A stretch of 64,000 bases of DNA from positions 137,145 through 201,144 of the IMG/VR virus record IMGVR_UViG_3300025012_000029; one strand, 5' to 3'. The position numbers were made by a program, and so were the translations under genes. The stretch is from a virus. Lineage: Duplodnaviria; Caudoviricetes. Of this stretch, positions 1 to 64,000 are shown in pieces. Below the pieces are notes generated by a model. That model was not told where the DNA came from and made no database searches. It saw nothing but the letters and a program-made list of their open reading frames with translations. Position 1 is the first letter of the stretch. Every line of letters starts with the position of its first letter.

Positions 1-890
1 TATTTAAAATTGGGAAACAGTTTATCAAAATATTGCGACTCTGTTTTTCTGCGCATTTGTCCATTTGGTTTATCTTTGTTCCAAACAATATCGGGATAAC
101 TCGTACCTAGTTGTGAATAAACACTCAAAAAAGACAAATCAATCTTTTCGACAATTTCTTTAATAGAAAATTCTTGACCAGGAACAATCAATCTTTGAGG
201 CATTAGTTCATTCTTTTTCAACAACTCAACACAAACTTTTGCTAAATCTTGAGCATAAATAAATTCTCTTTTTGGACTGCCATCGCCCCAACATTCAATA
301 TTGGTTTCTGTCGCAAGAGCATTATAAAACTTATGGATGAGAGAAGGAACAACATGTCCGTCTTCTAAATCATAATTGTCTTTAATCCCAAAAATGTTAG
401 TAGGAATAATTGAGCAATAGTTTACATCGTATTGATCTCGATATGCTCCAATCTGCACATCAACCATGCGCTTTGCCATAGCATAGCTCCAGTGAGCAGG
501 AAATGGAGGACCATCGTGCATATTGTTTTCTCTTAAAACTTCTGTATTAGAAGGAAAAACACATACAGACGAAAAGGCAATTAATTTTTCAATTTTATGT
601 AAGTGTGCTTGTTTGATGATGTTTGTATTCATCAAAATATTATCATTAAATTGCTGTACTGGGCTATTTAGATTCCTTCCGATCCCTCCAACTCTAGCAG
701 CGCAATGAATTATGTATTCAGGCTTATACAGTCTAAAAAGTCTTTCTACTTCTGACTCCTTTGTCAAATCGGCATTCTTGCGTCCAACAAATATGAAATC
801 TAATTCAGGATGGTCAAAGGAAATAGTTTTAATGGCATTACCTACAAGACCGTCCCCCCCCGTAACAAGCGCGCGACATGGTTTATCCAT
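1..890 (-). CDS. fcl: GDP-L-fucose synthase-like NAD(P)-dependent epimerase/reductase, runs off the window edge
   Basis: Read manually, not in the ORF track: MDKPCRALVTGGDGLVG...IHCAARVGGIG...YAMAKR...WGDGSPKREFIY; no stop before base 1. Confidence 0.85.
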   Translation of the reverse strand, partial: MDKPCRALVTGGDGLVGNAIKTISFDHPELDFIFVGRKNADLTKESEVERLFRLYKPEYIIHCAARVGGIGRNLNSPVQQFNDNILMNTNIIKQAHLHKIEKLIAFSSVCVFPSNTEVLRENNMHDGPPFPAHWSYAMAKRMVDVQIGAYRDQYDVNYCSIIPTNIFGIKDNYDLEDGHVVPSLIHKFYNALATETNIECWGDGSPKREFIYAQDLAKVCVELLKKNELMPQRLIVPGQEFSIKEIVEKIDLSFLSVYSQLGTSYPDIVWNKDKPNGQMRRKTESQYFDKLFPNFK

Positions 891-1061
891 TTATATATCC
901 CCTATAGAAATTTGCCATTTTTTGTAACAAAACAATTGAAATTTCTTCAAATCATTTAAAATAACTTCGTCGTAATCAATTTTATCTTTTAAATAAACAA
1001 GAAAATATTCTAACTCTTTTTCAATACCACATTTAGAGCACGCTTTTATCATATTAGTCAT
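891..1061 (-). pseudogene. Internally deleted HNH/zinc-finger endonuclease remnant (56 aa)
   Basis: MTNMIKACSKCGIEKELEYF resembles the N-terminus of 10202..11011 (KKCSKCGLEKELSEF); ends KKFQLFCY; no complete nuclease core. Confidence 0.55.
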
Positions 1062-1074
1062 TATAACACGCTAG

Positions 1075-1833
1075 CTATCGCCCAAAACGCATATTCCATT
1101 TGCTTTCAGCATCTGTCCAATTATAATAATCGATTTTTATTCTCTGTGTTTGATCTTTGTCCCATATTTCTTCAAAAAGTTTTTTATCATTTTCAAAATA
1201 TGCTCTTTGTATAGGTTTAGCGTCCGTTGTTACCCAAGACCAGTAAAAATTAGCACACGATTGATGCGATAGAATTATTTTACCACCATTATTCTGAATT
1301 CTAAACGAAAGATCGTGTGTATTCATATTTATGTGGAGAAACCGGCAATCTAAACCACCCAATTCTCTAAAATAATTTGTATTATACATTCCTAGTGGAG
1401 CTATTTTATAGTCATCTGGGATACCAGCTAATTTCTGCATATCACCATGATGTTTCCCTCTCCAATAATCTAAAGGAAACTCTCCATTGCCTTCTCCTTC
1501 AAAATAACGTAATGTTATTCCATCTTTTTCTGTTGCTTGTCCGCTTTCAAATAATTGAATACATTGAGCTAAAGATCGAGGAGTTATAAATGTGCAGTCG
1601 TCCGATAACCACATTAAAAGTTTTCCCTCCGCTAGACAACTTCCCATTTGCACGCATCTAGATGGAGATCCAAAATCTCTTATTACTTTAACTCCATCAA
1701 TTGGAACATCATATGGACTGACAACAATTATCTCGTGAGAATATGGCTCAATTGCTCGGTCGAGCATGAATTGAATTTTCAATAAATTTTGGACTCGAAT
1801 AGAAGGTATAATCACGGAAATATCAAATTTCAT
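1075..1833 (-). CDS. GT-A fold (GT2-like) glycosyltransferase
   Basis: ISVIIPS start, WLSDD DxD-like motif, ELGGLDCRF motif. Confidence 0.8.
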   Translation of the reverse strand: MKFDISVIIPSIRVQNLLKIQFMLDRAIEPYSHEIIVVSPYDVPIDGVKVIRDFGSPSRCVQMGSCLAEGKLLMWLSDDCTFITPRSLAQCIQLFESGQATEKDGITLRYFEGEGNGEFPLDYWRGKHHGDMQKLAGIPDDYKIAPLGMYNTNYFRELGGLDCRFLHINMNTHDLSFRIQNNGGKIILSHQSCANFYWSWVTTDAKPIQRAYFENDKKLFEEIWDKDQTQRIKIDYYNWTDAESKWNMRFGR

Positions 1834-2186
1834 TTAATCTCCAAATTCTGGATAACATATCCTAAAAGTTGTTTACGAGAAATTCCTTTTTCAAAAGCCA
1901 ATTGTTCAACTCTATTTTTCTTATCAATTCTCTCTTGAAATTTTTCTGCAGTGACATTACCAAAAGCAATGCCTTCAGGTTCATCTCTATAATCCAATAT
2001 GCGACCTAGTTCGTATGAACCATCATCATTTATCGCTACTTCTAAAGCAAGTCCCAATGGATGAAAGAAGAGACGATTGGCTTCTTGAAGGAAACCAAAT
2101 TCAAGAAATTCTTTAATATCCATATTTTTAATCTTATTAGAATTCATCCAAACCTCCTTTTCCATACTGCTGATGAATCTTTCCAA
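1830..2186 (-). CDS. Hypothetical phage protein
   Basis: 118-aa ORF with overlapping start/stop; EFGFLQEANRLFFHPLGLALEV segment. Confidence 0.65.
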   Translation of the reverse strand: MERFISSMEKEVWMNSNKIKNMDIKEFLEFGFLQEANRLFFHPLGLALEVAINDDGSYELGRILDYRDEPEGIAFGNVTAEKFQERIDKKNRVEQLAFEKGISRKQLLGYVIQNLEIK

Positions 2187-2929
2187 TTATTAATGTCCAG
2201 TCTCATTTCTCCCATGGTCCACGAAGGATTTCTATATCGAGATTGAAATAAAGGCTTATCGTGTATAATTTGAGCAGATTCGATCGGAGCATGATCAAGT
2301 TGCTCATGATCACAATTTAGCAAAGGAAAATCAGACATCTTGACATTGGCGCCTAGATATTGAGCCCGAACTGCCATGTCAGCGTGTGAGTAAAAAGTTC
2401 CTTCATACAAGGAATCCCATCCTCCAAGTTCTTCGAAAAAAGTCCGATGTATTATAGCAACATTAAAGAGCCACCACTCTTTTGAAATAAATGGCGATGA
2501 AGTCCAATCTGATCCGTTTAATTTGAAATAATTATCTGGTTGAAGAGGCTTCTCTGTACCATTTTTTCCTTCATAATATTTTGTCACAACAACATTTTTA
2601 TTATTGTCTCCCATAGAACGAAGTAGATCTATATTTTTATCTAATGAATCTGGAAGGAGAATTCCATCATCGGCAATCCAAGTCACTAATTCTCCTTCAC
2701 ACATAGAAGCAGCAATTTGAGAAGCTCTCACAGGAGAACCATAATCTTTGACATATTTAACACAATTAATAACTTCTAATTGTGGAGTAAGAGGAAATGG
2801 ACCACATATGATTAATTCAAAAGTTTTTTTTGTAGAAGCAACAATTGAATCATATACGGCATCCCAATTTTGTTGACGAATGCCTGGAAGGACTATCGAT
2901 ATTTCTGGTTTAGACATTGCAACTCCCAA
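2144..2929 (-). CDS. GT-A fold (GT2-like) glycosyltransferase
   Basis: ISIVLPG, WIADDG, ELGGWD motifs; paralog of 1075..1833 and 7697..8494. Confidence 0.8.
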   Translation of the reverse strand: MGVAMSKPEISIVLPGIRQQNWDAVYDSIVASTKKTFELIICGPFPLTPQLEVINCVKYVKDYGSPVRASQIAASMCEGELVTWIADDGILLPDSLDKNIDLLRSMGDNNKNVVVTKYYEGKNGTEKPLQPDNYFKLNGSDWTSSPFISKEWWLFNVAIIHRTFFEELGGWDSLYEGTFYSHADMAVRAQYLGANVKMSDFPLLNCDHEQLDHAPIESAQIIHDKPLFQSRYRNPSWTMGEMRLDINNWKDSSAVWKRRFG

Positions 2930-3920
2930 TATATTCTATTACTTCGTCGATGCTTTCGTCGAGTGTTATTTTAGCTTCAAACCCAAGCAATTCTTTTGCC
3001 TTTGATACGTCGGGCTCTCTTCGAAGAGTATCATACTTGAATGGTTGCTCCATTTTGAATTCAAATGCTTCATTGGGTCGTAATTTGTTCCAAATAATTT
3101 CTGCTAATTCTTTTATCTTTATTGGATTTGGATTTGCGATATTAAAAATTTCATTCTCAGCAAGATTGCTTTCTAATGAAAGTCTAATACCTTTAGCAAT
3201 ATCTCGTACAGACGTAAAAGTTCTTATTTGATTTCCATCACCCAATATCTTTAACGGTTTTTGTCCAGATAAAGTTTTCATTATTAAATCTGGAATGACA
3301 TGTGAACTTTCTCCTTTGCGAAAATCTTCCTCTCCAATCCCGCACGCATTCCAAGGATTTATAATAGTATATGGCAATTTATATTGTTCACAAGCTGCTT
3401 TCGCAAAATACATTGTTCCTAATTTGGAAAATCCATATGAAGAAGGTGGAGGTGGTATGTTAGGTATATCCGACTCAGATGTTGGAAATGTATCTGTCAT
3501 ATCCATAATCATTGAACTAGCTAACGCTACAATTCTTTTAAGTTGATGGTTTTGAAATAAATCTATAGCACAATCAAACACGGAAGCATCTAGTCTCATA
3601 TTTTCAGCTAGCAAATCAAATGCATTTGCATGAAAAAAAGATATGCCACCTATGGAAGCTGCGCAGTGAACAATGTAATCTACTTTATGTAGACCACTAA
3701 AAACTTCAACATTATCGCACGTACACCACTCGTTTAATTTTTTAGCATCTTCTTTAATCAATTGAAAATTTGGATGATTATCGTGTGGCCTTTCGATGTA
3801 ACCATATTTTGAATAATTATCTATAGATATGACATGATAATCATTATCAAGAAACTCTTGGCAAACCGCACTTCCGATGAAGCCTTGGCCACCAGTTACC
3901 AGTACCGTCGTCTTATTCAT
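2910..3920 (-). CDS. NAD-dependent NDP-sugar epimerase/dehydratase
   Basis: VTGGQGFIG Rossmann motif, YGFSK (YxxxK), ILGDGNQIRTFT. Confidence 0.9.
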   Translation of the reverse strand: MNKTTVLVTGGQGFIGSAVCQEFLDNDYHVISIDNYSKYGYIERPHDNHPNFQLIKEDAKKLNEWCTCDNVEVFSGLHKVDYIVHCAASIGGISFFHANAFDLLAENMRLDASVFDCAIDLFQNHQLKRIVALASSMIMDMTDTFPTSESDIPNIPPPPSSYGFSKLGTMYFAKAACEQYKLPYTIINPWNACGIGEEDFRKGESSHVIPDLIMKTLSGQKPLKILGDGNQIRTFTSVRDIAKGIRLSLESNLAENEIFNIANPNPIKIKELAEIIWNKLRPNEAFEFKMEQPFKYDTLRREPDVSKAKELLGFEAKITLDESIDEVIEYIGSCNV

Positions 3921-4126
3921 TCTTGTTCGTCTTCTTTCGCACCAGACTCTACTGATGCAATTAGTGGGCAGCTCTCTACTTCAAATTCTTCTCTAAAGAC
4001 ACGGTTTAGATTTCTAATAGCCGCATAAGCTTCTGCTTCGTTTTTATCAAAAAATACCGCAACAAGTTCTTTGTCAAGAAGTTGAAATCTTTCTATCATA
4101 CTCTTCGTAACGACATAAACTTTCAT
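3917..4126 (-). CDS. Hypothetical protein
   Basis: Small ORF in co-oriented operon with overlapping ends. Confidence 0.55.
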   Translation of the reverse strand: MKVYVVTKSMIERFQLLDKELVAVFFDKNEAEAYAAIRNLNRVFREEFEVESCPLIASVESGAKEDEQE

Positions 4127-4441
4127 CTATCTCTGCTCACGTATCAATTTAGCATAATATCTTTTATCAAAAAGATTGAACCAGATATCGTCGTCGACAT
4201 TTTTTTGAACTCCACGACACCAGTAACCCTTAATTTCTGTACGACTAGTATCTATGTCAATAGCATCATCAAACATATTCTTGCCGCATTCATCCCAAAC
4301 AATCAATCTATCTCCATCCGTTAGAGGATGTAGATTCTCATATGAGCACTGCTCCTTATCATGGTCTGTCTGCATACACCAGATGATACCCTCTGTCCCA
4401 GTTGCTACATAAGCCAACAATTTTCCATCAAAAGTCTTCAT
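4127..4441 (-). CDS. Hypothetical protein
   Basis: Abuts neighbours in the operon. Confidence 0.6.
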   Translation of the reverse strand: MKTFDGKLLAYVATGTEGIIWCMQTDHDKEQCSYENLHPLTDGDRLIVWDECGKNMFDDAIDIDTSRTEIKGYWCRGVQKNVDDDIWFNLFDKRYYAKLIREQR

Positions 4442-5256
4442 TTCATTCTCATTCCATCTGGAACTGTCTTGATATATTTCTCATTTTCTTCAATAATATA
4501 TTTGAAGAATTCTACTTTTGTTCCGGAACACATTTTATTAAGTGCTGGTAAATCTTTGCTAAAACAGGGCCCGCAATATCCTCTCCAATTTGAATTCACA
4601 AGCAAATAGTCAGGCGGAATATGTGGAATATTCGTCATCGCATTTTTAATGTTATCGTAATCTGCTCCATATTTTTTCGAAAGTTCATGAAACGAATTCG
4701 CAAACACAACACGCATAGCGTTAAAAGAATTCAGAAAATATTTGCAAAGCTCTGCTTCAGTTGGACTTACCTTTACAAACTTCTTCGGCAATCTTCCATG
4801 CGCTTCTTTGATTTTTTCATAGACCATGTCACAATCAGTTCCAATAACACATAAATCTTGTCTTTCGGAGAAATCTATAATTGCAGAACGCTCCTTGAGA
4901 AACTCTGGTACAAAACAAATATCAAAATCTGAATGCCTTTCTTGAATCTTTTTTGTGGTTCCGATTGCAACTGTAGATTTGATTGCAATAATAGGGCGCA
5001 AACGCCTTGGAAGCATCATTGCTTGCGTGTGCGCAATAATATCCTCAACAACGTCTTCTACAAAGCCTGTATAACACGAACCATCAGATTCCATAGGCGT
5101 TGGAACTGTAATAAAAATGATATCAGAATCAATAACATCGGCAATGTTTGTTTTTAGTTTTAAATCATGGCATTTTACTTCATGCCCTAACTTCTGGAAA
5201 CCGAATTTACAAGCTGATCCAACAACGCCTTCGCTTCCAACAATCCCTAAACGCAT
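4438..5256 (-). CDS. UDP-glucose/GDP-mannose dehydrogenase family, short form lacking the C-terminal domain
   Basis: GIVGSEGVVG, FITVPTP, IKSTV, PEFLKE, AELCKYFLN, GYCGPCFSKD motifs. Confidence 0.88.
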   Translation of the reverse strand: MRLGIVGSEGVVGSACKFGFQKLGHEVKCHDLKLKTNIADVIDSDIIFITVPTPMESDGSCYTGFVEDVVEDIIAHTQAMMLPRRLRPIIAIKSTVAIGTTKKIQERHSDFDICFVPEFLKERSAIIDFSERQDLCVIGTDCDMVYEKIKEAHGRLPKKFVKVSPTEAELCKYFLNSFNAMRVVFANSFHELSKKYGADYDNIKNAMTNIPHIPPDYLLVNSNWRGYCGPCFSKDLPALNKMCSGTKVEFFKYIIEENEKYIKTVPDGMRMK

Positions 5257-5272
5257 ATTTTGTTTCCTTTTC

Positions 5273-5455
5273 TTATATTTTCTTTTGCTTCAAGTGGTTG
5301 TAAATAAAGAGAACATTTTCTGGAAGGTTGTTTGGCTCATCTAAGGATGTTATTGTTATAGTTTTGCAATTCTTGTTTAGCAAAAGATTCACAAGATGGC
5401 GACCAATCATTCCTGTTCCGCCGCTTATTAGCACATTTTTGTTTTCAAAATACAT
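5273..5455 (-). pseudogene. N-terminal fragment of an NAD-dependent epimerase
   Basis: VLISGGTGMIG Rossmann start, then ends at 60 aa. Confidence 0.65.
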
Positions 5456-6398
5456 TTTTCTTATACCATCTCAAAGTTTCTTTTATGCCTTTATCTATAG
5501 AAATTTTGGGTTGCCAATCAATGTCATTAAAAGCTTTATCATTTTTCATTGCTAATTTTGTTGCAACAAAAGGCTTTGAAATATCATACTTGATTTTCAA
5601 ATTTTTTCCAGAATAATCGATTATTTTTTGAACTATTTCAGAAACAGAAAATGACTTACCATAACTTACATTAAAAATATCAAACAATTTAGTTTGTCTT
5701 TGAATTACATCGTCAATAAAATCAACAACATCATCGATGTAAATTAAATCTCTTTCAGTTGATCCGTCGCCGCATACAACAATATCATCGCCTTCGTTTG
5801 CTTTCATAACCTTTGTTATGTTGGCACCCATAAAATGTGAACGTTCCAAATCAAATTTATCATATGGACCGTAAGTATTACTAAGTCGCATTACTGTATG
5901 TTTCGTTCTACCAAGTCGAGAATAAAACTCACACATTTTCTCTATATAAACTTTCGTCCATCCAACACCAAAATAAGTTGGAACAATACCATCGCTTTCG
6001 TTAAAATCTTCTTCTGAAACTGGACTTTTGGCTGGATTATACATCACACCACAACTTGGAAATATAAAGTGCCTTACATTATTTTCAAAACATTTTTTCA
6101 ACAAAAGAGAATTCATTACAGCATTATCAGTAACGTGTAAATAAGGTTTATTAATAGTGTCATCGATGCCCGACGACGCGGCAGCGCACTGTATTACTAC
6201 ATCAAACTTATTTTTAGAAAAAAAAGAATCAATCTCTTTATTGTTTGTTAATGTTAAATCAAATCCGTAGATCCTACTGTAATTCAACGATCTATTTAGC
6301 ACAAGTCCAAACGTCTCATACCCTTGTCTACCACTGAAACTTTCAAATATATTTCTACCAACAAATCCTGTCGCGCCACAAACTAAAATCTTCATCAT
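5445..6398 (-). CDS. GDP-L-fucose synthase-like NAD-dependent epimerase/reductase
   Basis: VCGATGFVG, YFGVGWTK, NTYGPYDKFD, GDGSTERDLIYIDD. Confidence 0.85.
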   Translation of the reverse strand: MMKILVCGATGFVGRNIFESFSGRQGYETFGLVLNRSLNYSRIYGFDLTLTNNKEIDSFFSKNKFDVVIQCAAASSGIDDTINKPYLHVTDNAVMNSLLLKKCFENNVRHFIFPSCGVMYNPAKSPVSEEDFNESDGIVPTYFGVGWTKVYIEKMCEFYSRLGRTKHTVMRLSNTYGPYDKFDLERSHFMGANITKVMKANEGDDIVVCGDGSTERDLIYIDDVVDFIDDVIQRQTKLFDIFNVSYGKSFSVSEIVQKIIDYSGKNLKIKYDISKPFVATKLAMKNDKAFNDIDWQPKISIDKGIKETLRWYKKNVF

Positions 6399-6414
6399 TC
6401 TTCTACCTTCTCTT

Positions 6415-6546
6415 CTAGAGATCTTCTAGAGAACCCAGACCAAGTTTTTTATCCAGATTTTCTTTTACTTCTTTCCCAATTAACCCGAATCCGAACTTGC
6501 AAGCAGCGCCGACAACACCTTCAGATCCGATTATTCCTAGCTTCAT
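6415..6546 (-). pseudogene. 43-aa N-terminal fragment of a second UDP-glucose dehydrogenase
   Basis: Read manually: MKLGIIGSEGVVGAACKFGFGLIGKEV versus MRLGIVGSEGVVGSACKFGFQKLGHEV at 4438..5256. Confidence 0.7.
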
Positions 6547-6928
6547 ATTCTTTTACCTTCCTTTCCAATTCTGCTAATCGATTATTTTGTTTCCAAATCT
6601 TTTCAGGAAAAAAATGTCCTGTACGTATTAATGTTAAAAGTCGTTGAAAAAATGTATTAATTGTTTCATTTATTATTCTAAGTGTCCCTTTAAACCAAGA
6701 CAAATAAAATTTACGAAGACTCAATTGATCCCACAATTCATTTCGCATGGCATGTATTTGCTGATAATCCCATTTAATTCTGTCATGCCATTCTTTGGCT
6801 GGTTTCATAACAGCAACATAACGACGACGATATTTAGAAACACGCTTTTCTAATTTCTGACATCTCCTATTGAGACGCCTGTTAGTCTCTTTATACCGTT
6901 CGATTTCCTGTTGTAACTCTTCGTTCAT
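6521..6928 (-). CDS. Hypothetical coiled-coil protein
   Basis: Charged heptad-like N- and C-termini. Confidence 0.6.
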   Translation of the reverse strand: MNEELQQEIERYKETNRRLNRRCQKLEKRVSKYRRRYVAVMKPAKEWHDRIKWDYQQIHAMRNELWDQLSLRKFYLSWFKGTLRIINETINTFFQRLLTLIRTGHFFPEKIWKQNNRLAELERKVKEYEARNNRI

Positions 6929-7152
6929 TGTTTTTCTACATATCCTGTACAGGATGGTAAATCTAACAGATCTTCAGGATCATTGTCCTCGTGTCCGTAA
7001 CTCCATCCCCTACAAATAGGACAAATAATTTTTCCATCTTTTTCTAAACACTTAAAAGAACAATAGTCATAATACCATTCTTCGACTCCACAGCTAGAAC
7101 AAATATGATATTTCTCTCCACAAACCTTACAAACTGTTCCACCGAATGCCAT
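6925..7152 (-). CDS. Small Cys-rich (zinc-binding) protein
   Basis: CKVC, CSSC, YCSFKC, CPIC motifs. Confidence 0.6.
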   Translation of the reverse strand: MAFGGTVCKVCGEKYHICSSCGVEEWYYDYCSFKCLEKDGKIICPICRGWSYGHEDNDPEDLLDLPSCTGYVEKQ

Positions 7153-7700
7153 TATTTTACTGCCTCAATATTCAAACTTACTAATTTTGCTGTTCTACTA
7201 AATGGAGGTTCTAGTGTTGCTGCAGAGTAATCATCAACAAATGCGTGCGTCGTTGAAAATCTATCGTACATGCGAACTTCTTTAAATCCAACCGATCGCA
7301 AATCTCTTTCTAAACTATTAAAATCAAAAATATGATAATGAATGTCGAAATGATTTCTTTGACCACCCAATAAAAGTCCATAAATCTTTTCTATATTTCC
7401 AAATTTTGAATAATGCTCACATATGGCAAAAAAATCAGGTACAGACAAACGAAGTATACCGCCAGGATTTAATGCTTTAAACCAATCTTTCAAAACATCC
7501 AAATAAGTTTTTTCTTGTCCTTGAAATGGTTTGCGAGGAAAATGTTCCAACAAATGAACTGCCAATATTAATTCTACATTTTGATATTTTTCACTTATTT
7601 TTGATACATCCATAACAACATCTGGATTACAAGATGAGTCTCCATCAATATTTATAAATCCGTGAATTTGTTTTTTCCCACAACCAAGATGCAGCTTCAT
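7152..7700 (-). CDS. Class I SAM-dependent methyltransferase of the glycan-locus type
   Basis: LHLGCG motif I, HLLEHF, LNPGGILRLSVPD. Confidence 0.85.
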   Translation of the reverse strand: MKLHLGCGKKQIHGFINIDGDSSCNPDVVMDVSKISEKYQNVELILAVHLLEHFPRKPFQGQEKTYLDVLKDWFKALNPGGILRLSVPDFFAICEHYSKFGNIEKIYGLLLGGQRNHFDIHYHIFDFNSLERDLRSVGFKEVRMYDRFSTTHAFVDDYSAATLEPPFSRTAKLVSLNIEAVK

Positions 7701-8494
7701 TTTAACAAATCCTCATAATTTTTTGGAATAGTTTTAAATCGTCTTGTCCAAACAGAAGGTTGTTGCGTCCAATTGTTGATGTCTATTTTTATTCTAGTTT
7801 TTAGCGCATCTGGATTGGAATATATTTTTTGAAAAAGAGGAAGGTCGTGTTCATGGTGTGCTTTTTCGATAGCGTTATGATCATTTTGACCGTGATTACA
7901 TGTGGTTACATCAATAGGAGAGTCATATAATTTTCCACCATCAGCTTGAACGCGCAGCATTATATCGTGTAAATTGAAGTTTTGATATTCAAATTCACAA
8001 TCATAACCGCCAAGTTCTCTAAAATATTCTATATTTATTAAATGATGAAGAGAAATTTTTGAATCTTGAGGAATGCCAGCAAGTCGTAAATCTCCATGAT
8101 ACTGAGCGGTCCAATATACAATTGGCATTGAAGCACCAGAATATCCAGCACCTTCCTTATATCGCATATTAACTACGTCTTTATGTCCACAAATTGAATT
8201 ATAAAAATCAATTGATTCATCAATACTGTTTTCTAGCATCAAAGCATCATCAACAACATGATAGAGAAGCCTTCCATTACATTCAAAAGAAGCAAGCTGG
8301 GCACATCTACTTGGAGATCCTAAATCTTTTATCATATTAACATTGTTTTTTGTTTTCAAATATTCAGTTAATTCAAACGGTCCACACATTACGAGTTCCC
8401 AAGAATATTTTTTACAAGATTGAACAATGGAATCATACATACGATCCCAATTTGGTATACGAATCGCAGGACAAAAAATACTTAAATCAATCAT
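7697..8494 (-). CDS. GT-A fold (GT2-like) glycosyltransferase
   Basis: LSIFCPAIR, HVVDDA, ELGGYDCEF. Confidence 0.8.
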   Translation of the reverse strand: MIDLSIFCPAIRIPNWDRMYDSIVQSCKKYSWELVMCGPFELTEYLKTKNNVNMIKDLGSPSRCAQLASFECNGRLLYHVVDDALMLENSIDESIDFYNSICGHKDVVNMRYKEGAGYSGASMPIVYWTAQYHGDLRLAGIPQDSKISLHHLINIEYFRELGGYDCEFEYQNFNLHDIMLRVQADGGKLYDSPIDVTTCNHGQNDHNAIEKAHHEHDLPLFQKIYSNPDALKTRIKIDINNWTQQPSVWTRRFKTIPKNYEDLLK

Positions 8495-9446
8495 TCATTA
8501 CTTTCTCTAAAACTGTTGTCCAGAATATTTTTGAATTATATTTTTCATTATATACTTTATAACCATTTTCCGCTATTTTAACTCTCTCTGCTTCATTGTT
8601 TAAGTAATAATGAATTTTCTGAACAAAATCATTTGGATCGGTAAATTCAACATATTCAATACCGGGCACAAATAATTCTTTTGTAGCATTATTCGCACTT
8701 TCCAAAAGCATTGAATGAGATGCTAAGATTTCATACACCCGTCCCTTACATTGATGAAATGAACCAGGAGACCATGAAAAATTAACCCCTATTTTGCTCC
8801 TACGAATATAAGATGCGTATTGTTCTGGAGAAAGTTTTTCTTCTCTTTGTCCTCCTCTAATAAGAATTGGAGCATTCGATTGAACGGCATGTTTAAGGAA
8901 AATTTGTCTATCTTGGTAGCGAGGACTTCCGATAAAACTAATAGGAATATCCTGACCTTCTTGTTTGAAATATAATTTATCGTCTTGAGGCACCCACATT
9001 TGTTGAAAGTTAGATGGTAATTGCCTAGTTCTGTGGAAATCACTGTCAGCGCGATCCCAACCAATATGTAAATCTACCAAAGATCCCAAACCAAGAATTT
9101 GTGGATATCCCCAATCAATGCCAACGTCTGGCCACATTACAACATTTTTAATTCCCATATTTTTAATAATTTCAAACGTTGGAGGATTGGGGTTGGCAGA
9201 AGACTTTCCCAACAAAGAAAAAATACATATATCTGGCTTTATTGAAGAACACACTTTTGGAAGAATAACATCCATATGTGTTTTATGAGAAACAACAGCC
9301 TCATCTAAATGTATAATGTCAAATATAATCTCAGGCATTGAATGTTTGAGAGAGCCAAATAAATTATGGTAATTATTTGTTAAACCCATATCTGGGCGTC
9401 CGTCAACCCATTTCTCAGTACAAAAAAGCAGCTTTGGTTTATTCAT
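8487..9446 (-). CDS. GT-B glycosyltransferase, CgeB/Glyco_trans_1_2-like
   Basis: ISFIGS, SKIGVNFS, KGRVYEILA, ELFVPGIEYVEF, ERVKIAENGY. Confidence 0.8.
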   Translation of the reverse strand: MNKPKLLFCTEKWVDGRPDMGLTNNYHNLFGSLKHSMPEIIFDIIHLDEAVVSHKTHMDVILPKVCSSIKPDICIFSLLGKSSANPNPPTFEIIKNMGIKNVVMWPDVGIDWGYPQILGLGSLVDLHIGWDRADSDFHRTRQLPSNFQQMWVPQDDKLYFKQEGQDIPISFIGSPRYQDRQIFLKHAVQSNAPILIRGGQREEKLSPEQYASYIRRSKIGVNFSWSPGSFHQCKGRVYEILASHSMLLESANNATKELFVPGIEYVEFTDPNDFVQKIHYYLNNEAERVKIAENGYKVYNEKYNSKIFWTTVLEKVMND

Positions 9447-9479
9447 CGCTTTATCCTATATTTTTAATCCTGTCATCTT

Positions 9480-9701
9480 TTATTTTATTTTATCAAACCA
9501 ACTTTTAGTTTCTTGTTCATAATACTTCGCTCTATAGTCCAAATCTAATATTAAACATCTTTGACGAGAGTGGGATTTAATCAAATGCCCCAATGGGTCT
9601 TCTTTGATAAATTCAAACTGTTCATCATCCAAGAATGAATGCAAATAGTCTTCTATTCTTTGTATTTCTTTATTTTTCATTATAATAGTCCCCAAATTCA
9701 A
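9480..9701 (-). CDS. Hypothetical protein
   Basis: ORF; C-terminus duplicated at 14209..14316. Confidence 0.5.
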   Translation of the reverse strand: MNLGTIIMKNKEIQRIEDYLHSFLDDEQFEFIKEDPLGHLIKSHSRQRCLILDLDYRAKYYEQETKSWFDKIK

Positions 9702-10209
9702 CTAAAATTGTTGATTTTCCATCTGTTCTTTCATAAGCATGTTTGTAGGCAGGAAAAATATCTTTTGGTTCATTTAATTCTATAATTTCTATATTGGTAA
9801 GCATTTCTCTAAATGCTGATGAAAAATTGCCAACATGTTGCGCTTGTGGATGAAGCGGACGTTCGGAACCCACACCAACTCGGATTATGACTTTTGGAAT
9901 AAATTCATCATGCGAATATTGTTTGATTTTATCCAGATGGTTGACCAGTTGATCGGAAGCACAAATCAAAAAATTCCATCGAGGAAAAATGGAAATTGGT
10001 ATAGTTCCGTTGATTGCCATCCCAATTGACATTCCAAGTTGCGTGTTCTCAATAACAGGCATTTCAAGTCGTTTAGACAATGGAACATCTTTCAATGTCG
10101 CAAACATTGCTGTTCCTTCTTTTCCTACTGATTGTCCTAGAAAGAAAGTGTCTTGCTGCTCACCGAGCCAAGTCATTGTTTTTTTCATTTCTTCAAAGTA
10201 CTTACCCAT
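9670..10209 (-). CDS. TPP-dependent enzyme beta-like subunit (transketolase pyrimidine-binding domain)
   Basis: FLGQSV, EMPVIENTQLGMSIGMA, PRWNFL, DQLVNHLDK, PQAQH. Confidence 0.85.
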   Translation of the reverse strand: MGKYFEEMKKTMTWLGEQQDTFFLGQSVGKEGTAMFATLKDVPLSKRLEMPVIENTQLGMSIGMAINGTIPISIFPRWNFLICASDQLVNHLDKIKQYSHDEFIPKVIIRVGVGSERPLHPQAQHVGNFSSAFREMLTNIEIIELNEPKDIFPAYKHAYERTDGKSTILVEFGDYYNEK

Positions 10210-11011
10210 CTATTTTATCTCCCTTTCTTATGTTTTCTATTGATTCTAATGGTCGGAGGTTTTCAAGTGTCCAACATTTCAAAAAGTTTTCATGTTCCAT
10301 TGAATCATAAGGCAACTTGCTTTGAGGTATTATGTGATCTATTTGCCAAGTTTGTTTAGTGAAAGAAAGTCTACCATGGTTGTCCCAGTTCATCCACGGT
10401 TCCCATAAACTTTCTATGTGTTTTACTAACTCTTCTGGCGTATAAGGTAGTTTAGAAAAAATGGGAGCATTTTTGATGCCACCTTGAGATTTGAGGGTTT
10501 TGCGAATCGAGGAAGAAATAACACGATGACATCTAAAGCATGGATCATTTTTGATGCGTTGTTTGAACTTTTTCTTTCTTAGTTCTTTTGCTTTTGGAGA
10601 TTGGCGATATTGTCTATCTCGTTTCCTATCTCGTTTCAATATTTTTTCTATATTATTTTTTCGATATTGTTTACATTTTTCCAAAATATTTTCTTTATTA
10701 TATAAATAATATTGTTTTTTCTGTTCTAAAATATTTTCTTTATTATATAAATAATATTGTTTATATTTTTCCAAAATATTTTCTTTATTATATAAATAAT
10801 ATTGTTTTTTCTGTTCTAAAATATTTTCTTTATTATATAAATAATATTGTTTATATTTTTCCAAAATAGTTTCTTTGTTATTTATAAAGAATTGTTTTTT
10901 ATATCGTTTATTACAATTTTTACACCATGCATGCTTATTGTCTTTATTGTTTTTATTATTACTAAACTCACTCAACTCTTTTTCAAGACCACATTTACTA
11001 CATTTCTTCAT
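10202..11011 (-). CDS. Free-standing HNH endonuclease with Zn-finger N-terminus and 15-aa tandem repeats
   Basis: CSKC and WCKNC; WQIDHIIP...NLRPL...NIRK HNH core. Confidence 0.8.
   Translation of the reverse strand: MKKCSKCGLEKELSEFSNNKNNKDNKHAWCKNCNKRYKKQFFINNKETILEKYKQYYLYNKENILEQKKQYYLYNKENILEKYKQYYLYNKENILEQKKQYYLYNKENILEKCKQYRKNNIEKILKRDRKRDRQYRQSPKAKELRKKKFKQRIKNDPCFRCHRVISSSIRKTLKSQGGIKNAPIFSKLPYTPEELVKHIESLWEPWMNWDNHGRLSFTKQTWQIDHIIPQSKLPYDSMEHENFLKCWTLENLRPLESIENIRKGDKIDG
10666..10870 (-). repeat. In-frame 45-bp tandem repeat, about 4.5 units, alternating A/B variants
   Basis: ENILEKYKQYYLYNK and ENILEQKKQYYLYNK alternate; DNA unit contains aaaatattttctttattatataaataatattgttt. Confidence 0.9.
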
Positions 11012-11013
11012 AA

Positions 11014-11667
11014 CTAAAATTGTATCCTTTTTCCGCCCGGGCCGGCGTGAGGATAATCCAAGCGATATTTATAATACCACAAATATTTGCTCTTGTAAAA
11101 CTCATTTTCTTCTATCATTCCTTGATTTATTTCATCTGGTTCGAATGGAAGTTTGTGAGTATTCCATACCTCCCTGGTGTCAGTGCAAACACTTTTACCA
11201 TTGTCGCTTATCACAAATACAATAGGCAAAAAATGATTTTTCGCATAAGTATATGCTTCATAAAACCCACCACAAGTAGCAGACATTTCTCCTGCGAAAC
11301 AATAAACTTTATTATTATCACCCCTTCTTTTTATATCTAACGCTATTCCTAGCGCAATAGGAAAAATGCCTGCTACTATGGCAGATGTAAAAACTTTATG
11401 CTCTTTATTACACAACTCGATTGACCGTCCGTCAAGAATATCTTGTTTTGCTTTTTCAGGTGGAACACCTTTCAATAGCGTTTCTGCATGAAAACGCCAA
11501 GTTCCACAAACCCAATCTTCTTCGTTTATTTCTTCAAACATCTTTATCAATATCTCAAAATTATTTGACTGAAGATGTATGGGCGCTCTAATCATTTTGT
11601 TATTGAAACATTGAGCTATGTCTTCTTCAAAAGCAATTAACTGTTCGGCTGTCATTAAGTTTTTCAT
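11014..11667 (-). CDS. TPP-dependent enzyme alpha-like subunit (E1 component)
   Basis: PIHLQS, CGTWRFH, SAIVAG, GEMSA (GDGA-like), ISDNGKSV, YPHAG. Confidence 0.85.
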   Translation of the reverse strand: MKNLMTAEQLIAFEEDIAQCFNNKMIRAPIHLQSNNFEILIKMFEEINEEDWVCGTWRFHAETLLKGVPPEKAKQDILDGRSIELCNKEHKVFTSAIVAGIFPIALGIALDIKRRGDNNKVYCFAGEMSATCGGFYEAYTYAKNHFLPIVFVISDNGKSVCTDTREVWNTHKLPFEPDEINQGMIEENEFYKSKYLWYYKYRLDYPHAGPGGKRIQF

Positions 11668-13206
11668 TTAATCTCCAAGCAAACGCCTTTTTAGTTTTAT
11701 CTGTGTTGATGCTTTAATGTTGTCGGTGCAAACTTTCCCAAACTTCTTTTCCATCATTTGAAGGTAAACAGAATTTGTAAAATATCTAGTCCAACAATCA
11801 TCACGGGCTTGCAGAATTTCTGCTGCTGATAATGTATCAGTTGGAAGATTTTGAGTGTAATATGAATGTTGTGAATAACCAGCATACCGATCAGGCAATA
11901 TAACTTTATTTTTTCTTGCTTCTAAATATAATGGACTTCCAGGAAGTGCCATTGCCGAATAGATATTCATAAACTCTGTTAGATTATTCATCATAAACTC
12001 AACAGTATTTTGGATACTTTCTTTTGTGTCTTTTGGAAGTCCAAAAATGTAGTTTGCTCCTATATTTATTCCGGCATTTCTCATCATACTAAATAAGTTA
12101 TCTATTTTTACTTCTTTGAATCCTCCCTTATGAACTTCTTTACGGAGAACTTGATTTGGATTCTCAACGCCTATTCCTAACCAGTTTATTCCTGCTTTTT
12201 TCATTCTATCAAGATATTCAGGCTTGCAAGTATCAACCCTAGAATAACACCAAATATTGAAGTCATATTTTCGCTCTATTATCAAATCACATATTTTCAG
12301 AAAGTGCTTTGGATTATAGACAAAAAGTTCATCTGCTATTTTAACATTCTTTACGCCCATTTGCGCGATAATATCAAACTGTTTAATAATGAACTCTGGA
12401 TCCCAATAGCGAAAAATATTGCTATCAGCGGCTGAAATATGAAGTGCATTGTCAGTCCTATTCAGAATATTTATCATACAATAGCTACATTTATATGGGC
12501 AACCAAGAGAAGTATAAAGAGATGCAAATGGAGTTTTTATTGTGTTATTTGACCAACTGTGCCAGCCTGAGGTTTTAAAATATTTAATATTTGGCATTAA
12601 ATCCCAAGCAATTCCTGGCAAATCTCTCGCGAGAAAATCTTTTGGAACAATTCTTTCTGGTTCGTTTATTATTGATAATCCTTCTTTTGTTTTAAAACCA
12701 ATACCTTTTATTTTTAGAAGATCGTGATTATCGTCAACATTGCATTTCAATAAATTATGAAGAGCATAAACACCTTCATTCGTGCACACAATATCAACGC
12801 AACCTTCATTAAGAGTTTCCCTAGGAACGGCTGAAACATGTGGACCTACAAAAATAATTTTTGAATTAGGATTAAGCTCTTTGACTTTTTTTGCAGTTGC
12901 AATATTTCCTTCCATTGATTGAGTAGAAGCATTAGGATTGGCACCAAAAACAACAAAGCAAATTAAACGGGAATTTCTAGAAACAATTTCTTTTGCAGAA
13001 TTGTTAGTTGTTAAATGTTCTGCTTCGCAATCTAATATTTGTGAAGAAAAACCTTTACTTTTGCAACTGTTTGCTAACATACCAGCCCAAATATTAGGCT
13101 CTATTGCGCTATGTTCATTAGCAAGTTCTTGATAATTGATTTCCAAACTATTACTGTGCACAAAAAGTATGTCTAAATTTTTACTCATCTTTGATTTTCC
13201 TTCCAT
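11668..13206 (-). CDS. B12-binding radical SAM protein
   Basis: N-terminal cobalamin-binding-like domain (FVGPHVSA), GCPYKCSYC (CxxxCxxC), WCYSRVD, IFGLP. Confidence 0.9.
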   Translation of the reverse strand: MEGKSKMSKNLDILFVHSNSLEINYQELANEHSAIEPNIWAGMLANSCKSKGFSSQILDCEAEHLTTNNSAKEIVSRNSRLICFVVFGANPNASTQSMEGNIATAKKVKELNPNSKIIFVGPHVSAVPRETLNEGCVDIVCTNEGVYALHNLLKCNVDDNHDLLKIKGIGFKTKEGLSIINEPERIVPKDFLARDLPGIAWDLMPNIKYFKTSGWHSWSNNTIKTPFASLYTSLGCPYKCSYCMINILNRTDNALHISAADSNIFRYWDPEFIIKQFDIIAQMGVKNVKIADELFVYNPKHFLKICDLIIERKYDFNIWCYSRVDTCKPEYLDRMKKAGINWLGIGVENPNQVLRKEVHKGGFKEVKIDNLFSMMRNAGINIGANYIFGLPKDTKESIQNTVEFMMNNLTEFMNIYSAMALPGSPLYLEARKNKVILPDRYAGYSQHSYYTQNLPTDTLSAAEILQARDDCWTRYFTNSVYLQMMEKKFGKVCTDNIKASTQIKLKRRLLGD

Positions 13207-13280
13207 GTTATATTTCTTACTATTCTAGAAACTGTATTTCTAGTAGTGCTCTGTCTTCTGTTTCAGACATACATTCTTTA

Positions 13281-13331
13281 GTGAACTACCCACCCACGCC
13301 AAAGCGATGAATGGGTTTTACGGCACATCCT
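13281..13331 (-). mobile_element. 51-bp miniature IS200/IS605 derivative (PATE/MITE-like)
   Basis: Minus strand TTTAT|AGGATGTGCCGTAAAACCCATT...GGGTAGTTCAC joins the left-end and right-end sequences of the element at 40348..41706. Confidence 0.75.
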
Positions 13332-13399
13332 ATAAAGAATTCTAAAAACTCTTGCTGCATAAAACGTCCAATATCAATAATTTTATTTAGAGAAATTTT

Positions 13400-13999
13400 T
13401 TATTCTTCGAACATTATTGCATACCACGGTGGCATTTTCGTTTTTTTATTTTTTAAAAAATATTTCCATATTGTTGCAACAGTTCTGTGTGTTCCATCAA
13501 CTATTTGATATTGTCCATCTTTACGTTTCATCCAAATACATCGATGATAATCTATACTAGGATTAAAATCAATCATCCAATTCGTGTCTAAAGAAACGCT
13601 TGGTAATGTTTTCATTCTACGATTTACTTCACGCACTGAACCTTTATCTTTCACCACTCCTTTGATTTTGACCTTCTTATTGTTAAGAAATGCTCGTTTG
13701 TATTCTTTAGCAAGTCTATACAGTGGTACGTTATTCCACACTGATAATACATTTACAATGTCTTTTTTTTCCAATTTTACTAGCGCGAATGATTTATTTT
13801 CAATAAAATCAAATAACCATTTACGATTTTTAGTCTCTTTTAAAAAGATTTTTCGCAATTCGTTTTCTTTATTATCAATAAAATTGGGAGATTTAATAAT
13901 AGACGCAGAAAGAAATTTCTCAACATCCTGACATGCATGATCTCCCTTCAAAATACACCATATTGGAATATTTTGATTAATGTAATTAATGATTTCCAT
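13400..13999 (-). CDS. Hypothetical protein, possible ParB/Srx-like fold
   Basis: YQIVDGTHR motif. Confidence 0.6.
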   Translation of the reverse strand: MEIINYINQNIPIWCILKGDHACQDVEKFLSASIIKSPNFIDNKENELRKIFLKETKNRKWLFDFIENKSFALVKLEKKDIVNVLSVWNNVPLYRLAKEYKRAFLNNKKVKIKGVVKDKGSVREVNRRMKTLPSVSLDTNWMIDFNPSIDYHRCIWMKRKDGQYQIVDGTHRTVATIWKYFLKNKKTKMPPWYAIMFEE

Positions 14000-14198
14000 A
14001 TTCTTTTTTTAAAAAAATATCTAAAGTGTCATATCCAAGAAGTTTTGATATCTGTTCAAGCTTGATTCTTGCCTGTTCGAGATGAACAAAATCGCCACAC
14101 TCTATACATTGACAATAAACATTAAACCAATAATCAGCAGCTTTATCAATAGAAAACGGAACATCCATATCCCAACCAATATCAATAATTTCGTGCAT
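13986..14198 (-). CDS. Hypothetical protein
   Basis: Small ORF in operon. Confidence 0.5.
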   Translation of the reverse strand: MHEIIDIGWDMDVPFSIDKAADYWFNVYCQCIECGDFVHLEQARIKLEQISKLLGYDTLDIFLKKEYGNH

Positions 14199-14208
14199 AC
14201 CTAAGACC

Positions 14209-14316
14209 CTACTCGCCTTCCATCATTCTGTCAAGCCAACTTTTTGTTTCTTGTTCATAATACTTCGCTCTATAGTCCAAATCTAATATTAAAATGATAA
14301 GTGCTTTTTTACTCAT
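14209..14316 (-). CDS. 35-aa ORF sharing 48 identical bp with 9480..9701
   Basis: MSKKALIILILDLDYRAKYYEQETKSWLDRMMEGE. Confidence 0.4.
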   Translation of the reverse strand: MSKKALIILILDLDYRAKYYEQETKSWLDRMMEGE

Positions 14317-14336
14317 TTCATTCCTTCCAAAAATAT

Positions 14337-14735
14337 CTAACCACATGAGAAACTTTCGCCGCATCCACAACAACGAGATGCGCTTTGGTTGATAAACTTA
14401 AACCCTGATCCCATTAATCCTTCTCTATAATCTAACACAACATTTTGAAGAAATATAAAACTTTTTGGGTCTACTAAAACAGCTTTTCTGCTTTCATCTA
14501 TCGGAATAACATGGTCGCCTTCTTCTAACGTTCCATCTTCAAGAAGATAACGATATCCCGAACAACCTCCTGCTATCACTCCAACACGAATATATTGTCC
14601 TCTCTCTTCTTTTTCTTCAAGATATTTTACAAACTCTACCTTTGCCGCTTCTGTTATTTGCAATGGTTGTTTTTCTTCAGAATTATCCATTTTTCTTCTT
14701 TCTTCTCCACCTATTATTTTTTCACTATAGCTCAA
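14337..14735 (-). CDS. iscA: A-type Fe-S cluster carrier (IscA/HesB family)
   Basis: ITEAAK, GGCSGYRY, LDYREGLMGSGF, CGCGESFS. Confidence 0.92.
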   Translation of the reverse strand: MSYSEKIIGGEERRKMDNSEEKQPLQITEAAKVEFVKYLEEKEERGQYIRVGVIAGGCSGYRYLLEDGTLEEGDHVIPIDESRKAVLVDPKSFIFLQNVVLDYREGLMGSGFKFINQSASRCCGCGESFSCG

Positions 14736-14736
14736 A

Positions 14737-15468
14737 TTATTCTACCTCAAATACGTGAGTTATCAAACACTCCCTATCTTCACACAAAATATGAATCCTA
14801 GATTTTTCACCGGAAGAAACGATATTTCCCCAATTGTTGCCATCTAAAGTAGATGAAATAACAGTCGTAGTTGTGTCTAGGTGTTCATAAATCAATTCCA
14901 ATTCTTCATAATCATGAAAATTTGGATGTTGATTCAAAACTGGATTGCTTGAATAATCCATACAGCTTCCTAAAGGAATATTATAAAAATCCTCATCTTG
15001 ATGACTTAATCCTAGCGTATGTCCTATCTCTTGACACATAACAAGTCTTCTAAGTTCAGGTGTATTGTACTGCTGCATATTAAAATAAGTGTCATTCATT
15101 TTTACAATGCCTTGCGTAATATGTTCACCGCTAATCCAAATTTGGGCAATTCCAAGCCATCCTGTTTTTCCATACTTTGAATTACAAATCAAAATAGAAC
15201 CAGCAGAAATCCTACAAGATCTTCCATTAAATAGCATTACAGTTGTATCCAATACGGAAGACAAACTCCAATCGTATGAGGCTTCATTTAAATATGGATC
15301 CCACGTAGTTGATACATTATCTCGTAAATTCAAAGTGAAAGGATTTGACGTTCTTGCCCAATGATATCCATTCCAAGAATGAAGTCCGGAAATAGAATTA
15401 TTATAATCCGCTTCAAAATTACAAGACGACAAAAGCACTACAAACAAAAAACTAAAAATAAATTTCAT
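14737..15468 (-). CDS. Matrixin-like metallopeptidase lipoprotein
   Basis: LLSSC lipobox; QEIGHTLGLSH (HExxHxxGxxH with first His as Gln); SCMDY Met-turn. Confidence 0.75.
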   Translation of the reverse strand: MKFIFSFLFVVLLSSCNFEADYNNSISGLHSWNGYHWARTSNPFTLNLRDNVSTTWDPYLNEASYDWSLSSVLDTTVMLFNGRSCRISAGSILICNSKYGKTGWLGIAQIWISGEHITQGIVKMNDTYFNMQQYNTPELRRLVMCQEIGHTLGLSHQDEDFYNIPLGSCMDYSSNPVLNQHPNFHDYEELELIYEHLDTTTTVISSTLDGNNWGNIVSSGEKSRIHILCEDRECLITHVFEVE

Positions 15469-15503
15469 TTTCTCTCCTATTTTTATATTTTACAGAAACC
15501 ATT

Positions 15504-16583
15504 TTATACTATTATTCCTTCAACGTATTTTGCTATCGATAAACAGCAAGTAAGCCCAGGTGATTCTATTCCAATCAAGTTTATCATATTGCGGAAACCA
15601 TTGTCAATTTCATTCTTGATTATAAAATCTTTTTTATTGCCCTCATTACCAGAAAGTCTTGGACGAATTCCACTATAATCAGGAAATATATCTTCATCGC
15701 CTAATTCAATATATTCATTGATAGATGAAAGAAAACTTTCTTTAAATCTTTCATCAATATTGTAATCAACATCGTATACTCTATAAGCGTTTGGTCCAAA
15801 AGAAACAGAACCATCTAAATTAATTCGAGTATGTATTCCCAAACTATCAAAACGAGGCAATGGATAAATTAAATGATTAAGATTTTTAATTTTATTTGTT
15901 TTATAATAATCGCCTTTCCAGAATTCCAATCTATATTGGTTTGGAAAAAGCAAATTTGCTATTTTATCTGCCCAGAGCCCAGCACAATTAATTAGAATTT
16001 TAGATGTTAAATGAAAATCATCTATTCCAACTCGAAAAGTGCCACCTTCATAGCGATCGTATTGAATGCTCCGAACATTACATCCGAATCCAACATATAC
16101 GTTGTTTCTCTGTCCTATCTGTCTATTCAATTCATACATTAAAGCATGAGAGTCGATTATGCCAGTAGACGGCACCCATACAGCGGTATTATACTTTATA
16201 GTATCAGGAATATTATCTTTCGCTATTGTTAACCCTTCAATGCCATTTCTCTTTCCGTTGGAAAGGATATCAATTAAATAACCTTCCTCTCCTTTTTGGC
16301 ATATGATAAATTTTCCGCATTTCTTATGATGAATATTGTGCTCATGAGCAAAATCATAAAGCATTTTATTGCCTTCAATACACAATTTTGATTTTAGACT
16401 ATTTGCTTGGTAATAAATACCAGAATGAATTACTTCACTATTTCTACTTGAAGTATGTTGACCAAAACTGTTTTCTTTTTCAACAATGATTACTTGTTTC
16501 CCAGAACGAGATAAGCGTTCAGCTATAGCAAGACCAATTACTCCAGCACCAATAACAATAATTTCGGCATCAATAGTTGGCAT
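15504..16583 (-). CDS. FAD-dependent oxidoreductase, L-2-hydroxyglutarate oxidase (LhgO)-like
   Basis: IGAGVIG, HTSSRNSEVIHSGIYY, INCAGLWAD, GIESPGLT. Confidence 0.9.
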   Translation of the reverse strand: MPTIDAEIIVIGAGVIGLAIAERLSRSGKQVIIVEKENSFGQHTSSRNSEVIHSGIYYQANSLKSKLCIEGNKMLYDFAHEHNIHHKKCGKFIICQKGEEGYLIDILSNGKRNGIEGLTIAKDNIPDTIKYNTAVWVPSTGIIDSHALMYELNRQIGQRNNVYVGFGCNVRSIQYDRYEGGTFRVGIDDFHLTSKILINCAGLWADKIANLLFPNQYRLEFWKGDYYKTNKIKNLNHLIYPLPRFDSLGIHTRINLDGSVSFGPNAYRVYDVDYNIDERFKESFLSSINEYIELGDEDIFPDYSGIRPRLSGNEGNKKDFIIKNEIDNGFRNMINLIGIESPGLTCCLSIAKYVEGIIV

Positions 16584-17514
16584 AGATTATAAAATCATCA
16601 TTTAACATTTCGTACACAGTTTTGAGTTGTATAATGCCTTCATCTAGATCAGTACGGCAACTAAATCCTTTATCATAGAATTTTTGACTACTAATAATAT
16701 AATTCCGACAATCAGGATCCTTTGTTATTTGTGCTTCAATAATTTCCAATGGAATATGTTCAGAAATTTTTTGACAAAGCTGAAGTTTACTCATATTGAG
16801 TTTATCATTTCCAACGTTAAATACTTCATTTTTACACTTATCCCAATTATTTATGGCGAATATAAAAGCATTACACGCATCATCAATATGTATATAATTA
16901 CGCATGTATGAGCCTTCATATACAATAAGAACTTTTTCTCTCATTGCCTTTAACACAAGATTGTTCACAAGCAAATCAGTTCGCATCCTTGACGATGGAC
17001 CAAACACTGTAGCAAGTCTCATCGAACAATGGTTCTCGACTTGCCGAATTGCTTCTTCGCCAGCGCATTTTGATTTTCCATAAACAGATATCGGATTAAG
17101 TGGATCTTTTTCTGTTATCGTTGAAGTCCCATCAGTAGTTCCATAACCAGAATTCGAATTTGGAACCAAAAGTAATTGATCTTTTGATTTGTTATTGGCA
17201 AGGAATTCATTAGCTCCGTGATGAATGTCCCACGCTTCTTGTGGACGTTTATCACATAATGGAGCGCCGACTAAAGCAGCGAGAGAAATAATAACATCAT
17301 GATTTTTTAATAAAAAACCAAGCAACTCTTTATCTCGTACATCACCTTTAACAAAATTGAATCTATCATCATTTGCGTACTGAAGAAGAGAAGTTTTATC
17401 GTAAAGAAGTGAGTCTAGTGCTGTAACTTCACCGAATGGATAGTCCTGTTCTAAAATTTTGCCAACTAGATTAGAACCAATATATCCCGCTGCTCCGGAT
17501 ATAAGATATCTCAT
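16570..17514 (-). CDS. NAD-dependent NDP-sugar epimerase/dehydratase
   Basis: ISGAAGYIG, YGKSK, RLATVFG, RMRTDLLVN. Confidence 0.9.
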   Translation of the reverse strand: MRYLISGAAGYIGSNLVGKILEQDYPFGEVTALDSLLYDKTSLLQYANDDRFNFVKGDVRDKELLGFLLKNHDVIISLAALVGAPLCDKRPQEAWDIHHGANEFLANNKSKDQLLLVPNSNSGYGTTDGTSTITEKDPLNPISVYGKSKCAGEEAIRQVENHCSMRLATVFGPSSRMRTDLLVNNLVLKAMREKVLIVYEGSYMRNYIHIDDACNAFIFAINNWDKCKNEVFNVGNDKLNMSKLQLCQKISEHIPLEIIEAQITKDPDCRNYIISSQKFYDKGFSCRTDLDEGIIQLKTVYEMLNDDFIIYANY

Positions 17515-17517
17515 ATT

Positions 17518-18012
17518 TTATTCCTCACTATTCCAGCTTGGTTCCCAATCAGAATATTCTGATGCCAAGCAATCAACTTTATGATCAATTCTTCCTTTGA
17601 CTTGATATTCAATATTATTTTTAGCTCTATTTCTTACTCCATTCAAAGAATGTGACAATAAAAGCTTACTTCCGTCTTTATTGCCTTTTCTTGCTTCACT
17701 TTCATTATACCAGATATGATTGTTATAGTGCGCAAGGATAATGATATTACGAATGATGTCAGCATTGAGCGCTACTGGAATTTCATCTAAAAATAGATCA
17801 ATATCATACATTATGTCCTTTATTTCTTGCGCGTACGCTGCTTTATGTTCAGGAATTCTAACTTCTTTCAACTGATCTATCGACATCCTATCTATCAAGT
17901 CTGATAGCGATGGCAAATATCTCCTTTTCTTCTCTGTCATTTTTTCTCCTCGATTCCCATTACAACTACAACACACATATCCCATATGAATAGAACAATA
18001 ATTGTGTAACAT
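17518..18012 (-). CDS. Hypothetical protein; true start probably MTEKKRRY
   Basis: YLPSLSDLIDRMSIDQLKE helical protein within the sugar locus. Confidence 0.65.
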   Translation of the reverse strand: MLHNYCSIHMGYVCCSCNGNRGEKMTEKKRRYLPSLSDLIDRMSIDQLKEVRIPEHKAAYAQEIKDIMYDIDLFLDEIPVALNADIIRNIIILAHYNNHIWYNESEARKGNKDGSKLLLSHSLNGVRNRAKNNIEYQVKGRIDHKVDCLASEYSDWEPSWNSEE

Positions 18013-18014
18013 TT

Positions 18015-19685
18015 TTATTCAACACTGTCAAAGTATTCTTTAAAGGTATTATAATTTGACTCTCCTATAACATCTTTAAATTCATGGAAAACATCACGTT
18101 CTTCGCGCCTTCGACGAAGCATTTTGTCTGGATCGGAACTTGTGCTTAATCCGTCTGGATTATAATAATAAAGTCCCAATATTTTATTAACCTTCTTAAA
18201 AAGAGAACCAGCTCTAACAGCTCGCAACCATAACTCCCAATCTCCAGCGTGTTTGAGTTTTTCATCCCATAGTCCCGCTTTATCGTGAATAGATTTACGA
18301 TATAGAGGTAGGGGTCCGGGAAGACATTTGATCATATTTTCTCTGGAAAAATCCATTCGAGAGTGTTCATACAATCTTCCTTTTGAAGAATTTTGTTCAA
18401 CTGTTTCATTAGGTTTTGTCGTTTGAAGACAATCCCCATATACCAAATCGATTTCTGGATTCAACATTAAGTGTTTTGCTAGTGTTTCTAAATGATCGTT
18501 CGCCATCCTATCATCAGCCAACACACATGCTATAAATTCCCCGGACGCAAGTTTCGTTGCTTCATTAAATGCTTCCATTGGAGTTATTTGGGTGTTTTTT
18601 CTAATATATTTAATATTGTCTGTATGCACTTGTATATATTTCGAAATTATTGAGACTTCATCATCTGGAGAATTGGCATCGATAATGATTAATTCAGAAT
18701 CGTCTGATATTGTTTGTGCTACAAACGAATCCATAAAACCTTTAATATGTTCCTTTGCTTTATAGATTGTCGTAATAACTGAAACTTTGGGAAGTTTTAC
18801 TGAATTAAATTTTTCCACTTCTTTATCTTTGATTACTTTCTCAAACAAATCAATTGTTTTTTCTTTTCTTCCGGCAATATATTCTAATAACTCTTCGCCC
18901 TTTAATTTGAAAAAATCTTCTGATGCGCATCCTAAAGCTTTGTTTGTTATTAATTTACAACCTAGAATTCTAGCTTCAATCGCGACCCTACAAAATGTTT
19001 CAATCCATGTAGGAAAAAACACCAACGTTTCTGTTTTGGCAAGTTCATCAAAAAATCTATCTTGATCACAAAATGGAATTAATTCATAATTTATTTTATT
19101 CTTTTTACAATATTGTATTGCTTCGGGCATGCCTTTATTTTTATTATTGGATTGGATAATACCAACTTTTCTATTCTTCTTTTTTCCAATATTGTTGCGA
19201 AGGACTTCAACTGCTTCATCAGACCATATATTACATCCAATATTGACAATATTTTTGAGAAGAAGATTTTTCTCCATTATTTCAGCATGCATCTTGCTTT
19301 GACAAAAAACTGCTTTCGCTGATTTAAAAAATTGTTTATTCTGTATTTGATCTTCAGGAACAACAAGATTTGGAAATAATGCTGGGTTATTTGATTTGAA
19401 TGCCTTCCAATCATTTTCAACTATCAAATAATTTATTTTTTCATTAATCAGTGTTTGTTTACTATCTTCTGGTAATAGCATAAAATTTGATATTATCCAA
19501 AAACAATCTTTATTGTCTTTTAGCAAGTTAGAAGTACATTCAACACTTTTAAGTTTTTCTAATTCGAATCCACGTTTCTGCAGAGACTTTATTTGTTCTT
19601 CTGCGCACAACTCGGCACCGCCACAGATTTCATTAGCAAAATAGTCAGCAACATAAACAACTTTTTTAGTATTAATCATACGCAA
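18015..19685 (-). CDS. Two-domain glycosyltransferase (GT-B-like N-terminal plus GT2 C-terminal)
   Basis: ETFCRVAIEAR (Ex7E-like); VSVITTIY, ADDRM, GDWELWLR. Confidence 0.85.
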   Translation of the reverse strand: MRMINTKKVVYVADYFANEICGGAELCAEEQIKSLQKRGFELEKLKSVECTSNLLKDNKDCFWIISNFMLLPEDSKQTLINEKINYLIVENDWKAFKSNNPALFPNLVVPEDQIQNKQFFKSAKAVFCQSKMHAEIMEKNLLLKNIVNIGCNIWSDEAVEVLRNNIGKKKNRKVGIIQSNNKNKGMPEAIQYCKKNKINYELIPFCDQDRFFDELAKTETLVFFPTWIETFCRVAIEARILGCKLITNKALGCASEDFFKLKGEELLEYIAGRKEKTIDLFEKVIKDKEVEKFNSVKLPKVSVITTIYKAKEHIKGFMDSFVAQTISDDSELIIIDANSPDDEVSIISKYIQVHTDNIKYIRKNTQITPMEAFNEATKLASGEFIACVLADDRMANDHLETLAKHLMLNPEIDLVYGDCLQTTKPNETVEQNSSKGRLYEHSRMDFSRENMIKCLPGPLPLYRKSIHDKAGLWDEKLKHAGDWELWLRAVRAGSLFKKVNKILGLYYYNPDGLSTSSDPDKMLRRRREERDVFHEFKDVIGESNYNTFKEYFDSVE

Positions 19686-22182
19686 TAACTTCTTTCAATA
19701 AGGGATTAACTTCTTTTTCTTCTTTCAGAAAATCCGCAATATCTACAATTGGATAATATTCATCTACACAATCGGCGAAATGTGTCAACATCTTATCGGA
19801 ATCAAATTTGTCTAACACATATTCTTGAAGTTTGTTTGCTCGCGATTTACAAGAACCATAATTTTTGTAAACTTCCCTCATTTGTTGTTTAGCATCAATT
19901 TCTCTAGGAAAGCACCATTGTGCATCAGGAATAATTATTCCATCCCAAACTGCTTCTGGTTGAACATTTTTAATATCGTACGCTACGTTAGAAATCATAC
20001 ATGTATTTTTGATTTTATTCTTTTTCTTATCTTTTATTGGCATATAAATAAAATCATTTTGTCCACTCCATGCGGGGGCAACTATCGGCAATCCATTATA
20101 TGCTGATTCAAACATTGGAAGACAGTTGTGCACCATAAAATTTTCAGTACAATAAGTTTCGTCTTCTTCAACAGAAAGGTTGAATACTTTACCAGCGTGC
20201 TGAAATTTAGTAATATTTTTTATTCTCAGCAAAAAACAATCTTCTTTTTCTTTAGTTCTTCCAGATTGTTTTTCATTAAACGAATCTGCCAACTGCAGTG
20301 TGTCGTATATTACAGTATTAGAAGTATGTTTATTTAACATGGTTACAAATTTATTAATACTTTCTTTTTTTCCAATAACTAACGAATGAATTTCACTCTT
20401 GTAATTCCATTTTTCTTTAATAATTCCTTCTCGGGTGCACATTTTATAGGAACATAATATTCCTTGTTCTAATAATAATATTCTAATTTGTCTCAATAAT
20501 GTTTTATTGACAAGTTGTACCTCTATAGATGGATTCTTGTAATTTTTAGTATTAATATATCCATCTCCTTCAAATAAAGCAGTAATCATTCCCTCTTTAA
20601 ATTCATTAGGAAACGAGAAAACGCAATCACTAATAACTTTATTTTTTGATTTATTTCCCAATAAAGATTTGAAAAATAAAGCCACAATTTTATTGTGAAA
20701 TACAATAACAGAACATTTTTTATTTTTTCTTTTTTCTATCCTAAAATGTTCTATCCCGAATATATCTTTCATGCAATTGATAATTTCTTTTCCAAAAGAA
20801 TCAATTTCTTTATCATGAAGAGAAAAAGCAATAATTCTATCATCAGATACACATCCTTCGGCTAAAAACCATCCACACAATCTACCAAATTTTTTATCAA
20901 TATTGATATTATTTTTTATTTTTAGGCCAAGTTTATTTGAATGCATATAAAAAATATCTTCATCGTTTAGTACTAAATTTTTTTCATTTTTTACGTGTTC
21001 AAATATATCAATATTGTTAATGATATTTTCTTTTTTTGACATTTTTGGCAAAACCAAATAGTCATTTTGTTTTAATTCATCGCTTCTTTTCCACAAGAAT
21101 TCTTTATTTTTATTATCATAAATGTAAACATTGTGATTCGGCGTTAAAACAATTGGTTCCATAGGTACTGCACAATATGGAACAATTTTAATCATCTCGC
21201 CAGAATATTCACGAGACATAGGAGTTATAACTTTTCGATATCGATTTCTATGAGTCAATACTAAATCTCCAGATTTAATATCGATCAATTTCTTAAGTCC
21301 TTTGTCTGTAATAATTGGAGTATAGTCCAATCCGCAGAAACCTTCTCCGTGCGTTAAACTAATGAAAGCTTTAATTTTTGGATGTCTATAAAGAAAAGTC
21401 ATTTCTTCCTCTCTTAAATCTCCATGTAAAAGATGTATAGCACATTTTCGTTCTTTTCCATTAAATTGAGATAAAACATCATTAACTCTATTTTGAGTCA
21501 TTTCTCTATCCATTAATGATTGATTAACGGAATTGACTTTCAATATTAATCCAACTTCTTTATTCATAAACTCTTCAACGAACCATTTAATTGTATTTTC
21601 AACATTCTTTCGTGGTCCCCATTGAGCTACAGTTAGAAAATTAAAATCATACTTAAAATCAACATTAATTGGTTTTGGTTCTACAATTCTAACCGGATAA
21701 GGAACAACTTCCATTGGCATCTCAAGTTTGGCAACAAATTGTCTTCCTGTAACATTATCTGTCGCTGGAAACTGCGCATTGGTAAAACCAAATTTAGAAT
21801 GATTAGATGTTAATAGAATTTTGTTTACATTGAAACATCCCTGAAACCATTGAGGTGAAATTTTAGTTGTTTCAATTCCAGCAGTATATCCAATATTAAT
21901 TGGAGCCATTTTTTTCCACTCATTTGGGATACAAACTTGTAATGATATATCAAACTGTCCACCTTGTTGTTGATAAACAAGAGTTTTTTGAAGAATTTGA
22001 TCAATCCAGCGGCGCTCTTCTGTATCTTCCCATGTCCAACTTGTTCTACCCCAAGGGGTATTAATGAGATATATGTCAAATCGTTCTGGAAACTTTCGAA
22101 GAGCGGAAAGAGCAAAACGACTCTGAACACCATAACCGCTTTGGCTCAAAAAAGGTCCCCTCATTATGATTTTTTTAGTCAT
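19672..22182 (-). CDS. GT-B (GT4-like) glycosyltransferase precursor containing an intein
   Basis: SGYGVQSR, NFLTVAQWGPRKN, HGEGF|intein|CLPMFESAY. Confidence 0.88.
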   Translation of the reverse strand: MTKKIIMRGPFLSQSGYGVQSRFALSALRKFPERFDIYLINTPWGRTSWTWEDTEERRWIDQILQKTLVYQQQGGQFDISLQVCIPNEWKKMAPINIGYTAGIETTKISPQWFQGCFNVNKILLTSNHSKFGFTNAQFPATDNVTGRQFVAKLEMPMEVVPYPVRIVEPKPINVDFKYDFNFLTVAQWGPRKNVENTIKWFVEEFMNKEVGLILKVNSVNQSLMDREMTQNRVNDVLSQFNGKERKCAIHLLHGDLREEEMTFLYRHPKIKAFISLTHGEGFCGLDYTPIITDKGLKKLIDIKSGDLVLTHRNRYRKVITPMSREYSGEMIKIVPYCAVPMEPIVLTPNHNVYIYDNKNKEFLWKRSDELKQNDYLVLPKMSKKENIINNIDIFEHVKNEKNLVLNDEDIFYMHSNKLGLKIKNNINIDKKFGRLCGWFLAEGCVSDDRIIAFSLHDKEIDSFGKEIINCMKDIFGIEHFRIEKRKNKKCSVIVFHNKIVALFFKSLLGNKSKNKVISDCVFSFPNEFKEGMITALFEGDGYINTKNYKNPSIEVQLVNKTLLRQIRILLLEQGILCSYKMCTREGIIKEKWNYKSEIHSLVIGKKESINKFVTMLNKHTSNTVIYDTLQLADSFNEKQSGRTKEKEDCFLLRIKNITKFQHAGKVFNLSVEEDETYCTENFMVHNCLPMFESAYNGLPIVAPAWSGQNDFIYMPIKDKKKNKIKNTCMISNVAYDIKNVQPEAVWDGIIIPDAQWCFPREIDAKQQMREVYKNYGSCKSRANKLQEYVLDKFDSDKMLTHFADCVDEYYPIVDIADFLKEEKEVNPLLKEVIAYD
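20125..21336 (-). mobile_element. Class 1 intein (404 aa) with LAGLIDADG endonuclease
   Basis: C1 (CGLDYTPII), LTPNH block B, WFLAEG and LFEGDG LAGLIDADG motifs, VFNLSVE block F, MVHN|C. Confidence 0.92.
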
Positions 22183-22190
22183 TGTGCTTC

Positions 22191-22511
22191 CTATAATATA
22201 TTTTTAATTTTTATTTCATTAGTTTTTGGATCGCATACACGCGAAGATAAAGATACATTATCTATATGCCTAGGATATAATAATCTTTTTTTTAGTGCGA
22301 CTTCTTTTAGTTTTTGTCCACGAAGTGAATTTTTAAAAAAACTTTTTATACTGTTATTAAAACATTCTTTATTATCAAAACAAATATTATGTGGTGAAAA
22401 CTTAATTGACTTTTTTTCCACCCGGCGTCGCAAAGTATATAATAATCTCTCAATTAGAAAAAACATATACTCCATCGTTTTCAATAAATTATAAATAATA
22501 TTTTTCACCAT
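22191..22511 (-). CDS. Hypothetical protein
   Basis: ORF fills the gap between two GTs; no motif. Confidence 0.35.
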   Translation of the reverse strand: MVKNIIYNLLKTMEYMFFLIERLLYTLRRRVEKKSIKFSPHNICFDNKECFNNSIKSFFKNSLRGQKLKEVALKKRLLYPRHIDNVSLSSRVCDPKTNEIKIKNIL

Positions 22512-22530
22512 ATTTACCCCTTACACTTTT

Positions 22531-24115
22531 TTATAAAGTTCTCAATTCCCACGCTCTGTAACATTTTCTATTTTCCCAACTACCATGCTTTTCGTGAACA
22601 TGAGTTAAAACTTCATCCCAACGCTTGTTGAATGATTCAAAATTATAATTTTTGATAACATGTTCTCTTCCCTTTTTACCCATCAATATGCGTTCTTCTT
22701 TTGTCATATTATAAAACATAACCATTGCCTTGAGAAAATCCGGTTTTGAAATTCTGTCCTCAAAAATATATGGCACTGTTTGTGATCCAATTACAACGCT
22801 TGACGCCGGAATTATTCCAATTCCATGTTCACATATTTTTATTTTATCAGATATCTCATTATTTCTTTTTTCGACAAATTCACAAGACATTTGAATATTT
22901 GTCATATCCATTACTTGTTCTTGTAAACCACCTGTCATACTGACTATAATTGGAGTTTCACAAGCAAGGCTTTCAAAAACAGAAAGTCCAAAACCCTCTG
23001 CATCCGAAATTGATAGAGTAGCATCCGCCATATTATAAATTCCTGCCATATTTTCTGATGTTAATTTATCTTTAGATATAAAAACACTTTGCTCTTTATC
23101 TAAACCAAGTTCTTTAATTATGGCATATAAATCTTGTCCATTTTCATCTTTTGGCTCAGTGTGCATAAGCAGCATTGCTTTATCGTGCCCTATAATGTCT
23201 AAAAATTCTTTAAACCACCAAATAAGAGTTCCACTTTGCTTTCTTCTAGCATTTCTGCTATTCCAGAAAAACAACATTTTATCTGTAGCATTGGGAAAAT
23301 TCTCTCTTCTTAAAGAAATGATTTTGTCATCTGGTAATTTAGTAAAAACGGATGTATTCACAGAATGCGGAAAATATGTTTCTTCTACGTTTGGAGAAAC
23401 AGTCTTTACAATGTCTGATGTAAGTTTTGAAATGGTAGCAATGAAATCTGTTGAATCATATAATACTTTATTGAAGCTTGGATATGGGTAATTATCCCAA
23501 ACGTGGTAATAAACCATCGGTACCAAGGAACGTATTTCGTGTTCAATTTCCCAAAGCCAAATATAGAATCTTGGATCGGTCATAAACCAAAGAATATCAG
23601 GTCTATGATTTCTAACGACTGAACGAACAATTTCTTGATTGGCATACCCATCAACTGGATAAATGATCCAATCATCTCCAAATTCATGGAATTTAACAAT
23701 GCGTCGATCACTGTGAACTAATGCGCCACCTAAAGTAATAATCTGATATTTTCCTGTTTTAAGGAGTGCTTCACACATGTATTTAGTTTGCGATCCAACC
23801 CCAGACGGGCTTACGATTATTGGACTATATCACCATGTTACAAAAACATGTCGGGCGCTGTCGGATCATTACCATGTTGCTATAGCAATTTAGGCTAACC
23901 GTAGTCTCTGAACCTTCTCCACCGTTTCCAGACAGGAGCTTGGCTGCTGATTGTTCAATTACATTATTTTTTTTCTTTCGCGCATGTCGTTTCCAACTAC
24001 GCTGTAGAACAATGTTTTTAAGAATTTTCCAGCAATTCACCCGATTTTACATCCGCTAAACCTTGTCAGTCGACGGATGATCGGAAATTGTTAGTATTTT
24101 AATCTTTTTTGTCAC
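22531..24115 (-). CDS. GT-B (GT4-like) glycosyltransferase split by a group I intron; exons 24115-24073 and 23813-22531, 441 aa spliced
   Basis: Splicing gives MTKKIKILTISDHP-LSPSGVGSQTKYMCEALL; FFWNSRNARRKQ and AEGFGLSVFES motifs. Confidence 0.9.
23814..24072 (-). ncRNA. Group I intron, 259 nt, no internal endonuclease ORF
   Basis: P GGGTGAATTGCTGGAA, Q AATCAGCAGCC, R GGTTCAGAGACTA, S GATATAGTCCA; P1 CAUCCGU/GCGGAUG with U.G at the splice site; P10 GGUUUA/UAAGCC; terminal G. Confidence 0.93.
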
Positions 24116-24971
24116 TTATTTCTTTCCTTAACCTTTCTAAAACTAATTTTTTATTTTCGTTAAAATCTTTTTCCCAAATAATATAAACTTTATATCCTAA
24201 TCCTTTTAAAAAGTTTAACCTTTTTTCATCCTTTTCCCATATTTCATTGGCATACATGTTCTTTTTTTTGTTGAAATATTTTTTATCATAATCTCTAGGG
24301 TCGCAGTGCCAATAACCACCGTTAAATTCAACAATTATAGAATGCTTTTTGCTAAAAACGTCAGCATAAAATCCAGAAATGTATTGTTCAGCTTTAAACC
24401 CAAATTCTTTAAGTTCTTTTTGTAAAAAATCTAAGATTTCTTTGTTTGGCTTACTCTGAGCATGACGCTTAGAAAGTTCATAAGCGTTATTAACGCCATG
24501 ATTTTTTTGTAAAGTATTTTTTTGTTTCAACTTTTGTTCATTTGTAAGTTTTTTACCAAACATTGGATTATTTTCACCAAAAAATAAATTAGACATATAT
24601 TTTTGATGACAAATTTTATTACCACACAACTTCTTGTTTTCTACTTCAGAAGGTTTTGCGTAAAATGGTTTATCACATATAATACAATTTTTGTATATTC
24701 CTTTTTTATCATTAGCTCGATAACGCCATTTATTATACGCACCATTTTCTATGTAAAATTTCGAAGCGCAACTGTTGCTACAAAATCCACCACCCTTCCT
24801 ATACCTTATAACCTCTTTTTGACATTCTTTACAATTAAAAATTGATAAATGTTGTAATCGATTTTTTTTAGTTCTGTCGTTATTGTGTCTCACGCGACAT
24901 TCTTTTGAACATGTTTTGGACGCCCACGTTCCTTCAAACTCATTCTCACATATAATGCACTTCCTCAACAT
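24099..24971 (-). CDS. Free-standing Vsr/DUF559-like endonuclease with Zn-finger repeats and a NUMOD3-like motif
   Basis: Three CxxC...CxxxC units, GENNPMFGKK, FYADVF...IVEFNGGYWH...LGYKVYIIWE. Confidence 0.8.
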   Translation of the reverse strand: MLRKCIICENEFEGTWASKTCSKECRVRHNNDRTKKNRLQHLSIFNCKECQKEVIRYRKGGGFCSNSCASKFYIENGAYNKWRYRANDKKGIYKNCIICDKPFYAKPSEVENKKLCGNKICHQKYMSNLFFGENNPMFGKKLTNEQKLKQKNTLQKNHGVNNAYELSKRHAQSKPNKEILDFLQKELKEFGFKAEQYISGFYADVFSKKHSIIVEFNGGYWHCDPRDYDKKYFNKKKNMYANEIWEKDEKRLNFLKGLGYKVYIIWEKDFNENKKLVLERLRKEISDKKD

Positions 24972-24995
24972 AGCCTAAACTTTATTTTTTATTCT

Positions 24996-25787
24996 TCACG
25001 GACAGAATTCTGTTTTTAAAAACGGACAATATTTACATGATAATCTATTCTTTGGAAACTTTTCATTGTCAACATTGTATACCATGGTATTTAAAAGTTT
25101 AAGAGCATTGTCTATTTTTTTCTTTCCTATTTTTGTCTCGAATATTTCAATATTATCTTTCTTGGCAGTGCGTTTAATTAATCCAAAATGAGTTTTGATT
25201 TTATTTAATTCTATGTCTTCTTGCTGAGAAAGAAAATGTTTATAATATGTAAGCTGATATGTTGTCATCTTGTCATTTCTTTTTTTAGCATCCCAACCCC
25301 AGCTTGTTGTTTTCCAGTCTAGTATATGAATTGTATCATCTGATGGTGTATGAATAACAACATCTAAAATACCTTTGAATTCAAAATTCTTTTTCATATA
25401 ACTTATAATTGGTTCTATTATTTTACTTTCTGTAGAAATAATCACAAAACCAGGAAACTGTTTATGAAGTTCCTCAATTGACTTTTTGCAAAGGGATGGT
25501 CCAACTTCCATCATTTCCTTAGCTAATTTTTTGAGACTTTTATCAGAGAAAATATTTTGTTTAATATTTCCAGAAAGTTCTTTAAGAGATCTCTTAAAGT
25601 TTGTTTTAAACACATTTTCTATATCTGAGATATTATCTACAAGAATTGATTGGTTAGTGGCATGAACGGCATTGCCAAAAGCTGTATGTATGCTGCCTTT
25701 ATCATGAGGAATTTTATCTATATATTTTAGCTTAAAATAAAAAGGACATTTTGACCAATCAGATAAAGAAGAATAAGAAATATACAT
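24996..25787 (-). CDS. PD-(D/E)XK nuclease (RecB/Cas4-like exonuclease)
   Basis: SYSSLSDWSKCP, GNAVH, KGILDVV, ILDWKT, QLTYY, CKYCPF...C. Confidence 0.85.
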   Translation of the reverse strand: MYISYSSLSDWSKCPFYFKLKYIDKIPHDKGSIHTAFGNAVHATNQSILVDNISDIENVFKTNFKRSLKELSGNIKQNIFSDKSLKKLAKEMMEVGPSLCKKSIEELHKQFPGFVIISTESKIIEPIISYMKKNFEFKGILDVVIHTPSDDTIHILDWKTTSWGWDAKKRNDKMTTYQLTYYKHFLSQQEDIELNKIKTHFGLIKRTAKKDNIEIFETKIGKKKIDNALKLLNTMVYNVDNEKFPKNRLSCKYCPFLKTEFCP

Positions 25788-26215
25788 TAAACACTCGATT
25801 CAGGATCTCCCTTTCCTTCGTCTATCTCTATAATAGAAGATAATTTCCTAGCGCGCTTTCGTTTTTGGGAGTCTTCCTTCAAAGGTACATCGGATGTAAT
25901 ATCGATGTCAAGAATTGAATTAGTTTCTTTTTCAATCTGTTTTAAATGATTAGTTTCTTGATTCATTAATTGAAAAATCCATGTGCCATGTAAAGTATCG
26001 TCACCTGTATTTGTAACGACTGATGATTTAACACATTGTGTAATGTTCAGATTTTTTTCTTCAATGAGAAATCTAGTAATATCTTTGGTTGTGATTCTAA
26101 CCTCTTTTTCTTTATCTTGAATCGGATCGACTGTCACATCTATACTTATAAGATTTTTATCTTTAAGATTCATTATTAAAATGCCACTCACATTTTGTCC
26201 ATTAATCTTTTCCAT
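25787..26215 (-). CDS. Hypothetical protein
   Basis: ORF in operon. Confidence 0.55.
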   Translation of the reverse strand: MEKINGQNVSGILIMNLKDKNLISIDVTVDPIQDKEKEVRITTKDITRFLIEEKNLNITQCVKSSVVTNTGDDTLHGTWIFQLMNQETNHLKQIEKETNSILDIDITSDVPLKEDSQKRKRARKLSSIIEIDEGKGDPESSV

Positions 26216-26224
26216 ATATTACCT

Positions 26225-26920
26225 CTAATTCATTTTAATAATTTTGTCAAGTTCTTTTATTTTATTAAATAGAATTGGACAAATCTGCTGAAGATATTTT
26301 CTATCTCCTATTGTATAAAAATATTCAAATCCATTAGCATAATATTCACTTAATGATGTTGCTGAATATGGAGAAGTGAATAATCCTACAATCATAGGTC
26401 CCAAGATGGTATATCCAACATCTCTATATAGAAATTTATCTAGTTCTATAGAATATTCAGAATTTGAAAGAAACTCTTTTCCTGGAAAATTGTAACCACT
26501 ATTTTTAAGTGTGAAAAGAAGTTTTTTCTTTTTCGCATAGAATTCTAATTCTAATTCTCCATCTCCATATATGTCCATCCCATAATCCGTTTCTAATGAA
26601 TGTCCTATTTCATGAATTATGTCTTTTATTATTATAGTTTCAGTAATATCTTGATCATTATTAAAACCAGAAACATATATACAGCCATCAGAATATAGTG
26701 ATTGTATTTGTCTTCCTTTTAAGAAGTTAAAATTACCAAAATATATTTCCTCTATATTATAAAAAAACTTTTTGCTAATTAAAGTTCTCTCTATCTGTCT
26801 TAATATCTTATTAAGATCTATATTAGGTGATATAGTACCAATTACTGTTACAGGTATTCTATTAAAAATAATCATTCTCTTAGATTCTTTTAATTTATTT
26901 CTAATAGAATTAATATTCAT
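26225..26920 (-). CDS. HExxH zinc-metallopeptidase-like protein
   Basis: IIHEIGHSLE plus SEYYANGFE. Confidence 0.7.
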   Translation of the reverse strand: MNINSIRNKLKESKRMIIFNRIPVTVIGTISPNIDLNKILRQIERTLISKKFFYNIEEIYFGNFNFLKGRQIQSLYSDGCIYVSGFNNDQDITETIIIKDIIHEIGHSLETDYGMDIYGDGELELEFYAKKKKLLFTLKNSGYNFPGKEFLSNSEYSIELDKFLYRDVGYTILGPMIVGLFTSPYSATSLSEYYANGFEYFYTIGDRKYLQQICPILFNKIKELDKIIKMN

Positions 26921-27003
26921 GAGTCATCACATTAATTTAGCTAAATTAGTAATTTAAATATCACACTTTTAGACACTTTTCAAGTTTTTTCAGAATATAT
27001 TTT

Positions 27004-29598
27004 TTACAATACCTGCGATGCTATGGTAGCTACGCGACTACGCTCGCCTTTTGTTAACGTTACATGTCCAGCAAAATCAAATTCTTTGAATTTTTCTACT
27101 ACATGAGTTAGTCCATTAGAAGTATCATCGACATGTACGTTATCGATCTGTTCTACATCTCCAGTCAAAACTATTTTACTGTCATTTCCAACTCTTGTTA
27201 GGATGGTTTTCATTTCATGCTTAGTCAATGACTGGCATTCGTCAATTATTATATAAGCATTTTGAATAGATCTACCTCTAATGTATGTTAGAGCTTCAAT
27301 TTCAATTATTCCCTTCTCCATATATTGAGATAACATTAAATGATCATTGGAAAACAAAAACCTTAGATTGTCTTGAATTGGAGAAAGCCATGGTAACATC
27401 TTTTCAGCTACAGTATTATGTGTAACAATATAATCATCAGTTATATATAAATGCTCAGGATCATCAATTAGAATGCATTTAACTTCTTTTTCTCCAATAT
27501 AATTAATTTCTTTTATTTTACTAAAATGTAAATATTTTGCTTTATGTCTATTTGATTTTCTAGAAATAAAAAATGGATTAATTGTTTCTGGAAGACTTAT
27601 TGTAAATTCATATGTACAAAAATTAGATTTAACAATTCTATTATTTATTTTTGTATTGTCATTTTCTTTACGAATTTCTCTTTTTCTTAAAATTGATTTA
27701 CCTCCTAATGAATAAACTAATTCAATAACATCTAATGCCAATTGTTTGCTAGTTGTTATAAAACCGGCTTCTCCTTTTTCTTTTATTGTGCCATCTGTGT
27801 CCATTAATCCTTGCAGTATTGCAATTCTATCTTCTATAGAAGAAAATTTATAAATATTAGGAATAAATTTATCATTACATTTTCTGCCTTCTAAACCTAA
27901 TTTAAATAATTCTTCTTTTATTGGATTGCTCCATTTGTTTTCACAATCTAGAAATTCATATTTAAAATTATCAATAATAAGTTTTTTATCACATCTACTT
28001 TGCAAAGTAGAACGATTAATATCTAATTTTTCTAATGCTTTTCCTATTGAAGAAAATTCTATTTCTTCTTTTGTTATAGAATTAGTTATTTTTATTTTTC
28101 TAGATGGTTTATTATTTGTTTGATATTTTCTTTTTATATTATAAAAAATTGATTTGCCAGGATCACCTAAAATACAATCCATCATTTCCAATTCTTTTCT
28201 TACTCTATCAATAAGTTCGTTATCTATATTAGATATACCAATACTATTTGATATTGATCCATCACCCAATATTGCGCCTAATACATAAGGAGGAATTGGT
28301 AATAATTGTTTATTAAATTGTATAGGTTCGTTTCTTGGTATTGAATGATTAATTTTGTCTCCTATTTTTAATGTTGTTCTAATTTCATTAGTACTGCGTA
28401 TTTTTCCTTTTTTATTTCTTTTTCTTTCCTCGGATGTCTGGGTATACCACAAATGATCATCACAACATTCTGTTTTTCTATTATCAGTAGTTATAATTTC
28501 AAAAACTGATTTTTTTCCTTTTGGAAACGTACCAATAACTTTCGAAGGTTTTCCATTTTTAGCAATAATATAATTTCCAATTTCAATATCACCCATGGTA
28601 GTCCATCCATTGGGAGTTAATATCTTAGCATCTAAAGGTTGTGGGCCAGGCAAAAACCCTATATCTCGACCCATCGGCTGTACAGGCCTTGATATAATCA
28701 ATCTACTATATTTGTGTTCTTTTTCTTTATCTCCGTTTTTTCCATTTCCATTTTTTAGTGGTGATGACATTAATTGTTGTAAACCAGCAGCTACAGCCAA
28801 TAAACTCTTTCCACTTCCTGCTTTTCCAATTAAACTTACAACTGGAATGTTAGGATCCAATAAAATATCTATGGCAAAACTTTGTTCTTTGTTTTTTGGA
28901 GAAATGCCCCAAAGATTTTCACTCTCTTTTACTTTACGAAGAGGAGTATTTTCATCCATATAGCGCGCAATTGCTGTTTTCTTCTCATTTGCGCTTGACA
29001 CTAACATTATAAATTGATTACAGTGAAATCGATTTTTTTGTTTAATAGCATCTTGTTTAGAAATATAAATGTTTTCACCAGAATAAAATCTGTCAATCAA
29101 TTGATCATCAACTAAAAAAGTTGAGAAGCCAGTGTAGATTTGTGATTTTTCTTTTATTGCGCGATTTGGAGTATAGTCTTCTGCTTTTATACCTATAGAG
29201 TCGCATTTAACTCTCATATTTATGTCGCATGAGACAACGACAACTTTAGTATTTGGATTATTTTTTTGTTCTGTTATGGCAGTAGCAATAATTTGGTGGT
29301 CCGGAATAGATGAATCAAAACCAATTGGTAAAACACCAAAATCAAAATTTTTTGCTAATACAAAGCCACTATTCTTTTTTACTCTAACACCAGTTTGCAG
29401 AGATCCTTTCTCCCTTAATGAATCTAATATCCTAATGATTCCACGTGCATTTGTGCCGACGCTATCCACGCGCTTTTTATGATTATCAATTTCTTCTAAA
29501 ACTATTAAAGGAATGACAATGTTGTTTGAGCCATATGAAAATATTGAACGAAAATCAGAAAGATATACGGATGTGTCTAAAATGTATGTTTTTTTCAT
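27004..29598 (-). CDS. phoH: PIN domain + PhoH ATPase precursor containing an intein
   Basis: YILDTSVY PIN motif; GKAGSGKS Walker A; IGFLPG|intein|TVAEKMLPW; YIRGRS, IIDECQ, GDVEQID. Confidence 0.92.
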   Translation of the reverse strand: MKKTYILDTSVYLSDFRSIFSYGSNNIVIPLIVLEEIDNHKKRVDSVGTNARGIIRILDSLREKGSLQTGVRVKKNSGFVLAKNFDFGVLPIGFDSSIPDHQIIATAITEQKNNPNTKVVVVSCDINMRVKCDSIGIKAEDYTPNRAIKEKSQIYTGFSTFLVDDQLIDRFYSGENIYISKQDAIKQKNRFHCNQFIMLVSSANEKKTAIARYMDENTPLRKVKESENLWGISPKNKEQSFAIDILLDPNIPVVSLIGKAGSGKSLLAVAAGLQQLMSSPLKNGNGKNGDKEKEHKYSRLIISRPVQPMGRDIGFLPGPQPLDAKILTPNGWTTMGDIEIGNYIIAKNGKPSKVIGTFPKGKKSVFEIITTDNRKTECCDDHLWYTQTSEERKRNKKGKIRSTNEIRTTLKIGDKINHSIPRNEPIQFNKQLLPIPPYVLGAILGDGSISNSIGISNIDNELIDRVRKELEMMDCILGDPGKSIFYNIKRKYQTNNKPSRKIKITNSITKEEIEFSSIGKALEKLDINRSTLQSRCDKKLIIDNFKYEFLDCENKWSNPIKEELFKLGLEGRKCNDKFIPNIYKFSSIEDRIAILQGLMDTDGTIKEKGEAGFITTSKQLALDVIELVYSLGGKSILRKREIRKENDNTKINNRIVKSNFCTYEFTISLPETINPFFISRKSNRHKAKYLHFSKIKEINYIGEKEVKCILIDDPEHLYITDDYIVTHNTVAEKMLPWLSPIQDNLRFLFSNDHLMLSQYMEKGIIEIEALTYIRGRSIQNAYIIIDECQSLTKHEMKTILTRVGNDSKIVLTGDVEQIDNVHVDDTSNGLTHVVEKFKEFDFAGHVTLTKGERSRVATIASQVL
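27415..28644 (-). mobile_element. Class 3 intein (410 aa) with LAGLIDADG endonuclease
   Basis: Starts with Pro (PQPLDAKILTP); WCT triad CDDHLW, VKCILID, VTHN|T; ILGDG and LMDTDG motifs. Confidence 0.88.
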
Positions 29599-29653
29599 CT
29601 AAAAACCTATTTGGTTACCTCTTTTTGTAAATAGTAGTAGTAGTTAACATTAT

Positions 29654-30541
29654 ATGACTTTGAATAGTATCACAAATCTCAAGAATATAGTCATACTTAT
29701 TACCTCTTTAACTATCGTTAGCTGCTGTAGTTCTAATCATCTATTCAATGATAATGTAGATGTGACTTTTTCTAAAGAAGAAAATATACTCAATGCTGTT
29801 AAAAAATCAGTAGTTAAAATAACGACTATTACGGAATTAACTATTATAGATACTACTACTACAACTACAATATCCAAAGAAATATCTGTATACAGTGGAT
29901 CTGGATCAATAATTAAACAAACAACTACGGGAACATTTATTTTGACCGCTTCACACATATGCGAAGTTAGCGGACTCAAACGAATTATGCTTTACTTTCC
30001 ATATTACAAACCAGAACAACACACGATTAGAACAAAAAGTGAATATCTTATCCAAGATATCGATGGAATAAAACATGCCGCTACTAATATTTCAACAATA
30101 GAAGAGTCAGATACGTGTATCTTGTTATCGACTAAAATTCCAAAACAACCATTAAAAATTTCTGAAACGGCACCTAGACAATCGCAAAGGGCATATACAC
30201 TTGGATTCCCAACTGGATTGTGGGAGATAAATTTTGTTCCCGTTTTTTCTGGATTTTACACAGGAACTATTGATTTGGGTATAAACTCAAAAGATATTAA
30301 CGCATTTTATACTATACCCGCTTCTCCGGGAATATCTGGTGGACCAGTTATAAACATTAACGGAGAAGTTATCGGCATTATTCATTCATATTTATCTAAC
30401 TTTAATGACATATCCTTCGGAGCAACAATCGATCAAGTTAGACAAATATTTGATTTAGCAGAATCGAATTATTTTTCTGATAAACAATTTTACGACTCTC
30501 TTTGTTTAGAATTGGATAAATCTTTATATCCAAAAAATTAA
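29654..30541 (+). CDS. Trypsin-like (S1) serine protease, exported or lipoprotein
   Basis: LTASH, SDTC, PGISGGPV catalytic triad; hydrophobic N-terminus. Confidence 0.85.
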   Translation: MTLNSITNLKNIVILITSLTIVSCCSSNHLFNDNVDVTFSKEENILNAVKKSVVKITTITELTIIDTTTTTTISKEISVYSGSGSIIKQTTTGTFILTASHICEVSGLKRIMLYFPYYKPEQHTIRTKSEYLIQDIDGIKHAATNISTIEESDTCILLSTKIPKQPLKISETAPRQSQRAYTLGFPTGLWEINFVPVFSGFYTGTIDLGINSKDINAFYTIPASPGISGGPVININGEVIGIIHSYLSNFNDISFGATIDQVRQIFDLAESNYFSDKQFYDSLCLELDKSLYPKN

Positions 30542-30546
30542 ATTTT

Positions 30547-31029
30547 TTAATCTTGATTATCGTGTTCCGGTTCTGACAAAACATTATCTCCATATGATTC
30601 GGAGAAAGGTTTAAATCTCTTAATTATATCCTTTAAATTTCTTTCCGTTATGCCTAGAAAACTTGCTGTATCTTTCCTGGAAAAGGTATTACTCAACGCA
30701 AATCCCAATAAAGCTTCCCTTGTTATATTTGGCATAAGTGCCCAAAGTGGAAATCCGTAAAACTTGTTATTAGCTAGCATCCTTGTTGTTACTTCTAATT
30801 TTAATTGAATTACTTCTTCAAGAGTTAAATGGCTCAACATTATTTCGAAATCTTCACTAGATTTACCTTGAGAACGAAGTTTAATTGATATTGCCTCAAC
30901 TGTTTTTAATCTTCCTTGCTTTCTTCTGTTTAACCAATACATCTTTTTTGCGAAGAAGCGCTCTCTCATTAAATTCTTTCCAGCCATACCACCTGTTATC
31001 CCTTTCTGGGTATAATTTTGTTGTATCAA
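30547..31029 (-). CDS. Hypothetical protein with a possible C-terminal HTH; start probably downstream of the called one
   Basis: DTASFLGITERNL HTH-like segment. Confidence 0.55.
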   Translation of the reverse strand: MIQQNYTQKGITGGMAGKNLMRERFFAKKMYWLNRRKQGRLKTVEAISIKLRSQGKSSEDFEIMLSHLTLEEVIQLKLEVTTRMLANNKFYGFPLWALMPNITREALLGFALSNTFSRKDTASFLGITERNLKDIIKRFKPFSESYGDNVLSEPEHDNQD

Positions 31030-31339
31030 ATAGCATCATAACGCAACATGCCGCATGAGCTAAGTGTGAAAGTCCAGATTCAGGATCAATGTCTTTTCCC
31101 GCGTTAAAAGCATTAATATGCCTCATTGCCGCATCAGATAAACGAGTCCAATCAAATCCTGACATCCAATTATATGAAGCATATTTCTTCGCGCCATATG
31201 TCATAACTTTAGCGACCTCTTCTAATGCCAAATTTGGCACTAAAGACATTTTAGGTTTTTCTTGATCGAATTTTACACCAGAATTATTTAAATCTATTTG
31301 AATTTGTTTTGATTTGGTTGTTTTATTTTTCAAAGCCAT
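30896..31339 (-). CDS. dATP/dGTP diphosphohydrolase (DUF5664 family)
   Basis: GVKFDQEKP, VMTYGAKKY, NW, AAMRH, DPESGLSHLAHAAC. Confidence 0.9.
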   Translation of the reverse strand: MALKNKTTKSKQIQIDLNNSGVKFDQEKPKMSLVPNLALEEVAKVMTYGAKKYASYNWMSGFDWTRLSDAAMRHINAFNAGKDIDPESGLSHLAHAACCVMMLFDTTKLYPERDNRWYGWKEFNERALLRKKDVLVKQKKARKIKNS

Positions 31340-34116
31340 TAAATAGTCTGTTCTTTCTTTTCAGAATTTATATTATCAAATTCACTTTCGGAATCTTCAA
31401 ATGAATTAGTAATGTCGCTACCAGCGTTAGGTTCTTCTATTTGAGAAGTCAACTCGCCTTCAAACTTATCAAAATACATACGTAAATTTACCATGAGATA
31501 ATCATAAAAAACTTTCTGGTCTTCATTGTCGCTCAGTATATTGTAACTGTCAAGTATATTTTTCTCCAATTTATCATATGTCGTCATTGCCATATTTCTT
31601 CCTGTTTCGTTCTTTCCAGGAATGGAAAAATTTTGATTTTTCTTTAATAACTTTTGAAATTTTTTCGTATTTCCATCAACATCTATAAATTTTGAGGATG
31701 CGTCTGGAATTGAATCTTGTTCATCTCCAACATTAACAGATATTTCATCTACCTGTTGTTCCATAGAATCTTCTGGAGTTTTTATCATCCCTCCAGCATT
31801 TTGATTAATATCGGCGGTTGTTAATGTTTTGTTAACAGCATTCAAAATATGTGCTCTAAAAGATAGCCTCTGTTCTTTACTTGAGGTTAATGTTTTATAA
31901 TCTTGTTCTAGTTGTGAAATTATCTTTTTGAGTAATTCTTCTAAAATATTTATCCCAGTGGAAGGATGAACAGTGTCAGGAACTTCAGACTTGGCTTCAA
32001 CTAATACCCTTCTGAATTGTTCTCTCAATATATTTGTGGCTCGTTCTCGTGAAGATAGTGTTTCACATAAAGATTCTTTTATAAAATTTTTAACAATATT
32101 TCTTAGCATCATCTCAGCCATTATTTTTCGGCGATCGATAAAAACTGTTTCATCCATTTCATTCCACGGACCTTTAATTCTTTTCTTGCTAAAATTCGTT
32201 GGCGTTCTTTCAATAGAACCTTCAATAGAACCTGCTGTTGCTCCCATTGCTGACATTTCATCTAACTGTTTATTGTCTTTCTTCATAGTCTTATCAATAA
32301 GTATCATCCAGACTTGTTCTTTTTCTTGTGTGGATAAATGAGTTGGCATTAGTTTAAAAAAATTTTGTTTATCATTGTTTGCGATTAAATCTCTTATTTT
32401 TGTAGCGCTTATATTTGAATATTTGCCAACATTTGTTGTTATCGTTTTTATTTTAACGCCAAGATTATTTTTATCAGACCATTCTTGTGCCCTAGAAAAT
32501 CTAGTGTCATCTAAATCTTTTTCTCCAAGAGCCAACACTAAAGTATCGCCAGGATTCATTTCAGACATCATATCATATACGTCTCTTACTGGTGAAGTAA
32601 CTTTGGAAATTAATATTTTTACTTTTGGATCATTTTGAGTGAATATTTTCCATATCTTAGCAGATTTTTGTTCCGTTATTTCAATTTGACGTAAAGAATC
32701 AAACCTCGATTTGGGAGAAATAACAACTCTTACTTCGTCTATGTTCGGAAAATCAGATAAATATTTGACACCAAGATAATGCCCAATATGTGGTGGTTTA
32801 AATCCTCCAGGAACTAGACTAATAATTCTATTTTTATCACTTTCTTTTATTATGTCCTTGAGGGGAGGTATTTTTCCCCGTCCATATTTAAACATTCCTA
32901 AAATTTGATTTATAGGAGCAAAATTACCAGTAAATTTATATGTTATTCCATCATATACAAATACAAATCCTTCTGATGCCGTGAATATGTTTTCAGCAGT
33001 TTTGAGTTTTTCTAATTGACGTTTTAATATGGAAATTGCCTCATCCTGTCCAGAACGTTCGATTGTGGCAACTGCTTGAGTAATTTCTCCACGAAGACGT
33101 TTCACTTCTTTATCATTGTCTAATATAAAAGCGCTTTCCAAACCCTTGAGAGCTTCAACGGAAAAATCGTGAATTATATCTTCTAGTGGAGCTATAGCTT
33201 TTTTGAGGATAAATGCTGGATTATCAGCAATTGCTTTAACTTTTTGTTTTTGTTCATCCGGAGTTCTTTCAAGAATTTTATCAATTCTCAACCCTGAAGT
33301 TCCGAGTATTTTATTAGTTAAATCACGAATTATAGCTGGAGTTAACCCTGGAATTTCTTTTTTGAGAAACTTAGCAACTCTCAAAGATATATATTCTCCA
33401 ACAGTTTGTTTGTCAGAAATCTTTGTTTCTTCTTGTAATTGGGATAGGCGTGATAATGCTATGTGAAGTGGTTTTTTACTGTCCAACATTTTCAAAGTTC
33501 GAACAGCATCATTTACAACATTAAAATTACCAGGTTGTCCAATTGTCTGAATTTTATCTATGGCAGTTTTTAGAACATTATAATTTTCCAATATATCAAC
33601 ATCTTTTACATGTCCAGTTTCTCTATCAAAGAACGCATGTCCTGTTTGATGAATTAGCAGATTTTTATTATCATATTGGATAACATTTGGCATGCCAGGA
33701 TCTAATATTTCTACATTGTAATAAATTTCTGCGTCATTACCAAAAATCTTTTGTCGCGCTGATGGATGAAGTTGAGAAATAGCTTGTTCCCAAGAACTCA
33801 TAGCCTCTTTGAACGACTCTGACATGTTGGGTCTATCGGAGAATTTTTTAATCAACCCATTAGCATCTAATCCTCCACTCTTTATGTTACTTTTATTTCT
33901 GGCTGCTTTAGCTTTACCATCTTTATTTGAAAAAGATAAAAATAGATTGATTCCATCAGTTTTTTCTGTTCCTAGTAATTTACCTCCAGAAGCTTGTTTC
34001 AAGACATCTTTAATTTGTCCAAAAGTTAAATTTGGGTTGTCATAGAGATGGGCAAGGTGTCCTGCTAAACCACCGATATTATTCACCATTTTGTGAAAAG
34101 CCTGATTGATTTTCAC
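31339..34116 (-). CDS. Large multidomain phage protein with a HIGH-motif nucleotidyltransferase-like domain
   Basis: N-terminal GHLAHLYD...TEKTDGINL...SEGFVF domain; GGFKPPHIGH and ISATKIR motifs. Confidence 0.75.
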   Translation of the reverse strand: MKINQAFHKMVNNIGGLAGHLAHLYDNPNLTFGQIKDVLKQASGGKLLGTEKTDGINLFLSFSNKDGKAKAARNKSNIKSGGLDANGLIKKFSDRPNMSESFKEAMSSWEQAISQLHPSARQKIFGNDAEIYYNVEILDPGMPNVIQYDNKNLLIHQTGHAFFDRETGHVKDVDILENYNVLKTAIDKIQTIGQPGNFNVVNDAVRTLKMLDSKKPLHIALSRLSQLQEETKISDKQTVGEYISLRVAKFLKKEIPGLTPAIIRDLTNKILGTSGLRIDKILERTPDEQKQKVKAIADNPAFILKKAIAPLEDIIHDFSVEALKGLESAFILDNDKEVKRLRGEITQAVATIERSGQDEAISILKRQLEKLKTAENIFTASEGFVFVYDGITYKFTGNFAPINQILGMFKYGRGKIPPLKDIIKESDKNRIISLVPGGFKPPHIGHYLGVKYLSDFPNIDEVRVVISPKSRFDSLRQIEITEQKSAKIWKIFTQNDPKVKILISKVTSPVRDVYDMMSEMNPGDTLVLALGEKDLDDTRFSRAQEWSDKNNLGVKIKTITTNVGKYSNISATKIRDLIANNDKQNFFKLMPTHLSTQEKEQVWMILIDKTMKKDNKQLDEMSAMGATAGSIEGSIERTPTNFSKKRIKGPWNEMDETVFIDRRKIMAEMMLRNIVKNFIKESLCETLSSRERATNILREQFRRVLVEAKSEVPDTVHPSTGINILEELLKKIISQLEQDYKTLTSSKEQRLSFRAHILNAVNKTLTTADINQNAGGMIKTPEDSMEQQVDEISVNVGDEQDSIPDASSKFIDVDGNTKKFQKLLKKNQNFSIPGKNETGRNMAMTTYDKLEKNILDSYNILSDNEDQKVFYDYLMVNLRMYFDKFEGELTSQIEEPNAGSDITNSFEDSESEFDNINSEKKEQTI

Positions 34117-34384
34117 TTATCCAAGTTCTATTTTTTAAAATCGCTCTTATACATCCTCTAGAAACATTAAACTCTTTTGCTAATCCAACTTGTGTATTTT
34201 CATTTTGTTTCCATTTTTTTCGTATTAGGTTAACTTTATTCCAAGTCTTTTGCAAATGATCATTATCGTGTTCATTTCTTAACAAATCTTTTTTATGTTC
34301 TAAAAATCTTTTACGAAACGAAATAGTGCTTCCCACACAAACCTTACCATTGACAAGATTTTTTATTTGGTAAATGCCGCTCAT
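34079..34384 (-). pseudogene. Internally deleted GIY-YIG homing endonuclease
   Basis: SGIYQIKNLVNGKVCVGS...R...H directly fused to an HTH tail (LAKEFNVSRGCI). Confidence 0.7.
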
Positions 34385-34677
34385 TATCTTTTCCTAATTT
34401 TCTTTTCCTTGAGTACAGTATTCTCTTCCTCAAGTATAGAAATTTTTTCTTCCAGGCGCTTAACATGCCTTTTTACGTTTAAGAGATTTTCTCTTGCCAC
34501 TTCTAATCTTCTTGAGTCTCCTACTGTTCTGGGGGTAAATGTTGACAATACATCCGTCAATGATTGAATATAACTGTTTATTCCAGCTACTCCTTCATTT
34601 AGTAAAAAATCTCTCTGTAAGATATTGAGAAAATCTCTTGATTTCATTTTACTCTTCAACCTTTTCTTCAACAACAC
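34384..34677 (-). CDS. Hypothetical coiled-coil protein
   Basis: ORF in operon. Confidence 0.65.
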   Translation of the reverse strand: MLLKKRLKSKMKSRDFLNILQRDFLLNEGVAGINSYIQSLTDVLSTFTPRTVGDSRRLEVARENLLNVKRHVKRLEEKISILEEENTVLKEKKIRKR

Positions 34678-34834
34678 TTACAAAAGACTCTTCTTCCACT
34701 TCTTGAATTGATTCAACCACTATTGCCGATTCTGAAACTACAACCGGAGATGTAACTTCAACTGGAACTTGAACATTTCCGACCTGAAGATTTCTTTCAA
34801 TCATTTTTTTCTGTCGTCTTCTACGTGGATTCAT
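34649..34834 (-). CDS. Hypothetical protein
   Basis: Small ORF, low-complexity V/E tail. Confidence 0.5.
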   Translation of the reverse strand: MNPRRRRQKKMIERNLQVGNVQVPVEVTSPVVVSESAIVVESIQEVEEESFVSVVEEKVEE

Positions 34835-35129
34835 TATTATTCTCCTTTTTTTCTACTTTAATCCAACGACGCATAAGCTCTTCATTTAAACGAATTTTAT
34901 TTTTCGTTAAATGTTCCTTATCTTCTGGCATTATTTTTTCAGCAGATGTTTCATTTTTTCTAGCTAATTTCTCAAAATAACTTTCTTTAATTGTTTTTTT
35001 AGTAGTTTCTGCAGCATCATTAACTGTTTCTTCTTCAGCTTCATCGACAGGATTGTCATATTTTATGCTATTTAGTCTTTTAGTACCTTTCATTATTATT
35101 CTCCTTTTTAATTTTGTCTTCGTAATCAC
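34821..35129 (-). CDS. Hypothetical protein
   Basis: ORF in operon. Confidence 0.55.
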   Translation of the reverse strand: MITKTKLKRRIIMKGTKRLNSIKYDNPVDEAEEETVNDAAETTKKTIKESYFEKLARKNETSAEKIMPEDKEHLTKNKIRLNEELMRRWIKVEKKENNNEST

Positions 35130-35538
35130 GAAAAATTAGATTGCCTGCTAGATATGCTTCTTCTTCCATTCGTCTCAAATGAGAATTTTCCTGTGCGTAT
35201 CCTTCATCAGTAGAATGTCCTTGAAGATCTCCTCGGCAATTCTGAGCATGATGCACAATTTCGTGGGTTAGACTCCTACAAACATCTTTTATATGCCTTC
35301 CAGTTATGAATATAGAAATTTTCTTTTGTTCTGGATCGTAGAAAGCTGTTTTTCCTAGAGGATTACTAGCATTTTTACTACTATGAATGAAAGAAATTTT
35401 AGCATCTTCATCAAATTGAAGACACTCTTTCGCATATCCATATAATCCTCTAATTAAGTCTTGGTATTCTGAAATGATTTTTACATTCTTATTCATACGT
35501 TTGTTATGTAAATAGTTCAAAACATAACTTGAACCCAA
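35080..35538 (-). CDS. HExxH metallopeptidase-like protein; start probably MNKNVK
   Basis: RSLTHEIVHHAQ, EEEAY. Confidence 0.7.
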   Translation of the reverse strand: MGSSYVLNYLHNKRMNKNVKIISEYQDLIRGLYGYAKECLQFDEDAKISFIHSSKNASNPLGKTAFYDPEQKKISIFITGRHIKDVCRSLTHEIVHHAQNCRGDLQGHSTDEGYAQENSHLRRMEEEAYLAGNLIFRDYEDKIKKENNNERY

Positions 35539-35864
35539 GCATACAATACTATCATATAAGAAATACTTACAATAAATGTTCCAATTATACCTATGGGAGT
35601 TGTAACATATTTGAAAATAGTAAGAATAAAGAAAGGAATTAACAATCCTTTAATGAAAATAAAAGATACTCTCGAATGCTCTAAAAGATAATACATTAGA
35701 GGATTGTAATCACTAAGTGTTGGAAAATTTATAAATTTTAAAGACAAAATAGCATCTATAAAATTTGTTATTAGTGTAAATAAGAGAAGGATTTTAAGTA
35801 TTCTAATGGTATTTTCACGGATCCCACATGGGATGATTACAGGATATAAAGAAAACCTTTTCAT
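35517..35864 (-). CDS. Small membrane protein (DUF5658-like)
   Basis: Three hydrophobic helices; DAILS and YNPLM motifs. Confidence 0.6.
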   Translation of the reverse strand: MKRFSLYPVIIPCGIRENTIRILKILLLFTLITNFIDAILSLKFINFPTLSDYNPLMYYLLEHSRVSFIFIKGLLIPFFILTIFKYVTTPIGIIGTFIVSISYMIVLYAWVQVMF

Positions 35865-36063
35865 TTTTTTGAATCCATGAACATTTTTTATTTTTCAAAA
35901 ACAGACACATCATCTTATATGCTTCTGAATGAGAAGCAAATTCAAAATGTTTTATTTTACAATAATATTTACTTATCCAATAAACACGCCATGTAATAAA
36001 TATCTTTGGAAAAGCTTTAGAAGGACATTCAATCTTTTCCCATTTTTCTTCCTTTTTTTTCAT
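35815..36063 (-). CDS. Hypothetical protein, paralogous tail to 61796..62068
   Basis: EAYKMMCLFLKNKKCSWIQK versus EAYKMMCDNLSKGTCSWVEK. Confidence 0.55.
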   Translation of the reverse strand: MKKKEEKWEKIECPSKAFPKIFITWRVYWISKYYCKIKHFEFASHSEAYKMMCLFLKNKKCSWIQKNEKVFFISCNHPMWDP

Positions 36064-36301
36064 GACGTTTAACCTTCGCTTCTAATTTTATAACAGCCAA
36101 TGGTGTTTTAATTGTAATTCCCCTCATAGTTCTAATTTGTGCTATTACGCATTGTCTATTTATGCCTATTTCCTTAGTATAAATATCAACTATTATACCA
36201 TAACTTTTTTCACCACCCAATTCAGTAAACGATACACAATCACCTTTATCAAAATTCTTGAGATAATTAAAACCAAATATATTGGGTTCGTTTGTAATCA
36301 T
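36029..36301 (-). CDS. Hypothetical protein
   Basis: ORF in operon. Confidence 0.55.
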   Translation of the reverse strand: MITNEPNIFGFNYLKNFDKGDCVSFTELGGEKSYGIIVDIYTKEIGINRQCVIAQIRTMRGITIKTPLAVIKLEAKVKRHEKKGRKMGKD

Positions 36302-36711
36302 TGTTTTTTAAAGCGTTCGCATGCTTCTTCAACATATGTATATACCCATTTAGCCATCTCCTTATTATAATTATCTCCATTAATAGTAATTTTGAGACGT
36401 GTAGCTAATTCTTGGCCGCGCCGCCAAGCATCTATCTCTTCAGCAATAGCATCTATTTGGTAGATTTTAGAATGTTCTATATATCGTTTTTTAAAAGAAT
36501 CAAGTTTTTTATTGATAACAACATGTCCACATTCATGAACGAGAGCATATAATTGAGATTCTTTTTTATATCTCGTACATATTGTTATTGTTTTTTCAAT
36601 AAAATTGATTTCATCATCATAAAGAAATCCAAAATATATTTTATAACCTAGCTTCGAAGCCCAACGAGTTAATTTTTTAATACCCAATTCAATTTTTCTT
36701 TCAGAAAACAT
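36298..36711 (-). CDS. HExxH metallopeptidase-like protein
   Basis: LVHECGH, EEIDAW. Confidence 0.65.
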   Translation of the reverse strand: MFSERKIELGIKKLTRWASKLGYKIYFGFLYDDEINFIEKTITICTRYKKESQLYALVHECGHVVINKKLDSFKKRYIEHSKIYQIDAIAEEIDAWRRGQELATRLKITINGDNYNKEMAKWVYTYVEEACERFKKQ

Positions 36712-36726
36712 AGGTATCCTATTCTT

Positions 36727-36755
36727 ATCTTAGCATTACAATAAAACGTTGTCAA
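36727..36755 (-). promoter_or_regulatory. Sigma70-like promoter
   Basis: TTGACA-17 nt-TAAGAT upstream of 36711. Confidence 0.6.
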
Positions 36756-36767
36756 GATAATTTGATG

Positions 36768-37241
36768 CTAAACAGGTTCAATTGTTAAAATATTCAATGA
36801 ATAAGTTTGTTGTAGCATGCTGCTTACTGTTAATATTACATAATTGGGATCATTAACTGAATTTGGAACAACCGATTCAACAGTTAAAGATGGAGTAAAA
36901 ATATAATTTTGTGGATTTGTTAAAGCAAAATTGTTAATAACAGGAAAAGAAAACAAAACCTTAACTTCTGTATTTGATAGTGCCGTTACTGTAATTGATA
37001 ACGGTTCATCACATATTGACACTCTATCAAATGGTGGCTGAACTGCTAAATATACTGAAATATCTGTTGAAACCGCAACTCGCGAAACCAATAAAGCAGG
37101 ATATGTATTCGAAGCGCTTCCAGTTGCTGTGTTAATGGCTGCAGCTCTAAAGGAAATAGAATTTATTTCCGGAGAAGTATTAAAAATATTTAATGCTGGA
37201 TAAAAGTTAGGTATCGGTAACGATCCAGAAAAAGTTGCCAT
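36768..37241 (-). CDS. Probable virion structural protein (beta-rich)
   Basis: S/T/N/V-rich; follows two probable structural genes. Confidence 0.55.
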   Translation of the reverse strand: MATFSGSLPIPNFYPALNIFNTSPEINSISFRAAAINTATGSASNTYPALLVSRVAVSTDISVYLAVQPPFDRVSICDEPLSITVTALSNTEVKVLFSFPVINNFALTNPQNYIFTPSLTVESVVPNSVNDPNYVILTVSSMLQQTYSLNILTIEPV

Positions 37242-37246
37242 TTACA

Positions 37247-38638
37247 TTAAGTAGCGCCTGGACCTATTCCTATCAAGAAACTTGAGAATGATAAACTTAC
37301 AAAAGCCTTATAATCGTCAGTTATGGCATCACCACCTGTTCTCATAATATCTTGATCATTTTGAACACTTATTGGAAATGCTACAAATCCTACCATACGT
37401 CCTCTTATTCCTGTTGGGGCGGTCCCGCGCTGTAAGAAAATGTCTCTTCCTTGATGATAATCCGTTGAATCTGGATCTATATAAGATTCAGTTATTCCAG
37501 TATCTAATATTTGTGTCATTGTTTGCGCAGTAGCTGGACTTGTTGGATCTCTAGTCATATCTAAATGAAATATAAATCTCGCCGTGCGCGACGAGAAGGT
37601 GTCGGATGGAGAAGTTCCTAACCCACCAAAAATTAGTAATGGTAACGGATCTTCTCCAACAAGAGTTCCTGACGGATATGAATTAGATAAAACGCACCCA
37701 AATGAAGAGCTCGTTGGTTTTGACGTTACCAACACTCTTTCGAAAGATCCTGTACCGGCAGAACCACTAGGATGAACAAAAGATATTCTTTGTCCTGTCC
37801 TTATATTCGCAACATCTCTATCTAAACTTGCCGTTACAGCACCCGCTGTAATGTTTGTCAATAAAAATGCTCTTCCATTAAAATCTTGAGGAACATGATC
37901 TCTGCCAACTTCGCCTAGATAAAATGTTTGATACGTTCCACCTTGATTAACAAGTCCACACATTCTCCACTCATCATAATACATAAAACATGCCATATTA
38001 GCATCATTTAATGTCAGACCAACTCCATTATTAACTCCAGAATTATAATCACTTGTTGGATTATAGACAGCTAAAACATATCCACCAGAAACAGAATCAG
38101 CCGGAGTCGACAAGGTAGGTAACGATAAATATGTGAATGTATTTGTTGACGGAGCCGAACTAGTAGTTGTAATAATAAACCCGCCGTTTCCTGGACCGAT
38201 ATTAGTGGAAGTGATCCATCCTTCATGAAAAGAAGAAGAATGTGGTGTCCCATTAATAATAACATGATCTCCAGAAACTAAATTATGAGGAGCCGAGCAG
38301 GTTACTTGGATAATTGTGCTTGCACCAGTAGAACGTGATATTTGCGATATAATGATTGGATTTGAAAAACCCTTTTCACCAGAAAAACTAATAAATTTTA
38401 TTCTATCATCACAACAATTGCTTTGAGTATCTCTATAAATTGTAACATATCCCTTAGTTGGATCTGCTGTTGTGCCATTTATTCTAAAAACATCTTGTCG
38501 CCCAATTAAATCAGTATTTGGATGTAAAGAAGATGTGTTCATCGCAAAATGTGTCCACCCATTAGATGTCAACGCATTTTTGAAGAAAGTCATTAACGCA
38601 TCAATGTTTGCGATTCCGGCCGATTGAGTATATGCCAT
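37247..38638 (-). CDS. Probable tail/virion structural protein
   Basis: G/S/T-rich; TCSAPHNLVSGDHVII beta motif; paralog of 38961..40337. Confidence 0.65.
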   Translation of the reverse strand: MAYTQSAGIANIDALMTFFKNALTSNGWTHFAMNTSSLHPNTDLIGRQDVFRINGTTADPTKGYVTIYRDTQSNCCDDRIKFISFSGEKGFSNPIIISQISRSTGASTIIQVTCSAPHNLVSGDHVIINGTPHSSSFHEGWITSTNIGPGNGGFIITTTSSAPSTNTFTYLSLPTLSTPADSVSGGYVLAVYNPTSDYNSGVNNGVGLTLNDANMACFMYYDEWRMCGLVNQGGTYQTFYLGEVGRDHVPQDFNGRAFLLTNITAGAVTASLDRDVANIRTGQRISFVHPSGSAGTGSFERVLVTSKPTSSSFGCVLSNSYPSGTLVGEDPLPLLIFGGLGTSPSDTFSSRTARFIFHLDMTRDPTSPATAQTMTQILDTGITESYIDPDSTDYHQGRDIFLQRGTAPTGIRGRMVGFVAFPISVQNDQDIMRTGGDAITDDYKAFVSLSFSSFLIGIGPGAT

Positions 38639-38660
38639 TTATCTTCTTTCCTAACTAACT

Positions 38661-38918
38661 CTAACTCATTTCAAAGTTAAAATTTTCTATTCCTGAGTCA
38701 AAGAAATTTATCGTTCCGGAACAACTGTTAGTTCCGCTCCACTGAATGGATGGAAGCGAATTAACATCTCCATTTTCAATGGAGTCGGCAATTGATCTTA
38801 AAATAGTTGCCACAGCATTTCTTCTACCAATTTTTGGATGACTAGCTATCATAGCATTATCAATATTGACAATATTTTCAAGTTCTTCCACAGAAGTTGC
38901 TATTTTTTTTCTTGCCAT
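38661..38918 (-). CDS. Hypothetical protein
   Basis: ORF preceded by the ACTATTTA motif. Confidence 0.55.
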   Translation of the reverse strand: MARKKIATSVEELENIVNIDNAMIASHPKIGRRNAVATILRSIADSIENGDVNSLPSIQWSGTNSCSGTINFFDSGIENFNFEMS

Positions 38919-38960
38919 AAAATTAATCTCTAGTCATAAATAGTTCTTATTTTCTAAATA

Positions 38961-40337
38961 TTACGAACTCATAGGTCCTATAGCTAAAGAAAATGATCCA
39001 CCCATAGTTGTTGAACTTGGCCAAGATTGATAATCGCCAGACCCTGATGCTCCAGTTGTAATTATATCTTTATTTGATTGTGGACCGATTGGAAAAGTAA
39101 CAAAACCAACCAATCTTCTAATCCCTGTTGGAGCAGTAGAGCTTCGAACAAATATATATCTTCCGTTAAGATAATCCATAGCGTCAGGATCAATATCGGC
39201 TTCAGTCAAACCAGTAGGTTGATTCGCAAAATATATTTGTTTATTTCTAGGGTTTAATTCATCTCTAGTACAATTATTATAAAATATAAAGTTTATATCT
39301 CTTTGATTGAGTGACAAATTACTTGACGGATTTCCCCCTAATACACCTAAAACCATCGACGGAACTGGATCCTCTCCAACAAGAGTTCCAGAAGGATATG
39401 AATTCGCTAAGACACATCCGAACGAAGAACTAGTTGGTTTCGAAGTTATTGTAGTTCTTTCGAAGGAGCCGGTCCCTGCTGATCCACTCGGGCAGATAAA
39501 GCATATTTTTTGCCCTACTCTTATATTTTCTACATTTCTATCTAAACTTGCTGTTACGGATCCTGAACCAATATTGGTAGATATATATGCCCTGCCTCTA
39601 AAGTCCAGAGGAATGTGATCGCGGGAAGTTTCTCCAATATAGAATGTCTGAAGCGCATTGCTTTGACTTACAATACCACATGCTCTGAAAGCATCATGAT
39701 ACATATGTATTGAAATTGATCCAGTTAAAATTAAATCTATTCCTTGTCCTGCTGCTGTAGATCGATCTCCGCCTACATTATACACAGCTAATACATTTCC
39801 ACCTGAAGCTGTGTTTGCGGTTGTGTAATTTGAAAAATATGTAAATGATGAAGTTGTAGCTACGCTAAATACTTTTGCTCCCTGTATTGGTCCATGACTA
39901 GTGTTTGGTGACCAACCTTCATTCATTTCAGGTCGATCGGCTCCATTTATTATTATAGTGTCTCCAACTTCTAAATTATGTGGTTCGTTGGATGTAGCGA
40001 ATATAAGACTTCCACCCGATGATCTCGACAAGGATGATATTGAAACCGGATTGTCAAAGTTTTTTGCTCCTGTAAAAGTTATGAATCCAATCCTATTAGT
40101 GCTATTTGAAGAATATGTGTGTCTATAGGCAGAAATATAAAATCGTGTTGGATCGGAAACACTTCCTGTTGATCTGAAAATTATTTCTCTTCCAACAATT
40201 CCATTTAACATATTTGGTGGACTTACACTAGAAGTGTTTATTTCTAATACTTGCCATCCAGAAGATGTTAAAGCATTCTTTAAAGTTGTAAGAAAGGCAT
40301 CAGAACCAGAAACATTTATTGCTTGTGTAAATGCCAT
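38961..40337 (-). CDS. Probable tail/virion structural protein
   Basis: TSNEPHNLEVGDTIII; shares GSAGTGSFER and YPSGTLVGEDP with 37247..38638. Confidence 0.65.
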   Translation of the reverse strand: MAFTQAINVSGSDAFLTTLKNALTSSGWQVLEINTSSVSPPNMLNGIVGREIIFRSTGSVSDPTRFYISAYRHTYSSNSTNRIGFITFTGAKNFDNPVSISSLSRSSGGSLIFATSNEPHNLEVGDTIIINGADRPEMNEGWSPNTSHGPIQGAKVFSVATTSSFTYFSNYTTANTASGGNVLAVYNVGGDRSTAAGQGIDLILTGSISIHMYHDAFRACGIVSQSNALQTFYIGETSRDHIPLDFRGRAYISTNIGSGSVTASLDRNVENIRVGQKICFICPSGSAGTGSFERTTITSKPTSSSFGCVLANSYPSGTLVGEDPVPSMVLGVLGGNPSSNLSLNQRDINFIFYNNCTRDELNPRNKQIYFANQPTGLTEADIDPDAMDYLNGRYIFVRSSTAPTGIRRLVGFVTFPIGPQSNKDIITTGASGSGDYQSWPSSTTMGGSFSLAIGPMSS

Positions 40338-40347
40338 ATTTTCCTAA

Positions 40348-41706
40348 GTGAACTACCCACACACGCCAACGGCAATGGGATGGGCTTCGGGTTTCACAGA
40401 GTGTGCTTTGTTGCCAAAGTCTGATTTCCTCTCCACCCTTGTAATGGGCAGTCCATGCCCATATATTTTCAATCCTTCTTTAAGTATGTTCCTTGCAGCA
40501 TTTAAATCACGGTCTAATACGTGTCCATTCTTGCAAGTCCATTTTCTTATAGAAAGATTTAAGTCTTGATTTATATAGCCACACTCACAGCAGGTTTTTG
40601 ACGATGGATACCAGCGATTGATTTTAACGATTTGTTTATCATTCCAATCTGCTTTGTATTCAAGCAATCTTACAAACGTTCCCCAACTGGCATCTGATAT
40701 GTGTTTTGCAAGTTTGTGGTTTTTAACCATTCCCTTTACATTCAAATCTTCTAATGCAATTATATCATAATCTGATACTAATTGACGGGATACTTTGTGT
40801 AAATTATCCATTCGTGAGTTGGTTATCTTCTCGTGGATTAAGGCTGTTTTTCGTCTTTGTTTTTCAAACGAAAAGCTTCCTTTTGTTTTACGAGAAAGAT
40901 GTTTTTGAGCTTCCGCTAACTTTCTTTCATATTGTTTTGTGTATTTGTTATTCTTAAATTTAATTCCATCAGAAGTAATAGCAAAGTCTTTTAATCCCAA
41001 GTCTATTCCACAAACCGCACCTGTCTTTTCTTTTGGCTGATATTGTTCTTCTGATAGAATTGATACAAAGTATTTTCCTGTTGGCGTTTTGCTTAAAGTA
41101 CATTTCCCAATTTCACCTTTTACTTCTCGGTGAACATTAACCTTAATTCCTTCTTTAAACTTCGGGGCATAAAACCTATCTGCTTCAAGTTTTGCGAATT
41201 GAGGAACAGTAAATGTATTTTTCTTTTTCCTTGACTTAAATCGTGGAAACTTAGCATTACCACGAAAGAAGTTTACATAGGCAGTATCCAAACATCTTAA
41301 AGCAAATTGTAATGATTGGCTGTTAACTTCTTTAAGCCAAACAGTTTCCTCTTTTTTCTTTAATTCAGTTAGTGTTGCTGCCTGTGCATAGTAATTATCT
41401 GATTTTTTGTCTGCTTGATACTGCTCTTTTCGCTCATTTAGAAAATGATTATACACAAATCGGGTACACCCAAAGTGCTTTTCCAACAACATCTTTTGCT
41501 CTTGTGTTGGTTGTAATTCGAATTTATATGTCCGAAATATTGTTTTCATCTATTAGTAAATAGTCTATTTTTTTACAAAAATACATCTTTTTCGCATAAC
41601 CGCTACATTTTTTGTACAAATATTCTTTCACAAGGTTAATTTACTATATTTGTGCCTTACATCCCATCCACGCTAAAGCAATAAATGGGTTTTACGGCAC
41701 GTTTTA
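40348..41706 (-). mobile_element. IS200/IS605-family element carrying tnpB only
   Basis: Left end TTTAT|TAAAACGTGCCGTAAAACCC with hairpin; right end GGGTAGTTCAC; no tnpA ORF. Confidence 0.85.
40353..41549 (-). CDS. tnpB: TnpB RNA-guided endonuclease
   Basis: HTH start (YKFELQPT), RuvC GIDLG, ALEDL, DRDLNAARN all intact, Zn ribbon CCECG. Confidence 0.95.
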   Translation of the reverse strand: MKTIFRTYKFELQPTQEQKMLLEKHFGCTRFVYNHFLNERKEQYQADKKSDNYYAQAATLTELKKKEETVWLKEVNSQSLQFALRCLDTAYVNFFRGNAKFPRFKSRKKKNTFTVPQFAKLEADRFYAPKFKEGIKVNVHREVKGEIGKCTLSKTPTGKYFVSILSEEQYQPKEKTGAVCGIDLGLKDFAITSDGIKFKNNKYTKQYERKLAEAQKHLSRKTKGSFSFEKQRRKTALIHEKITNSRMDNLHKVSRQLVSDYDIIALEDLNVKGMVKNHKLAKHISDASWGTFVRLLEYKADWNDKQIVKINRWYPSSKTCCECGYINQDLNLSIRKWTCKNGHVLDRDLNAARNILKEGLKIYGHGLPITRVERKSDFGNKAHSVKPEAHPIAVGVCG

Positions 41707-41723
41707 ATAAAAAACTTGGAAGA

Positions 41724-42086
41724 TTATGAATTTTTCTTTTTATCTTCCCAATATTTTTGCATCCTCAATTTTGCTGCTTCAGATTTTACAGAACTCTTTT
41801 CCTTCTTCGTAGAAGATACCTTTCTAAAAGCTCCATGAATCCCACGAAAAGCCTTTCTATCAATGTGAAATTGAACACCTTCTTCAGTAGCTTTGAACTT
41901 TATAATTGAACTTCCACATTTCTCAATTATTTTTGATGCGTCCGATCGATTTGTCCAAAGTGACACATATCCATCTGCTTTTTCGGCGCCATTGTCGAGA
42001 AGAATACTTTCGGACTCAGGATTAACGCCTCCCTTGCCTTTAAAGGCAGTTTTTATAGCTTCAAGTGTATCAAGTTTTTTAGTCAT
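41724..42086 (-). CDS. Hypothetical protein
   Basis: ORF in operon. Confidence 0.6.
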   Translation of the reverse strand: MTKKLDTLEAIKTAFKGKGGVNPESESILLDNGAEKADGYVSLWTNRSDASKIIEKCGSSIIKFKATEEGVQFHIDRKAFRGIHGAFRKVSSTKKEKSSVKSEAAKLRMQKYWEDKKKNS

Positions 42087-42675
42087 TAAAAATACCCCAT
42101 CGTGCTCGTTTGGTAAGATTCAAAAGAGCATATGCTGTCAATTTAGCATCTCCAATAGCAGTATGTCTAATATTTTGTTCATATGGAACTCTAGCAATTT
42201 GAAGGAGAAAATCTAAATTTGGTGATCTCTCTTTGTCAGCCGACTCAGACATTTGGAGAAATTGAACTATTGATGCTGTATCGACGGTTCTATGAGAAAA
42301 AATCTGTTTAATATTATATGAATGAGAGGCCAATCTAAACAATCTTTTCAGAAAAGAAACATCGAAACTTACGTTATGTCCCCCAAGAACAACTGGTTTT
42401 CCAAATGGAAATTCTTTATTTATTGAATTTACTATTTCCTCAACCGCTTGAGTAGGAGAAATTCCGTTTTGGATAATTTCGTTTAGATTTATTTTATTCA
42501 CTTCCATAGCTTCTTTTTGAACACATAGATACGGCTCTCTTACAAGAATATTAAATATTTCATGAACTGTAGAATTTTTAATATCTAAAGCAACTCCAGC
42601 AATACTCAATAAACTATGTTCAGAAGAATCCAATCCACCAGTTTCAGTATCGATAACCAATATCTTGTTTGTCAT
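42079..42675 (-). CDS. DEDDh 3'-5' exonuclease (DnaQ-like)
   Basis: VIDTETGG, GHNVSFD, HTAIGD. Confidence 0.9.
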   Translation of the reverse strand: MTNKILVIDTETGGLDSSEHSLLSIAGVALDIKNSTVHEIFNILVREPYLCVQKEAMEVNKINLNEIIQNGISPTQAVEEIVNSINKEFPFGKPVVLGGHNVSFDVSFLKRLFRLASHSYNIKQIFSHRTVDTASIVQFLQMSESADKERSPNLDFLLQIARVPYEQNIRHTAIGDAKLTAYALLNLTKRARWGIFND

Positions 42676-43013
42676 TTACTATCCTTTCGGAGAACTTCCT
42701 CCTTGTTCAATTTTTCGAACAATTTCTCTTTAAAGAGAACTTCTATCTCCATTTGTAATCTCAAATTTTCTTTTTTGAAATTTTCTATTTCTTTTTTTTG
42801 AATTTTAATATGCTCCATTAGAGCTTTTACGTCTTTCCATCTACGTGCAGAATTATATATTTCAGGAGGAAATTCTTCAATATTCTGAATTTGATTGAAC
42901 CAAGCTTCATCATGAAATTGCCCATTAAGCCCTTTAATTATAATTTTATTAGATGTAGCGGAAACGGAATGAAATTGTGGCAATTTCAAAGGCTCTATTT
43001 TAGGTTTGGACAT
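42672..43013 (-). CDS. Hypothetical coiled-coil protein
   Basis: IYNSARRWKDVKALM. Confidence 0.55.
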   Translation of the reverse strand: MSKPKIEPLKLPQFHSVSATSNKIIIKGLNGQFHDEAWFNQIQNIEEFPPEIYNSARRWKDVKALMEHIKIQKKEIENFKKENLRLQMEIEVLFKEKLFEKLNKEEVLRKDSK

Positions 43014-43047
43014 GTCTTATACTATCATAAATCCAAACAAAGTCAAC

Positions 43048-43275
43048 CTATGTGTCTTTTTTAATTGAATTTAATTGTTTAGAATATTCCTCTAATCGTT
43101 TATTTAATTCGTTTACTCTCAATTTGATATTTTCTGCTTTTAAAGCATAAATTTCACTTTTGAGTTCTTTGATTCTATTCATTAAAGACTGAATATCTTT
43201 CCATCTCCTTGCCGAAGAATATATGTTTATGTCATATTCTATGTGATTAACAGAACCACTTATGCTCATTTTCAT
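43048..43275 (-). CDS. Hypothetical coiled-coil protein, paralog of 42672..43013
   Basis: IYSSARRWKDIQSLM. Confidence 0.55.
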   Translation of the reverse strand: MKMSISGSVNHIEYDINIYSSARRWKDIQSLMNRIKELKSEIYALKAENIKLRVNELNKRLEEYSKQLNSIKKDT

Positions 43276-44120
43276 TACATATTTTCACCAAGAATATTAA
43301 AGAATTCAGGACGATTTTTTGACCAAGTAATATTGGGACGATTCGCATTCTTTTTAAAAGTCATTGGGTCGGTAACGTAAGCATTCATATAAGATTCTAG
43401 TAATGTTATTGTTTTGTCGTATGTTCTAAATGAATTCCAAAATGCCCTTCCGAATGTTGTTCCATACGAAACATGATCGTCGTCTGTAGCAGAAATAAAA
43501 ATGTATTCAGATAGCCGTTCCTCATCTTCAATGGTTCCCCAATAACAGAAATCAGTAAATACAATACCAATACGTGGATTTATTGTTGATAATATTTCTA
43601 TAAACATTTCCTTAGTGAGATTTTCTACTTTATTGAGAGCAAAAGCTGACTTTCTTATATTTCCAACTTTATTTCCATGTCCAGTCATATAAATAAGCAA
43701 AGAATCATTTTCCGTTACATGTGTTTTAAGCCATCCAAACATAATCAAAATTGATTTTTCATTGGTTGAGTCTGTGATTGGGAATACCGCCGGGTTCCCA
43801 CCCTCCGAGTCAAAAATGAATATATCCCTTCTATTATATCCTTGTTCTATGAGCACCTGGTATGCTAGTGAAAGATTATTCCTATGTCTATCTTCAGAAT
43901 TGCCAGCAATCAAAACAGCATAATGATGCTGTGCTTTATCTTCGTTAGCGCCGAGAAGCTTTAATCTATTTTCCAAACGAATTGGAGATGGGGGAATGTA
44001 AACTGAATAAGTCATGCGGAATGTTTCCGCACAACCTACTGTTAGCAGTAACAAAATATAACTGAATAGTTGCCACACATAATAAGTAGTGTTAACGGAA
44101 AGTGTGAGAATCGAACTCAC
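43275..44120 (-). CDS. Caspase-fold peptidase (C13/legumain-like), probable lipoprotein; true start likely MWQLFSY
   Basis: HYAVLIAG, LLIYMTGHG, FTDFCYWG (His-Gly and Cys dyad); LLTVGC lipobox; called start lies inside a tRNA. Confidence 0.75.
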   Translation of the reverse strand: MSSILTLSVNTTYYVWQLFSYILLLLTVGCAETFRMTYSVYIPPSPIRLENRLKLLGANEDKAQHHYAVLIAGNSEDRHRNNLSLAYQVLIEQGYNRRDIFIFDSEGGNPAVFPITDSTNEKSILIMFGWLKTHVTENDSLLIYMTGHGNKVGNIRKSAFALNKVENLTKEMFIEILSTINPRIGIVFTDFCYWGTIEDEERLSEYIFISATDDDHVSYGTTFGRAFWNSFRTYDKTITLLESYMNAYVTDPMTFKKNANRPNITWSKNRPEFFNILGENM

Positions 44121-44163
44121 TCAGGAAATTTAGCAAATTTCCGTCTCTCCAAGTAGACTTTCC
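44096..44163 (-). tRNA. Atypical tRNA-Ser(GCT), reduced D-arm and no long variable arm
   Basis: GGAAAGT/ACTTTCC acceptor, G73, 6-bp anticodon stem, loop TTGCTAA, TTCGATT T-loop. Confidence 0.6.
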
Positions 44164-44167
44164 AAAA

Positions 44168-44241
44168 TGTTTCGGGGTGGATTCGAACCACCATCGCCCA
44201 CGCCTTCAACGTGGCGCTCTACCAATTGGAGCTACCGAAAC
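44168..44241 (-). tRNA. tRNA-Phe(GAA)
   Basis: Canonical cloverleaf, loop TTGAAGG. Confidence 0.9.
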
Positions 44242-44321
44242 AAAAAGCCCCATTACAAGGCTTATGTTACGACATAAATGTCTTATTTATTTAAGAATTT
44301 TCTAATTGTTAGGTTTCGAAA

Positions 44322-44555
44322 TTAGAAACTAGCGTCGTAGGTTTGCTCTGTCGAGACAGAACCATCAGCATTGCGCACGCGAAGTGTGGTATTGATACCA
44401 AAGTCAGAAGCAGCAAGACGAGCTCGCCTTCGCCCCTCTTGTTCCGCTTCACGCCGGGTCTCCGTTCGCTTAACGCAAGTACCCTTTCCAGTGACTACCT
44501 TCCAGCCACCAATATTTCTATCCGAGCGAACTTCATATAGCCTATGATTTTTCAT
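44322..44555 (-). CDS. Small DUF2188-like protein
   Basis: GGWKV...TRREAEQEGRRRAR...VRNADGS...TY pattern. Confidence 0.6.
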   Translation of the reverse strand: MKNHRLYEVRSDRNIGGWKVVTGKGTCVKRTETRREAEQEGRRRARLAASDFGINTTLRVRNADGSVSTEQTYDASF

Positions 44556-44608
44556 TATTAATTATTACCTCTTTGTTTTTAAATCTCAATATTTCATTGA
44601 GTATCTTT

Positions 44609-44637
44609 ACTTTACAGCATTTTGTTTGCTGTGTCAA
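44609..44637 (-). promoter_or_regulatory. Sigma70-like promoter
   Basis: TTGACA-17 nt-TAAAGT. Confidence 0.5.
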
Positions 44638-44657
44638 TAGGAAAATTTCTTTTCCTA

Positions 44658-44730
44658 CGTCTCTGGCAGGGTTCGAACCTGCTACCTCATTTTTAGGGGA
44701 AATGCGTTCTTCCTTATGAACTACAGAGAC
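44658..44730 (-). tRNA. tRNA-Arg(CCT) with C33
   Basis: GTCTCTG/CAGAGAC acceptor; loop CCCCTAA. Confidence 0.8.
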
Positions 44731-44748
44731 ATTTAGCATAAAATCTCA

Positions 44749-44819
44749 AGCCTATATAGGGAATTAAACCCTAGTTTCAACTTTACCAAAGTTGTGTATT
44801 ATCACTATACTATACAGGC
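44749..44819 (-). tRNA. tRNA-Thr(GGT), degenerate T-loop
   Basis: CAACT-TTGGTAA-AGTTG; T-loop TTTAATT. Confidence 0.7.
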
Positions 44820-45467
44820 AAAATACTTGTCAAACACTTTTTCAAATAATTTCATTGTTTCTTTTAATTCATTTTTGTGATCTTTGAGATAATCTTTTAA
44901 CCCAGAATTCAGTCCAGTGCTTAAATAAGCATGTATTTCGTCATCCAAAACACTTTCATCATACATATTGTCATAAAGAAATTTTCTTATCGCTTTGTTT
45001 AATTCTTTAGGAATTGATTTGAGAAGTGTTTTCATTTCTTCTTTATATTCTGGTATCATATTCCAAAAAGCATGTGATAATTCATGCTTATAAGTGCTTT
45101 CATCGCCTTTTTTGATTCCTATTAAATAAAATTCTTTTCCATATCTTTTTCTCATTGTATTGAATAATTTTTTCATGAAAAGATCATATTTGTTAATATC
45201 TGGAATTCCTTTTTTAAAAACATCATGAATTACACATCCAGAAATATTAAATCCGCCCCAGTCGTTAGGATATGTAAAACAACCTCTACCAAATGATTTA
45301 GAATACCATTCCATATAATCTATAAGAGAAAAAACATTATTTCTGAAAGATGGATTAGGTGATTCATAATATTCTTGAAATCTCAAGAAGTGCATTGCTA
45401 GATCATATTCGCTATCAAACGATAAAACAAATATTTTTGGATACACTTCATTGAATTCAAATTTCAT
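44805..45467 (-). CDS. Conserved hypothetical phage protein with HExxH
   Basis: FLRFQEYYESP, GFNISG, HELSHA. Confidence 0.7.
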   Translation of the reverse strand: MKFEFNEVYPKIFVLSFDSEYDLAMHFLRFQEYYESPNPSFRNNVFSLIDYMEWYSKSFGRGCFTYPNDWGGFNISGCVIHDVFKKGIPDINKYDLFMKKLFNTMRKRYGKEFYLIGIKKGDESTYKHELSHAFWNMIPEYKEEMKTLLKSIPKELNKAIRKFLYDNMYDESVLDDEIHAYLSTGLNSGLKDYLKDHKNELKETMKLFEKVFDKYFACIV

Positions 45468-45468
45468 T

Positions 45469-45540
45469 TGCTGACAAGAAGATTCGCACTTCTACCTATT
45501 ACTTACGGGGCAATAATACTTCTAATTATACTATGTCAGC
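45469..45540 (-). tRNA. tRNA-Thr(CGT) with C33 and TGC T-loop
   Basis: GCTGACA/TGTCAGC acceptor; loop CCCGTAA; T-loop TGCGAAT. Confidence 0.7.
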
Positions 45541-45544
45541 TCTA

Positions 45545-45919
45545 TTAGAAAAGTAAACGAACATTATGATGTCTATCAGAAATCTTAGATAATTCTTTCT
45601 TTATCACTTCTTCCCATATGTTGAATTTGTTTGCCAATCCAGAACCTAATTGGGAAATTAGCCAAAGCGTATTAGGTGATTTCCTTATTTCAAATTCAAG
45701 TTTAGATAATTCTTTTTCAAATACTTTTCTGTATTCTTCTGGTTTATAAAAACTATCATCGTTGTTATTTGGATATTTCTTTGTGATAAATCCATATGTA
45801 TTTGGTTCACTTCGAAACATCGCTGCGCCAGCAAAACCTTTTCTTAACCGATTGTCTCCATATACAAAAATTGTATTAGGGTTTTTTCGAAGGTATTCTT
45901 TTGTTATTAACATAACCAC
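45545..45919 (-). CDS. Hypothetical protein, macro-domain/DUF7831-like
   Basis: IFVYGDN...GFAGAA...TKKYP...LGSGLA. Confidence 0.65.
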   Translation of the reverse strand: MVMLITKEYLRKNPNTIFVYGDNRLRKGFAGAAMFRSEPNTYGFITKKYPNNNDDSFYKPEEYRKVFEKELSKLEFEIRKSPNTLWLISQLGSGLANKFNIWEEVIKKELSKISDRHHNVRLLF

Positions 45920-45925
45920 TCTCCA

Positions 45926-46001
45926 TGAACACGAAAGGATTCGAACCTTTGCTGTCCGACTGATTTCTCTCCCGGATGCCGTCCCGCTTGGCTACGTGTC
46001 C
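45926..46001 (-). tRNA. tRNA-like gene with a 12-nt anticodon loop; identity undefined
   Basis: GGACACG/CGTGTTC acceptor, normal D and T arms; TCCGG-GAGAGAAATCAG-TCGGA. Confidence 0.55.
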
Positions 46002-46011
46002 AATATTTAAA

Positions 46012-46698
46012 TCAGGTCCATAAATATTTTCTTAATTTTATGAGCTTATCAAGATTATCGTCATCTTTTCTCTCAAACTCTTCTTTCTTTTTAGAAAATT
46101 CTTCCCATTTGGGATTTTCGAAAAAATGAGAAGTATCCCATATTCTACATCCTGGATGTTCTGGAGATTCTTTGAATTTTATCGATAAATCCATGCCATC
46201 ACAAATATGATGTATTTCATCATACTCTTTTTCTCTGTCTTCTTTCCACCAATGATAAAGTTTAAATATTTCCTCATAAACTCTAGTTGCTTCCTCATTG
46301 TGTTTCTTTTTATTTTCTGTTGAGTGTTCTTCTTCGCTTAATTCATCAAAACAACCAATTTGGCGCTTAAGCATACCTAAACCATCTTCTTTTTCAACAA
46401 ATTCTACAAGACAATTAAAACAAGCATGGAACATTCTCCAATCTTGATCCATCCATCCATATCGATATTCTTTGGTTCGAAGGTCTAACATATGATATCG
46501 GTTGATGGTGTGACATCTAATCCAATACCAAATATCATGAAAGGGACGCTTAATATCCCTTAATGCGTCTAATACAGCATGCTTGATTTTTTGTTTAACC
46601 ATTAAATTTCTCCATTTTATTATCGTTATTATATTTTCCTCATAAATTATACTGGGTAGGGGATTTGCACTCCTGCGAAAGGTATGTAACACCTTCAT
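46012..46698 (-). CDS. Conserved hypothetical phage protein; true start likely MVKQK
   Basis: YGWMDQDWRMFHACFNCLVEFVEKE; called start lies inside tRNA-Val. Confidence 0.65.
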   Translation of the reverse strand: MKVLHTFRRSANPLPSIIYEENIITIIKWRNLMVKQKIKHAVLDALRDIKRPFHDIWYWIRCHTINRYHMLDLRTKEYRYGWMDQDWRMFHACFNCLVEFVEKEDGLGMLKRQIGCFDELSEEEHSTENKKKHNEEATRVYEEIFKLYHWWKEDREKEYDEIHHICDGMDLSIKFKESPEHPGCRIWDTSHFFENPKWEEFSKKKEEFERKDDDNLDKLIKLRKYLWT

Positions 46699-46720
46699 GC
46701 TACTTTTACATCAACCCAGT
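46650..46720 (-). tRNA. tRNA-Val(TAC)
   Basis: AAGGT-GTTACAT-ACCTT; T-loop TGCAAAT. Confidence 0.7.
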
Positions 46721-46721
46721 C

Positions 46722-46950
46722 TATTTTTCTTTTTGTTTCTTCCAGAAAATGTGATTGTTTGACTATGACAATTAGGACACAACAATCGTAGATTTTCCAA
46801 TCTATTGTCTGTTCGTATTCCATTTGTGTGGTCTAATTGTAAAGTAATTGATTTTCCATTCCACATCGGTTCCATTTTACATATGTTAACATTTTTCTTC
46901 TAAAATATTTTCATCTAATAATCGTTTTCTCAGATTTGTTGACCAAATAT
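46722..46950 (-). pseudogene. Truncated/frameshifted HNH endonuclease
   Basis: WNGKSITLQLDHTNG..DNRLENLRLLCPNCHSQT with a disrupted upstream LRKRLL..ILEEKC. Confidence 0.75.
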
Positions 46951-46969
46951 ACTCACTATAATTGTGGTG

Positions 46970-47040
46970 TTGCCCCACTAAGATTCGAACTTAGAACAAA
47001 AATTTCAGAGACTTTTATTTTGCCATTAAACTATGGGGCA
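46970..47040 (-). tRNA. tRNA-Gln(CTG)
   Basis: TGCCCCA/TGGGGCA acceptor; loop CTCTGAA. Confidence 0.8.
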
Positions 47041-47041
47041 G

Positions 47042-47130
47042 CGGAGTGTAGAAGAATCGAACTTCTGTGAGCTTATGATCTCAACCTCTGCTTTCGAAAC
47101 AGGTGCTTTTCCAAACTCAGCCAACACTCC
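47042..47130 (-). tRNA. tRNA-Ser(CGA)
   Basis: Long variable arm, G73, loop TTCGAAA. Confidence 0.85.
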
Positions 47131-47363
47131 TAATCAATAACGTTATGTTTATATTTTTTAAGTTCTTTTCTAATAATTTCTTTTAGAACTGGTGTTGGTT
47201 CAGATTTTCCTTCTCGCCATCTTTTAATTGATGGACGTGAACAATCGAACATCTCTGAGACATCCTCATCGTAAACTTCACATTCTTTCATTAGTAATGT
47301 TATTTCTTCAGCCCAAGATATTTCTTTGTTCATACGGAAGATAGAGGATTCGAACCCCTGCAC
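47130..47363 (-). CDS. Small HTH protein; true start likely MNKEIS
   Basis: VSEMFDCSRPSIKRWREGKSEP. Confidence 0.6.
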   Translation of the reverse strand: MQGFESSIFRMNKEISWAEEITLLMKECEVYDEDVSEMFDCSRPSIKRWREGKSEPTPVLKEIIRKELKKYKHNVID

Positions 47364-47422
47364 GACTGATTACGTGACACCAGTTTTCAAGACTGGAACC
47401 TTTCCAACTCGGTCAATCTTCC
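47335..47422 (-). tRNA. tRNA-Ser(TGA)
   Basis: CCAGT-CTTGAAA-ACTGG; long variable arm. Confidence 0.9.
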
Positions 47423-47688
47423 ACAGCATTAACACTATACTCTTCGGACTTTTTTAATATCAGCCTAAACCGATCATGATCTTCTAACCTTAGCATAAAC
47501 GAATCAAAATGTCCATATTTACATTTGTATCCAAAAACATATTTTAAAGCAATCCAAATTCTTTTATACCAACTATTCCATTGATTCAAAAATACAGAAG
47601 CGTAGATATATCCATCTTCATCATCAATGTTAAATTTCAATGTATGTTCATCTGAATAACATTGGCATTCAAAATGTTCTGTATCCAT
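47413..47688 (-). CDS. Hypothetical phage protein
   Basis: FECQCYSDEH...RIWIALKYVFGYKCKYGHFD. Confidence 0.7.
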   Translation of the reverse strand: MDTEHFECQCYSDEHTLKFNIDDEDGYIYASVFLNQWNSWYKRIWIALKYVFGYKCKYGHFDSFMLRLEDHDRFRLILKKSEEYSVNAVED

Positions 47689-47710
47689 TATATCTCCAAT
47701 CTAATTAATA

Positions 47711-47947
47711 TTATTTTCTTACCAAAAGAAGCATTGTCGTGGAACCAATTATGAACCCAAAAGCAGAAAAAAAAGTAAGACGAAGCCTTTCCATAAAGTC
47801 TTTTGTATCGATAAACCACATATACAAAATCATATTAACGAAAGGGAGAATGAAACCAGTGATCGCTTGAGTTATAATCCATCCATGAGCGACAGAATAA
47901 GAATATAAAGAGATCCAAAAATCTGCGATCGCGCTTAATATCGTCAC
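47711..47947 (-). CDS. Small membrane protein
   Basis: Two to three hydrophobic segments. Confidence 0.55.
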   Translation of the reverse strand: MTILSAIADFWISLYSYSVAHGWIITQAITGFILPFVNMILYMWFIDTKDFMERLRLTFFSAFGFIIGSTTMLLLVRK

Positions 47948-48034
47948 AAACAGGTAACGTGTAACGTCTGAATGGGTTCTCCCATATTTTGTTTAATAGA
48001 TTTTTCTCCACCAGGGTCATCCATAAATTATGTT

Positions 48035-48253
48035 TTAATCCTCAACAACTTTAGCATATACAAAAATTAATTGATATATGTTTCCTAATCTAAATAGCTT
48101 AATATCAATATAGTTGCTGACACAAACATTATTCTCCTCCAGAAATTTAGAGAATTCATATTCAATTGTTCCTATAGTTGAAGCAAGTAATATTTTCGTT
48201 CTTAACACTCTTGCTTTTAGCTCAATATTATCGAAAACGGAGCAAGAGTTCAT
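48035..48253 (-). CDS. Hypothetical protein
   Basis: ORF in operon. Confidence 0.5.
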   Translation of the reverse strand: MNSCSVFDNIELKARVLRTKILLASTIGTIEYEFSKFLEENNVCVSNYIDIKLFRLGNIYQLIFVYAKVVED

Positions 48254-48513
48254 TGTTCTTTGAACTCCACAATAGAAAGGAAATGTTTAATTGTTTTTTC
48301 AACAAACTCTTTACCCATACATTCTGTATCGCAGATTATTTTACTTCCTTTTTTATAGAAAGCAATTTGTCCAAAACCAAGATGTTCAACACCCCAATTA
48401 AGAATAAATCCGCCATCATTTCCAGTGTGTTTATCCCACACTTCCAGTTCAACATATTTGAATTGTGGATTCTTTTTAGCTTCAGCAATTTCTTCTTTTG
48501 TTCCAAAAACCAT
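48250..48513 (-). CDS. Hypothetical protein
   Basis: ORF in operon. Confidence 0.6.
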   Translation of the reverse strand: MVFGTKEEIAEAKKNPQFKYVELEVWDKHTGNDGGFILNWGVEHLGFGQIAFYKKGSKIICDTECMGKEFVEKTIKHFLSIVEFKEQ

Positions 48514-48774
48514 TTACTTCCTCATATCTTTCTCTTCAACATCTTCCCAATAATGTTTACCATCTTTATCCATCGACCAAACATCCATCGTTTCTTCTTC
48601 ATTAAAAAAGACTACGTTTTCTGAATCTACAGCTCCTTGTTCAATTTTTCGAACAATTTCTCTTTCAAGAGAACGATACATCTTATGAAATAATTTTTTA
48701 TCTTTTTTTTCAGATGCGTGACAAAGAGATCCAACGTTTCCGAATATTTTTGTTTTACGGATTGATCTGCTCAT
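48514..48774 (-). CDS. Hypothetical basic protein
   Basis: MSRSIRK...SEKKDKK...W.M.KDGK. Confidence 0.65.
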   Translation of the reverse strand: MSRSIRKTKIFGNVGSLCHASEKKDKKLFHKMYRSLEREIVRKIEQGAVDSENVVFFNEEETMDVWSMDKDGKHYWEDVEEKDMRK

Positions 48775-48956
48775 AAAGTAATTATGTTCCCATTGACAGT
48801 AACATTAAGAAAACTGTTTAATGAATTTAATTTTAAGTTTTCTAATTAAATCTTTGAGTTTCTTATTTTCTTTGTCAAGTTTACGCTTGTCAAGTTGTAA
48901 CTTGATAACTTCATTTTTAAGACGCTGTATTTCTATTCTATAATCCATATATTGAT

Positions 48957-49030
48957 TGGAATGTATCGGAATCGAACCGATTCTTAAAGAATGCAAATCT
49001 TTCGTGCAAACCCATTAACACTTACACCCC
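48957..49030 (-). tRNA. tRNA-Ala(TGC)
   Basis: G3.U70 pair; AAAGA-TTTGCAT-TCTTT. Confidence 0.85.
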
Positions 49031-49248
49031 AATATGATCGATTTTCGTTCAGTCAATCCATCTCTCAACTTGTAATCGCGCGTAGATAGTTTATTATCAT
49101 TTGGAAGTCATAGTTTCCTCGTTCCATTTGTAAACAACATTGTATCATTGTATTACACACAAATCAATCATCGCACGCACGCGAACATTTGCTAAGAAGG
49201 TTTTTTATGATAGCTCACGCCGCACTATCACCCTCTCGTTACGTGATC

Positions 49249-49851
49249 TTAATCGGATAATTCTCCATGCCAATATAAGCATGTTGCCATATAGTCTCTC
49301 CATGAATCTGGAGCACCTTTATTCCAAAATATAGTTTGGAAGATGTTCTTTGGTTTACTTGGAATAGATAACAAAGTCATTCCAGATTTATGAAGAGGTT
49401 TATCTTGTTTTCGTCTATTACAATCTACACAACAAACGACAACATTTTTCCATTCCGTTATCCCACCTAATGCCCTTGGAACAATGTGATCTAGTGTAAA
49501 CTCTTCTGTCGTACAATGAGTTCCACAATATTGGCATTTTCCTTTATCTCTTGCATAAACATTATCTCTTGAGAATTTTACTCTTCTCACTTTTTTGAAA
49601 ACGTTTTTGACAAATCTGATAATGGAAGGAACTTTGAATGCTTGATGAGCTGAGCGAACCCATAAGTCAGCATATTCTTCTACAATTTCAACCTTATCCA
49701 TCATATAAAGACAAAAAGCACGTTGCCAGCTAATAATTCCTAGTGGTTGATATGAAGTATCGAGCACTAGCGTTTTTGCGTTCACATCCATAATTCTTTT
49801 CCTTTTTAAGTGGAGCGCAGGGGAGTCGAACCCCTTTCCGAAAAACTCCAT
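49249..49851 (-). CDS. HNH endonuclease (McrA/HNH_5-like); true start likely MDVNAK
   Basis: TLVLDTSYQPL, CQYCG, TLDHIVPRALGG, NVVVCCVDCNRRK. Confidence 0.9.
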   Translation of the reverse strand: MEFFGKGFDSPALHLKRKRIMDVNAKTLVLDTSYQPLGIISWQRAFCLYMMDKVEIVEEYADLWVRSAHQAFKVPSIIRFVKNVFKKVRRVKFSRDNVYARDKGKCQYCGTHCTTEEFTLDHIVPRALGGITEWKNVVVCCVDCNRRKQDKPLHKSGMTLLSIPSKPKNIFQTIFWNKGAPDSWRDYMATCLYWHGELSD

Positions 49852-49888
49852 TTGTTGGATTATCTTTCGTCGAAACCATTAGCGCCCC
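49811..49888 (-). ncRNA. Mini-tmRNA: tRNA-like domain only (78 nt), no mRNA-like domain
   Basis: GGGGCGC-TAATGGTTTCGAC-GAAAGAT..TCCA ACAAA TGGA..GTTTTTC-GGAA-AGGGG TTCGACT CCCCT-GCGCTCC-A; G3.U70. Confidence 0.8.
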
Positions 49889-49896
49889 ATATTTTT

Positions 49897-49925
49897 ACTA
49901 TAAATAACTATTCATCATTTGTCAA
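49897..49925 (-). promoter_or_regulatory. Sigma70-like promoter for the mini-tmRNA/HNH unit
   Basis: TTGACA-17 nt-TATAGT ending 9 nt before G1. Confidence 0.75.
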
Positions 49926-49960
49926 ATAGATTTGACATTCGCAATTATGAATGATAAGAA

Positions 49961-50278
49961 TTAATCATGATTTTTAAGCATTCTATCAACTTCTTCCTTA
50001 TCTCTTGTTTGATAAAAGATTAATCTTATTCTTTCTAAAATCTTTTTTCTATTCTTGAGTCTTGTTTTTGCTGGGAATGTTGACGTTAAAATTCCAAACA
50101 ACGCATGATGCGAGGTTATTTTCTCAACATCTATCAACTCAAGAATTTTATCAATGATATCAAACCTATTCCTGTTCATTAAATTATGCATCATATCAAA
50201 CATATAATCTAATTGTAAATCATCTGATAAATTTGTATTTTCAATTATATTTCTTGCGATCAATTCAGAATTATTCAT
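49961..50278 (-). CDS. Hypothetical protein
   Basis: Helical ORF between RNA genes. Confidence 0.6.
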   Translation of the reverse strand: MNNSELIARNIIENTNLSDDLQLDYMFDMMHNLMNRNRFDIIDKILELIDVEKITSHHALFGILTSTFPAKTRLKNRKKILERIRLIFYQTRDKEEVDRMLKNHD

Positions 50279-50296
50279 ATTTATTCACACATTAAG

Positions 50297-50370
50297 AGGA
50301 TAGGGAGGGACTTGCGCCCACTAAAATTCGTTTTGCAGACGAATGCCTCGACTACTTCAGCTTCCTATCC
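50297..50370 (-). tRNA. tRNA-Cys(GCA)
   Basis: TTCGT-CTGCAAA-ACGAA; U73; T-loop CGCAAGT. Confidence 0.8.
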
Positions 50371-50375
50371 ACAAA

Positions 50376-50585
50376 TCATTTAATTGCTTTCTTTTCACAT
50401 AAAGATAACATCACTAACGCAATTATGTGCTTTGCCTCAGATAAACATTCGTCAGCGGGTACATTGGAAGACAAAATGAATTGTTTTGTAAGATAACAAT
50501 TTACCTTCTTTTCTAATTCATTATCTCCGTCCATTTGTTCCCAAGTTACTTTACCTTTAACAACTCTACTTATTTCTTTTTTCAT
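50376..50585 (-). CDS. Hypothetical protein
   Basis: Small ORF. Confidence 0.5.
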   Translation of the reverse strand: MKKEISRVVKGKVTWEQMDGDNELEKKVNCYLTKQFILSSNVPADECLSEAKHIIALVMLSLCEKKAIK

Positions 50586-50588
50586 AAC

Positions 50589-50665
50589 ATTGTGGTGACG
50601 AGTCGAACGCCTTGAAATAACTTTTGGAGGGTTACCCGAATCCGATTCGGTTTAATCTACCACAA
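50589..50665 (-). tRNA. Degenerate tRNA-Trp(CCA)
   Basis: TTGTGGT/ACCACAA acceptor; loop CTCCAAA; weak anticodon and T stems. Confidence 0.5.
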
Positions 50666-50692
50666 TATAATTTAGATGAATTCATCTAAAAG

Positions 50693-50766
50693 CACCCCTA
50701 GGAGGATTTAAACCCACCAACTCAAAGTTCGTAGCTTTGTGTGATATTCAGTTTCACTATAGGGGT
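50693..50766 (-). tRNA. tRNA-Arg(ACG)
   Basis: CAAAG-CTACGAA-CTTTG. Confidence 0.85.
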
Positions 50767-50771
50767 ATAAT

Positions 50772-50944
50772 TCTAATAGAGCAGATTTCCACTGCGTTGA
50801 GGATAGGCGTGATATGAGTAACGCCTCGTTTTACATCTTGTCCGCCAGCTTACCATACCCATCTGGCTGGTCTTGTCCGCACCGTATCACTACACCGAAC
50901 AAGTTCTCCTTCAACTGATTACCTCCTAAGGAGGTTCTATTAGA
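50772..50944 (-). ncRNA. Unannotated 173-nt structured RNA with tRNA-like outer frame
   Basis: 9-bp terminal stem TCTAATAGA/TCTATTAGA, ACCTCC/GGAGGT, GTTGA(A)GGA/TCCTCAAC, AGGCGT/ACGCCT, GCAG-TGGAAAT-CTGC. Confidence 0.7.
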
Positions 50945-51016
50945 TGCGAATACCAAGAATCGAACTTGGAAAAAAAGTTTATCAGACTTTTATGATAACC
51001 ATTTCATCATATTCGC
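50945..51016 (-). tRNA. tRNA-Ile(GAT)
   Basis: AAAGT-CTGATAA-ACTTT. Confidence 0.88.
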
Positions 51017-51020
51017 CCAT

Positions 51021-51113
51021 TGGGGAGTCAGGGATTCGAACCCCGCTACCGCAAACCAGTATCGCTATTTGTTAACGCGGACTTGTTTTACAGACAAGTG
51101 CGATTAACTCACC
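51021..51113 (-). tRNA. Atypical tRNA-Tyr(GTA)
   Basis: CTTGT-CTGTAAA-ACAAG; about 36-nt variable region; no canonical D-arm; 5' boundary uncertain. Confidence 0.6.
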
Positions 51114-51201
51114 GTTTAGTATACATTCCACTTCGGTATACTAGCGAACTGAACTTCTTGTCAATCCTCTCTACAATGGAGGGACGCACAGATAAAGTGG
51201 A

Positions 51202-51272
51202 TCGCGATTACCAGAATCGAACTGGTAAATTAATTTTATGAGAATTATGTGATTCCATTTCACCAAATCGCG
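51202..51272 (-). tRNA. tRNA-CAT (elongator Met or Ile2)
   Basis: TAATT-CTCATAA-AATTA; fully paired acceptor stem. Confidence 0.85.
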
Positions 51273-51533
51273 TTATTTTCTCTTTTTTCTCATTTCTATT
51301 TCATGAAGTTCAATTGAAATATCTATACATTTTTTCTCAATTACTTCATATTCTACAATCTCACAATCCTTGTATACAAGTGGATTTCCACTTTTGACAA
51401 TAAAAACAAGATGTAATTTCAATTGTCCCTCTCCGTTCCATGTCTTTCCTTTTTCAGAAAATCTTGGCTTACTTCCGCCTTTCGAAAATAAACCTTCTTG
51501 ATTTCTTATTTTATAGATCATATTAATTATCAA
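51273..51533 (-). CDS. Hypothetical phage protein
   Basis: YKIRNQEGLFSKGGSKPRFSEKGKTW. Confidence 0.65.
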   Translation of the reverse strand: MIINMIYKIRNQEGLFSKGGSKPRFSEKGKTWNGEGQLKLHLVFIVKSGNPLVYKDCEIVEYEVIEKKCIDISIELHEIEMRKKRK

Positions 51534-51540
51534 AGATAAA

Positions 51541-51615
51541 TTGCGGGTACAAGAGTCGAACTTGTTATCTCGAAGGTTATGAGCCTTGAATGATTATCCG
51601 TTTCACCCACCCGCT
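51541..51615 (-). tRNA. Initiator-like tRNA-fMet(CAT)
   Basis: Unpaired 1:72 (A/A); CAAGG-CTCATAA-CCTT. Confidence 0.8.
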
Positions 51616-51979
51616 ATATATTGTTGTTTTTTCTTCTTTTCTGTTCGTCATACATTTCTATCCACTCAAATAAAGGAATGAAAACTTCTGTATGTTTATT
51701 ATCATCCCACATAATCCAACCCTGAAGTTCTTTAACCAATTCATTAATTCTAAATCTTTCTCGACCAGTCAGATCTGATAAATGTTCAGAGCCGTTAATA
51801 TCTTCCCAAACTCTATATTCGATATATCCACACCATCCAGCGCAAGTTTCACGTTCTGAGAACTGCGAGATTATATTTTTGAGTTCATTAAAAGCTTCTT
51901 TATTCATAATAATATTACCATGCTCACAGAGAGATTCGAACTCCCAACGCACACGGTCTAAACGTGTTGACTCTACCAA
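51614..51979 (-). CDS. Hypothetical protein; true start likely MNKEAF
   Basis: SERETCAGW..IEYRVW; called start lies inside tRNA-Leu. Confidence 0.6.
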   Translation of the reverse strand: MVESTRLDRVRWEFESLCEHGNIIMNKEAFNELKNIISQFSERETCAGWCGYIEYRVWEDINGSEHLSDLTGRERFRINELVKELQGWIMWDDNKHTEVFIPLFEWIEMYDEQKRRKNNNI

Positions 51980-51994
51980 TTGGTCTATGTGAGC
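51921..51994 (-). tRNA. tRNA-Leu(TAG) with short variable loop
   Basis: ACACG-TTTAGAC-CGTGT; A73. Confidence 0.8.
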
Positions 51995-52230
51995 TTTTTT
52001 TTCATTCTTTCTCTAACTTCTTCATGTGTATAATACCACTTCATTTTACAACAAGCAAGTCCCAAAGTAATGTGACAGCAAGTTCTGAAATCTAAAAGAT
52101 CATCGCTTTTTCTAGCATAAAGACTATTCAAGAAATAAAATTTAATCGCTTCATAAGGAACGAGAAAATAATATCTTCTTCTCCATAGTTTAACATACCA
52201 AGAACAATATTGGAATCGTTTTTCTTCCAT
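51985..52230 (-). CDS. Hypothetical protein
   Basis: WYVKLWRRRYY...KMKWYYT.EEV. Confidence 0.6.
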   Translation of the reverse strand: MEEKRFQYCSWYVKLWRRRYYFLVPYEAIKFYFLNSLYARKSDDLLDFRTCCHITLGLACCKMKWYYTHEEVRERMKKKLT

Positions 52231-52241
52231 AAATTAATTAG

Positions 52242-52314
52242 CACTCCCGATAGGACTCAAACCCATACCAAAGCGTTAGAAGCGCCTTATGCTATTCTTT
52301 TACACTACGGGAGC
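52242..52314 (-). tRNA. tRNA-Arg(TCT)
   Basis: AGGCG-CTTCTAA-CGCTT. Confidence 0.85.
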
Positions 52315-52319
52315 AAAAG

Positions 52320-52393
52320 GTTGTATGATGAGAATTGCACTCACTAACAACAGCTTCACAGGCTGTCCGCTAACTATTTTGCGTTCATACAAC
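52320..52393 (-). tRNA. tRNA-His(GTG)
   Basis: G-1:C73; ACAGC-CTGTGAA-GCTGT; T-loop TGCAATT. Confidence 0.85.
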
Positions 52394-52495
52394 ATAGCAA
52401 TAATAAATAATATTTACTTTTCATTTAACTCATCACAACAAAAACAACAAGAAAAAAAGTTGTTATTACAATTGGAATGTATTTTATATCCATAG

Positions 52496-52579
52496 TGCAG
52501 GTAGAGGGACTCGAACCCCCACGCCCTCACGGGCGGAAGCTCTTAAGGCTTCTGCGGCTGCCAATTACGCCATACCTGC
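52496..52579 (-). tRNA. tRNA-Leu(TAA)
   Basis: GAAGC-CTTAAGA-GCTTC; long variable arm. Confidence 0.92.
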
Positions 52580-52601
52580 ATTTTATTTAACTTACAATTC
52601 T

Positions 52602-52630
52602 ATATTACCAGTTATTATTGATTCTGTCAA
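52602..52630 (-). promoter_or_regulatory. Sigma70-like promoter
   Basis: TTGACA-17 nt-TAATAT upstream of tRNA-Leu(TAA). Confidence 0.5.
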
Positions 52631-52644
52631 TAAGTAATTTTTAA

Positions 52645-52717
52645 TCAGGGTGGTGAGAGTCGCACTCACAATCTCATCACTCCGAATGACGCAGGTTTCT
52701 ATCAACCCTTCACCCTG
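52645..52717 (-). tRNA. tRNA-Pro(CGG)
   Basis: CAGGGTG/CACCCTG acceptor; loop TTCGGAG; T-loop TGCGACT. Confidence 0.75.
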
Positions 52718-52792
52718 TTAAATCGGATAACGTGCTAGCTTACACCACACAACTTAAGAGTCTGACCGTATCCCAGCGACTCCTTTATCCTA

Positions 52793-52866
52793 TACCTTTG
52801 ATCAGATTCGAACTGATAACAATTTGTTTTTGAGACAAATGACTCTACCAATTGGTCTACAAAGGC
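52793..52866 (-). tRNA. tRNA-Leu(CAA) with short variable loop
   Basis: TTTGT-CTCAAAA-ACAAA; D-arm identical to tRNA-Leu(TAG). Confidence 0.8.
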
Positions 52867-52869
52867 TCA

Positions 52870-52943
52870 CGTACCCTAAAAGAATCGAACTTTTCTTGTA
52901 CAGTTTAACAGACTGTCGCAATCTCCAGACATGCCAAGGGTAC
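52870..52943 (-). tRNA. tRNA-Asn(GTT)
   Basis: ACAGT-CTGTTAA-ACTGT; G73. Confidence 0.85.
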
Positions 52944-52956
52944 ATAATTTATAATA

Positions 52957-53028
52957 AGCTTCTTGCCGGTACTGCCCCGGCTTATCCAGTTTACAAGACT
53001 GGCATATCACTTTTTATATTTAAGAAGC
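52957..53028 (-). tRNA. tRNA-Thr(TGT)
   Basis: CCAGT-CTTGTAA-ACTGG; T-loop GGCAGTA. Confidence 0.75.
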
Positions 53029-53040
53029 AAAGTGTTGGTT

Positions 53041-53487
53041 TTACCCTATAGCCAACAAGGAATTAATCATTTTACAAATTGAATTTACAGTTTTTGTCCC
53101 GAAAAGAAGTTTAACCGACTTAATGTCTTTTTTTTCTAAAATCAAATGGATATTGTCTGCCCCTACTGGGTTCATACTCCATATAATGACAGGAACATCT
53201 TTCCACTCTATCTTTTTAGCTGCATCAGATCCGTTTTTATAAACAGAATATGTTGTTTTTCCATAGCTTGGATGTCCTGAGCAAACATAATGATCATAAT
53301 CTAAATCATGATCCAACACAATCATATCAGGAGGATTATTTTTGTTTTCATTCATCCAAATTTCGAAATCATTCACTTGAGTTTTCCAGATAATGTTAAC
53401 TTTTTCAGTCAAACCGAAGTGAGATAATTTCTTTTTCAGAAAAATTATTCTCTCTTCAGAATCTTCAAGAATTAAAATATTTATCAT
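53041..53487 (-). CDS. Stand-alone receiver-fold protein (cyclic-phosphate-processing REC-like)
   Basis: ILILEDSEER, IVLDHDL, NGSD, IIWSMNPVGA. Confidence 0.7.
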   Translation of the reverse strand: MINILILEDSEERIIFLKKKLSHFGLTEKVNIIWKTQVNDFEIWMNENKNNPPDMIVLDHDLDYDHYVCSGHPSYGKTTYSVYKNGSDAAKKIEWKDVPVIIWSMNPVGADNIHLILEKKDIKSVKLLFGTKTVNSICKMINSLLAIG

Positions 53488-53490
53488 AAG

Positions 53491-53562
53491 CGCCTCATAG
53501 GAGTTTCGATCTCCTTATTTTATCGTGACAGGATAATGTGATAGCCAGTTCACCAATGAGGC
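53491..53562 (-). tRNA. tRNA-Asp(GTC)
   Basis: TTATC-CTGTCAC-GATAA; G73. Confidence 0.85.
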
Positions 53563-53566
53563 AAAA

Positions 53567-53691
53567 GACACGACAAACAGTTAAATCTTTACTTTAACCA
53601 CGCTAGGATAATTTCGTATTGTCAATACAGCCGTTTCCTTCATATACCCATCAGAAGGTTTACAATAATATTATTGATTTGCTCTCGTGTC
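53567..53691 (-). ncRNA. Candidate structured RNA, about 125 nt
   Basis: GACACGA/TCGTGTC closing stem extended by GCAAAT/GTTTGT; internal CCTTC/GAAGG and GTTAAA/TTTAAC hairpins. Confidence 0.45.
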
Positions 53692-53804
53692 GTAACAACA
53701 AATTAAGTATAAATATAAAATACTATCATAGTCACCTTTATGTCAATCCATTTTTCGAATTCCTTTTCAAGTTTTGAATACTTTGTCCTTTTACATTTAT
53801 AAAA

Positions 53805-53878
53805 TCTAGGTAGCAAGATTCGAACTTGCGGTCTTTTGTTCCCAAAACAAACGTGATACCAAGCTTCACCATACCTAG
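53805..53878 (-). tRNA. tRNA-Pro(TGG)
   Basis: TTTGT-TTTGGGA-ACAAA. Confidence 0.88.
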
Positions 53879-53921
53879 TCAAATAAAATATTCGAATCCG
53901 AAATCTAAACACAATTAAAAA

Positions 53922-53996
53922 TGGAACCGGAGAGAATTGAACTCTCGTTTCGACGGATTAAAAGTCCGCTGCAATGCCAACGTTTGCTACGATTCC
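53922..53996 (-). tRNA. tRNA-Lys(TTT)
   Basis: GCGGA-CTTTTAA-TCCGT. Confidence 0.88.
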
Positions 53997-54052
53997 GTAA
54001 TTTGCCAAATGGACAGTTTTGAATGGCAAGCCAATTAGCTATCCATCGGCAA

Positions 54053-54125
54053 TTGCCCCACAAAGACTCGAACTTTGACCAAAAGCTTCAAAGGCTTTCG
54101 TGCTTGCCAATTACACCATAGGGCA
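54053..54125 (-). tRNA. tRNA-Gln(TTG)
   Basis: AAAGC-CTTTGAA-GCTTT. Confidence 0.9.
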
Positions 54126-54178
54126 ATTGAAGCTCTTTAATTTATCATCCGCCAAAGAGCTTACGACATAAAGCGGGA

Positions 54179-54251
54179 TGCCCTTACTGGGAATCGAACC
54201 CGAGATTGAGAGTGTGAAAGACTCTTAGCCTAGCCATTAGCTGATAAGGGC
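54179..54251 (-). tRNA. tRNA-Glu(TTC)
   Basis: AGAGT-CTTTCAC-ACTCT. Confidence 0.88.
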
Positions 54252-54276
54252 ATAATTTTTGAACGCGTCAAAACAT

Positions 54277-54349
54277 AGCAATGCAAGAGACTCGAACTCT
54301 TACCTTTAGGTTGGAAGCCTAAAATGCTACCATTAAACACTAGCATTGC
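54277..54349 (-). tRNA. tRNA-Gly(TCC)
   Basis: TTAGG-CTTCCAA-CCTAA; U73. Confidence 0.88.
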
Positions 54350-54363
54350 ATTTGGCAATTATT

Positions 54364-54485
54364 CAATTGTCACAGACACAAACCCGCTGTTTTACCAAGG
54401 CCATTTTCCAAGCCTCAACCCTTTCGGCACAAGACGATAAACCGTCTCCGTGTCAGCTAAGTTGTCATTCCCCTAATCACAATTG
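54364..54485 (-). ncRNA. Candidate structured RNA, about 120 nt
   Basis: CAATTGT/ACAATTG closing stem, GACAC/GTGTC, GGAGACG/CGTCTT, CC-GAAA-GG, TTGAGGC/GCCTTGG. Confidence 0.5.
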
Positions 54486-54490
54486 ATTAA

Positions 54491-54519
54491 GGTTGAAAAG
54501 GCTTGAGCCTTTTCAATCC
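54491..54519. terminator. Strong hairpin (terminator or processing signal)
   Basis: GGTTGAAAAGGC-TTGA-GCCTTTTCAATCC. Confidence 0.55.
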
Positions 54520-54587
54520 GCCTGCATGGAATCGCACCATGCCGGGAGCTTTATAAGAACTCCTGAACCAACTAGGCCCACAGGCGG
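54517..54587 (-). tRNA. Atypical tRNA with TAT anticodon (Ile, AUA-reading)
   Basis: CCGCCTG/CAGGCGG acceptor; GGAGTT-CTTATAA-AGCTCC; 5-nt D-loop; T-loop TGCGATT. Confidence 0.6.
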
Positions 54588-54679
54588 TTATTTTCATCGT
54601 CCATTCACTTTACGCTTATTCTTTGTCTTTGTCAACTCCGGTAGAGCGTTTTTGATCTCTTTTCTCATTTTCTAAAAAC

Positions 54680-54708
54680 ATAATAACTCATCATCAAGAG
54701 TTTGTCAA
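54680..54708 (-). promoter_or_regulatory. Sigma70-like promoter at the head of the tRNA array
   Basis: TTGACA-17 nt-TATTAT. Confidence 0.7.
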
Positions 54709-54710
54709 CA

Positions 54711-54748
54711 CCCCCCGATCAACTTTTTTCACTTTTTTGATCGAGGGT
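54711..54748. terminator. Hairpin ending the upstream transcription unit
   Basis: CCCCCGATCAA...TTGATCGAGGG inverted repeat. Confidence 0.45.
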
Positions 54749-54949
54749 TTACCCTAATGTGGTGGGTTGGTATCTGTCTTCAAGACCAGTATTCAATGGG
54801 CTATCGCTAATGCGTTTAAAGGGCTCATGGGTTCGTTGCAATTGCCATAGTGTGGAAGAGGATATCGAAACGAAATAGAGTGCCAGAGCGCATCCTAGAG
54901 CGAATAAAGTCATAAGGGTTTCTACTTGTCCTACATTGGTATCCATATC

Positions 54950-55342
54950 TTATACTCTCCTATATAGTCTCTTAAGTGCGTCCACATCGCACAATGTCGC
55001 ATAACGTGTGAATTGTGTTACATTTGAAGAGTGAAGACTGCCTCTATTCCCACATTGTTCACACGTCCTGTAACTCAATTGTTCGGCAAAATGAATTGCT
55101 TTGTGAGTGAAATAGTCTCCTCCCTTTTTTGCTATATATAGTGTGCCGAATTTATTTTCAACATTTAGAATCGAAAAAGATAAATTTTGATCGATAACGT
55201 GAATATTGAGACACGAACATAAATCTTTTATGATTTGGAACCAACCTTCACTGATGAAAATTGGATAACAAACGTCTTTGAAAATTGCTGGATGTGATTC
55301 AAGAAGAGCGTCGATTGATACAGTTGATATGAATTTCATCAA
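54950..55342 (-). CDS. Conserved hypothetical phage protein
   Basis: EGWFQIIKDL...KFGTLYI...RTCEQCG. Confidence 0.7.
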   Translation of the reverse strand: MMKFISTVSIDALLESHPAIFKDVCYPIFISEGWFQIIKDLCSCLNIHVIDQNLSFSILNVENKFGTLYIAKKGGDYFTHKAIHFAEQLSYRTCEQCGNRGSLHSSNVTQFTRYATLCDVDALKRLYRRV

Positions 55343-55348
55343 CTATAA

Positions 55349-55588
55349 TTATGCTTCATTTATTTCAAATAGGAGAGAATCTTCTGATTTTGGATCGTAA
55401 TAAAGTGAACCATGATATGTTTGCTCGTTATATATTTTCTCTGCTTCCTCTCTTGAGACTTTCTCATCCGTCAATGTATACCATTTCATTTCCTCTTTGT
55501 CGAGAAACCGAACATGATACATTTTACTTTTTTCTGTCTTGGAATCAAGTTCTTGGTTCTGGTCTAAGTTCATACAATATCCTTTCAT
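55349..55588 (-). CDS. Hypothetical protein
   Basis: Small ORF. Confidence 0.5.
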   Translation of the reverse strand: MKGYCMNLDQNQELDSKTEKSKMYHVRFLDKEEMKWYTLTDEKVSREEAEKIYNEQTYHGSLYYDPKSEDSLLFEINEA

Positions 55589-55763
55589 TAAACTCTTTCA
55601 TAACTGCCGCAATCTCCTCATAAGGTAATCCCACAGGAAGACATCTGGCAAATCTACTGCTCAATTTATCATTACTTTTTATCATTGCCCAATTTGGCGT
55701 CTTCTCTTCCAGTTCGAAAAGAGTTTGTTCTAATAGTTTGTTTATTCTTTCTTGAGTTATCAT
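55545..55763 (-). CDS. Hypothetical protein
   Basis: Small ORF. Confidence 0.55.
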   Translation of the reverse strand: MITQERINKLLEQTLFELEEKTPNWAMIKSNDKLSSRFARCLPVGLPYEEIAAVMKEFNERILYELRPEPRT

Positions 55764-55797
55764 ATTTCATTTTTCCTTTATTCGAATAATTTTCATA

Positions 55798-57033
55798 TTA
55801 TCCTTTAACACAAAGGAGAGGAGACAATTTATGTACAATTTCTACTAAATCACTTTGAGCGGTCATAACAACATCAATATCTTTGTATGCCATAGGCGTT
55901 TCATCAATAACTTCTTTATCTTTACGACATTCTATATGTTTCGTTGCTTGGATATGATCATCTAATGTAAATTTTGCTTTAGCAGCAGTTCGTGACATTT
56001 TGCGGCCGGCACCATGAGAGCATGAGTGAAATGAATCATTGTTCCCCTGTCCACGCACAATAAAAGACTTCACTCCCATTGAACCTGGAATGATCCCTAA
56101 ATCATCTTTGCGCGCTCTTACAGCGCCTTTACGGGTTATCCAAACATTGCGTCCAAAGTGGTTCTCTCTAGCAATATAGTTATGATGACAATCGACTGTC
56201 ACTAGTTTTGACTCAAACTCATGCCCACCTAATCCTTCTTGGACTGATTTAATAACGTTTTCCATCATTATTTTTCTATTCCAAGAAGCAAAATGTTGAG
56301 CCCACTCTACTGCCTCAACATAATCATCAAAGTATTGAGAGCCTTCAGCCAGGTAGGCAAGATTCTTGTCTGGAAGATGAATAAACCATCGCTCCATTTC
56401 TTCTTTTGCTTTGTTGATAAAAAAATCACCTATTCTTGCCCCAACACCACGAGAACCAGAATGAAGCATGAACCAAACATAATCACTCTCGTCAAGACAA
56501 ATCTCAATGAAATGATTTCCTGTTCCGAGCGTTCCAAGATGTCCTATATTGTTTGACTTCTCAATGTGAGGATACTTCTCAACAATAGATTGAAATTTCG
56601 GTCCAAGTTCATTTCCCCAAATAGCAAGTACACGAGTAGGTGGATTTCCCCACGCTCCACAATCCCCACGTCCTCCATCTGCTGTGCGTCCATGTGGAAT
56701 TTCGCTCTCGACTCTAGAGCGAATATTCTTAAGATTATCTGGCAGATCTAATGCTCGTAATGATGTACGAACTGCCGTGATTCCACACCCCAAATCTACA
56801 CCAACAGCCGCAGGAATAATGGCTCCAACAGTTGGAATAACAGAACCTACGCAGGCACCATTTCCCCAATGGCAATCACTCATTACAGCAATGTGTTTAT
56901 GAATAAATGGAAGTTCTGACATCATTTTAAGTTGTTCTTTTGCGCCATCTTCCACTGGTACAGAACCATTCCCATCCCAAATTTTGATCGGAACTTTTGA
57001 TTTTTCACCTGTTATTGTTGAACAATTTGACAT
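55798..57033 (-). CDS. rtcB: RtcB RNA 2',3'-cyclic phosphate/3'-phosphate--5'-OH ligase
   Basis: VGVDLGCG, LGTLGTGNHFIE, LHSGSRG, CHHNY, PGSMG, SCSHGAGR, DETPMAYK. Confidence 0.96.
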   Translation of the reverse strand: MSNCSTITGEKSKVPIKIWDGNGSVPVEDGAKEQLKMMSELPFIHKHIAVMSDCHWGNGACVGSVIPTVGAIIPAAVGVDLGCGITAVRTSLRALDLPDNLKNIRSRVESEIPHGRTADGGRGDCGAWGNPPTRVLAIWGNELGPKFQSIVEKYPHIEKSNNIGHLGTLGTGNHFIEICLDESDYVWFMLHSGSRGVGARIGDFFINKAKEEMERWFIHLPDKNLAYLAEGSQYFDDYVEAVEWAQHFASWNRKIMMENVIKSVQEGLGGHEFESKLVTVDCHHNYIARENHFGRNVWITRKGAVRARKDDLGIIPGSMGVKSFIVRGQGNNDSFHSCSHGAGRKMSRTAAKAKFTLDDHIQATKHIECRKDKEVIDETPMAYKDIDVVMTAQSDLVEIVHKLSPLLCVKG

Positions 57034-57499
57034 TTAATTCCTTTTCTTTCTCTGTCAACCAATCAAATAATGGTTTATATCTTTTGCTGACAGGGTGTAT
57101 ATCTTGTGAAGCTTCATTGGTATCTACAAAATACCATCCTCTTCCGCCGTCAACAATTGGTTCATCAAATAAAACCAATCGTCCAGTTATTTCATCTTCT
57201 GTTGAAAATCTTTCTCGTAATTCAATTTCGCCAGGAACATCAATTCCAGTATCAATTGCTTCAAACACTGTTCCATATGATTTATCGACATCATAATGAT
57301 ATTCAGTGAAAAGATATTCTTGTTTAAATTTTTCCCTTATCCCAATAAATCCTTTTGCTTTGTTGTTCCAAACACCATAATTAAGATTTCTACATCGAAT
57401 TTTATACAATCTTCGATGTATACATTCATCAATCAATGGAAGATTATCGTTTCTCTTTATTTTGAATTTTTCTATCATAGAATAGTATTTAATAGGCAA
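57005..57499 (-). CDS. Conserved hypothetical phage protein
   Basis: YKIRCRNLNYGVW...FIGIREKF...LFTEYHYD. Confidence 0.65.
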   Translation of the reverse strand: MPIKYYSMIEKFKIKRNDNLPLIDECIHRRLYKIRCRNLNYGVWNNKAKGFIGIREKFKQEYLFTEYHYDVDKSYGTVFEAIDTGIDVPGEIELRERFSTEDEITGRLVLFDEPIVDGGRGWYFVDTNEASQDIHPVSKRYKPLFDWLTEKEKELNVKLFNNNR

Positions 57500-57581
57500 G
57501 ATATATTAATCTCCTTTTTTAGAACATATCCATATCAATCCCGCACCAATGAGAGGGATTGGAGCAAGAATAATTGCTAAA

Positions 57582-57899
57582 CTAACTATTGTTAGTTTCT
57601 TTGTTATCTTTTTTAAGATTTTCTTTGACTTCTTCAATATCATTTTTATCTGGAGGGTCTATCCAAAGAACCCTCGTTCTCCCTTCGTGTCCATGTAGAT
57701 GTTTTAGATTGTGGATTGAAGGAAACCAGGTTCCGCTTGAATATTGTGATGCCCAAGTTAAAGCAACCCATCCATTTTCAAATTCACATCCCTCGGCAAC
57801 AGTCCCAGTTCCACTGTTCCCATGTATATCTTCTTTTCGTTCTAAAACAAATCTGCGGGCGCTCATTGTATAATTACTCCTCAAATTATTAGAGAACAA
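57582..57899 (-). CDS. Conserved hypothetical phage protein
   Basis: RRFVLERKEDIHGNSGTGTVAEGCEFENGWVALTW...HGHEGRT. Confidence 0.75.
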   Translation of the reverse strand: MFSNNLRSNYTMSARRFVLERKEDIHGNSGTGTVAEGCEFENGWVALTWASQYSSGTWFPSIHNLKHLHGHEGRTRVLWIDPPDKNDIEEVKENLKKDNKETNNS

Positions 57900-58365
57900 T
57901 TCCCTTTTTCTTTGCCCAATAGCGTTTCGCCACTTCTCGCATTCTTTCTTTTCTTCGAAGAGCGTCCTCTGGAGACATATTATAGCGTCTTTTCCCAGAA
58001 GATGGAGTTTTCTCTTTGTTAGAAAGAGGAATTTGTTCTTTCTTAGAAAATTCTAGCTTCTTTTTTGAAGACTTTTCCTTCTTTGGATAAAGTTCCGGAT
58101 CTACTACAAGTCTTTTTCTCCATCCTATGTCCGGGCGCCCAAATTTCTTTTCAGAAAGAGGAATAAATTTCCCACAAACAACGTCCTTCAAATCTCCATT
58201 TGAAGAATAGAGATAATACATACATCGCTGACCGAAACCTTGCTCCCATGCCTCGAATGTAAGAATATCAGTATCTTGGATATCCTCAAATTGAATGTTG
58301 CCCATCTTCATAATTCTGTCTTGATATTCAGATACCATATTTATTTTCTCCTTGTCAAAAGCCAA
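57889..58365 (-). CDS. Hypothetical protein with basic C-terminal tail
   Basis: ORF in operon. Confidence 0.6.
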   Translation of the reverse strand: MAFDKEKINMVSEYQDRIMKMGNIQFEDIQDTDILTFEAWEQGFGQRCMYYLYSSNGDLKDVVCGKFIPLSEKKFGRPDIGWRKRLVVDPELYPKKEKSSKKKLEFSKKEQIPLSNKEKTPSSGKRRYNMSPEDALRRKERMREVAKRYWAKKKGIVL

Positions 58366-58856
58366 ACAACAACTTTTGTATGTTTATAGAACATGTCAAG
58401 TATGTCTTTTTCCTTTAACCATGAATTAGATTCGTTTTCAAACACATTGTGTCCAAGCCATCGCGACTTATTTATCTCTGTGAAAAGAGCAATATGTTCC
58501 TCATAAGAACATCCTTTTGTTTTATCTTGAGTGTCATACGAATATGAGATTAAGGCCGCGCCGCCTTTCTTAATATGTTCCCTGACAGAAAAGTGCCAAG
58601 GATTTCTTGGCTTTTTGACGATCAAGTAGTCAGAAAGATTATCTCTCAAAACTCTGTCAATGTTTCCATATGAAGTACCTTCTTCAGAAGAACGTGACTC
58701 CAAAACAATACGAGTATAATCGCGCCTGATTGTAAGGTTTTTGCCTGCCCATTTACCAGCATTAATGATGGCAGTTGGCGCGCATGTAGTTTCATGTGGC
58801 TGAATGACGTAGCGAGGCATATTTCCTTTATCCAATCGCACCACTTGCGAGCGCAT
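58341..58856 (-). CDS. C39-like papain-fold peptidase
   Basis: QPHETTCAPTAIIN (Q..C) and EEHIAL. Confidence 0.65.
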   Translation of the reverse strand: MRSQVVRLDKGNMPRYVIQPHETTCAPTAIINAGKWAGKNLTIRRDYTRIVLESRSSEEGTSYGNIDRVLRDNLSDYLIVKKPRNPWHFSVREHIKKGGAALISYSYDTQDKTKGCSYEEHIALFTEINKSRWLGHNVFENESNSWLKEKDILDMFYKHTKVVVWLLTRRK

Positions 58857-59103
58857 CTTCGAAAGAATACTTCATTTCATTGCCTTCGAGGCAATCACTA
58901 TATCCATCAATCCAATGCTTATTGCTACCGCCAAGACGAAGATGCTCTGAAAGATTATCGTCTGTCCAAGCCCATCCATATCGTTCCTTGTCGGTTCGAG
59001 CACACTCATATCCAGAGAGGTATCGAACCACAGCATCTTGTTGTTTCGTTTTCTTCATTTTTTCCATTTTATCTCCGTTTTCAATTGTCATTGTGCTTGA
59101 CAT
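58828..59103 (-). CDS. Hypothetical protein
   Basis: ORF in operon. Confidence 0.5.
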   Translation of the reverse strand: MSSTMTIENGDKMEKMKKTKQQDAVVRYLSGYECARTDKERYGWAWTDDNLSEHLRLGGSNKHWIDGYSDCLEGNEMKYSFEDALASGAIG

Positions 59104-59177
59104 GTTTCTATAATCTCACAATTGAATAATAATAACAATTAGCAGAAACCCTAATCATGTCGATTTCCTTGGAAACC

Positions 59178-59366
59178 CTACAATAGTTCAATATCTAGTG
59201 TTTCAGCTTCGCACTTTGGATCACCTTTAATTGGTCGACCCAAAACAATACGAATGCCAGGATAGTCAAGTGCCGTCTTTTTACATACACCTACATGTGG
59301 CTCAATGTCGCCCGTATTATCATATTCAGTGTTGAAATCAAATTCATCGAATTCAATCATCTTCAT
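59178..59366 (-). CDS. Hypothetical protein
   Basis: Small ORF. Confidence 0.45.
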   Translation of the reverse strand: MKMIEFDEFDFNTEYDNTGDIEPHVGVCKKTALDYPGIRIVLGRPIKGDPKCEAETLDIELL

Positions 59367-59441
59367 ATTGTTAATATCTCATATCTCAAGAAAAATAACA
59401 ATACTGAACAAAACACTGAACAGTCGATTTCGTGAAAACCA

Positions 59442-59666
59442 TTATCTTGTGTGTGTTTTTCTAGGAATACGCTCCCACATGTTACACTGTAAGAAATTTT
59501 TTAAGTTTTTGAATCGCAATTGAATATATTTTTTACCTACACGAAATGTCGGAACAAAAAGCGTACAAGAGGATTCTTCTTTGTTTATTTTAACTATTAA
59601 ATAAATATTCAGAATGTTTCGAAATAAATCTCCAACTCTGAAGTCACATTGTTCTGTCATCGACAT
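59442..59666 (-). CDS. Hypothetical protein
   Basis: FRVGDLF...YLIVKI SH3-like start. Confidence 0.5.
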   Translation of the reverse strand: MSMTEQCDFRVGDLFRNILNIYLIVKINKEESSCTLFVPTFRVGKKYIQLRFKNLKNFLQCNMWERIPRKTHTR

Positions 59667-60721
59667 ATATTAATCACATTCTTTTCAAATTGCTCGTTTA
59701 TGTCTACTGCTTCTAAATCAAATATTTGTCCAATGTCATCAAAATCATTACTCTCTACTACGAAACCAATAAAATGTATGTCTTTATACAGTAAAGACAC
59801 TTGAGATTCTGTTATTGAATTTTGTGTTTGTCCGTCCTCATCAGCAAACAATAAAACATATCTAGCGGCATCTTTTGTCCAGTCAAATTGAATTCTATTT
59901 GTCGCAATATCATAAAGAATATCATAACTCAATTCTGTTGCTCCATGAGACGCATCAATTTCATCTGCCGCAAGAATTAAATCATTAAATTCACAAGAAC
60001 GCAAAGGATATGTTGGATCTAATCCATGACACTTGACGTTGGGACCATATATATCTCCATTTGTTAGAGGCAAATCAAACAACCAAATTTTGTAGAAATT
60101 TGTATCTAAAACAGAAGCTGAAAGTAATGTTGTTTTAATATCGAGCATATATTGCCCCATCGATCCAGATCTGTCAACTATTAATATAATGTCATAACGT
60201 CGATCTTCATCTGGTTCCGTCGAATCATCTATTATTCCATTACAATCATTGTCAATAAGATCTGCACATATATCACGTGAACCAGGCAATATTTGTCCTT
60301 CACATTTCCAATGTCCTCGCTTACACATCTTGATGCCGGCTCTGCATGGTGGATGAATTGCTGTTTCAGGTATGCCTTCGTAGCAAAGTTCTAAAGGAGC
60401 ATCGACGAGATTATCTATTTTACCATCACAATCATTATCTCTATAATCACATGCTTCTAGTGTTGGATAAACAGCTCCAACACAAATAACATTTTCTGAT
60501 TTACATACAAAGGTGCCCAAATCACAAGATCCAGTAGATGTTTTCGCAACAGCTCCATTCCAATCGCAATGCTTTCCAAGCAAAGTATAATCAGAATTTT
60601 GGAAACAAGGAACAGGCACTTTGTGCAGATTCGAATCATCTGAACAAGAATTCAATATAGCTATCAAAATTATATTAAATCGTTTTACATTTATGTTGTT
60701 TGAAAATTTTTCCTTCACCAT
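59657..60721 (-). CDS. Exported protein with Cys-rich MopE-like metal-binding repeats and a vWA domain
   Basis: EACDYRDNDCDGKID, DICADLIDNDCNGIID; IVDRSGSM MIDAS; LFADEDGQ. Confidence 0.8.
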   Translation of the reverse strand: MVKEKFSNNINVKRFNIILIAILNSCSDDSNLHKVPVPCFQNSDYTLLGKHCDWNGAVAKTSTGSCDLGTFVCKSENVICVGAVYPTLEACDYRDNDCDGKIDNLVDAPLELCYEGIPETAIHPPCRAGIKMCKRGHWKCEGQILPGSRDICADLIDNDCNGIIDDSTEPDEDRRYDIILIVDRSGSMGQYMLDIKTTLLSASVLDTNFYKIWLFDLPLTNGDIYGPNVKCHGLDPTYPLRSCEFNDLILAADEIDASHGATELSYDILYDIATNRIQFDWTKDAARYVLLFADEDGQTQNSITESQVSLLYKDIHFIGFVVESNDFDDIGQIFDLEAVDINEQFEKNVINICR

Positions 60722-60923
60722 TTTTTATCATATCCTTAATATTGTTTTCAGAAATGTGCCAGTATTTTCCTTTTTTTGATGAGTTGATAAGCTTAATAAC
60801 AAAGATGTTATCTTCTCCATTCATATATGTTGAACTCACAAATCCAACAACTTTTATTGTTGCTACATTGTCAACATACATATCGCCTATTTCTAAGAAA
60901 TTTTTTTGTCCTGAAATTAACAT
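60675..60923 (-). CDS. Hypothetical protein
   Basis: Small ORF. Confidence 0.5.
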   Translation of the reverse strand: MLISGQKNFLEIGDMYVDNVATIKVVGFVSSTYMNGEDNIFVIKLINSSKKGKYWHISENNIKDMIKNGEGKIFKQHKCKTI

Positions 60924-61264
60924 TTATTTGGAATCTTTTTAGATATTACTCGATAGTTTCTTTCGATTAAAATACTTTGTAATTCTTGTTCAACAATATT
61001 GCCAGTTTTGAGAGGAAGTTTAATCCAAGTGTGGCCTATGTTTCTGTATGTATAAATCCATGTTTCAATATAAGGAATCATATTCTTTCTGTCAAACTCT
61101 TCCCTAGATAAATATCGTTTCGAACATAACAAAATAACAATGTCTGAGTGAGATTGTCCTGGAAAATATAATGCCAAACCTGGATCTTTTTTTATAAAAA
61201 TAAGATCCCCTTCATTGAAGGCAGAAATTGTTCTCATTGAATGAGGGTTATATTTGACAGTCAT
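60917..61264 (-). CDS. Hypothetical protein
   Basis: ORF in operon. Confidence 0.55.
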   Translation of the reverse strand: MTVKYNPHSMRTISAFNEGDLIFIKKDPGLALYFPGQSHSDIVILLCSKRYLSREEFDRKNMIPYIETWIYTYRNIGHTWIKLPLKTGNIVEQELQSILIERNYRVISKKIPNKC

Positions 61265-61823
61265 ATTTTATATTTTTTCTCTTGATAATGTCCACCCTGC
61301 TAGGGAAATCAAAAACTTTCATATATTTCAACTCTTCAATGTTTCTAAAACTCAAACTAATTTTCCTAGAACATGAATGAGCAAAAAACGTACAATCACA
61401 ATCATATTGATTTAAACAACGAAGCATATCATTGTTAATTTTTGTTATTAGCAATGGCATTCCATCAATGATTAACAAATCTCCTACACCAAGTTTTATT
61501 TTTTTTCTTTCATTCCAAAGCGAATCATTTTCCTGCTTATATATTTTGATTAGTTTTTGTTTTAGACAATATAACAAATAGTCTTCTTCGTATTCAAAAA
61601 TTTCCTTTATCTTAGGAAAAGAACATGTATATGTTGTTGTAAGATATCCATCTATACATGGCTTTGGCTGTTTTTTAGTATGATTGCCCCAATAATCAAT
61701 GGGCTCAGTTGGAAGACAATCTCGCTTGTTTAAAATTCTACCTATTCCAATTTTCTCGTCTAGGGTATCAATAAGCATACCAATTGAATATAGTGTCATC
61801 TCGACTTCTCCACCCATGAACAA
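61248..61823 (-). CDS. Hypothetical protein
   Basis: ORF in operon. Confidence 0.55.
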   Translation of the reverse strand: MFMGGEVEMTLYSIGMLIDTLDEKIGIGRILNKRDCLPTEPIDYWGNHTKKQPKPCIDGYLTTTYTCSFPKIKEIFEYEEDYLLYCLKQKLIKIYKQENDSLWNERKKIKLGVGDLLIIDGMPLLITKINNDMLRCLNQYDCDCTFFAHSCSRKISLSFRNIEELKYMKVFDFPSRVDIIKRKNIKYDCQI

Positions 61824-62068
61824 GTTCCTTTTGATAGGTTATCGCACATCATTTTATATGCTTCTGTTTTAGATTCAATAGGTTTCTTTGTTATTGTTTG
61901 TCCTTTGCGAAAGCAAAGGACAGCATGACATCGCTTTCCTTCAACATACCAAAATTTTGATCCATTAGCACGTTCAACTGCTGGTCCATCGAGACGATGG
62001 AGTTGACCTTGTTTGTTGCGCCAGACTTTGTTTCCGCTTGTTTCAGTTGTCATTGAGACAGCGAACAT
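61796..62068 (-). CDS. Hypothetical protein with one LHRxDGPA repeat
   Basis: WRNKQGQLHRLDGPAVERANGSKFWYVEG. Confidence 0.65.
   Translation of the reverse strand: MFAVSMTTETSGNKVWRNKQGQLHRLDGPAVERANGSKFWYVEGKRCHAVLCFRKGQTITKKPIESKTEAYKMMCDNLSKGTCSWVEKSR
61807..61938. repeat. 132-bp direct repeat, copy 1; copy 2 at 63869..64000, cut by the window end
   Basis: Near-identical sequence at an offset of 2062 bp. Confidence 0.9.
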
Positions 62069-62691
62069 TACAACACCATATAACGTTGCTTATTACACTT
62101 GGCAACACCAATATCAATGAGAACATGGTTCTTATTTCGCTTCATAATGTTATGTTCGTGTAGATCCCCATATCTGATTCCATATTTATCGAAATATAAT
62201 GCTAAATCGTTAATCCATTTAATCTGGTCTTTAGAAAAATTTTTAGCATTATTTACATTGGAAAATTCTTTTAAATCTTTTTGAGAAATGTGTTTCTTAA
62301 ATATAACTCTGTTAGCAAAGTCTTTCCACGATACATCTGACACATCAAGTAGTTCTTCAACAATAAAATCTCTTCTCCAGCGTCCCACTCTAACAGAAAA
62401 AGCATCCTTTACTTTAACGATATTTTTATGTGGATTGTTACGAATAATTACCATTGTATGAATTTCAGTTCTGTCTTCGGTTATTTTAATAATGGTATTT
62501 TTATTTATACGATAAACATATCCATAAGCGCCATGACCAATGGTTTTCATTTCATTCCATTTAATTTTTCGTTTATATAAATAACGTTCAGCTTTTAGTA
62601 AAATTTCTTTTGTTGCCTTTAACGATGTTACATCAATCTGTCTGGAAATATGAGAAAGTTGTTCATCGGAAATTTTAGAATCAAAAATCAT
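62068..62691 (-). CDS. Protein kinase-like protein
   Basis: IGHGAYGYVY G-loop, IIKIT, DLHEHNIM, LIDIG. Confidence 0.85.
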   Translation of the reverse strand: MIFDSKISDEQLSHISRQIDVTSLKATKEILLKAERYLYKRKIKWNEMKTIGHGAYGYVYRINKNTIIKITEDRTEIHTMVIIRNNPHKNIVKVKDAFSVRVGRWRRDFIVEELLDVSDVSWKDFANRVIFKKHISQKDLKEFSNVNNAKNFSKDQIKWINDLALYFDKYGIRYGDLHEHNIMKRNKNHVLIDIGVAKCNKQRYMVL

Positions 62692-62936
62692 TTCTTTTTC
62701 TTTCTGCTGTGTTTAACAGCATATTCGGCATGAATATTAAATAATTCTACTACAGCTTCCATTGGAACATAAAATATAGTTGTTTGCCCATTTACTTCTG
62801 AGTCCATCACAAGGTTAGCTTCGCCATCAATCTCAATCCTAATAATAGAATCTTCATTTTTTCTATCTAGTTGGGGAGGATATAATCCATTACAATCGTC
62901 AACTGTGAAACCCCTCCTATAATGTTTAATGGTCAT
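62688..62936 (-). CDS. Hypothetical protein
   Basis: ORF in operon. Confidence 0.55.
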   Translation of the reverse strand: MTIKHYRRGFTVDDCNGLYPPQLDRKNEDSIIRIEIDGEANLVMDSEVNGQTTIFYVPMEAVVELFNIHAEYAVKHSRKKKK

Positions 62937-62939
62937 AAA

Positions 62940-63173
62940 CTATTTTGCTCCAGGAGTTTTTCCTGGAAATGGAACAAATAATTGTTCTTCTGATTTCCAC
63001 GCAACTGACGTATCTTTGCCTACGGCATCACACCAATAAATAAAGCGTCCATTGTCGAGTTTGTGAATATCAGTAATTACAAACAATAATTCTTGATATT
63101 CAGATATTAAACACTGATCTCCAATTTCGTATTTTGGCCAAGGTTCTTTTACGGAGGGAGGACTATCGTTCAT
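62940..63173 (-). CDS. Hypothetical protein
   Basis: PKYEIGD SH3-like start. Confidence 0.55.
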   Translation of the reverse strand: MNDSPPSVKEPWPKYEIGDQCLISEYQELLFVITDIHKLDNGRFIYWCDAVGKDTSVAWKSEEQLFVPFPGKTPGAK

Positions 63174-63189
63174 ATAATAAATGTCTCCA

Positions 63190-63408
63190 TTACTCGTTGT
63201 CTATGTCAACAGATATATAATATCGTCCAACTTTAATAATCTCTGTTCGTGTTTTGGGTGAACGGATCTTAAGATTTCTCAAAGCCCGATTGGGATGAAT
63301 AAAATGATTGAATTTCTCAGCATTATTCAATAAAATTGGAATAATCCAAACAACACACGAAACAATTGCCAATATAGCAATTGGAACAATAATTACAATT
63401 TCAATCAT
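63190..63408 (-). CDS. Small membrane protein
   Basis: N-terminal transmembrane helix. Confidence 0.55.
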   Translation of the reverse strand: MIEIVIIVPIAILAIVSCVVWIIPILLNNAEKFNHFIHPNRALRNLKIRSPKTRTEIIKVGRYYISVDIDNE

Positions 63409-63416
63409 AATGTTTC

Positions 63417-63635
63417 CTATTTATCTTCTATTAATTCTTCAATGAAGAATTCTTGTCGTTCGTTTTCTGGACAAGACAAAATGTGCGCTTCTGCTCCTAC
63501 AGAGGAGTAGTAATTGGCAATAGGAATCCTATAAAATTCCTCTTCGGCAAGAAGATTGAGTTCATTTACAATTCTGTAAACAGTAAAGTTCTTTTTCATA
63601 TAAAAAATTCCATCAACAAATTGAATTCCATTCAA
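63417..63635 (-). CDS. Hypothetical protein
   Basis: Small ORF. Confidence 0.45.
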   Translation of the reverse strand: MNGIQFVDGIFYMKKNFTVYRIVNELNLLAEEEFYRIPIANYYSSVGAEAHILSCPENERQEFFIEELIEDK

Positions 63636-63885
63636 AAGAGATTTCTTCCTGATCTATTTCTTTAATTTGAATCAACCCAAACTTTTGTTTCCAATGTGAA
63701 AGATGTTTGGATGTAGTGCTGCTCCATTTTTTATTTGTGATGTAACATATTTCATTAGTAAAATCTACAAACCCAATTGGAATGTTGTAAGACAAGCAGA
63801 ATTGTTTTCCTCCAACGTCAATATACATCATACTTGAATTTCCATCTTTAGTGATTTTCATTTCAATGTCTCCACCCACGAACAA
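63613..63885 (-). CDS. Conserved hypothetical phage protein
   Basis: LSYNIPIG...KWSSTTSKHL motif. Confidence 0.7.
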   Translation of the reverse strand: MFVGGDIEMKITKDGNSSMMYIDVGGKQFCLSYNIPIGFVDFTNEICYITNKKWSSTTSKHLSHWKQKFGLIQIKEIDQEEISFEWNSIC

Positions 63886-64000
63886 GTTCTTTTTGATAGG
63901 TTATCGCACATCATTTTATATGCTTCTGTTTTAGATTCAATAGGTTTCTTTGTTATTGTTTGTCCTTTGCGAAAGCAAAGGACAGCATGACATCGCTTTC
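63869..64000. repeat. 132-bp direct repeat, copy 2
   Basis: Matches 61807..61938; encodes the same RCHAVLCFRKGQT...CSWVE tail. Confidence 0.9.

Follow-up and report, generated by a model that had tools for sequence, protein, structure and literature searches.

The window examined here is a 64,000-nt stretch of the genome of a 201-kb uncultured groundwater myovirus. Embedded among 27 tRNA genes of the same strand (minus strand, 44095..54587; ARAGORN, Rfam) is a gene for a 78-nt RNA (49888->49811, minus strand) that has all of the hallmarks of the tRNA-like domain (TLD) of tmRNA, without pseudoknots or a tag frame. This RNA is referred to below as the mini-tmRNA (a TLD-only or CDS-less tmRNA). 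The array includes a tRNA-Ala-UGC gene (48956-49031, minus strand; ARAGORN, Rfam), and an RtcB RNA ligase gene and a cREC_REC-like gene are close to the mini-tmRNA. CCA is encoded by none of the 27 phage tRNAs (0/27) and is not encoded in the mini-tmRNA gene, in which CUU follows the discriminator. Neither an SmpB gene nor a CCA-adding enzyme was found in the phage, and the 201-kb genome contains no match to Phage_integrase; the mini-tmRNA would thus depend on the host. In a search of sequencing runs, the locus was found in groundwater DNA runs alone, and its sequence words were absent from the metatranscriptomes of the same study.

The mini-tmRNA extends from G1 at 49888 to the discriminator A at 49811, as defined by its RF00023 score and fold (all elements are on the minus strand). 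The acceptor stem pairs a 5' strand of GGGGCGC (49882..49888) with a 3' strand of GCGCUCC (49812..49818) over 7/7 positions and includes a G3.U70 pair (G3 at 49886, U70 at 49814), which with the A73 discriminator gives the RNA its alanine identity elements. The 5' strand is followed by a 12-nt D-loop analogue (UAAUGGUUUCGA; 49870..49881) that has no D-stem and contains the tmRNA-type motif of GG and UUCGAC. The P2 helix (49839..49869) opens at C20-G50, the C being that of GAC, as expected of P2a; its 8 bp (49869-49862 with 49846-49839) enclose a 2-nt bulge and an apical hairpin (49859-49847) of 4 bp (UCCA/UGGA) and a loop of 5 nt (ACAAA). A GAA linker (49836..49838) joins P2 to the T-arm (49819..49835), which has a 5-bp stem (AGGGG/CCCCU) and the loop UUCGACU, of the GUUCRANUC type. 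The 31 nt between the D-loop analogue and the linker lie entirely within the P2 hairpin. The preliminary description of this DNA had reported a 78-nt TLD without an mRNA domain, with a tmRNA-type 5' end, no D-stem and a P2 closed by a 4-bp hairpin, and each of these elements is present at 49811-49888.

The Rfam tmRNA model RF00023 recognizes the mini-tmRNA with 54.5 bits (gathering score 47; E-value: 1.2e-18), aligning it to model positions 1-374 such that both model ends are matched and the interior is deleted. In Rfam clan competition, the tmRNA model beats the tRNA model. The minimum free energy (MFE) fold is exactly the TLD plan, with all four helices perfectly paired (-30.7 kcal/mol, z = -3.25, 0/200 shuffles equally stable), and 0.00 chance occurrences of the architecture pattern are expected in the window. 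The mRNA-like domain (resume codon, tag frame and stop codon) is absent, as are pseudoknots PK1-PK4, for which 78 nt leave no room. ARAGORN, run on the window, calls neither the mini-tmRNA nor a tag peptide. Identity as a tRNA-Ala was rejected given the missing D-stem, the lack of an ARAGORN call and a sole internal loop of 5 nt (ACAAA). A control, the tRNA-Ala of phage Lacusarx, scores 37.9 bits with RF00023, below the cut-off of 47. The Lacusarx "tmRNA" had been considered as a cultured analogue and was rejected because RF00023 finds only this tRNA-Ala; the Lacusarx tmRNA is probably of another form. Taken with the family-wide covariation presented below, the Rfam score and the fold support classification of the mini-tmRNA as an anticodon-less, alanine-type TLD-only tmRNA.

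Upstream of the gene is a predicted sigma-70-type promoter (49897..49925, minus strand) with a -35 hexamer TTGACA (49925-49920), a 17-nt spacer and a -10 hexamer TATAGT (49902-49897). With 11/12 consensus matches, it is among the three best sites of the 11-kb tRNA region (44-55 kb). The hexamers and spacer are as previously described, whereas the distance from the end of the -10 hexamer to G1 is 8 nt rather than the 9 nt given. The promoter had also been called dedicated to the RNA, which does not strictly hold. An ORF of 180 aa encoding an HNH endonuclease (49249..49791, minus strand; Pfam HNH_5 E-value: 5.3e-15, HNH E-value: 2.8e-12) begins 19 nt past the 3' end of the mini-tmRNA, its start placed by start-codon analysis behind an AGGA-type ribosome-binding site. 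No terminator was found between the two, and so both are probably carried on one transcript. A weak terminator-like hairpin after the HNH gene, identified by its match to the consensus (49171..49184, minus strand; 5 pairs, 3 of them G-C), may mark the end of the transcription unit. The HNH endonuclease was rejected as a recurrent partner of mini-tmRNAs, because no HNH homolog adjoins the 117 other mini-tmRNAs among the matches listed.

A megablast search of 3 kb against cultured phages returned no close DNA relative, and distant blastn searches with the RNA returned pieces of the T-arm and acceptor only, which in Streptomyces phages are part of a full 280-nt tmRNA. Relatives of RtcB are found at eight viral loci (48-63% identity), and in the seven scanned with Rfam there is no tmRNA-like gene within 10 kb. 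An upstream ORF of 105 aa has no relatives in the viral collection. In five partial genomes related by their major head protein (54-57% identity, 8-85% complete), nothing above the cut-off corresponds to either a mini or a full tmRNA, an absence that was counted against the explanation favoured below; a 12.8-bit match in the most complete of them was rejected as a degenerate tRNA-like sequence. No relative with a full tmRNA at the site of the mini-tmRNA was found.

Homologs of the RNA itself are numerous. The architecture pattern occurs in at least 119 viral stretches of IMG/VR, in RNAs of 58-87 nt, and the TLD-only plan (5-bp T stem, G3.U70 and discriminator A) is present in 117/119 among the matches listed, the discriminator being A in the same proportion (117/119). 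A control scan of prokaryotes (one genome from each of 185,579 species, 596 Gb) gave 23 pattern matches, 17 of them with the full plan and mostly on small MAG contigs. The pattern is thus enriched in viruses (at least 119 matches against 23). Covariation was assessed on 89 distinct family sequences among the matches listed. The 3' acceptor strand with U70 had been left out of the search pattern, so the G3.U70 pair was unconstrained, and U70 is opposite G3 in 89/89 sequences. C20-G50 is present in 88/89 and the D-loop analogue is 12 nt long in 61/89. The linker is GAC in 56 of the 89, GAT in 11 and GAA in 9; the GAA of the mini-tmRNA, in place of the consensus GAC, was counted against the explanation favoured below.

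The P2, acceptor and T stems covary strongly. P2 is 91.5% paired across the family, with two-sided changes at 7/8 pairs; pairing at its pairs 1-5 reaches 92-100% in the 89 sequences (27-57% in slid registers), and each of these pairs occurs as 5-6 pair types. The T stem is 100% paired and 3/5 of its pairs covary. Scored formally, covariation amounts to 0.582, compared with 0.135 for shuffled alignments (0/500 reach 0.582) and 0.08-0.13 for slid ones, and an alignment-free pair count agrees with this result. The apical hairpin is 49% paired on the MAFFT family alignment, where this region is length-variable and poorly aligned; in single-sequence folds it is found in 43/75 long forms. The apical hairpin sequence of the mini-tmRNA is common to its relatives L026 and L168-L174, the latter being variants with a GGG-N acceptor. 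These kin are 68-80% identical with compensated stems, and in two independent phages they are inside arrays of 24 and 26 tRNA genes, which argues that the mini-tmRNA is not a recent deletion. Across the family, a tRNA gene lies within 500 nt in about one member in five among the matches listed. Together these data show that the TLD-only form is a common one in phages, where it mostly lacks an annotation, that its alanine identity is selected for and that it is found repeatedly within tRNA arrays. The preliminary description had proposed a search for independent covarying homologs, of which many exist, and had considered a full tmRNA in close relatives, lost here by recent deletion, for which no relative provides an example; both outcomes favour a real gene.

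The closest known counterpart belongs to mycobacteriophage DS6A, whose tmRNA is described as "TLD only" or CDS-less (tmRNA Website tmID 11587 / Phage__Mycobacterium.9; Mao et al. 2009, cited by PMC4131195 and PMC11915505). The listing of this RNA in those two papers contradicts the earlier suggestion that one-piece phage RNAs of this kind were undescribed. The DS6A RNA was located at JN698994 28478-28560, where it is unannotated in the GenBank record, and it folds on the same plan. Both are one-piece phage RNAs (79 nt in DS6A, 78 nt here). In each, the acceptor contains G3.U70, the D-loop analogue (GGUGGUCGAC in DS6A, GGUUUCGAC here) has no D-stem, an A-rich bulge and a short hairpin close P2, and a T-arm and a discriminator A are present, whereas an encoded CCA, pseudoknots and a tag frame are lacking. 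The DS6A RNA scores 43.2 bits with RF00023, below the cut-off, compared with 54.5 here. DS6A is a 60-kb siphovirus of Mycobacterium tuberculosis whose solitary RNA gene is flanked by gp33 and a DNA polymerase III gene, whereas the mini-tmRNA of the 201-kb groundwater myovirus is in a 27-tRNA array, preceded by a sigma-70-type promoter of its own and followed by an HNH gene. In vivo data are reported for the DS6A form only: its expression in E. coli is reported in PMC11915505 to inhibit the endogenous tmRNA. Titration of SmpB is proposed as the cause in PMC4131195, in which inhibition is also reported not to depend on chargeability. The two functions put forward in the preliminary description, titration and tag-less action, are also the two that the literature considers for DS6A.

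The mini-tmRNA shares with canonical SsrA (RF00023) the acceptor with G3.U70, A73, GG..UUCGAC, the C20-G50 start of P2a, a GAN linker and the T-arm. It differs in having no PK1-PK4, resume codon, tag frame or stop codon; about 290 of the 374 model positions are missing, and without these mRNA-like parts it is unable to act as an mRNA. Full-length phage tmRNAs (those of Wakanda, the mycobacteriophage Bxz1 group and Bacillus phage G, and the two-piece forms of pelagiphages) are also derived from ssrA and often found in tRNA arrays (PMC4131195, PMC9004378); in Streptomyces phage Wakanda the order is tRNA-Arg, a 280-nt tmRNA and tRNA-Asn. These retain the mRNA-like domain and tag and are found by ARAGORN, whereas the mini-tmRNA has neither and is missed. 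Published censuses of phage tmRNAs used ARAGORN (PMC9004378, PMC7162821), by which the mini-tmRNA is not called; DS6A is the single phage example named in the papers searched. By description only, the RNA can also be likened to the CDS-less tmRNAs of mitochondria (jakobid and others) and Mallomonadaceae plastids, which are approximately TLD-sized, have no tag frame and rely on an SmpB encoded elsewhere (PMC11915505; PMC3590771). These organellar RNAs are inherited vertically and serve their own translation system, rather than being virus genes acting on a host. Conservation of the mitochondrial form goes hand in hand with that of SmpB, and a part in dealing with incomplete mRNAs has been suggested for it (PMC11915505). 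Synthetic TLD-only fragments are the same minimal molecule in content, but are laboratory constructs. In vitro, a truncated tmRNA of this kind can receive the peptidyl group on stalled ribosomes when SmpB and EF-Tu are present (Shimizu and Ueda 2006, cited by PMC3895274). The behaviour of such fragments indicates possible activities of the natural RNA rather than its actual one.

The mini-tmRNA is probably a functional tag-less gene of the DS6A kind, its most likely role being to compete with host tmRNA for SmpB and so block tagging. We infer expression, processing, charging, SmpB binding and a benefit to the phage along the following lines. Host RNA polymerase would transcribe the gene, probably early, from the sigma-70-type promoter; transcription would begin no more than 1-2 nt from the mature 5' end, if not exactly there, and run on into the HNH gene. 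Because there is neither an encoded CCA nor a CCA-adding enzyme of the phage, 3'-end trimming and CCA addition would fall to the host. Alanylation by host AlaRS would follow, directed by G3.U70 and A73, and the elbow formed by the D-loop and T-loop would be bound by host SmpB. As it has no pseudoknots, resume codon or tag frame, the mini-tmRNA cannot complete trans-translation. It would most likely draw SmpB away from the tmRNA of the host, and probably compete with that RNA for EF-Tu, stalled ribosomes and AlaRS as well. ssrA tagging and tmRNA-dependent rescue would be shut down during infection, and truncated or stalled phage products would be spared.

This model leaves one feature of the family unaccounted for: since inhibition reportedly occurs without charging, an RNA that acts purely as an SmpB sponge fails to explain the invariant G3.U70, an invariance that hints at action of the charged RNA on the ribosome. 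The main rival explanation, a role suggested for the CDS-less mitochondrial tmRNA, is ribosome rescue without tagging. The alanyl-mini-tmRNA, with SmpB and EF-Tu, would enter a stalled ribosome and accept the nascent chain, which would gain one alanine; with no resume frame, the peptidyl-RNA would be released or hydrolysed by host factors, freeing ribosomes and leaving phage products unmarked for proteolysis. We consider this explanation rather unlikely. It fits the constancy of G3.U70 (89/89) and of the discriminator A (117/119) among the matches listed, features retained even though chargeability is reportedly dispensable for inhibition (PMC4131195). It also fits the peptidyl transfer to TLD-only tmRNA in vitro (Shimizu and Ueda 2006, cited by PMC3895274) and the conservation of the mitochondrial form with SmpB (PMC11915505). 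However, the one in vivo result for the phage form, that of DS6A in E. coli, is a reported inhibition of tmRNA, and no hydrolase or release factor gene is encoded beside the mini-tmRNA in the window. Moreover, we know of no release mechanism for peptidyl-TLD, so a ribosome holding peptidyl-TLD could be blocked rather than rescued.

The tRNA-rich setting might point to a different role, that of an anti-defence decoy: as part of a counter-defence kit comprising the tRNA array and RtcB, a stable tRNA-like RNA with no anticodon loop would occupy factors of the host besides SmpB, for instance RNase R, nucleases that target tRNA or tmRNA, or sensors of translation stress. Besides the position of the mini-tmRNA in a 27-tRNA array close to the RtcB RNA ligase and the cREC_REC-like gene, this explanation draws on a phage anti-CRISPR complex containing RNase R-binding t(m)RNA fragments and on the regulation of RNase R by tmRNA-SmpB (PMC11662646). 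It is nonetheless improbable: the features conserved in the family are AlaRS and SmpB-type elements and not a nuclease target, only about one family member in five among the matches listed has a tRNA gene within 500 nt, and the RNA is absent from the seven RtcB-related loci scanned. Still less credible is a non-functional remnant, which would derive from a full tmRNA gene decaying after the loss of its interior, from a piece of the host ssrA of the attP type, or from a copied and then degenerated phage tRNA-Ala. The absence of the gene from the nearest phage relatives (five partial genomes) and the presence of full tmRNAs in the tRNA arrays of other phages, such as Streptomyces phage Wakanda, are consistent with such a relic, but the four perfectly paired helices, the near-consensus promoter and a 58-87-nt plan maintained with compensatory changes in more than 100 diverged viral sequences are not, and covariation largely refutes it. 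Fragments of ssrA at attP sites carry the 3' part only; an attP relic was rejected because both TLD halves are present and pair and the 201-kb genome has no integrase. The tRNA-Ala is the best-aligning phage tRNA and has the 9-mer ACGAAAGAT in common with the mini-tmRNA, but their acceptor and T stems differ and the mini-tmRNA has no anticodon arm. Origin from the tRNA-Ala was rejected on the basis of these stems, which leaves the shared 9-mer unexplained.

Trans-translation is the main bacterial pathway for ribosome rescue and quality control, is pursued as an antibiotic target and is a pathway on which some phages depend. The locus is a clear example, from a large uncultured myovirus, of a kind of RNA that is known but under-described. 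A bolder, tentative reading is that TLD-only mini-tmRNAs are a tool that phages use widely and have maintained since ancient times, and that they work on the ribosome in their alanine-charged form rather than as a passive SmpB sponge. Together with SmpB and EF-Tu of the host, the charged RNA would enter stalled ribosomes and either free them without tagging or lock them, and the apical hairpin AAACCAACAAAUGGAG would be a second contact site. This hairpin is conserved in sequence in phages of 34-66% GC in which the RNA is in tRNA arrays, and a charged actor would explain why G3.U70 is never lost, even though inhibition by titration reportedly does not require charging. The G3.U70 pair provides a direct genetic handle for distinguishing an SmpB sponge from a charged actor on the ribosome. 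If the mini-tmRNA does block or redirect trans-translation, it would be a compact device for host takeover and a natural inhibitor of the pathway.

The minus strand of the window encodes a 78-nt mini-tmRNA (49888 to 49811), consisting of the tRNA-like domain (TLD) of tmRNA without pseudoknots or a tag frame. All of its elements lie on this strand. The 7-bp acceptor stem (GGGGCGC/GCGCUCC) includes G3.U70, and the D-arm position is occupied by a 12-nt unpaired segment, UAAUGGUUUCGA. The 8-bp helix that follows (P2) opens at C20-G50, exactly the pair at which P2a opens in canonical tmRNA, and leads through a 2-nt bulge to a hairpin of 4 bp capped by a 5-nt loop. P2 is joined through the 3-nt linker GAA to a 5-bp T-arm with the loop UUCGACU. 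Because CUU follows the discriminator A, the CCA end is not genomically encoded. The minimum free energy fold has the TLD plan (-30.7 kcal/mol, z = -3.25), and 0 of 200 shuffles were equally stable. The Rfam tmRNA model RF00023 matches at 54.5 bits (gathering score 47) over model positions 1-374, with both model ends aligned and the entire interior deleted. This model outscores the tRNA model in Rfam clan competition, and a control, tRNA-Ala of phage Lacusarx, scores just 37.9 bits on it. The chance expectation of the TLD-architecture pattern in the window is 0.00. The fold and the RF00023 score confirm, with minor corrections, the TLD-only RNA proposed at this locus in the preliminary description.

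That description held that no such phage RNA had been described, which is wrong: "Mycobacterium phage DS6A (TLD only)" is listed by Hudson, Lau and Williams (PMC4131195). The other CDS-less tmRNAs named are from mitochondria and two plastids only (PMC11915505). The DS6A RNA lies at JN698994 28478-28560, between gp33 and gp34, where it is unannotated in the record. It scores 43.2 bits on RF00023 and has the same plan as the window RNA (79 nt versus 78 nt). This precedent agrees with the proposed identity and mechanism, whereas the claim of novelty falls. Phage tRNA arrays can also contain full tmRNA genes, as in Streptomyces phage Wakanda. ARAGORN has been used in phage tmRNA surveys (PMC9004378; PMC7162821). 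Its tmRNA mode made 3 calls across the 117 homolog loci described below, so the class is nearly invisible in surveys of this kind; around the window site it called 27 tRNAs and not the mini-tmRNA.

An architecture pattern (GGGG, 7 nt, GGNTTCGAC, 15-45 nt, GGTTCRANTCC) matches at least 119 stretches in IMG/VR. Of these at least 119 viral matches, 117 (58-87 nt long) have the full plan: the T stem is 5 bp, the 3' acceptor strand can pair with the RNA's 5' terminus, G3 faces a U and the discriminator is A. None of these 3' features is in the search pattern. For the 89 distinct sequences, pairs were set by fixed offsets from invariant motifs, making the pairing count independent of alignment. Pairing at P2 pairs 1-5 is 92-100%, with five or six kinds of pair at each position, whereas slid registers give 27-57%. 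Covariation is also seen at acceptor pairs 5-6 and T-stem pairs 1-3 (99-100% paired), and all 89 sequences have G3.U70. Scored on an alignment of 74 sequences, covariation is 0.582; shuffles give 0.135, with none of 500 attaining the observed value, and slid controls give 0.08-0.13. Two-sided changes occur at 7 of 8 P2 pairs. The apical hairpin, which is variable in length and poorly aligned there, is 49% paired; when the 75 long forms are folded singly, 43 have an apical helix past an A-rich bulge. Independent covarying homologs, proposed earlier as a check, thus exist in number, and sequence comparison indicates that the family is large and under selection.

In one genome per species from 185,579 prokaryote species (596 Gb), the same pattern has just 23 matches, 17 with the full plan. 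The contrast with the at least 119 matches in IMG/VR marks the TLD-only form as characteristically viral. The prokaryote matches are mostly on small MAG contigs, some in bins labelled archaeal. Two such loci (L145 and L158) are on contigs binned as Candidatus Iainarchaeum and "archaeon ARS1334", and are likely mis-binned phage contigs; tmRNA genes in metagenomic archaeal genomes have been attributed to misbinning of bacterial sequences (PMC11915505).

A metagenome scan keyed on the apical hairpin of the window RNA found seven stretches, which have AAACCAACAAATGGAG in common with L026, a locus from the viral scan. These kin are 68-80% identical to the window RNA, and their acceptor, P2 and T stems are unlike those of the window and fully compensated. 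Two independent phages (L169 and L170, the latter equivalent to L173) have the mini-tmRNA embedded in tRNA arrays of 24 and 26 genes and in the same orientation as the tRNAs, an arrangement that the window shows too. Diverged kin with compensated stems in tRNA arrays indicate that the TLD-only form has been kept through long divergence. The apical hairpin and its A-rich 5' flank read AAACCAACAAATGGAG in L026 and L168-L174 and AAUCCAACAAAUGGAG in the window (49847-49861). Conservation of this hairpin across loci of 40-66% GC, while all the surrounding stems changed with compensation, suggests that it serves as a specific contact rather than just capping P2.

A recent deletion from a full tmRNA, named at the outset as a finding that would count against the proposal, is not what the relatives indicate: no full tmRNA occupies this site in any of those examined. 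The major-head-protein relatives (54-57% identity; 8-85% complete) and the seven scanned loci with related RtcB showed no tmRNA gene of either form, mini or full. The gene is patchy in this phage lineage, which suggests that it moves horizontally with array content.

The window is the final 64 kb of a 201,144-bp IMG/VR virus record from groundwater metagenomes. By its gene content the virus is a myovirus to which cultured phages are only remotely related. It encodes a tail sheath, GroEL, ribonucleotide reductase and a fragmented DNA polymerase, and its gp23-like major head protein is 38% identical to that of an uncultured huge phage, 36% to that of Microcystis phage Mel-JY01 and 33% to that of Rhodothermus phage RM378. 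Bases 14-123 of the record and its last 110 (window about 63891-64000) are reverse complements over 110 nt; the record either ends in inverted terminal repeats or contains a fold-back artefact of assembly. An 864-aa PhoH-like ATPase (27004-29598, minus strand) is interrupted between its N- and C-terminal halves by an insert that matches profiles of the Hint/intein and terminase/primase-like types. The phage protein closest to this ATPase carries the annotation "hedgehog/hint domain protein", and the ATPase is probably an intein-containing PhoH. A 398-aa protein (40353-41549, minus strand; PHROG "transposase" phrog_506, 2.1e-134) looks insertion-sequence-type and could point to the host.

The mini-tmRNA is surrounded by 27 same-strand tRNA genes (44.1-54.6 kb, minus strand; ARAGORN). 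Just upstream of the array is an RtcB RNA ligase gene (55798-57033, minus strand; 2.2e-122), and inside the array is a weak profile match to cREC_REC, a cyclic-phosphate processing receiver (53041-53487, minus strand); as a pair they resemble a tRNA-repair kit that goes with the array. Rfam calls a further tRNA (44.7 bits; 46650-46720, minus strand), absent from the ARAGORN output, that overlaps the start of ORF 46012-46698. A 54-aa ORF (46711-46875, minus strand) has a homolog (53% over 43 aa) at L173 12357-12485, inside the tRNA array of that otherwise unrelated, mini-tmRNA-carrying phage, and may be a small protein travelling with tRNA arrays. The array tRNA that aligns best to the mini-tmRNA, by far, is tRNA-Ala(UGC) (48956-49031). 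The two have the 9-mer ACGAAAGAT in common (mini-tmRNA 49862-49870), at the junction into the anticodon stem and into P2, respectively. The probability of such a match by chance is roughly estimated at ~0.02, and either coincidence or a trace of recombination could account for it. CCA is encoded by 0 of the 27 tRNAs, and neither a CCA-adding enzyme nor SmpB was found in the 201-kb genome, so maturation, charging and binding of the mini-tmRNA would rest entirely on host factors. An attP relic of a temperate phage was ruled out, as no integrase was found in the genome.

A sigma-70-type promoter (TTGACA 49925-49920, 17 nt, TATAGT 49902-49897, minus strand) precedes the RNA. It matches 11 of 12 consensus positions and is among the three best such sites of the 11-kb tRNA region. 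The hexamers and spacing stand as first described, and the gap to G1 is corrected from 9 to 8 nt, which puts the predicted start at, or 1-2 bases from, the mature 5' end. No terminator-like site was found directly after the RNA, and an HNH endonuclease ORF (HNH_5, 5.3e-15), preceded by an AGGA-type ribosome-binding site, begins at 49791 on the same strand, 19 nt past the discriminator; the promoter is therefore probably common to both. A weak terminator-like hairpin follows the HNH gene (49184-49171, minus strand). A longer ORF-finder version, with an ATG at 49851 in the apical loop and in frame through the RNA, was taken as an ORF-calling artefact.

The reading that we consider probable is as follows. 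The mini-tmRNA would be made early in infection, receive CCA and alanine from host enzymes, and bind host SmpB in competition with host tmRNA. In the infected cell, this competition would suppress both the tagging by ssrA and the rescue that depends on tmRNA. The reading builds on the anatomy, family selection and host dependence observed here; inhibition is known for DS6A only, whose RNA is reported in PMC11915505 to inhibit endogenous tmRNA in E. coli, and we infer the other steps. The main rival, which we judge rather unlikely, is that the charged RNA takes the nascent chain on a stalled ribosome and frees or locks the ribosome without tagging. TLD-only fragments accept nascent chains in vitro (PMC3895274). 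That G3.U70 never varies speaks for a role of charging; according to PMC4131195, a pure sponge would have no need of it. A decoy or anti-defence RNA is improbable, and a non-functional remnant, set beside the selection seen across the family, is more improbable still.

The window RNA thus adds a case to a known kind of which very little has been described. What makes it valuable is its clean anatomy, a tRNA-array setting common to diverged kin, and evidence from the family as a whole for selection on alanine identity.
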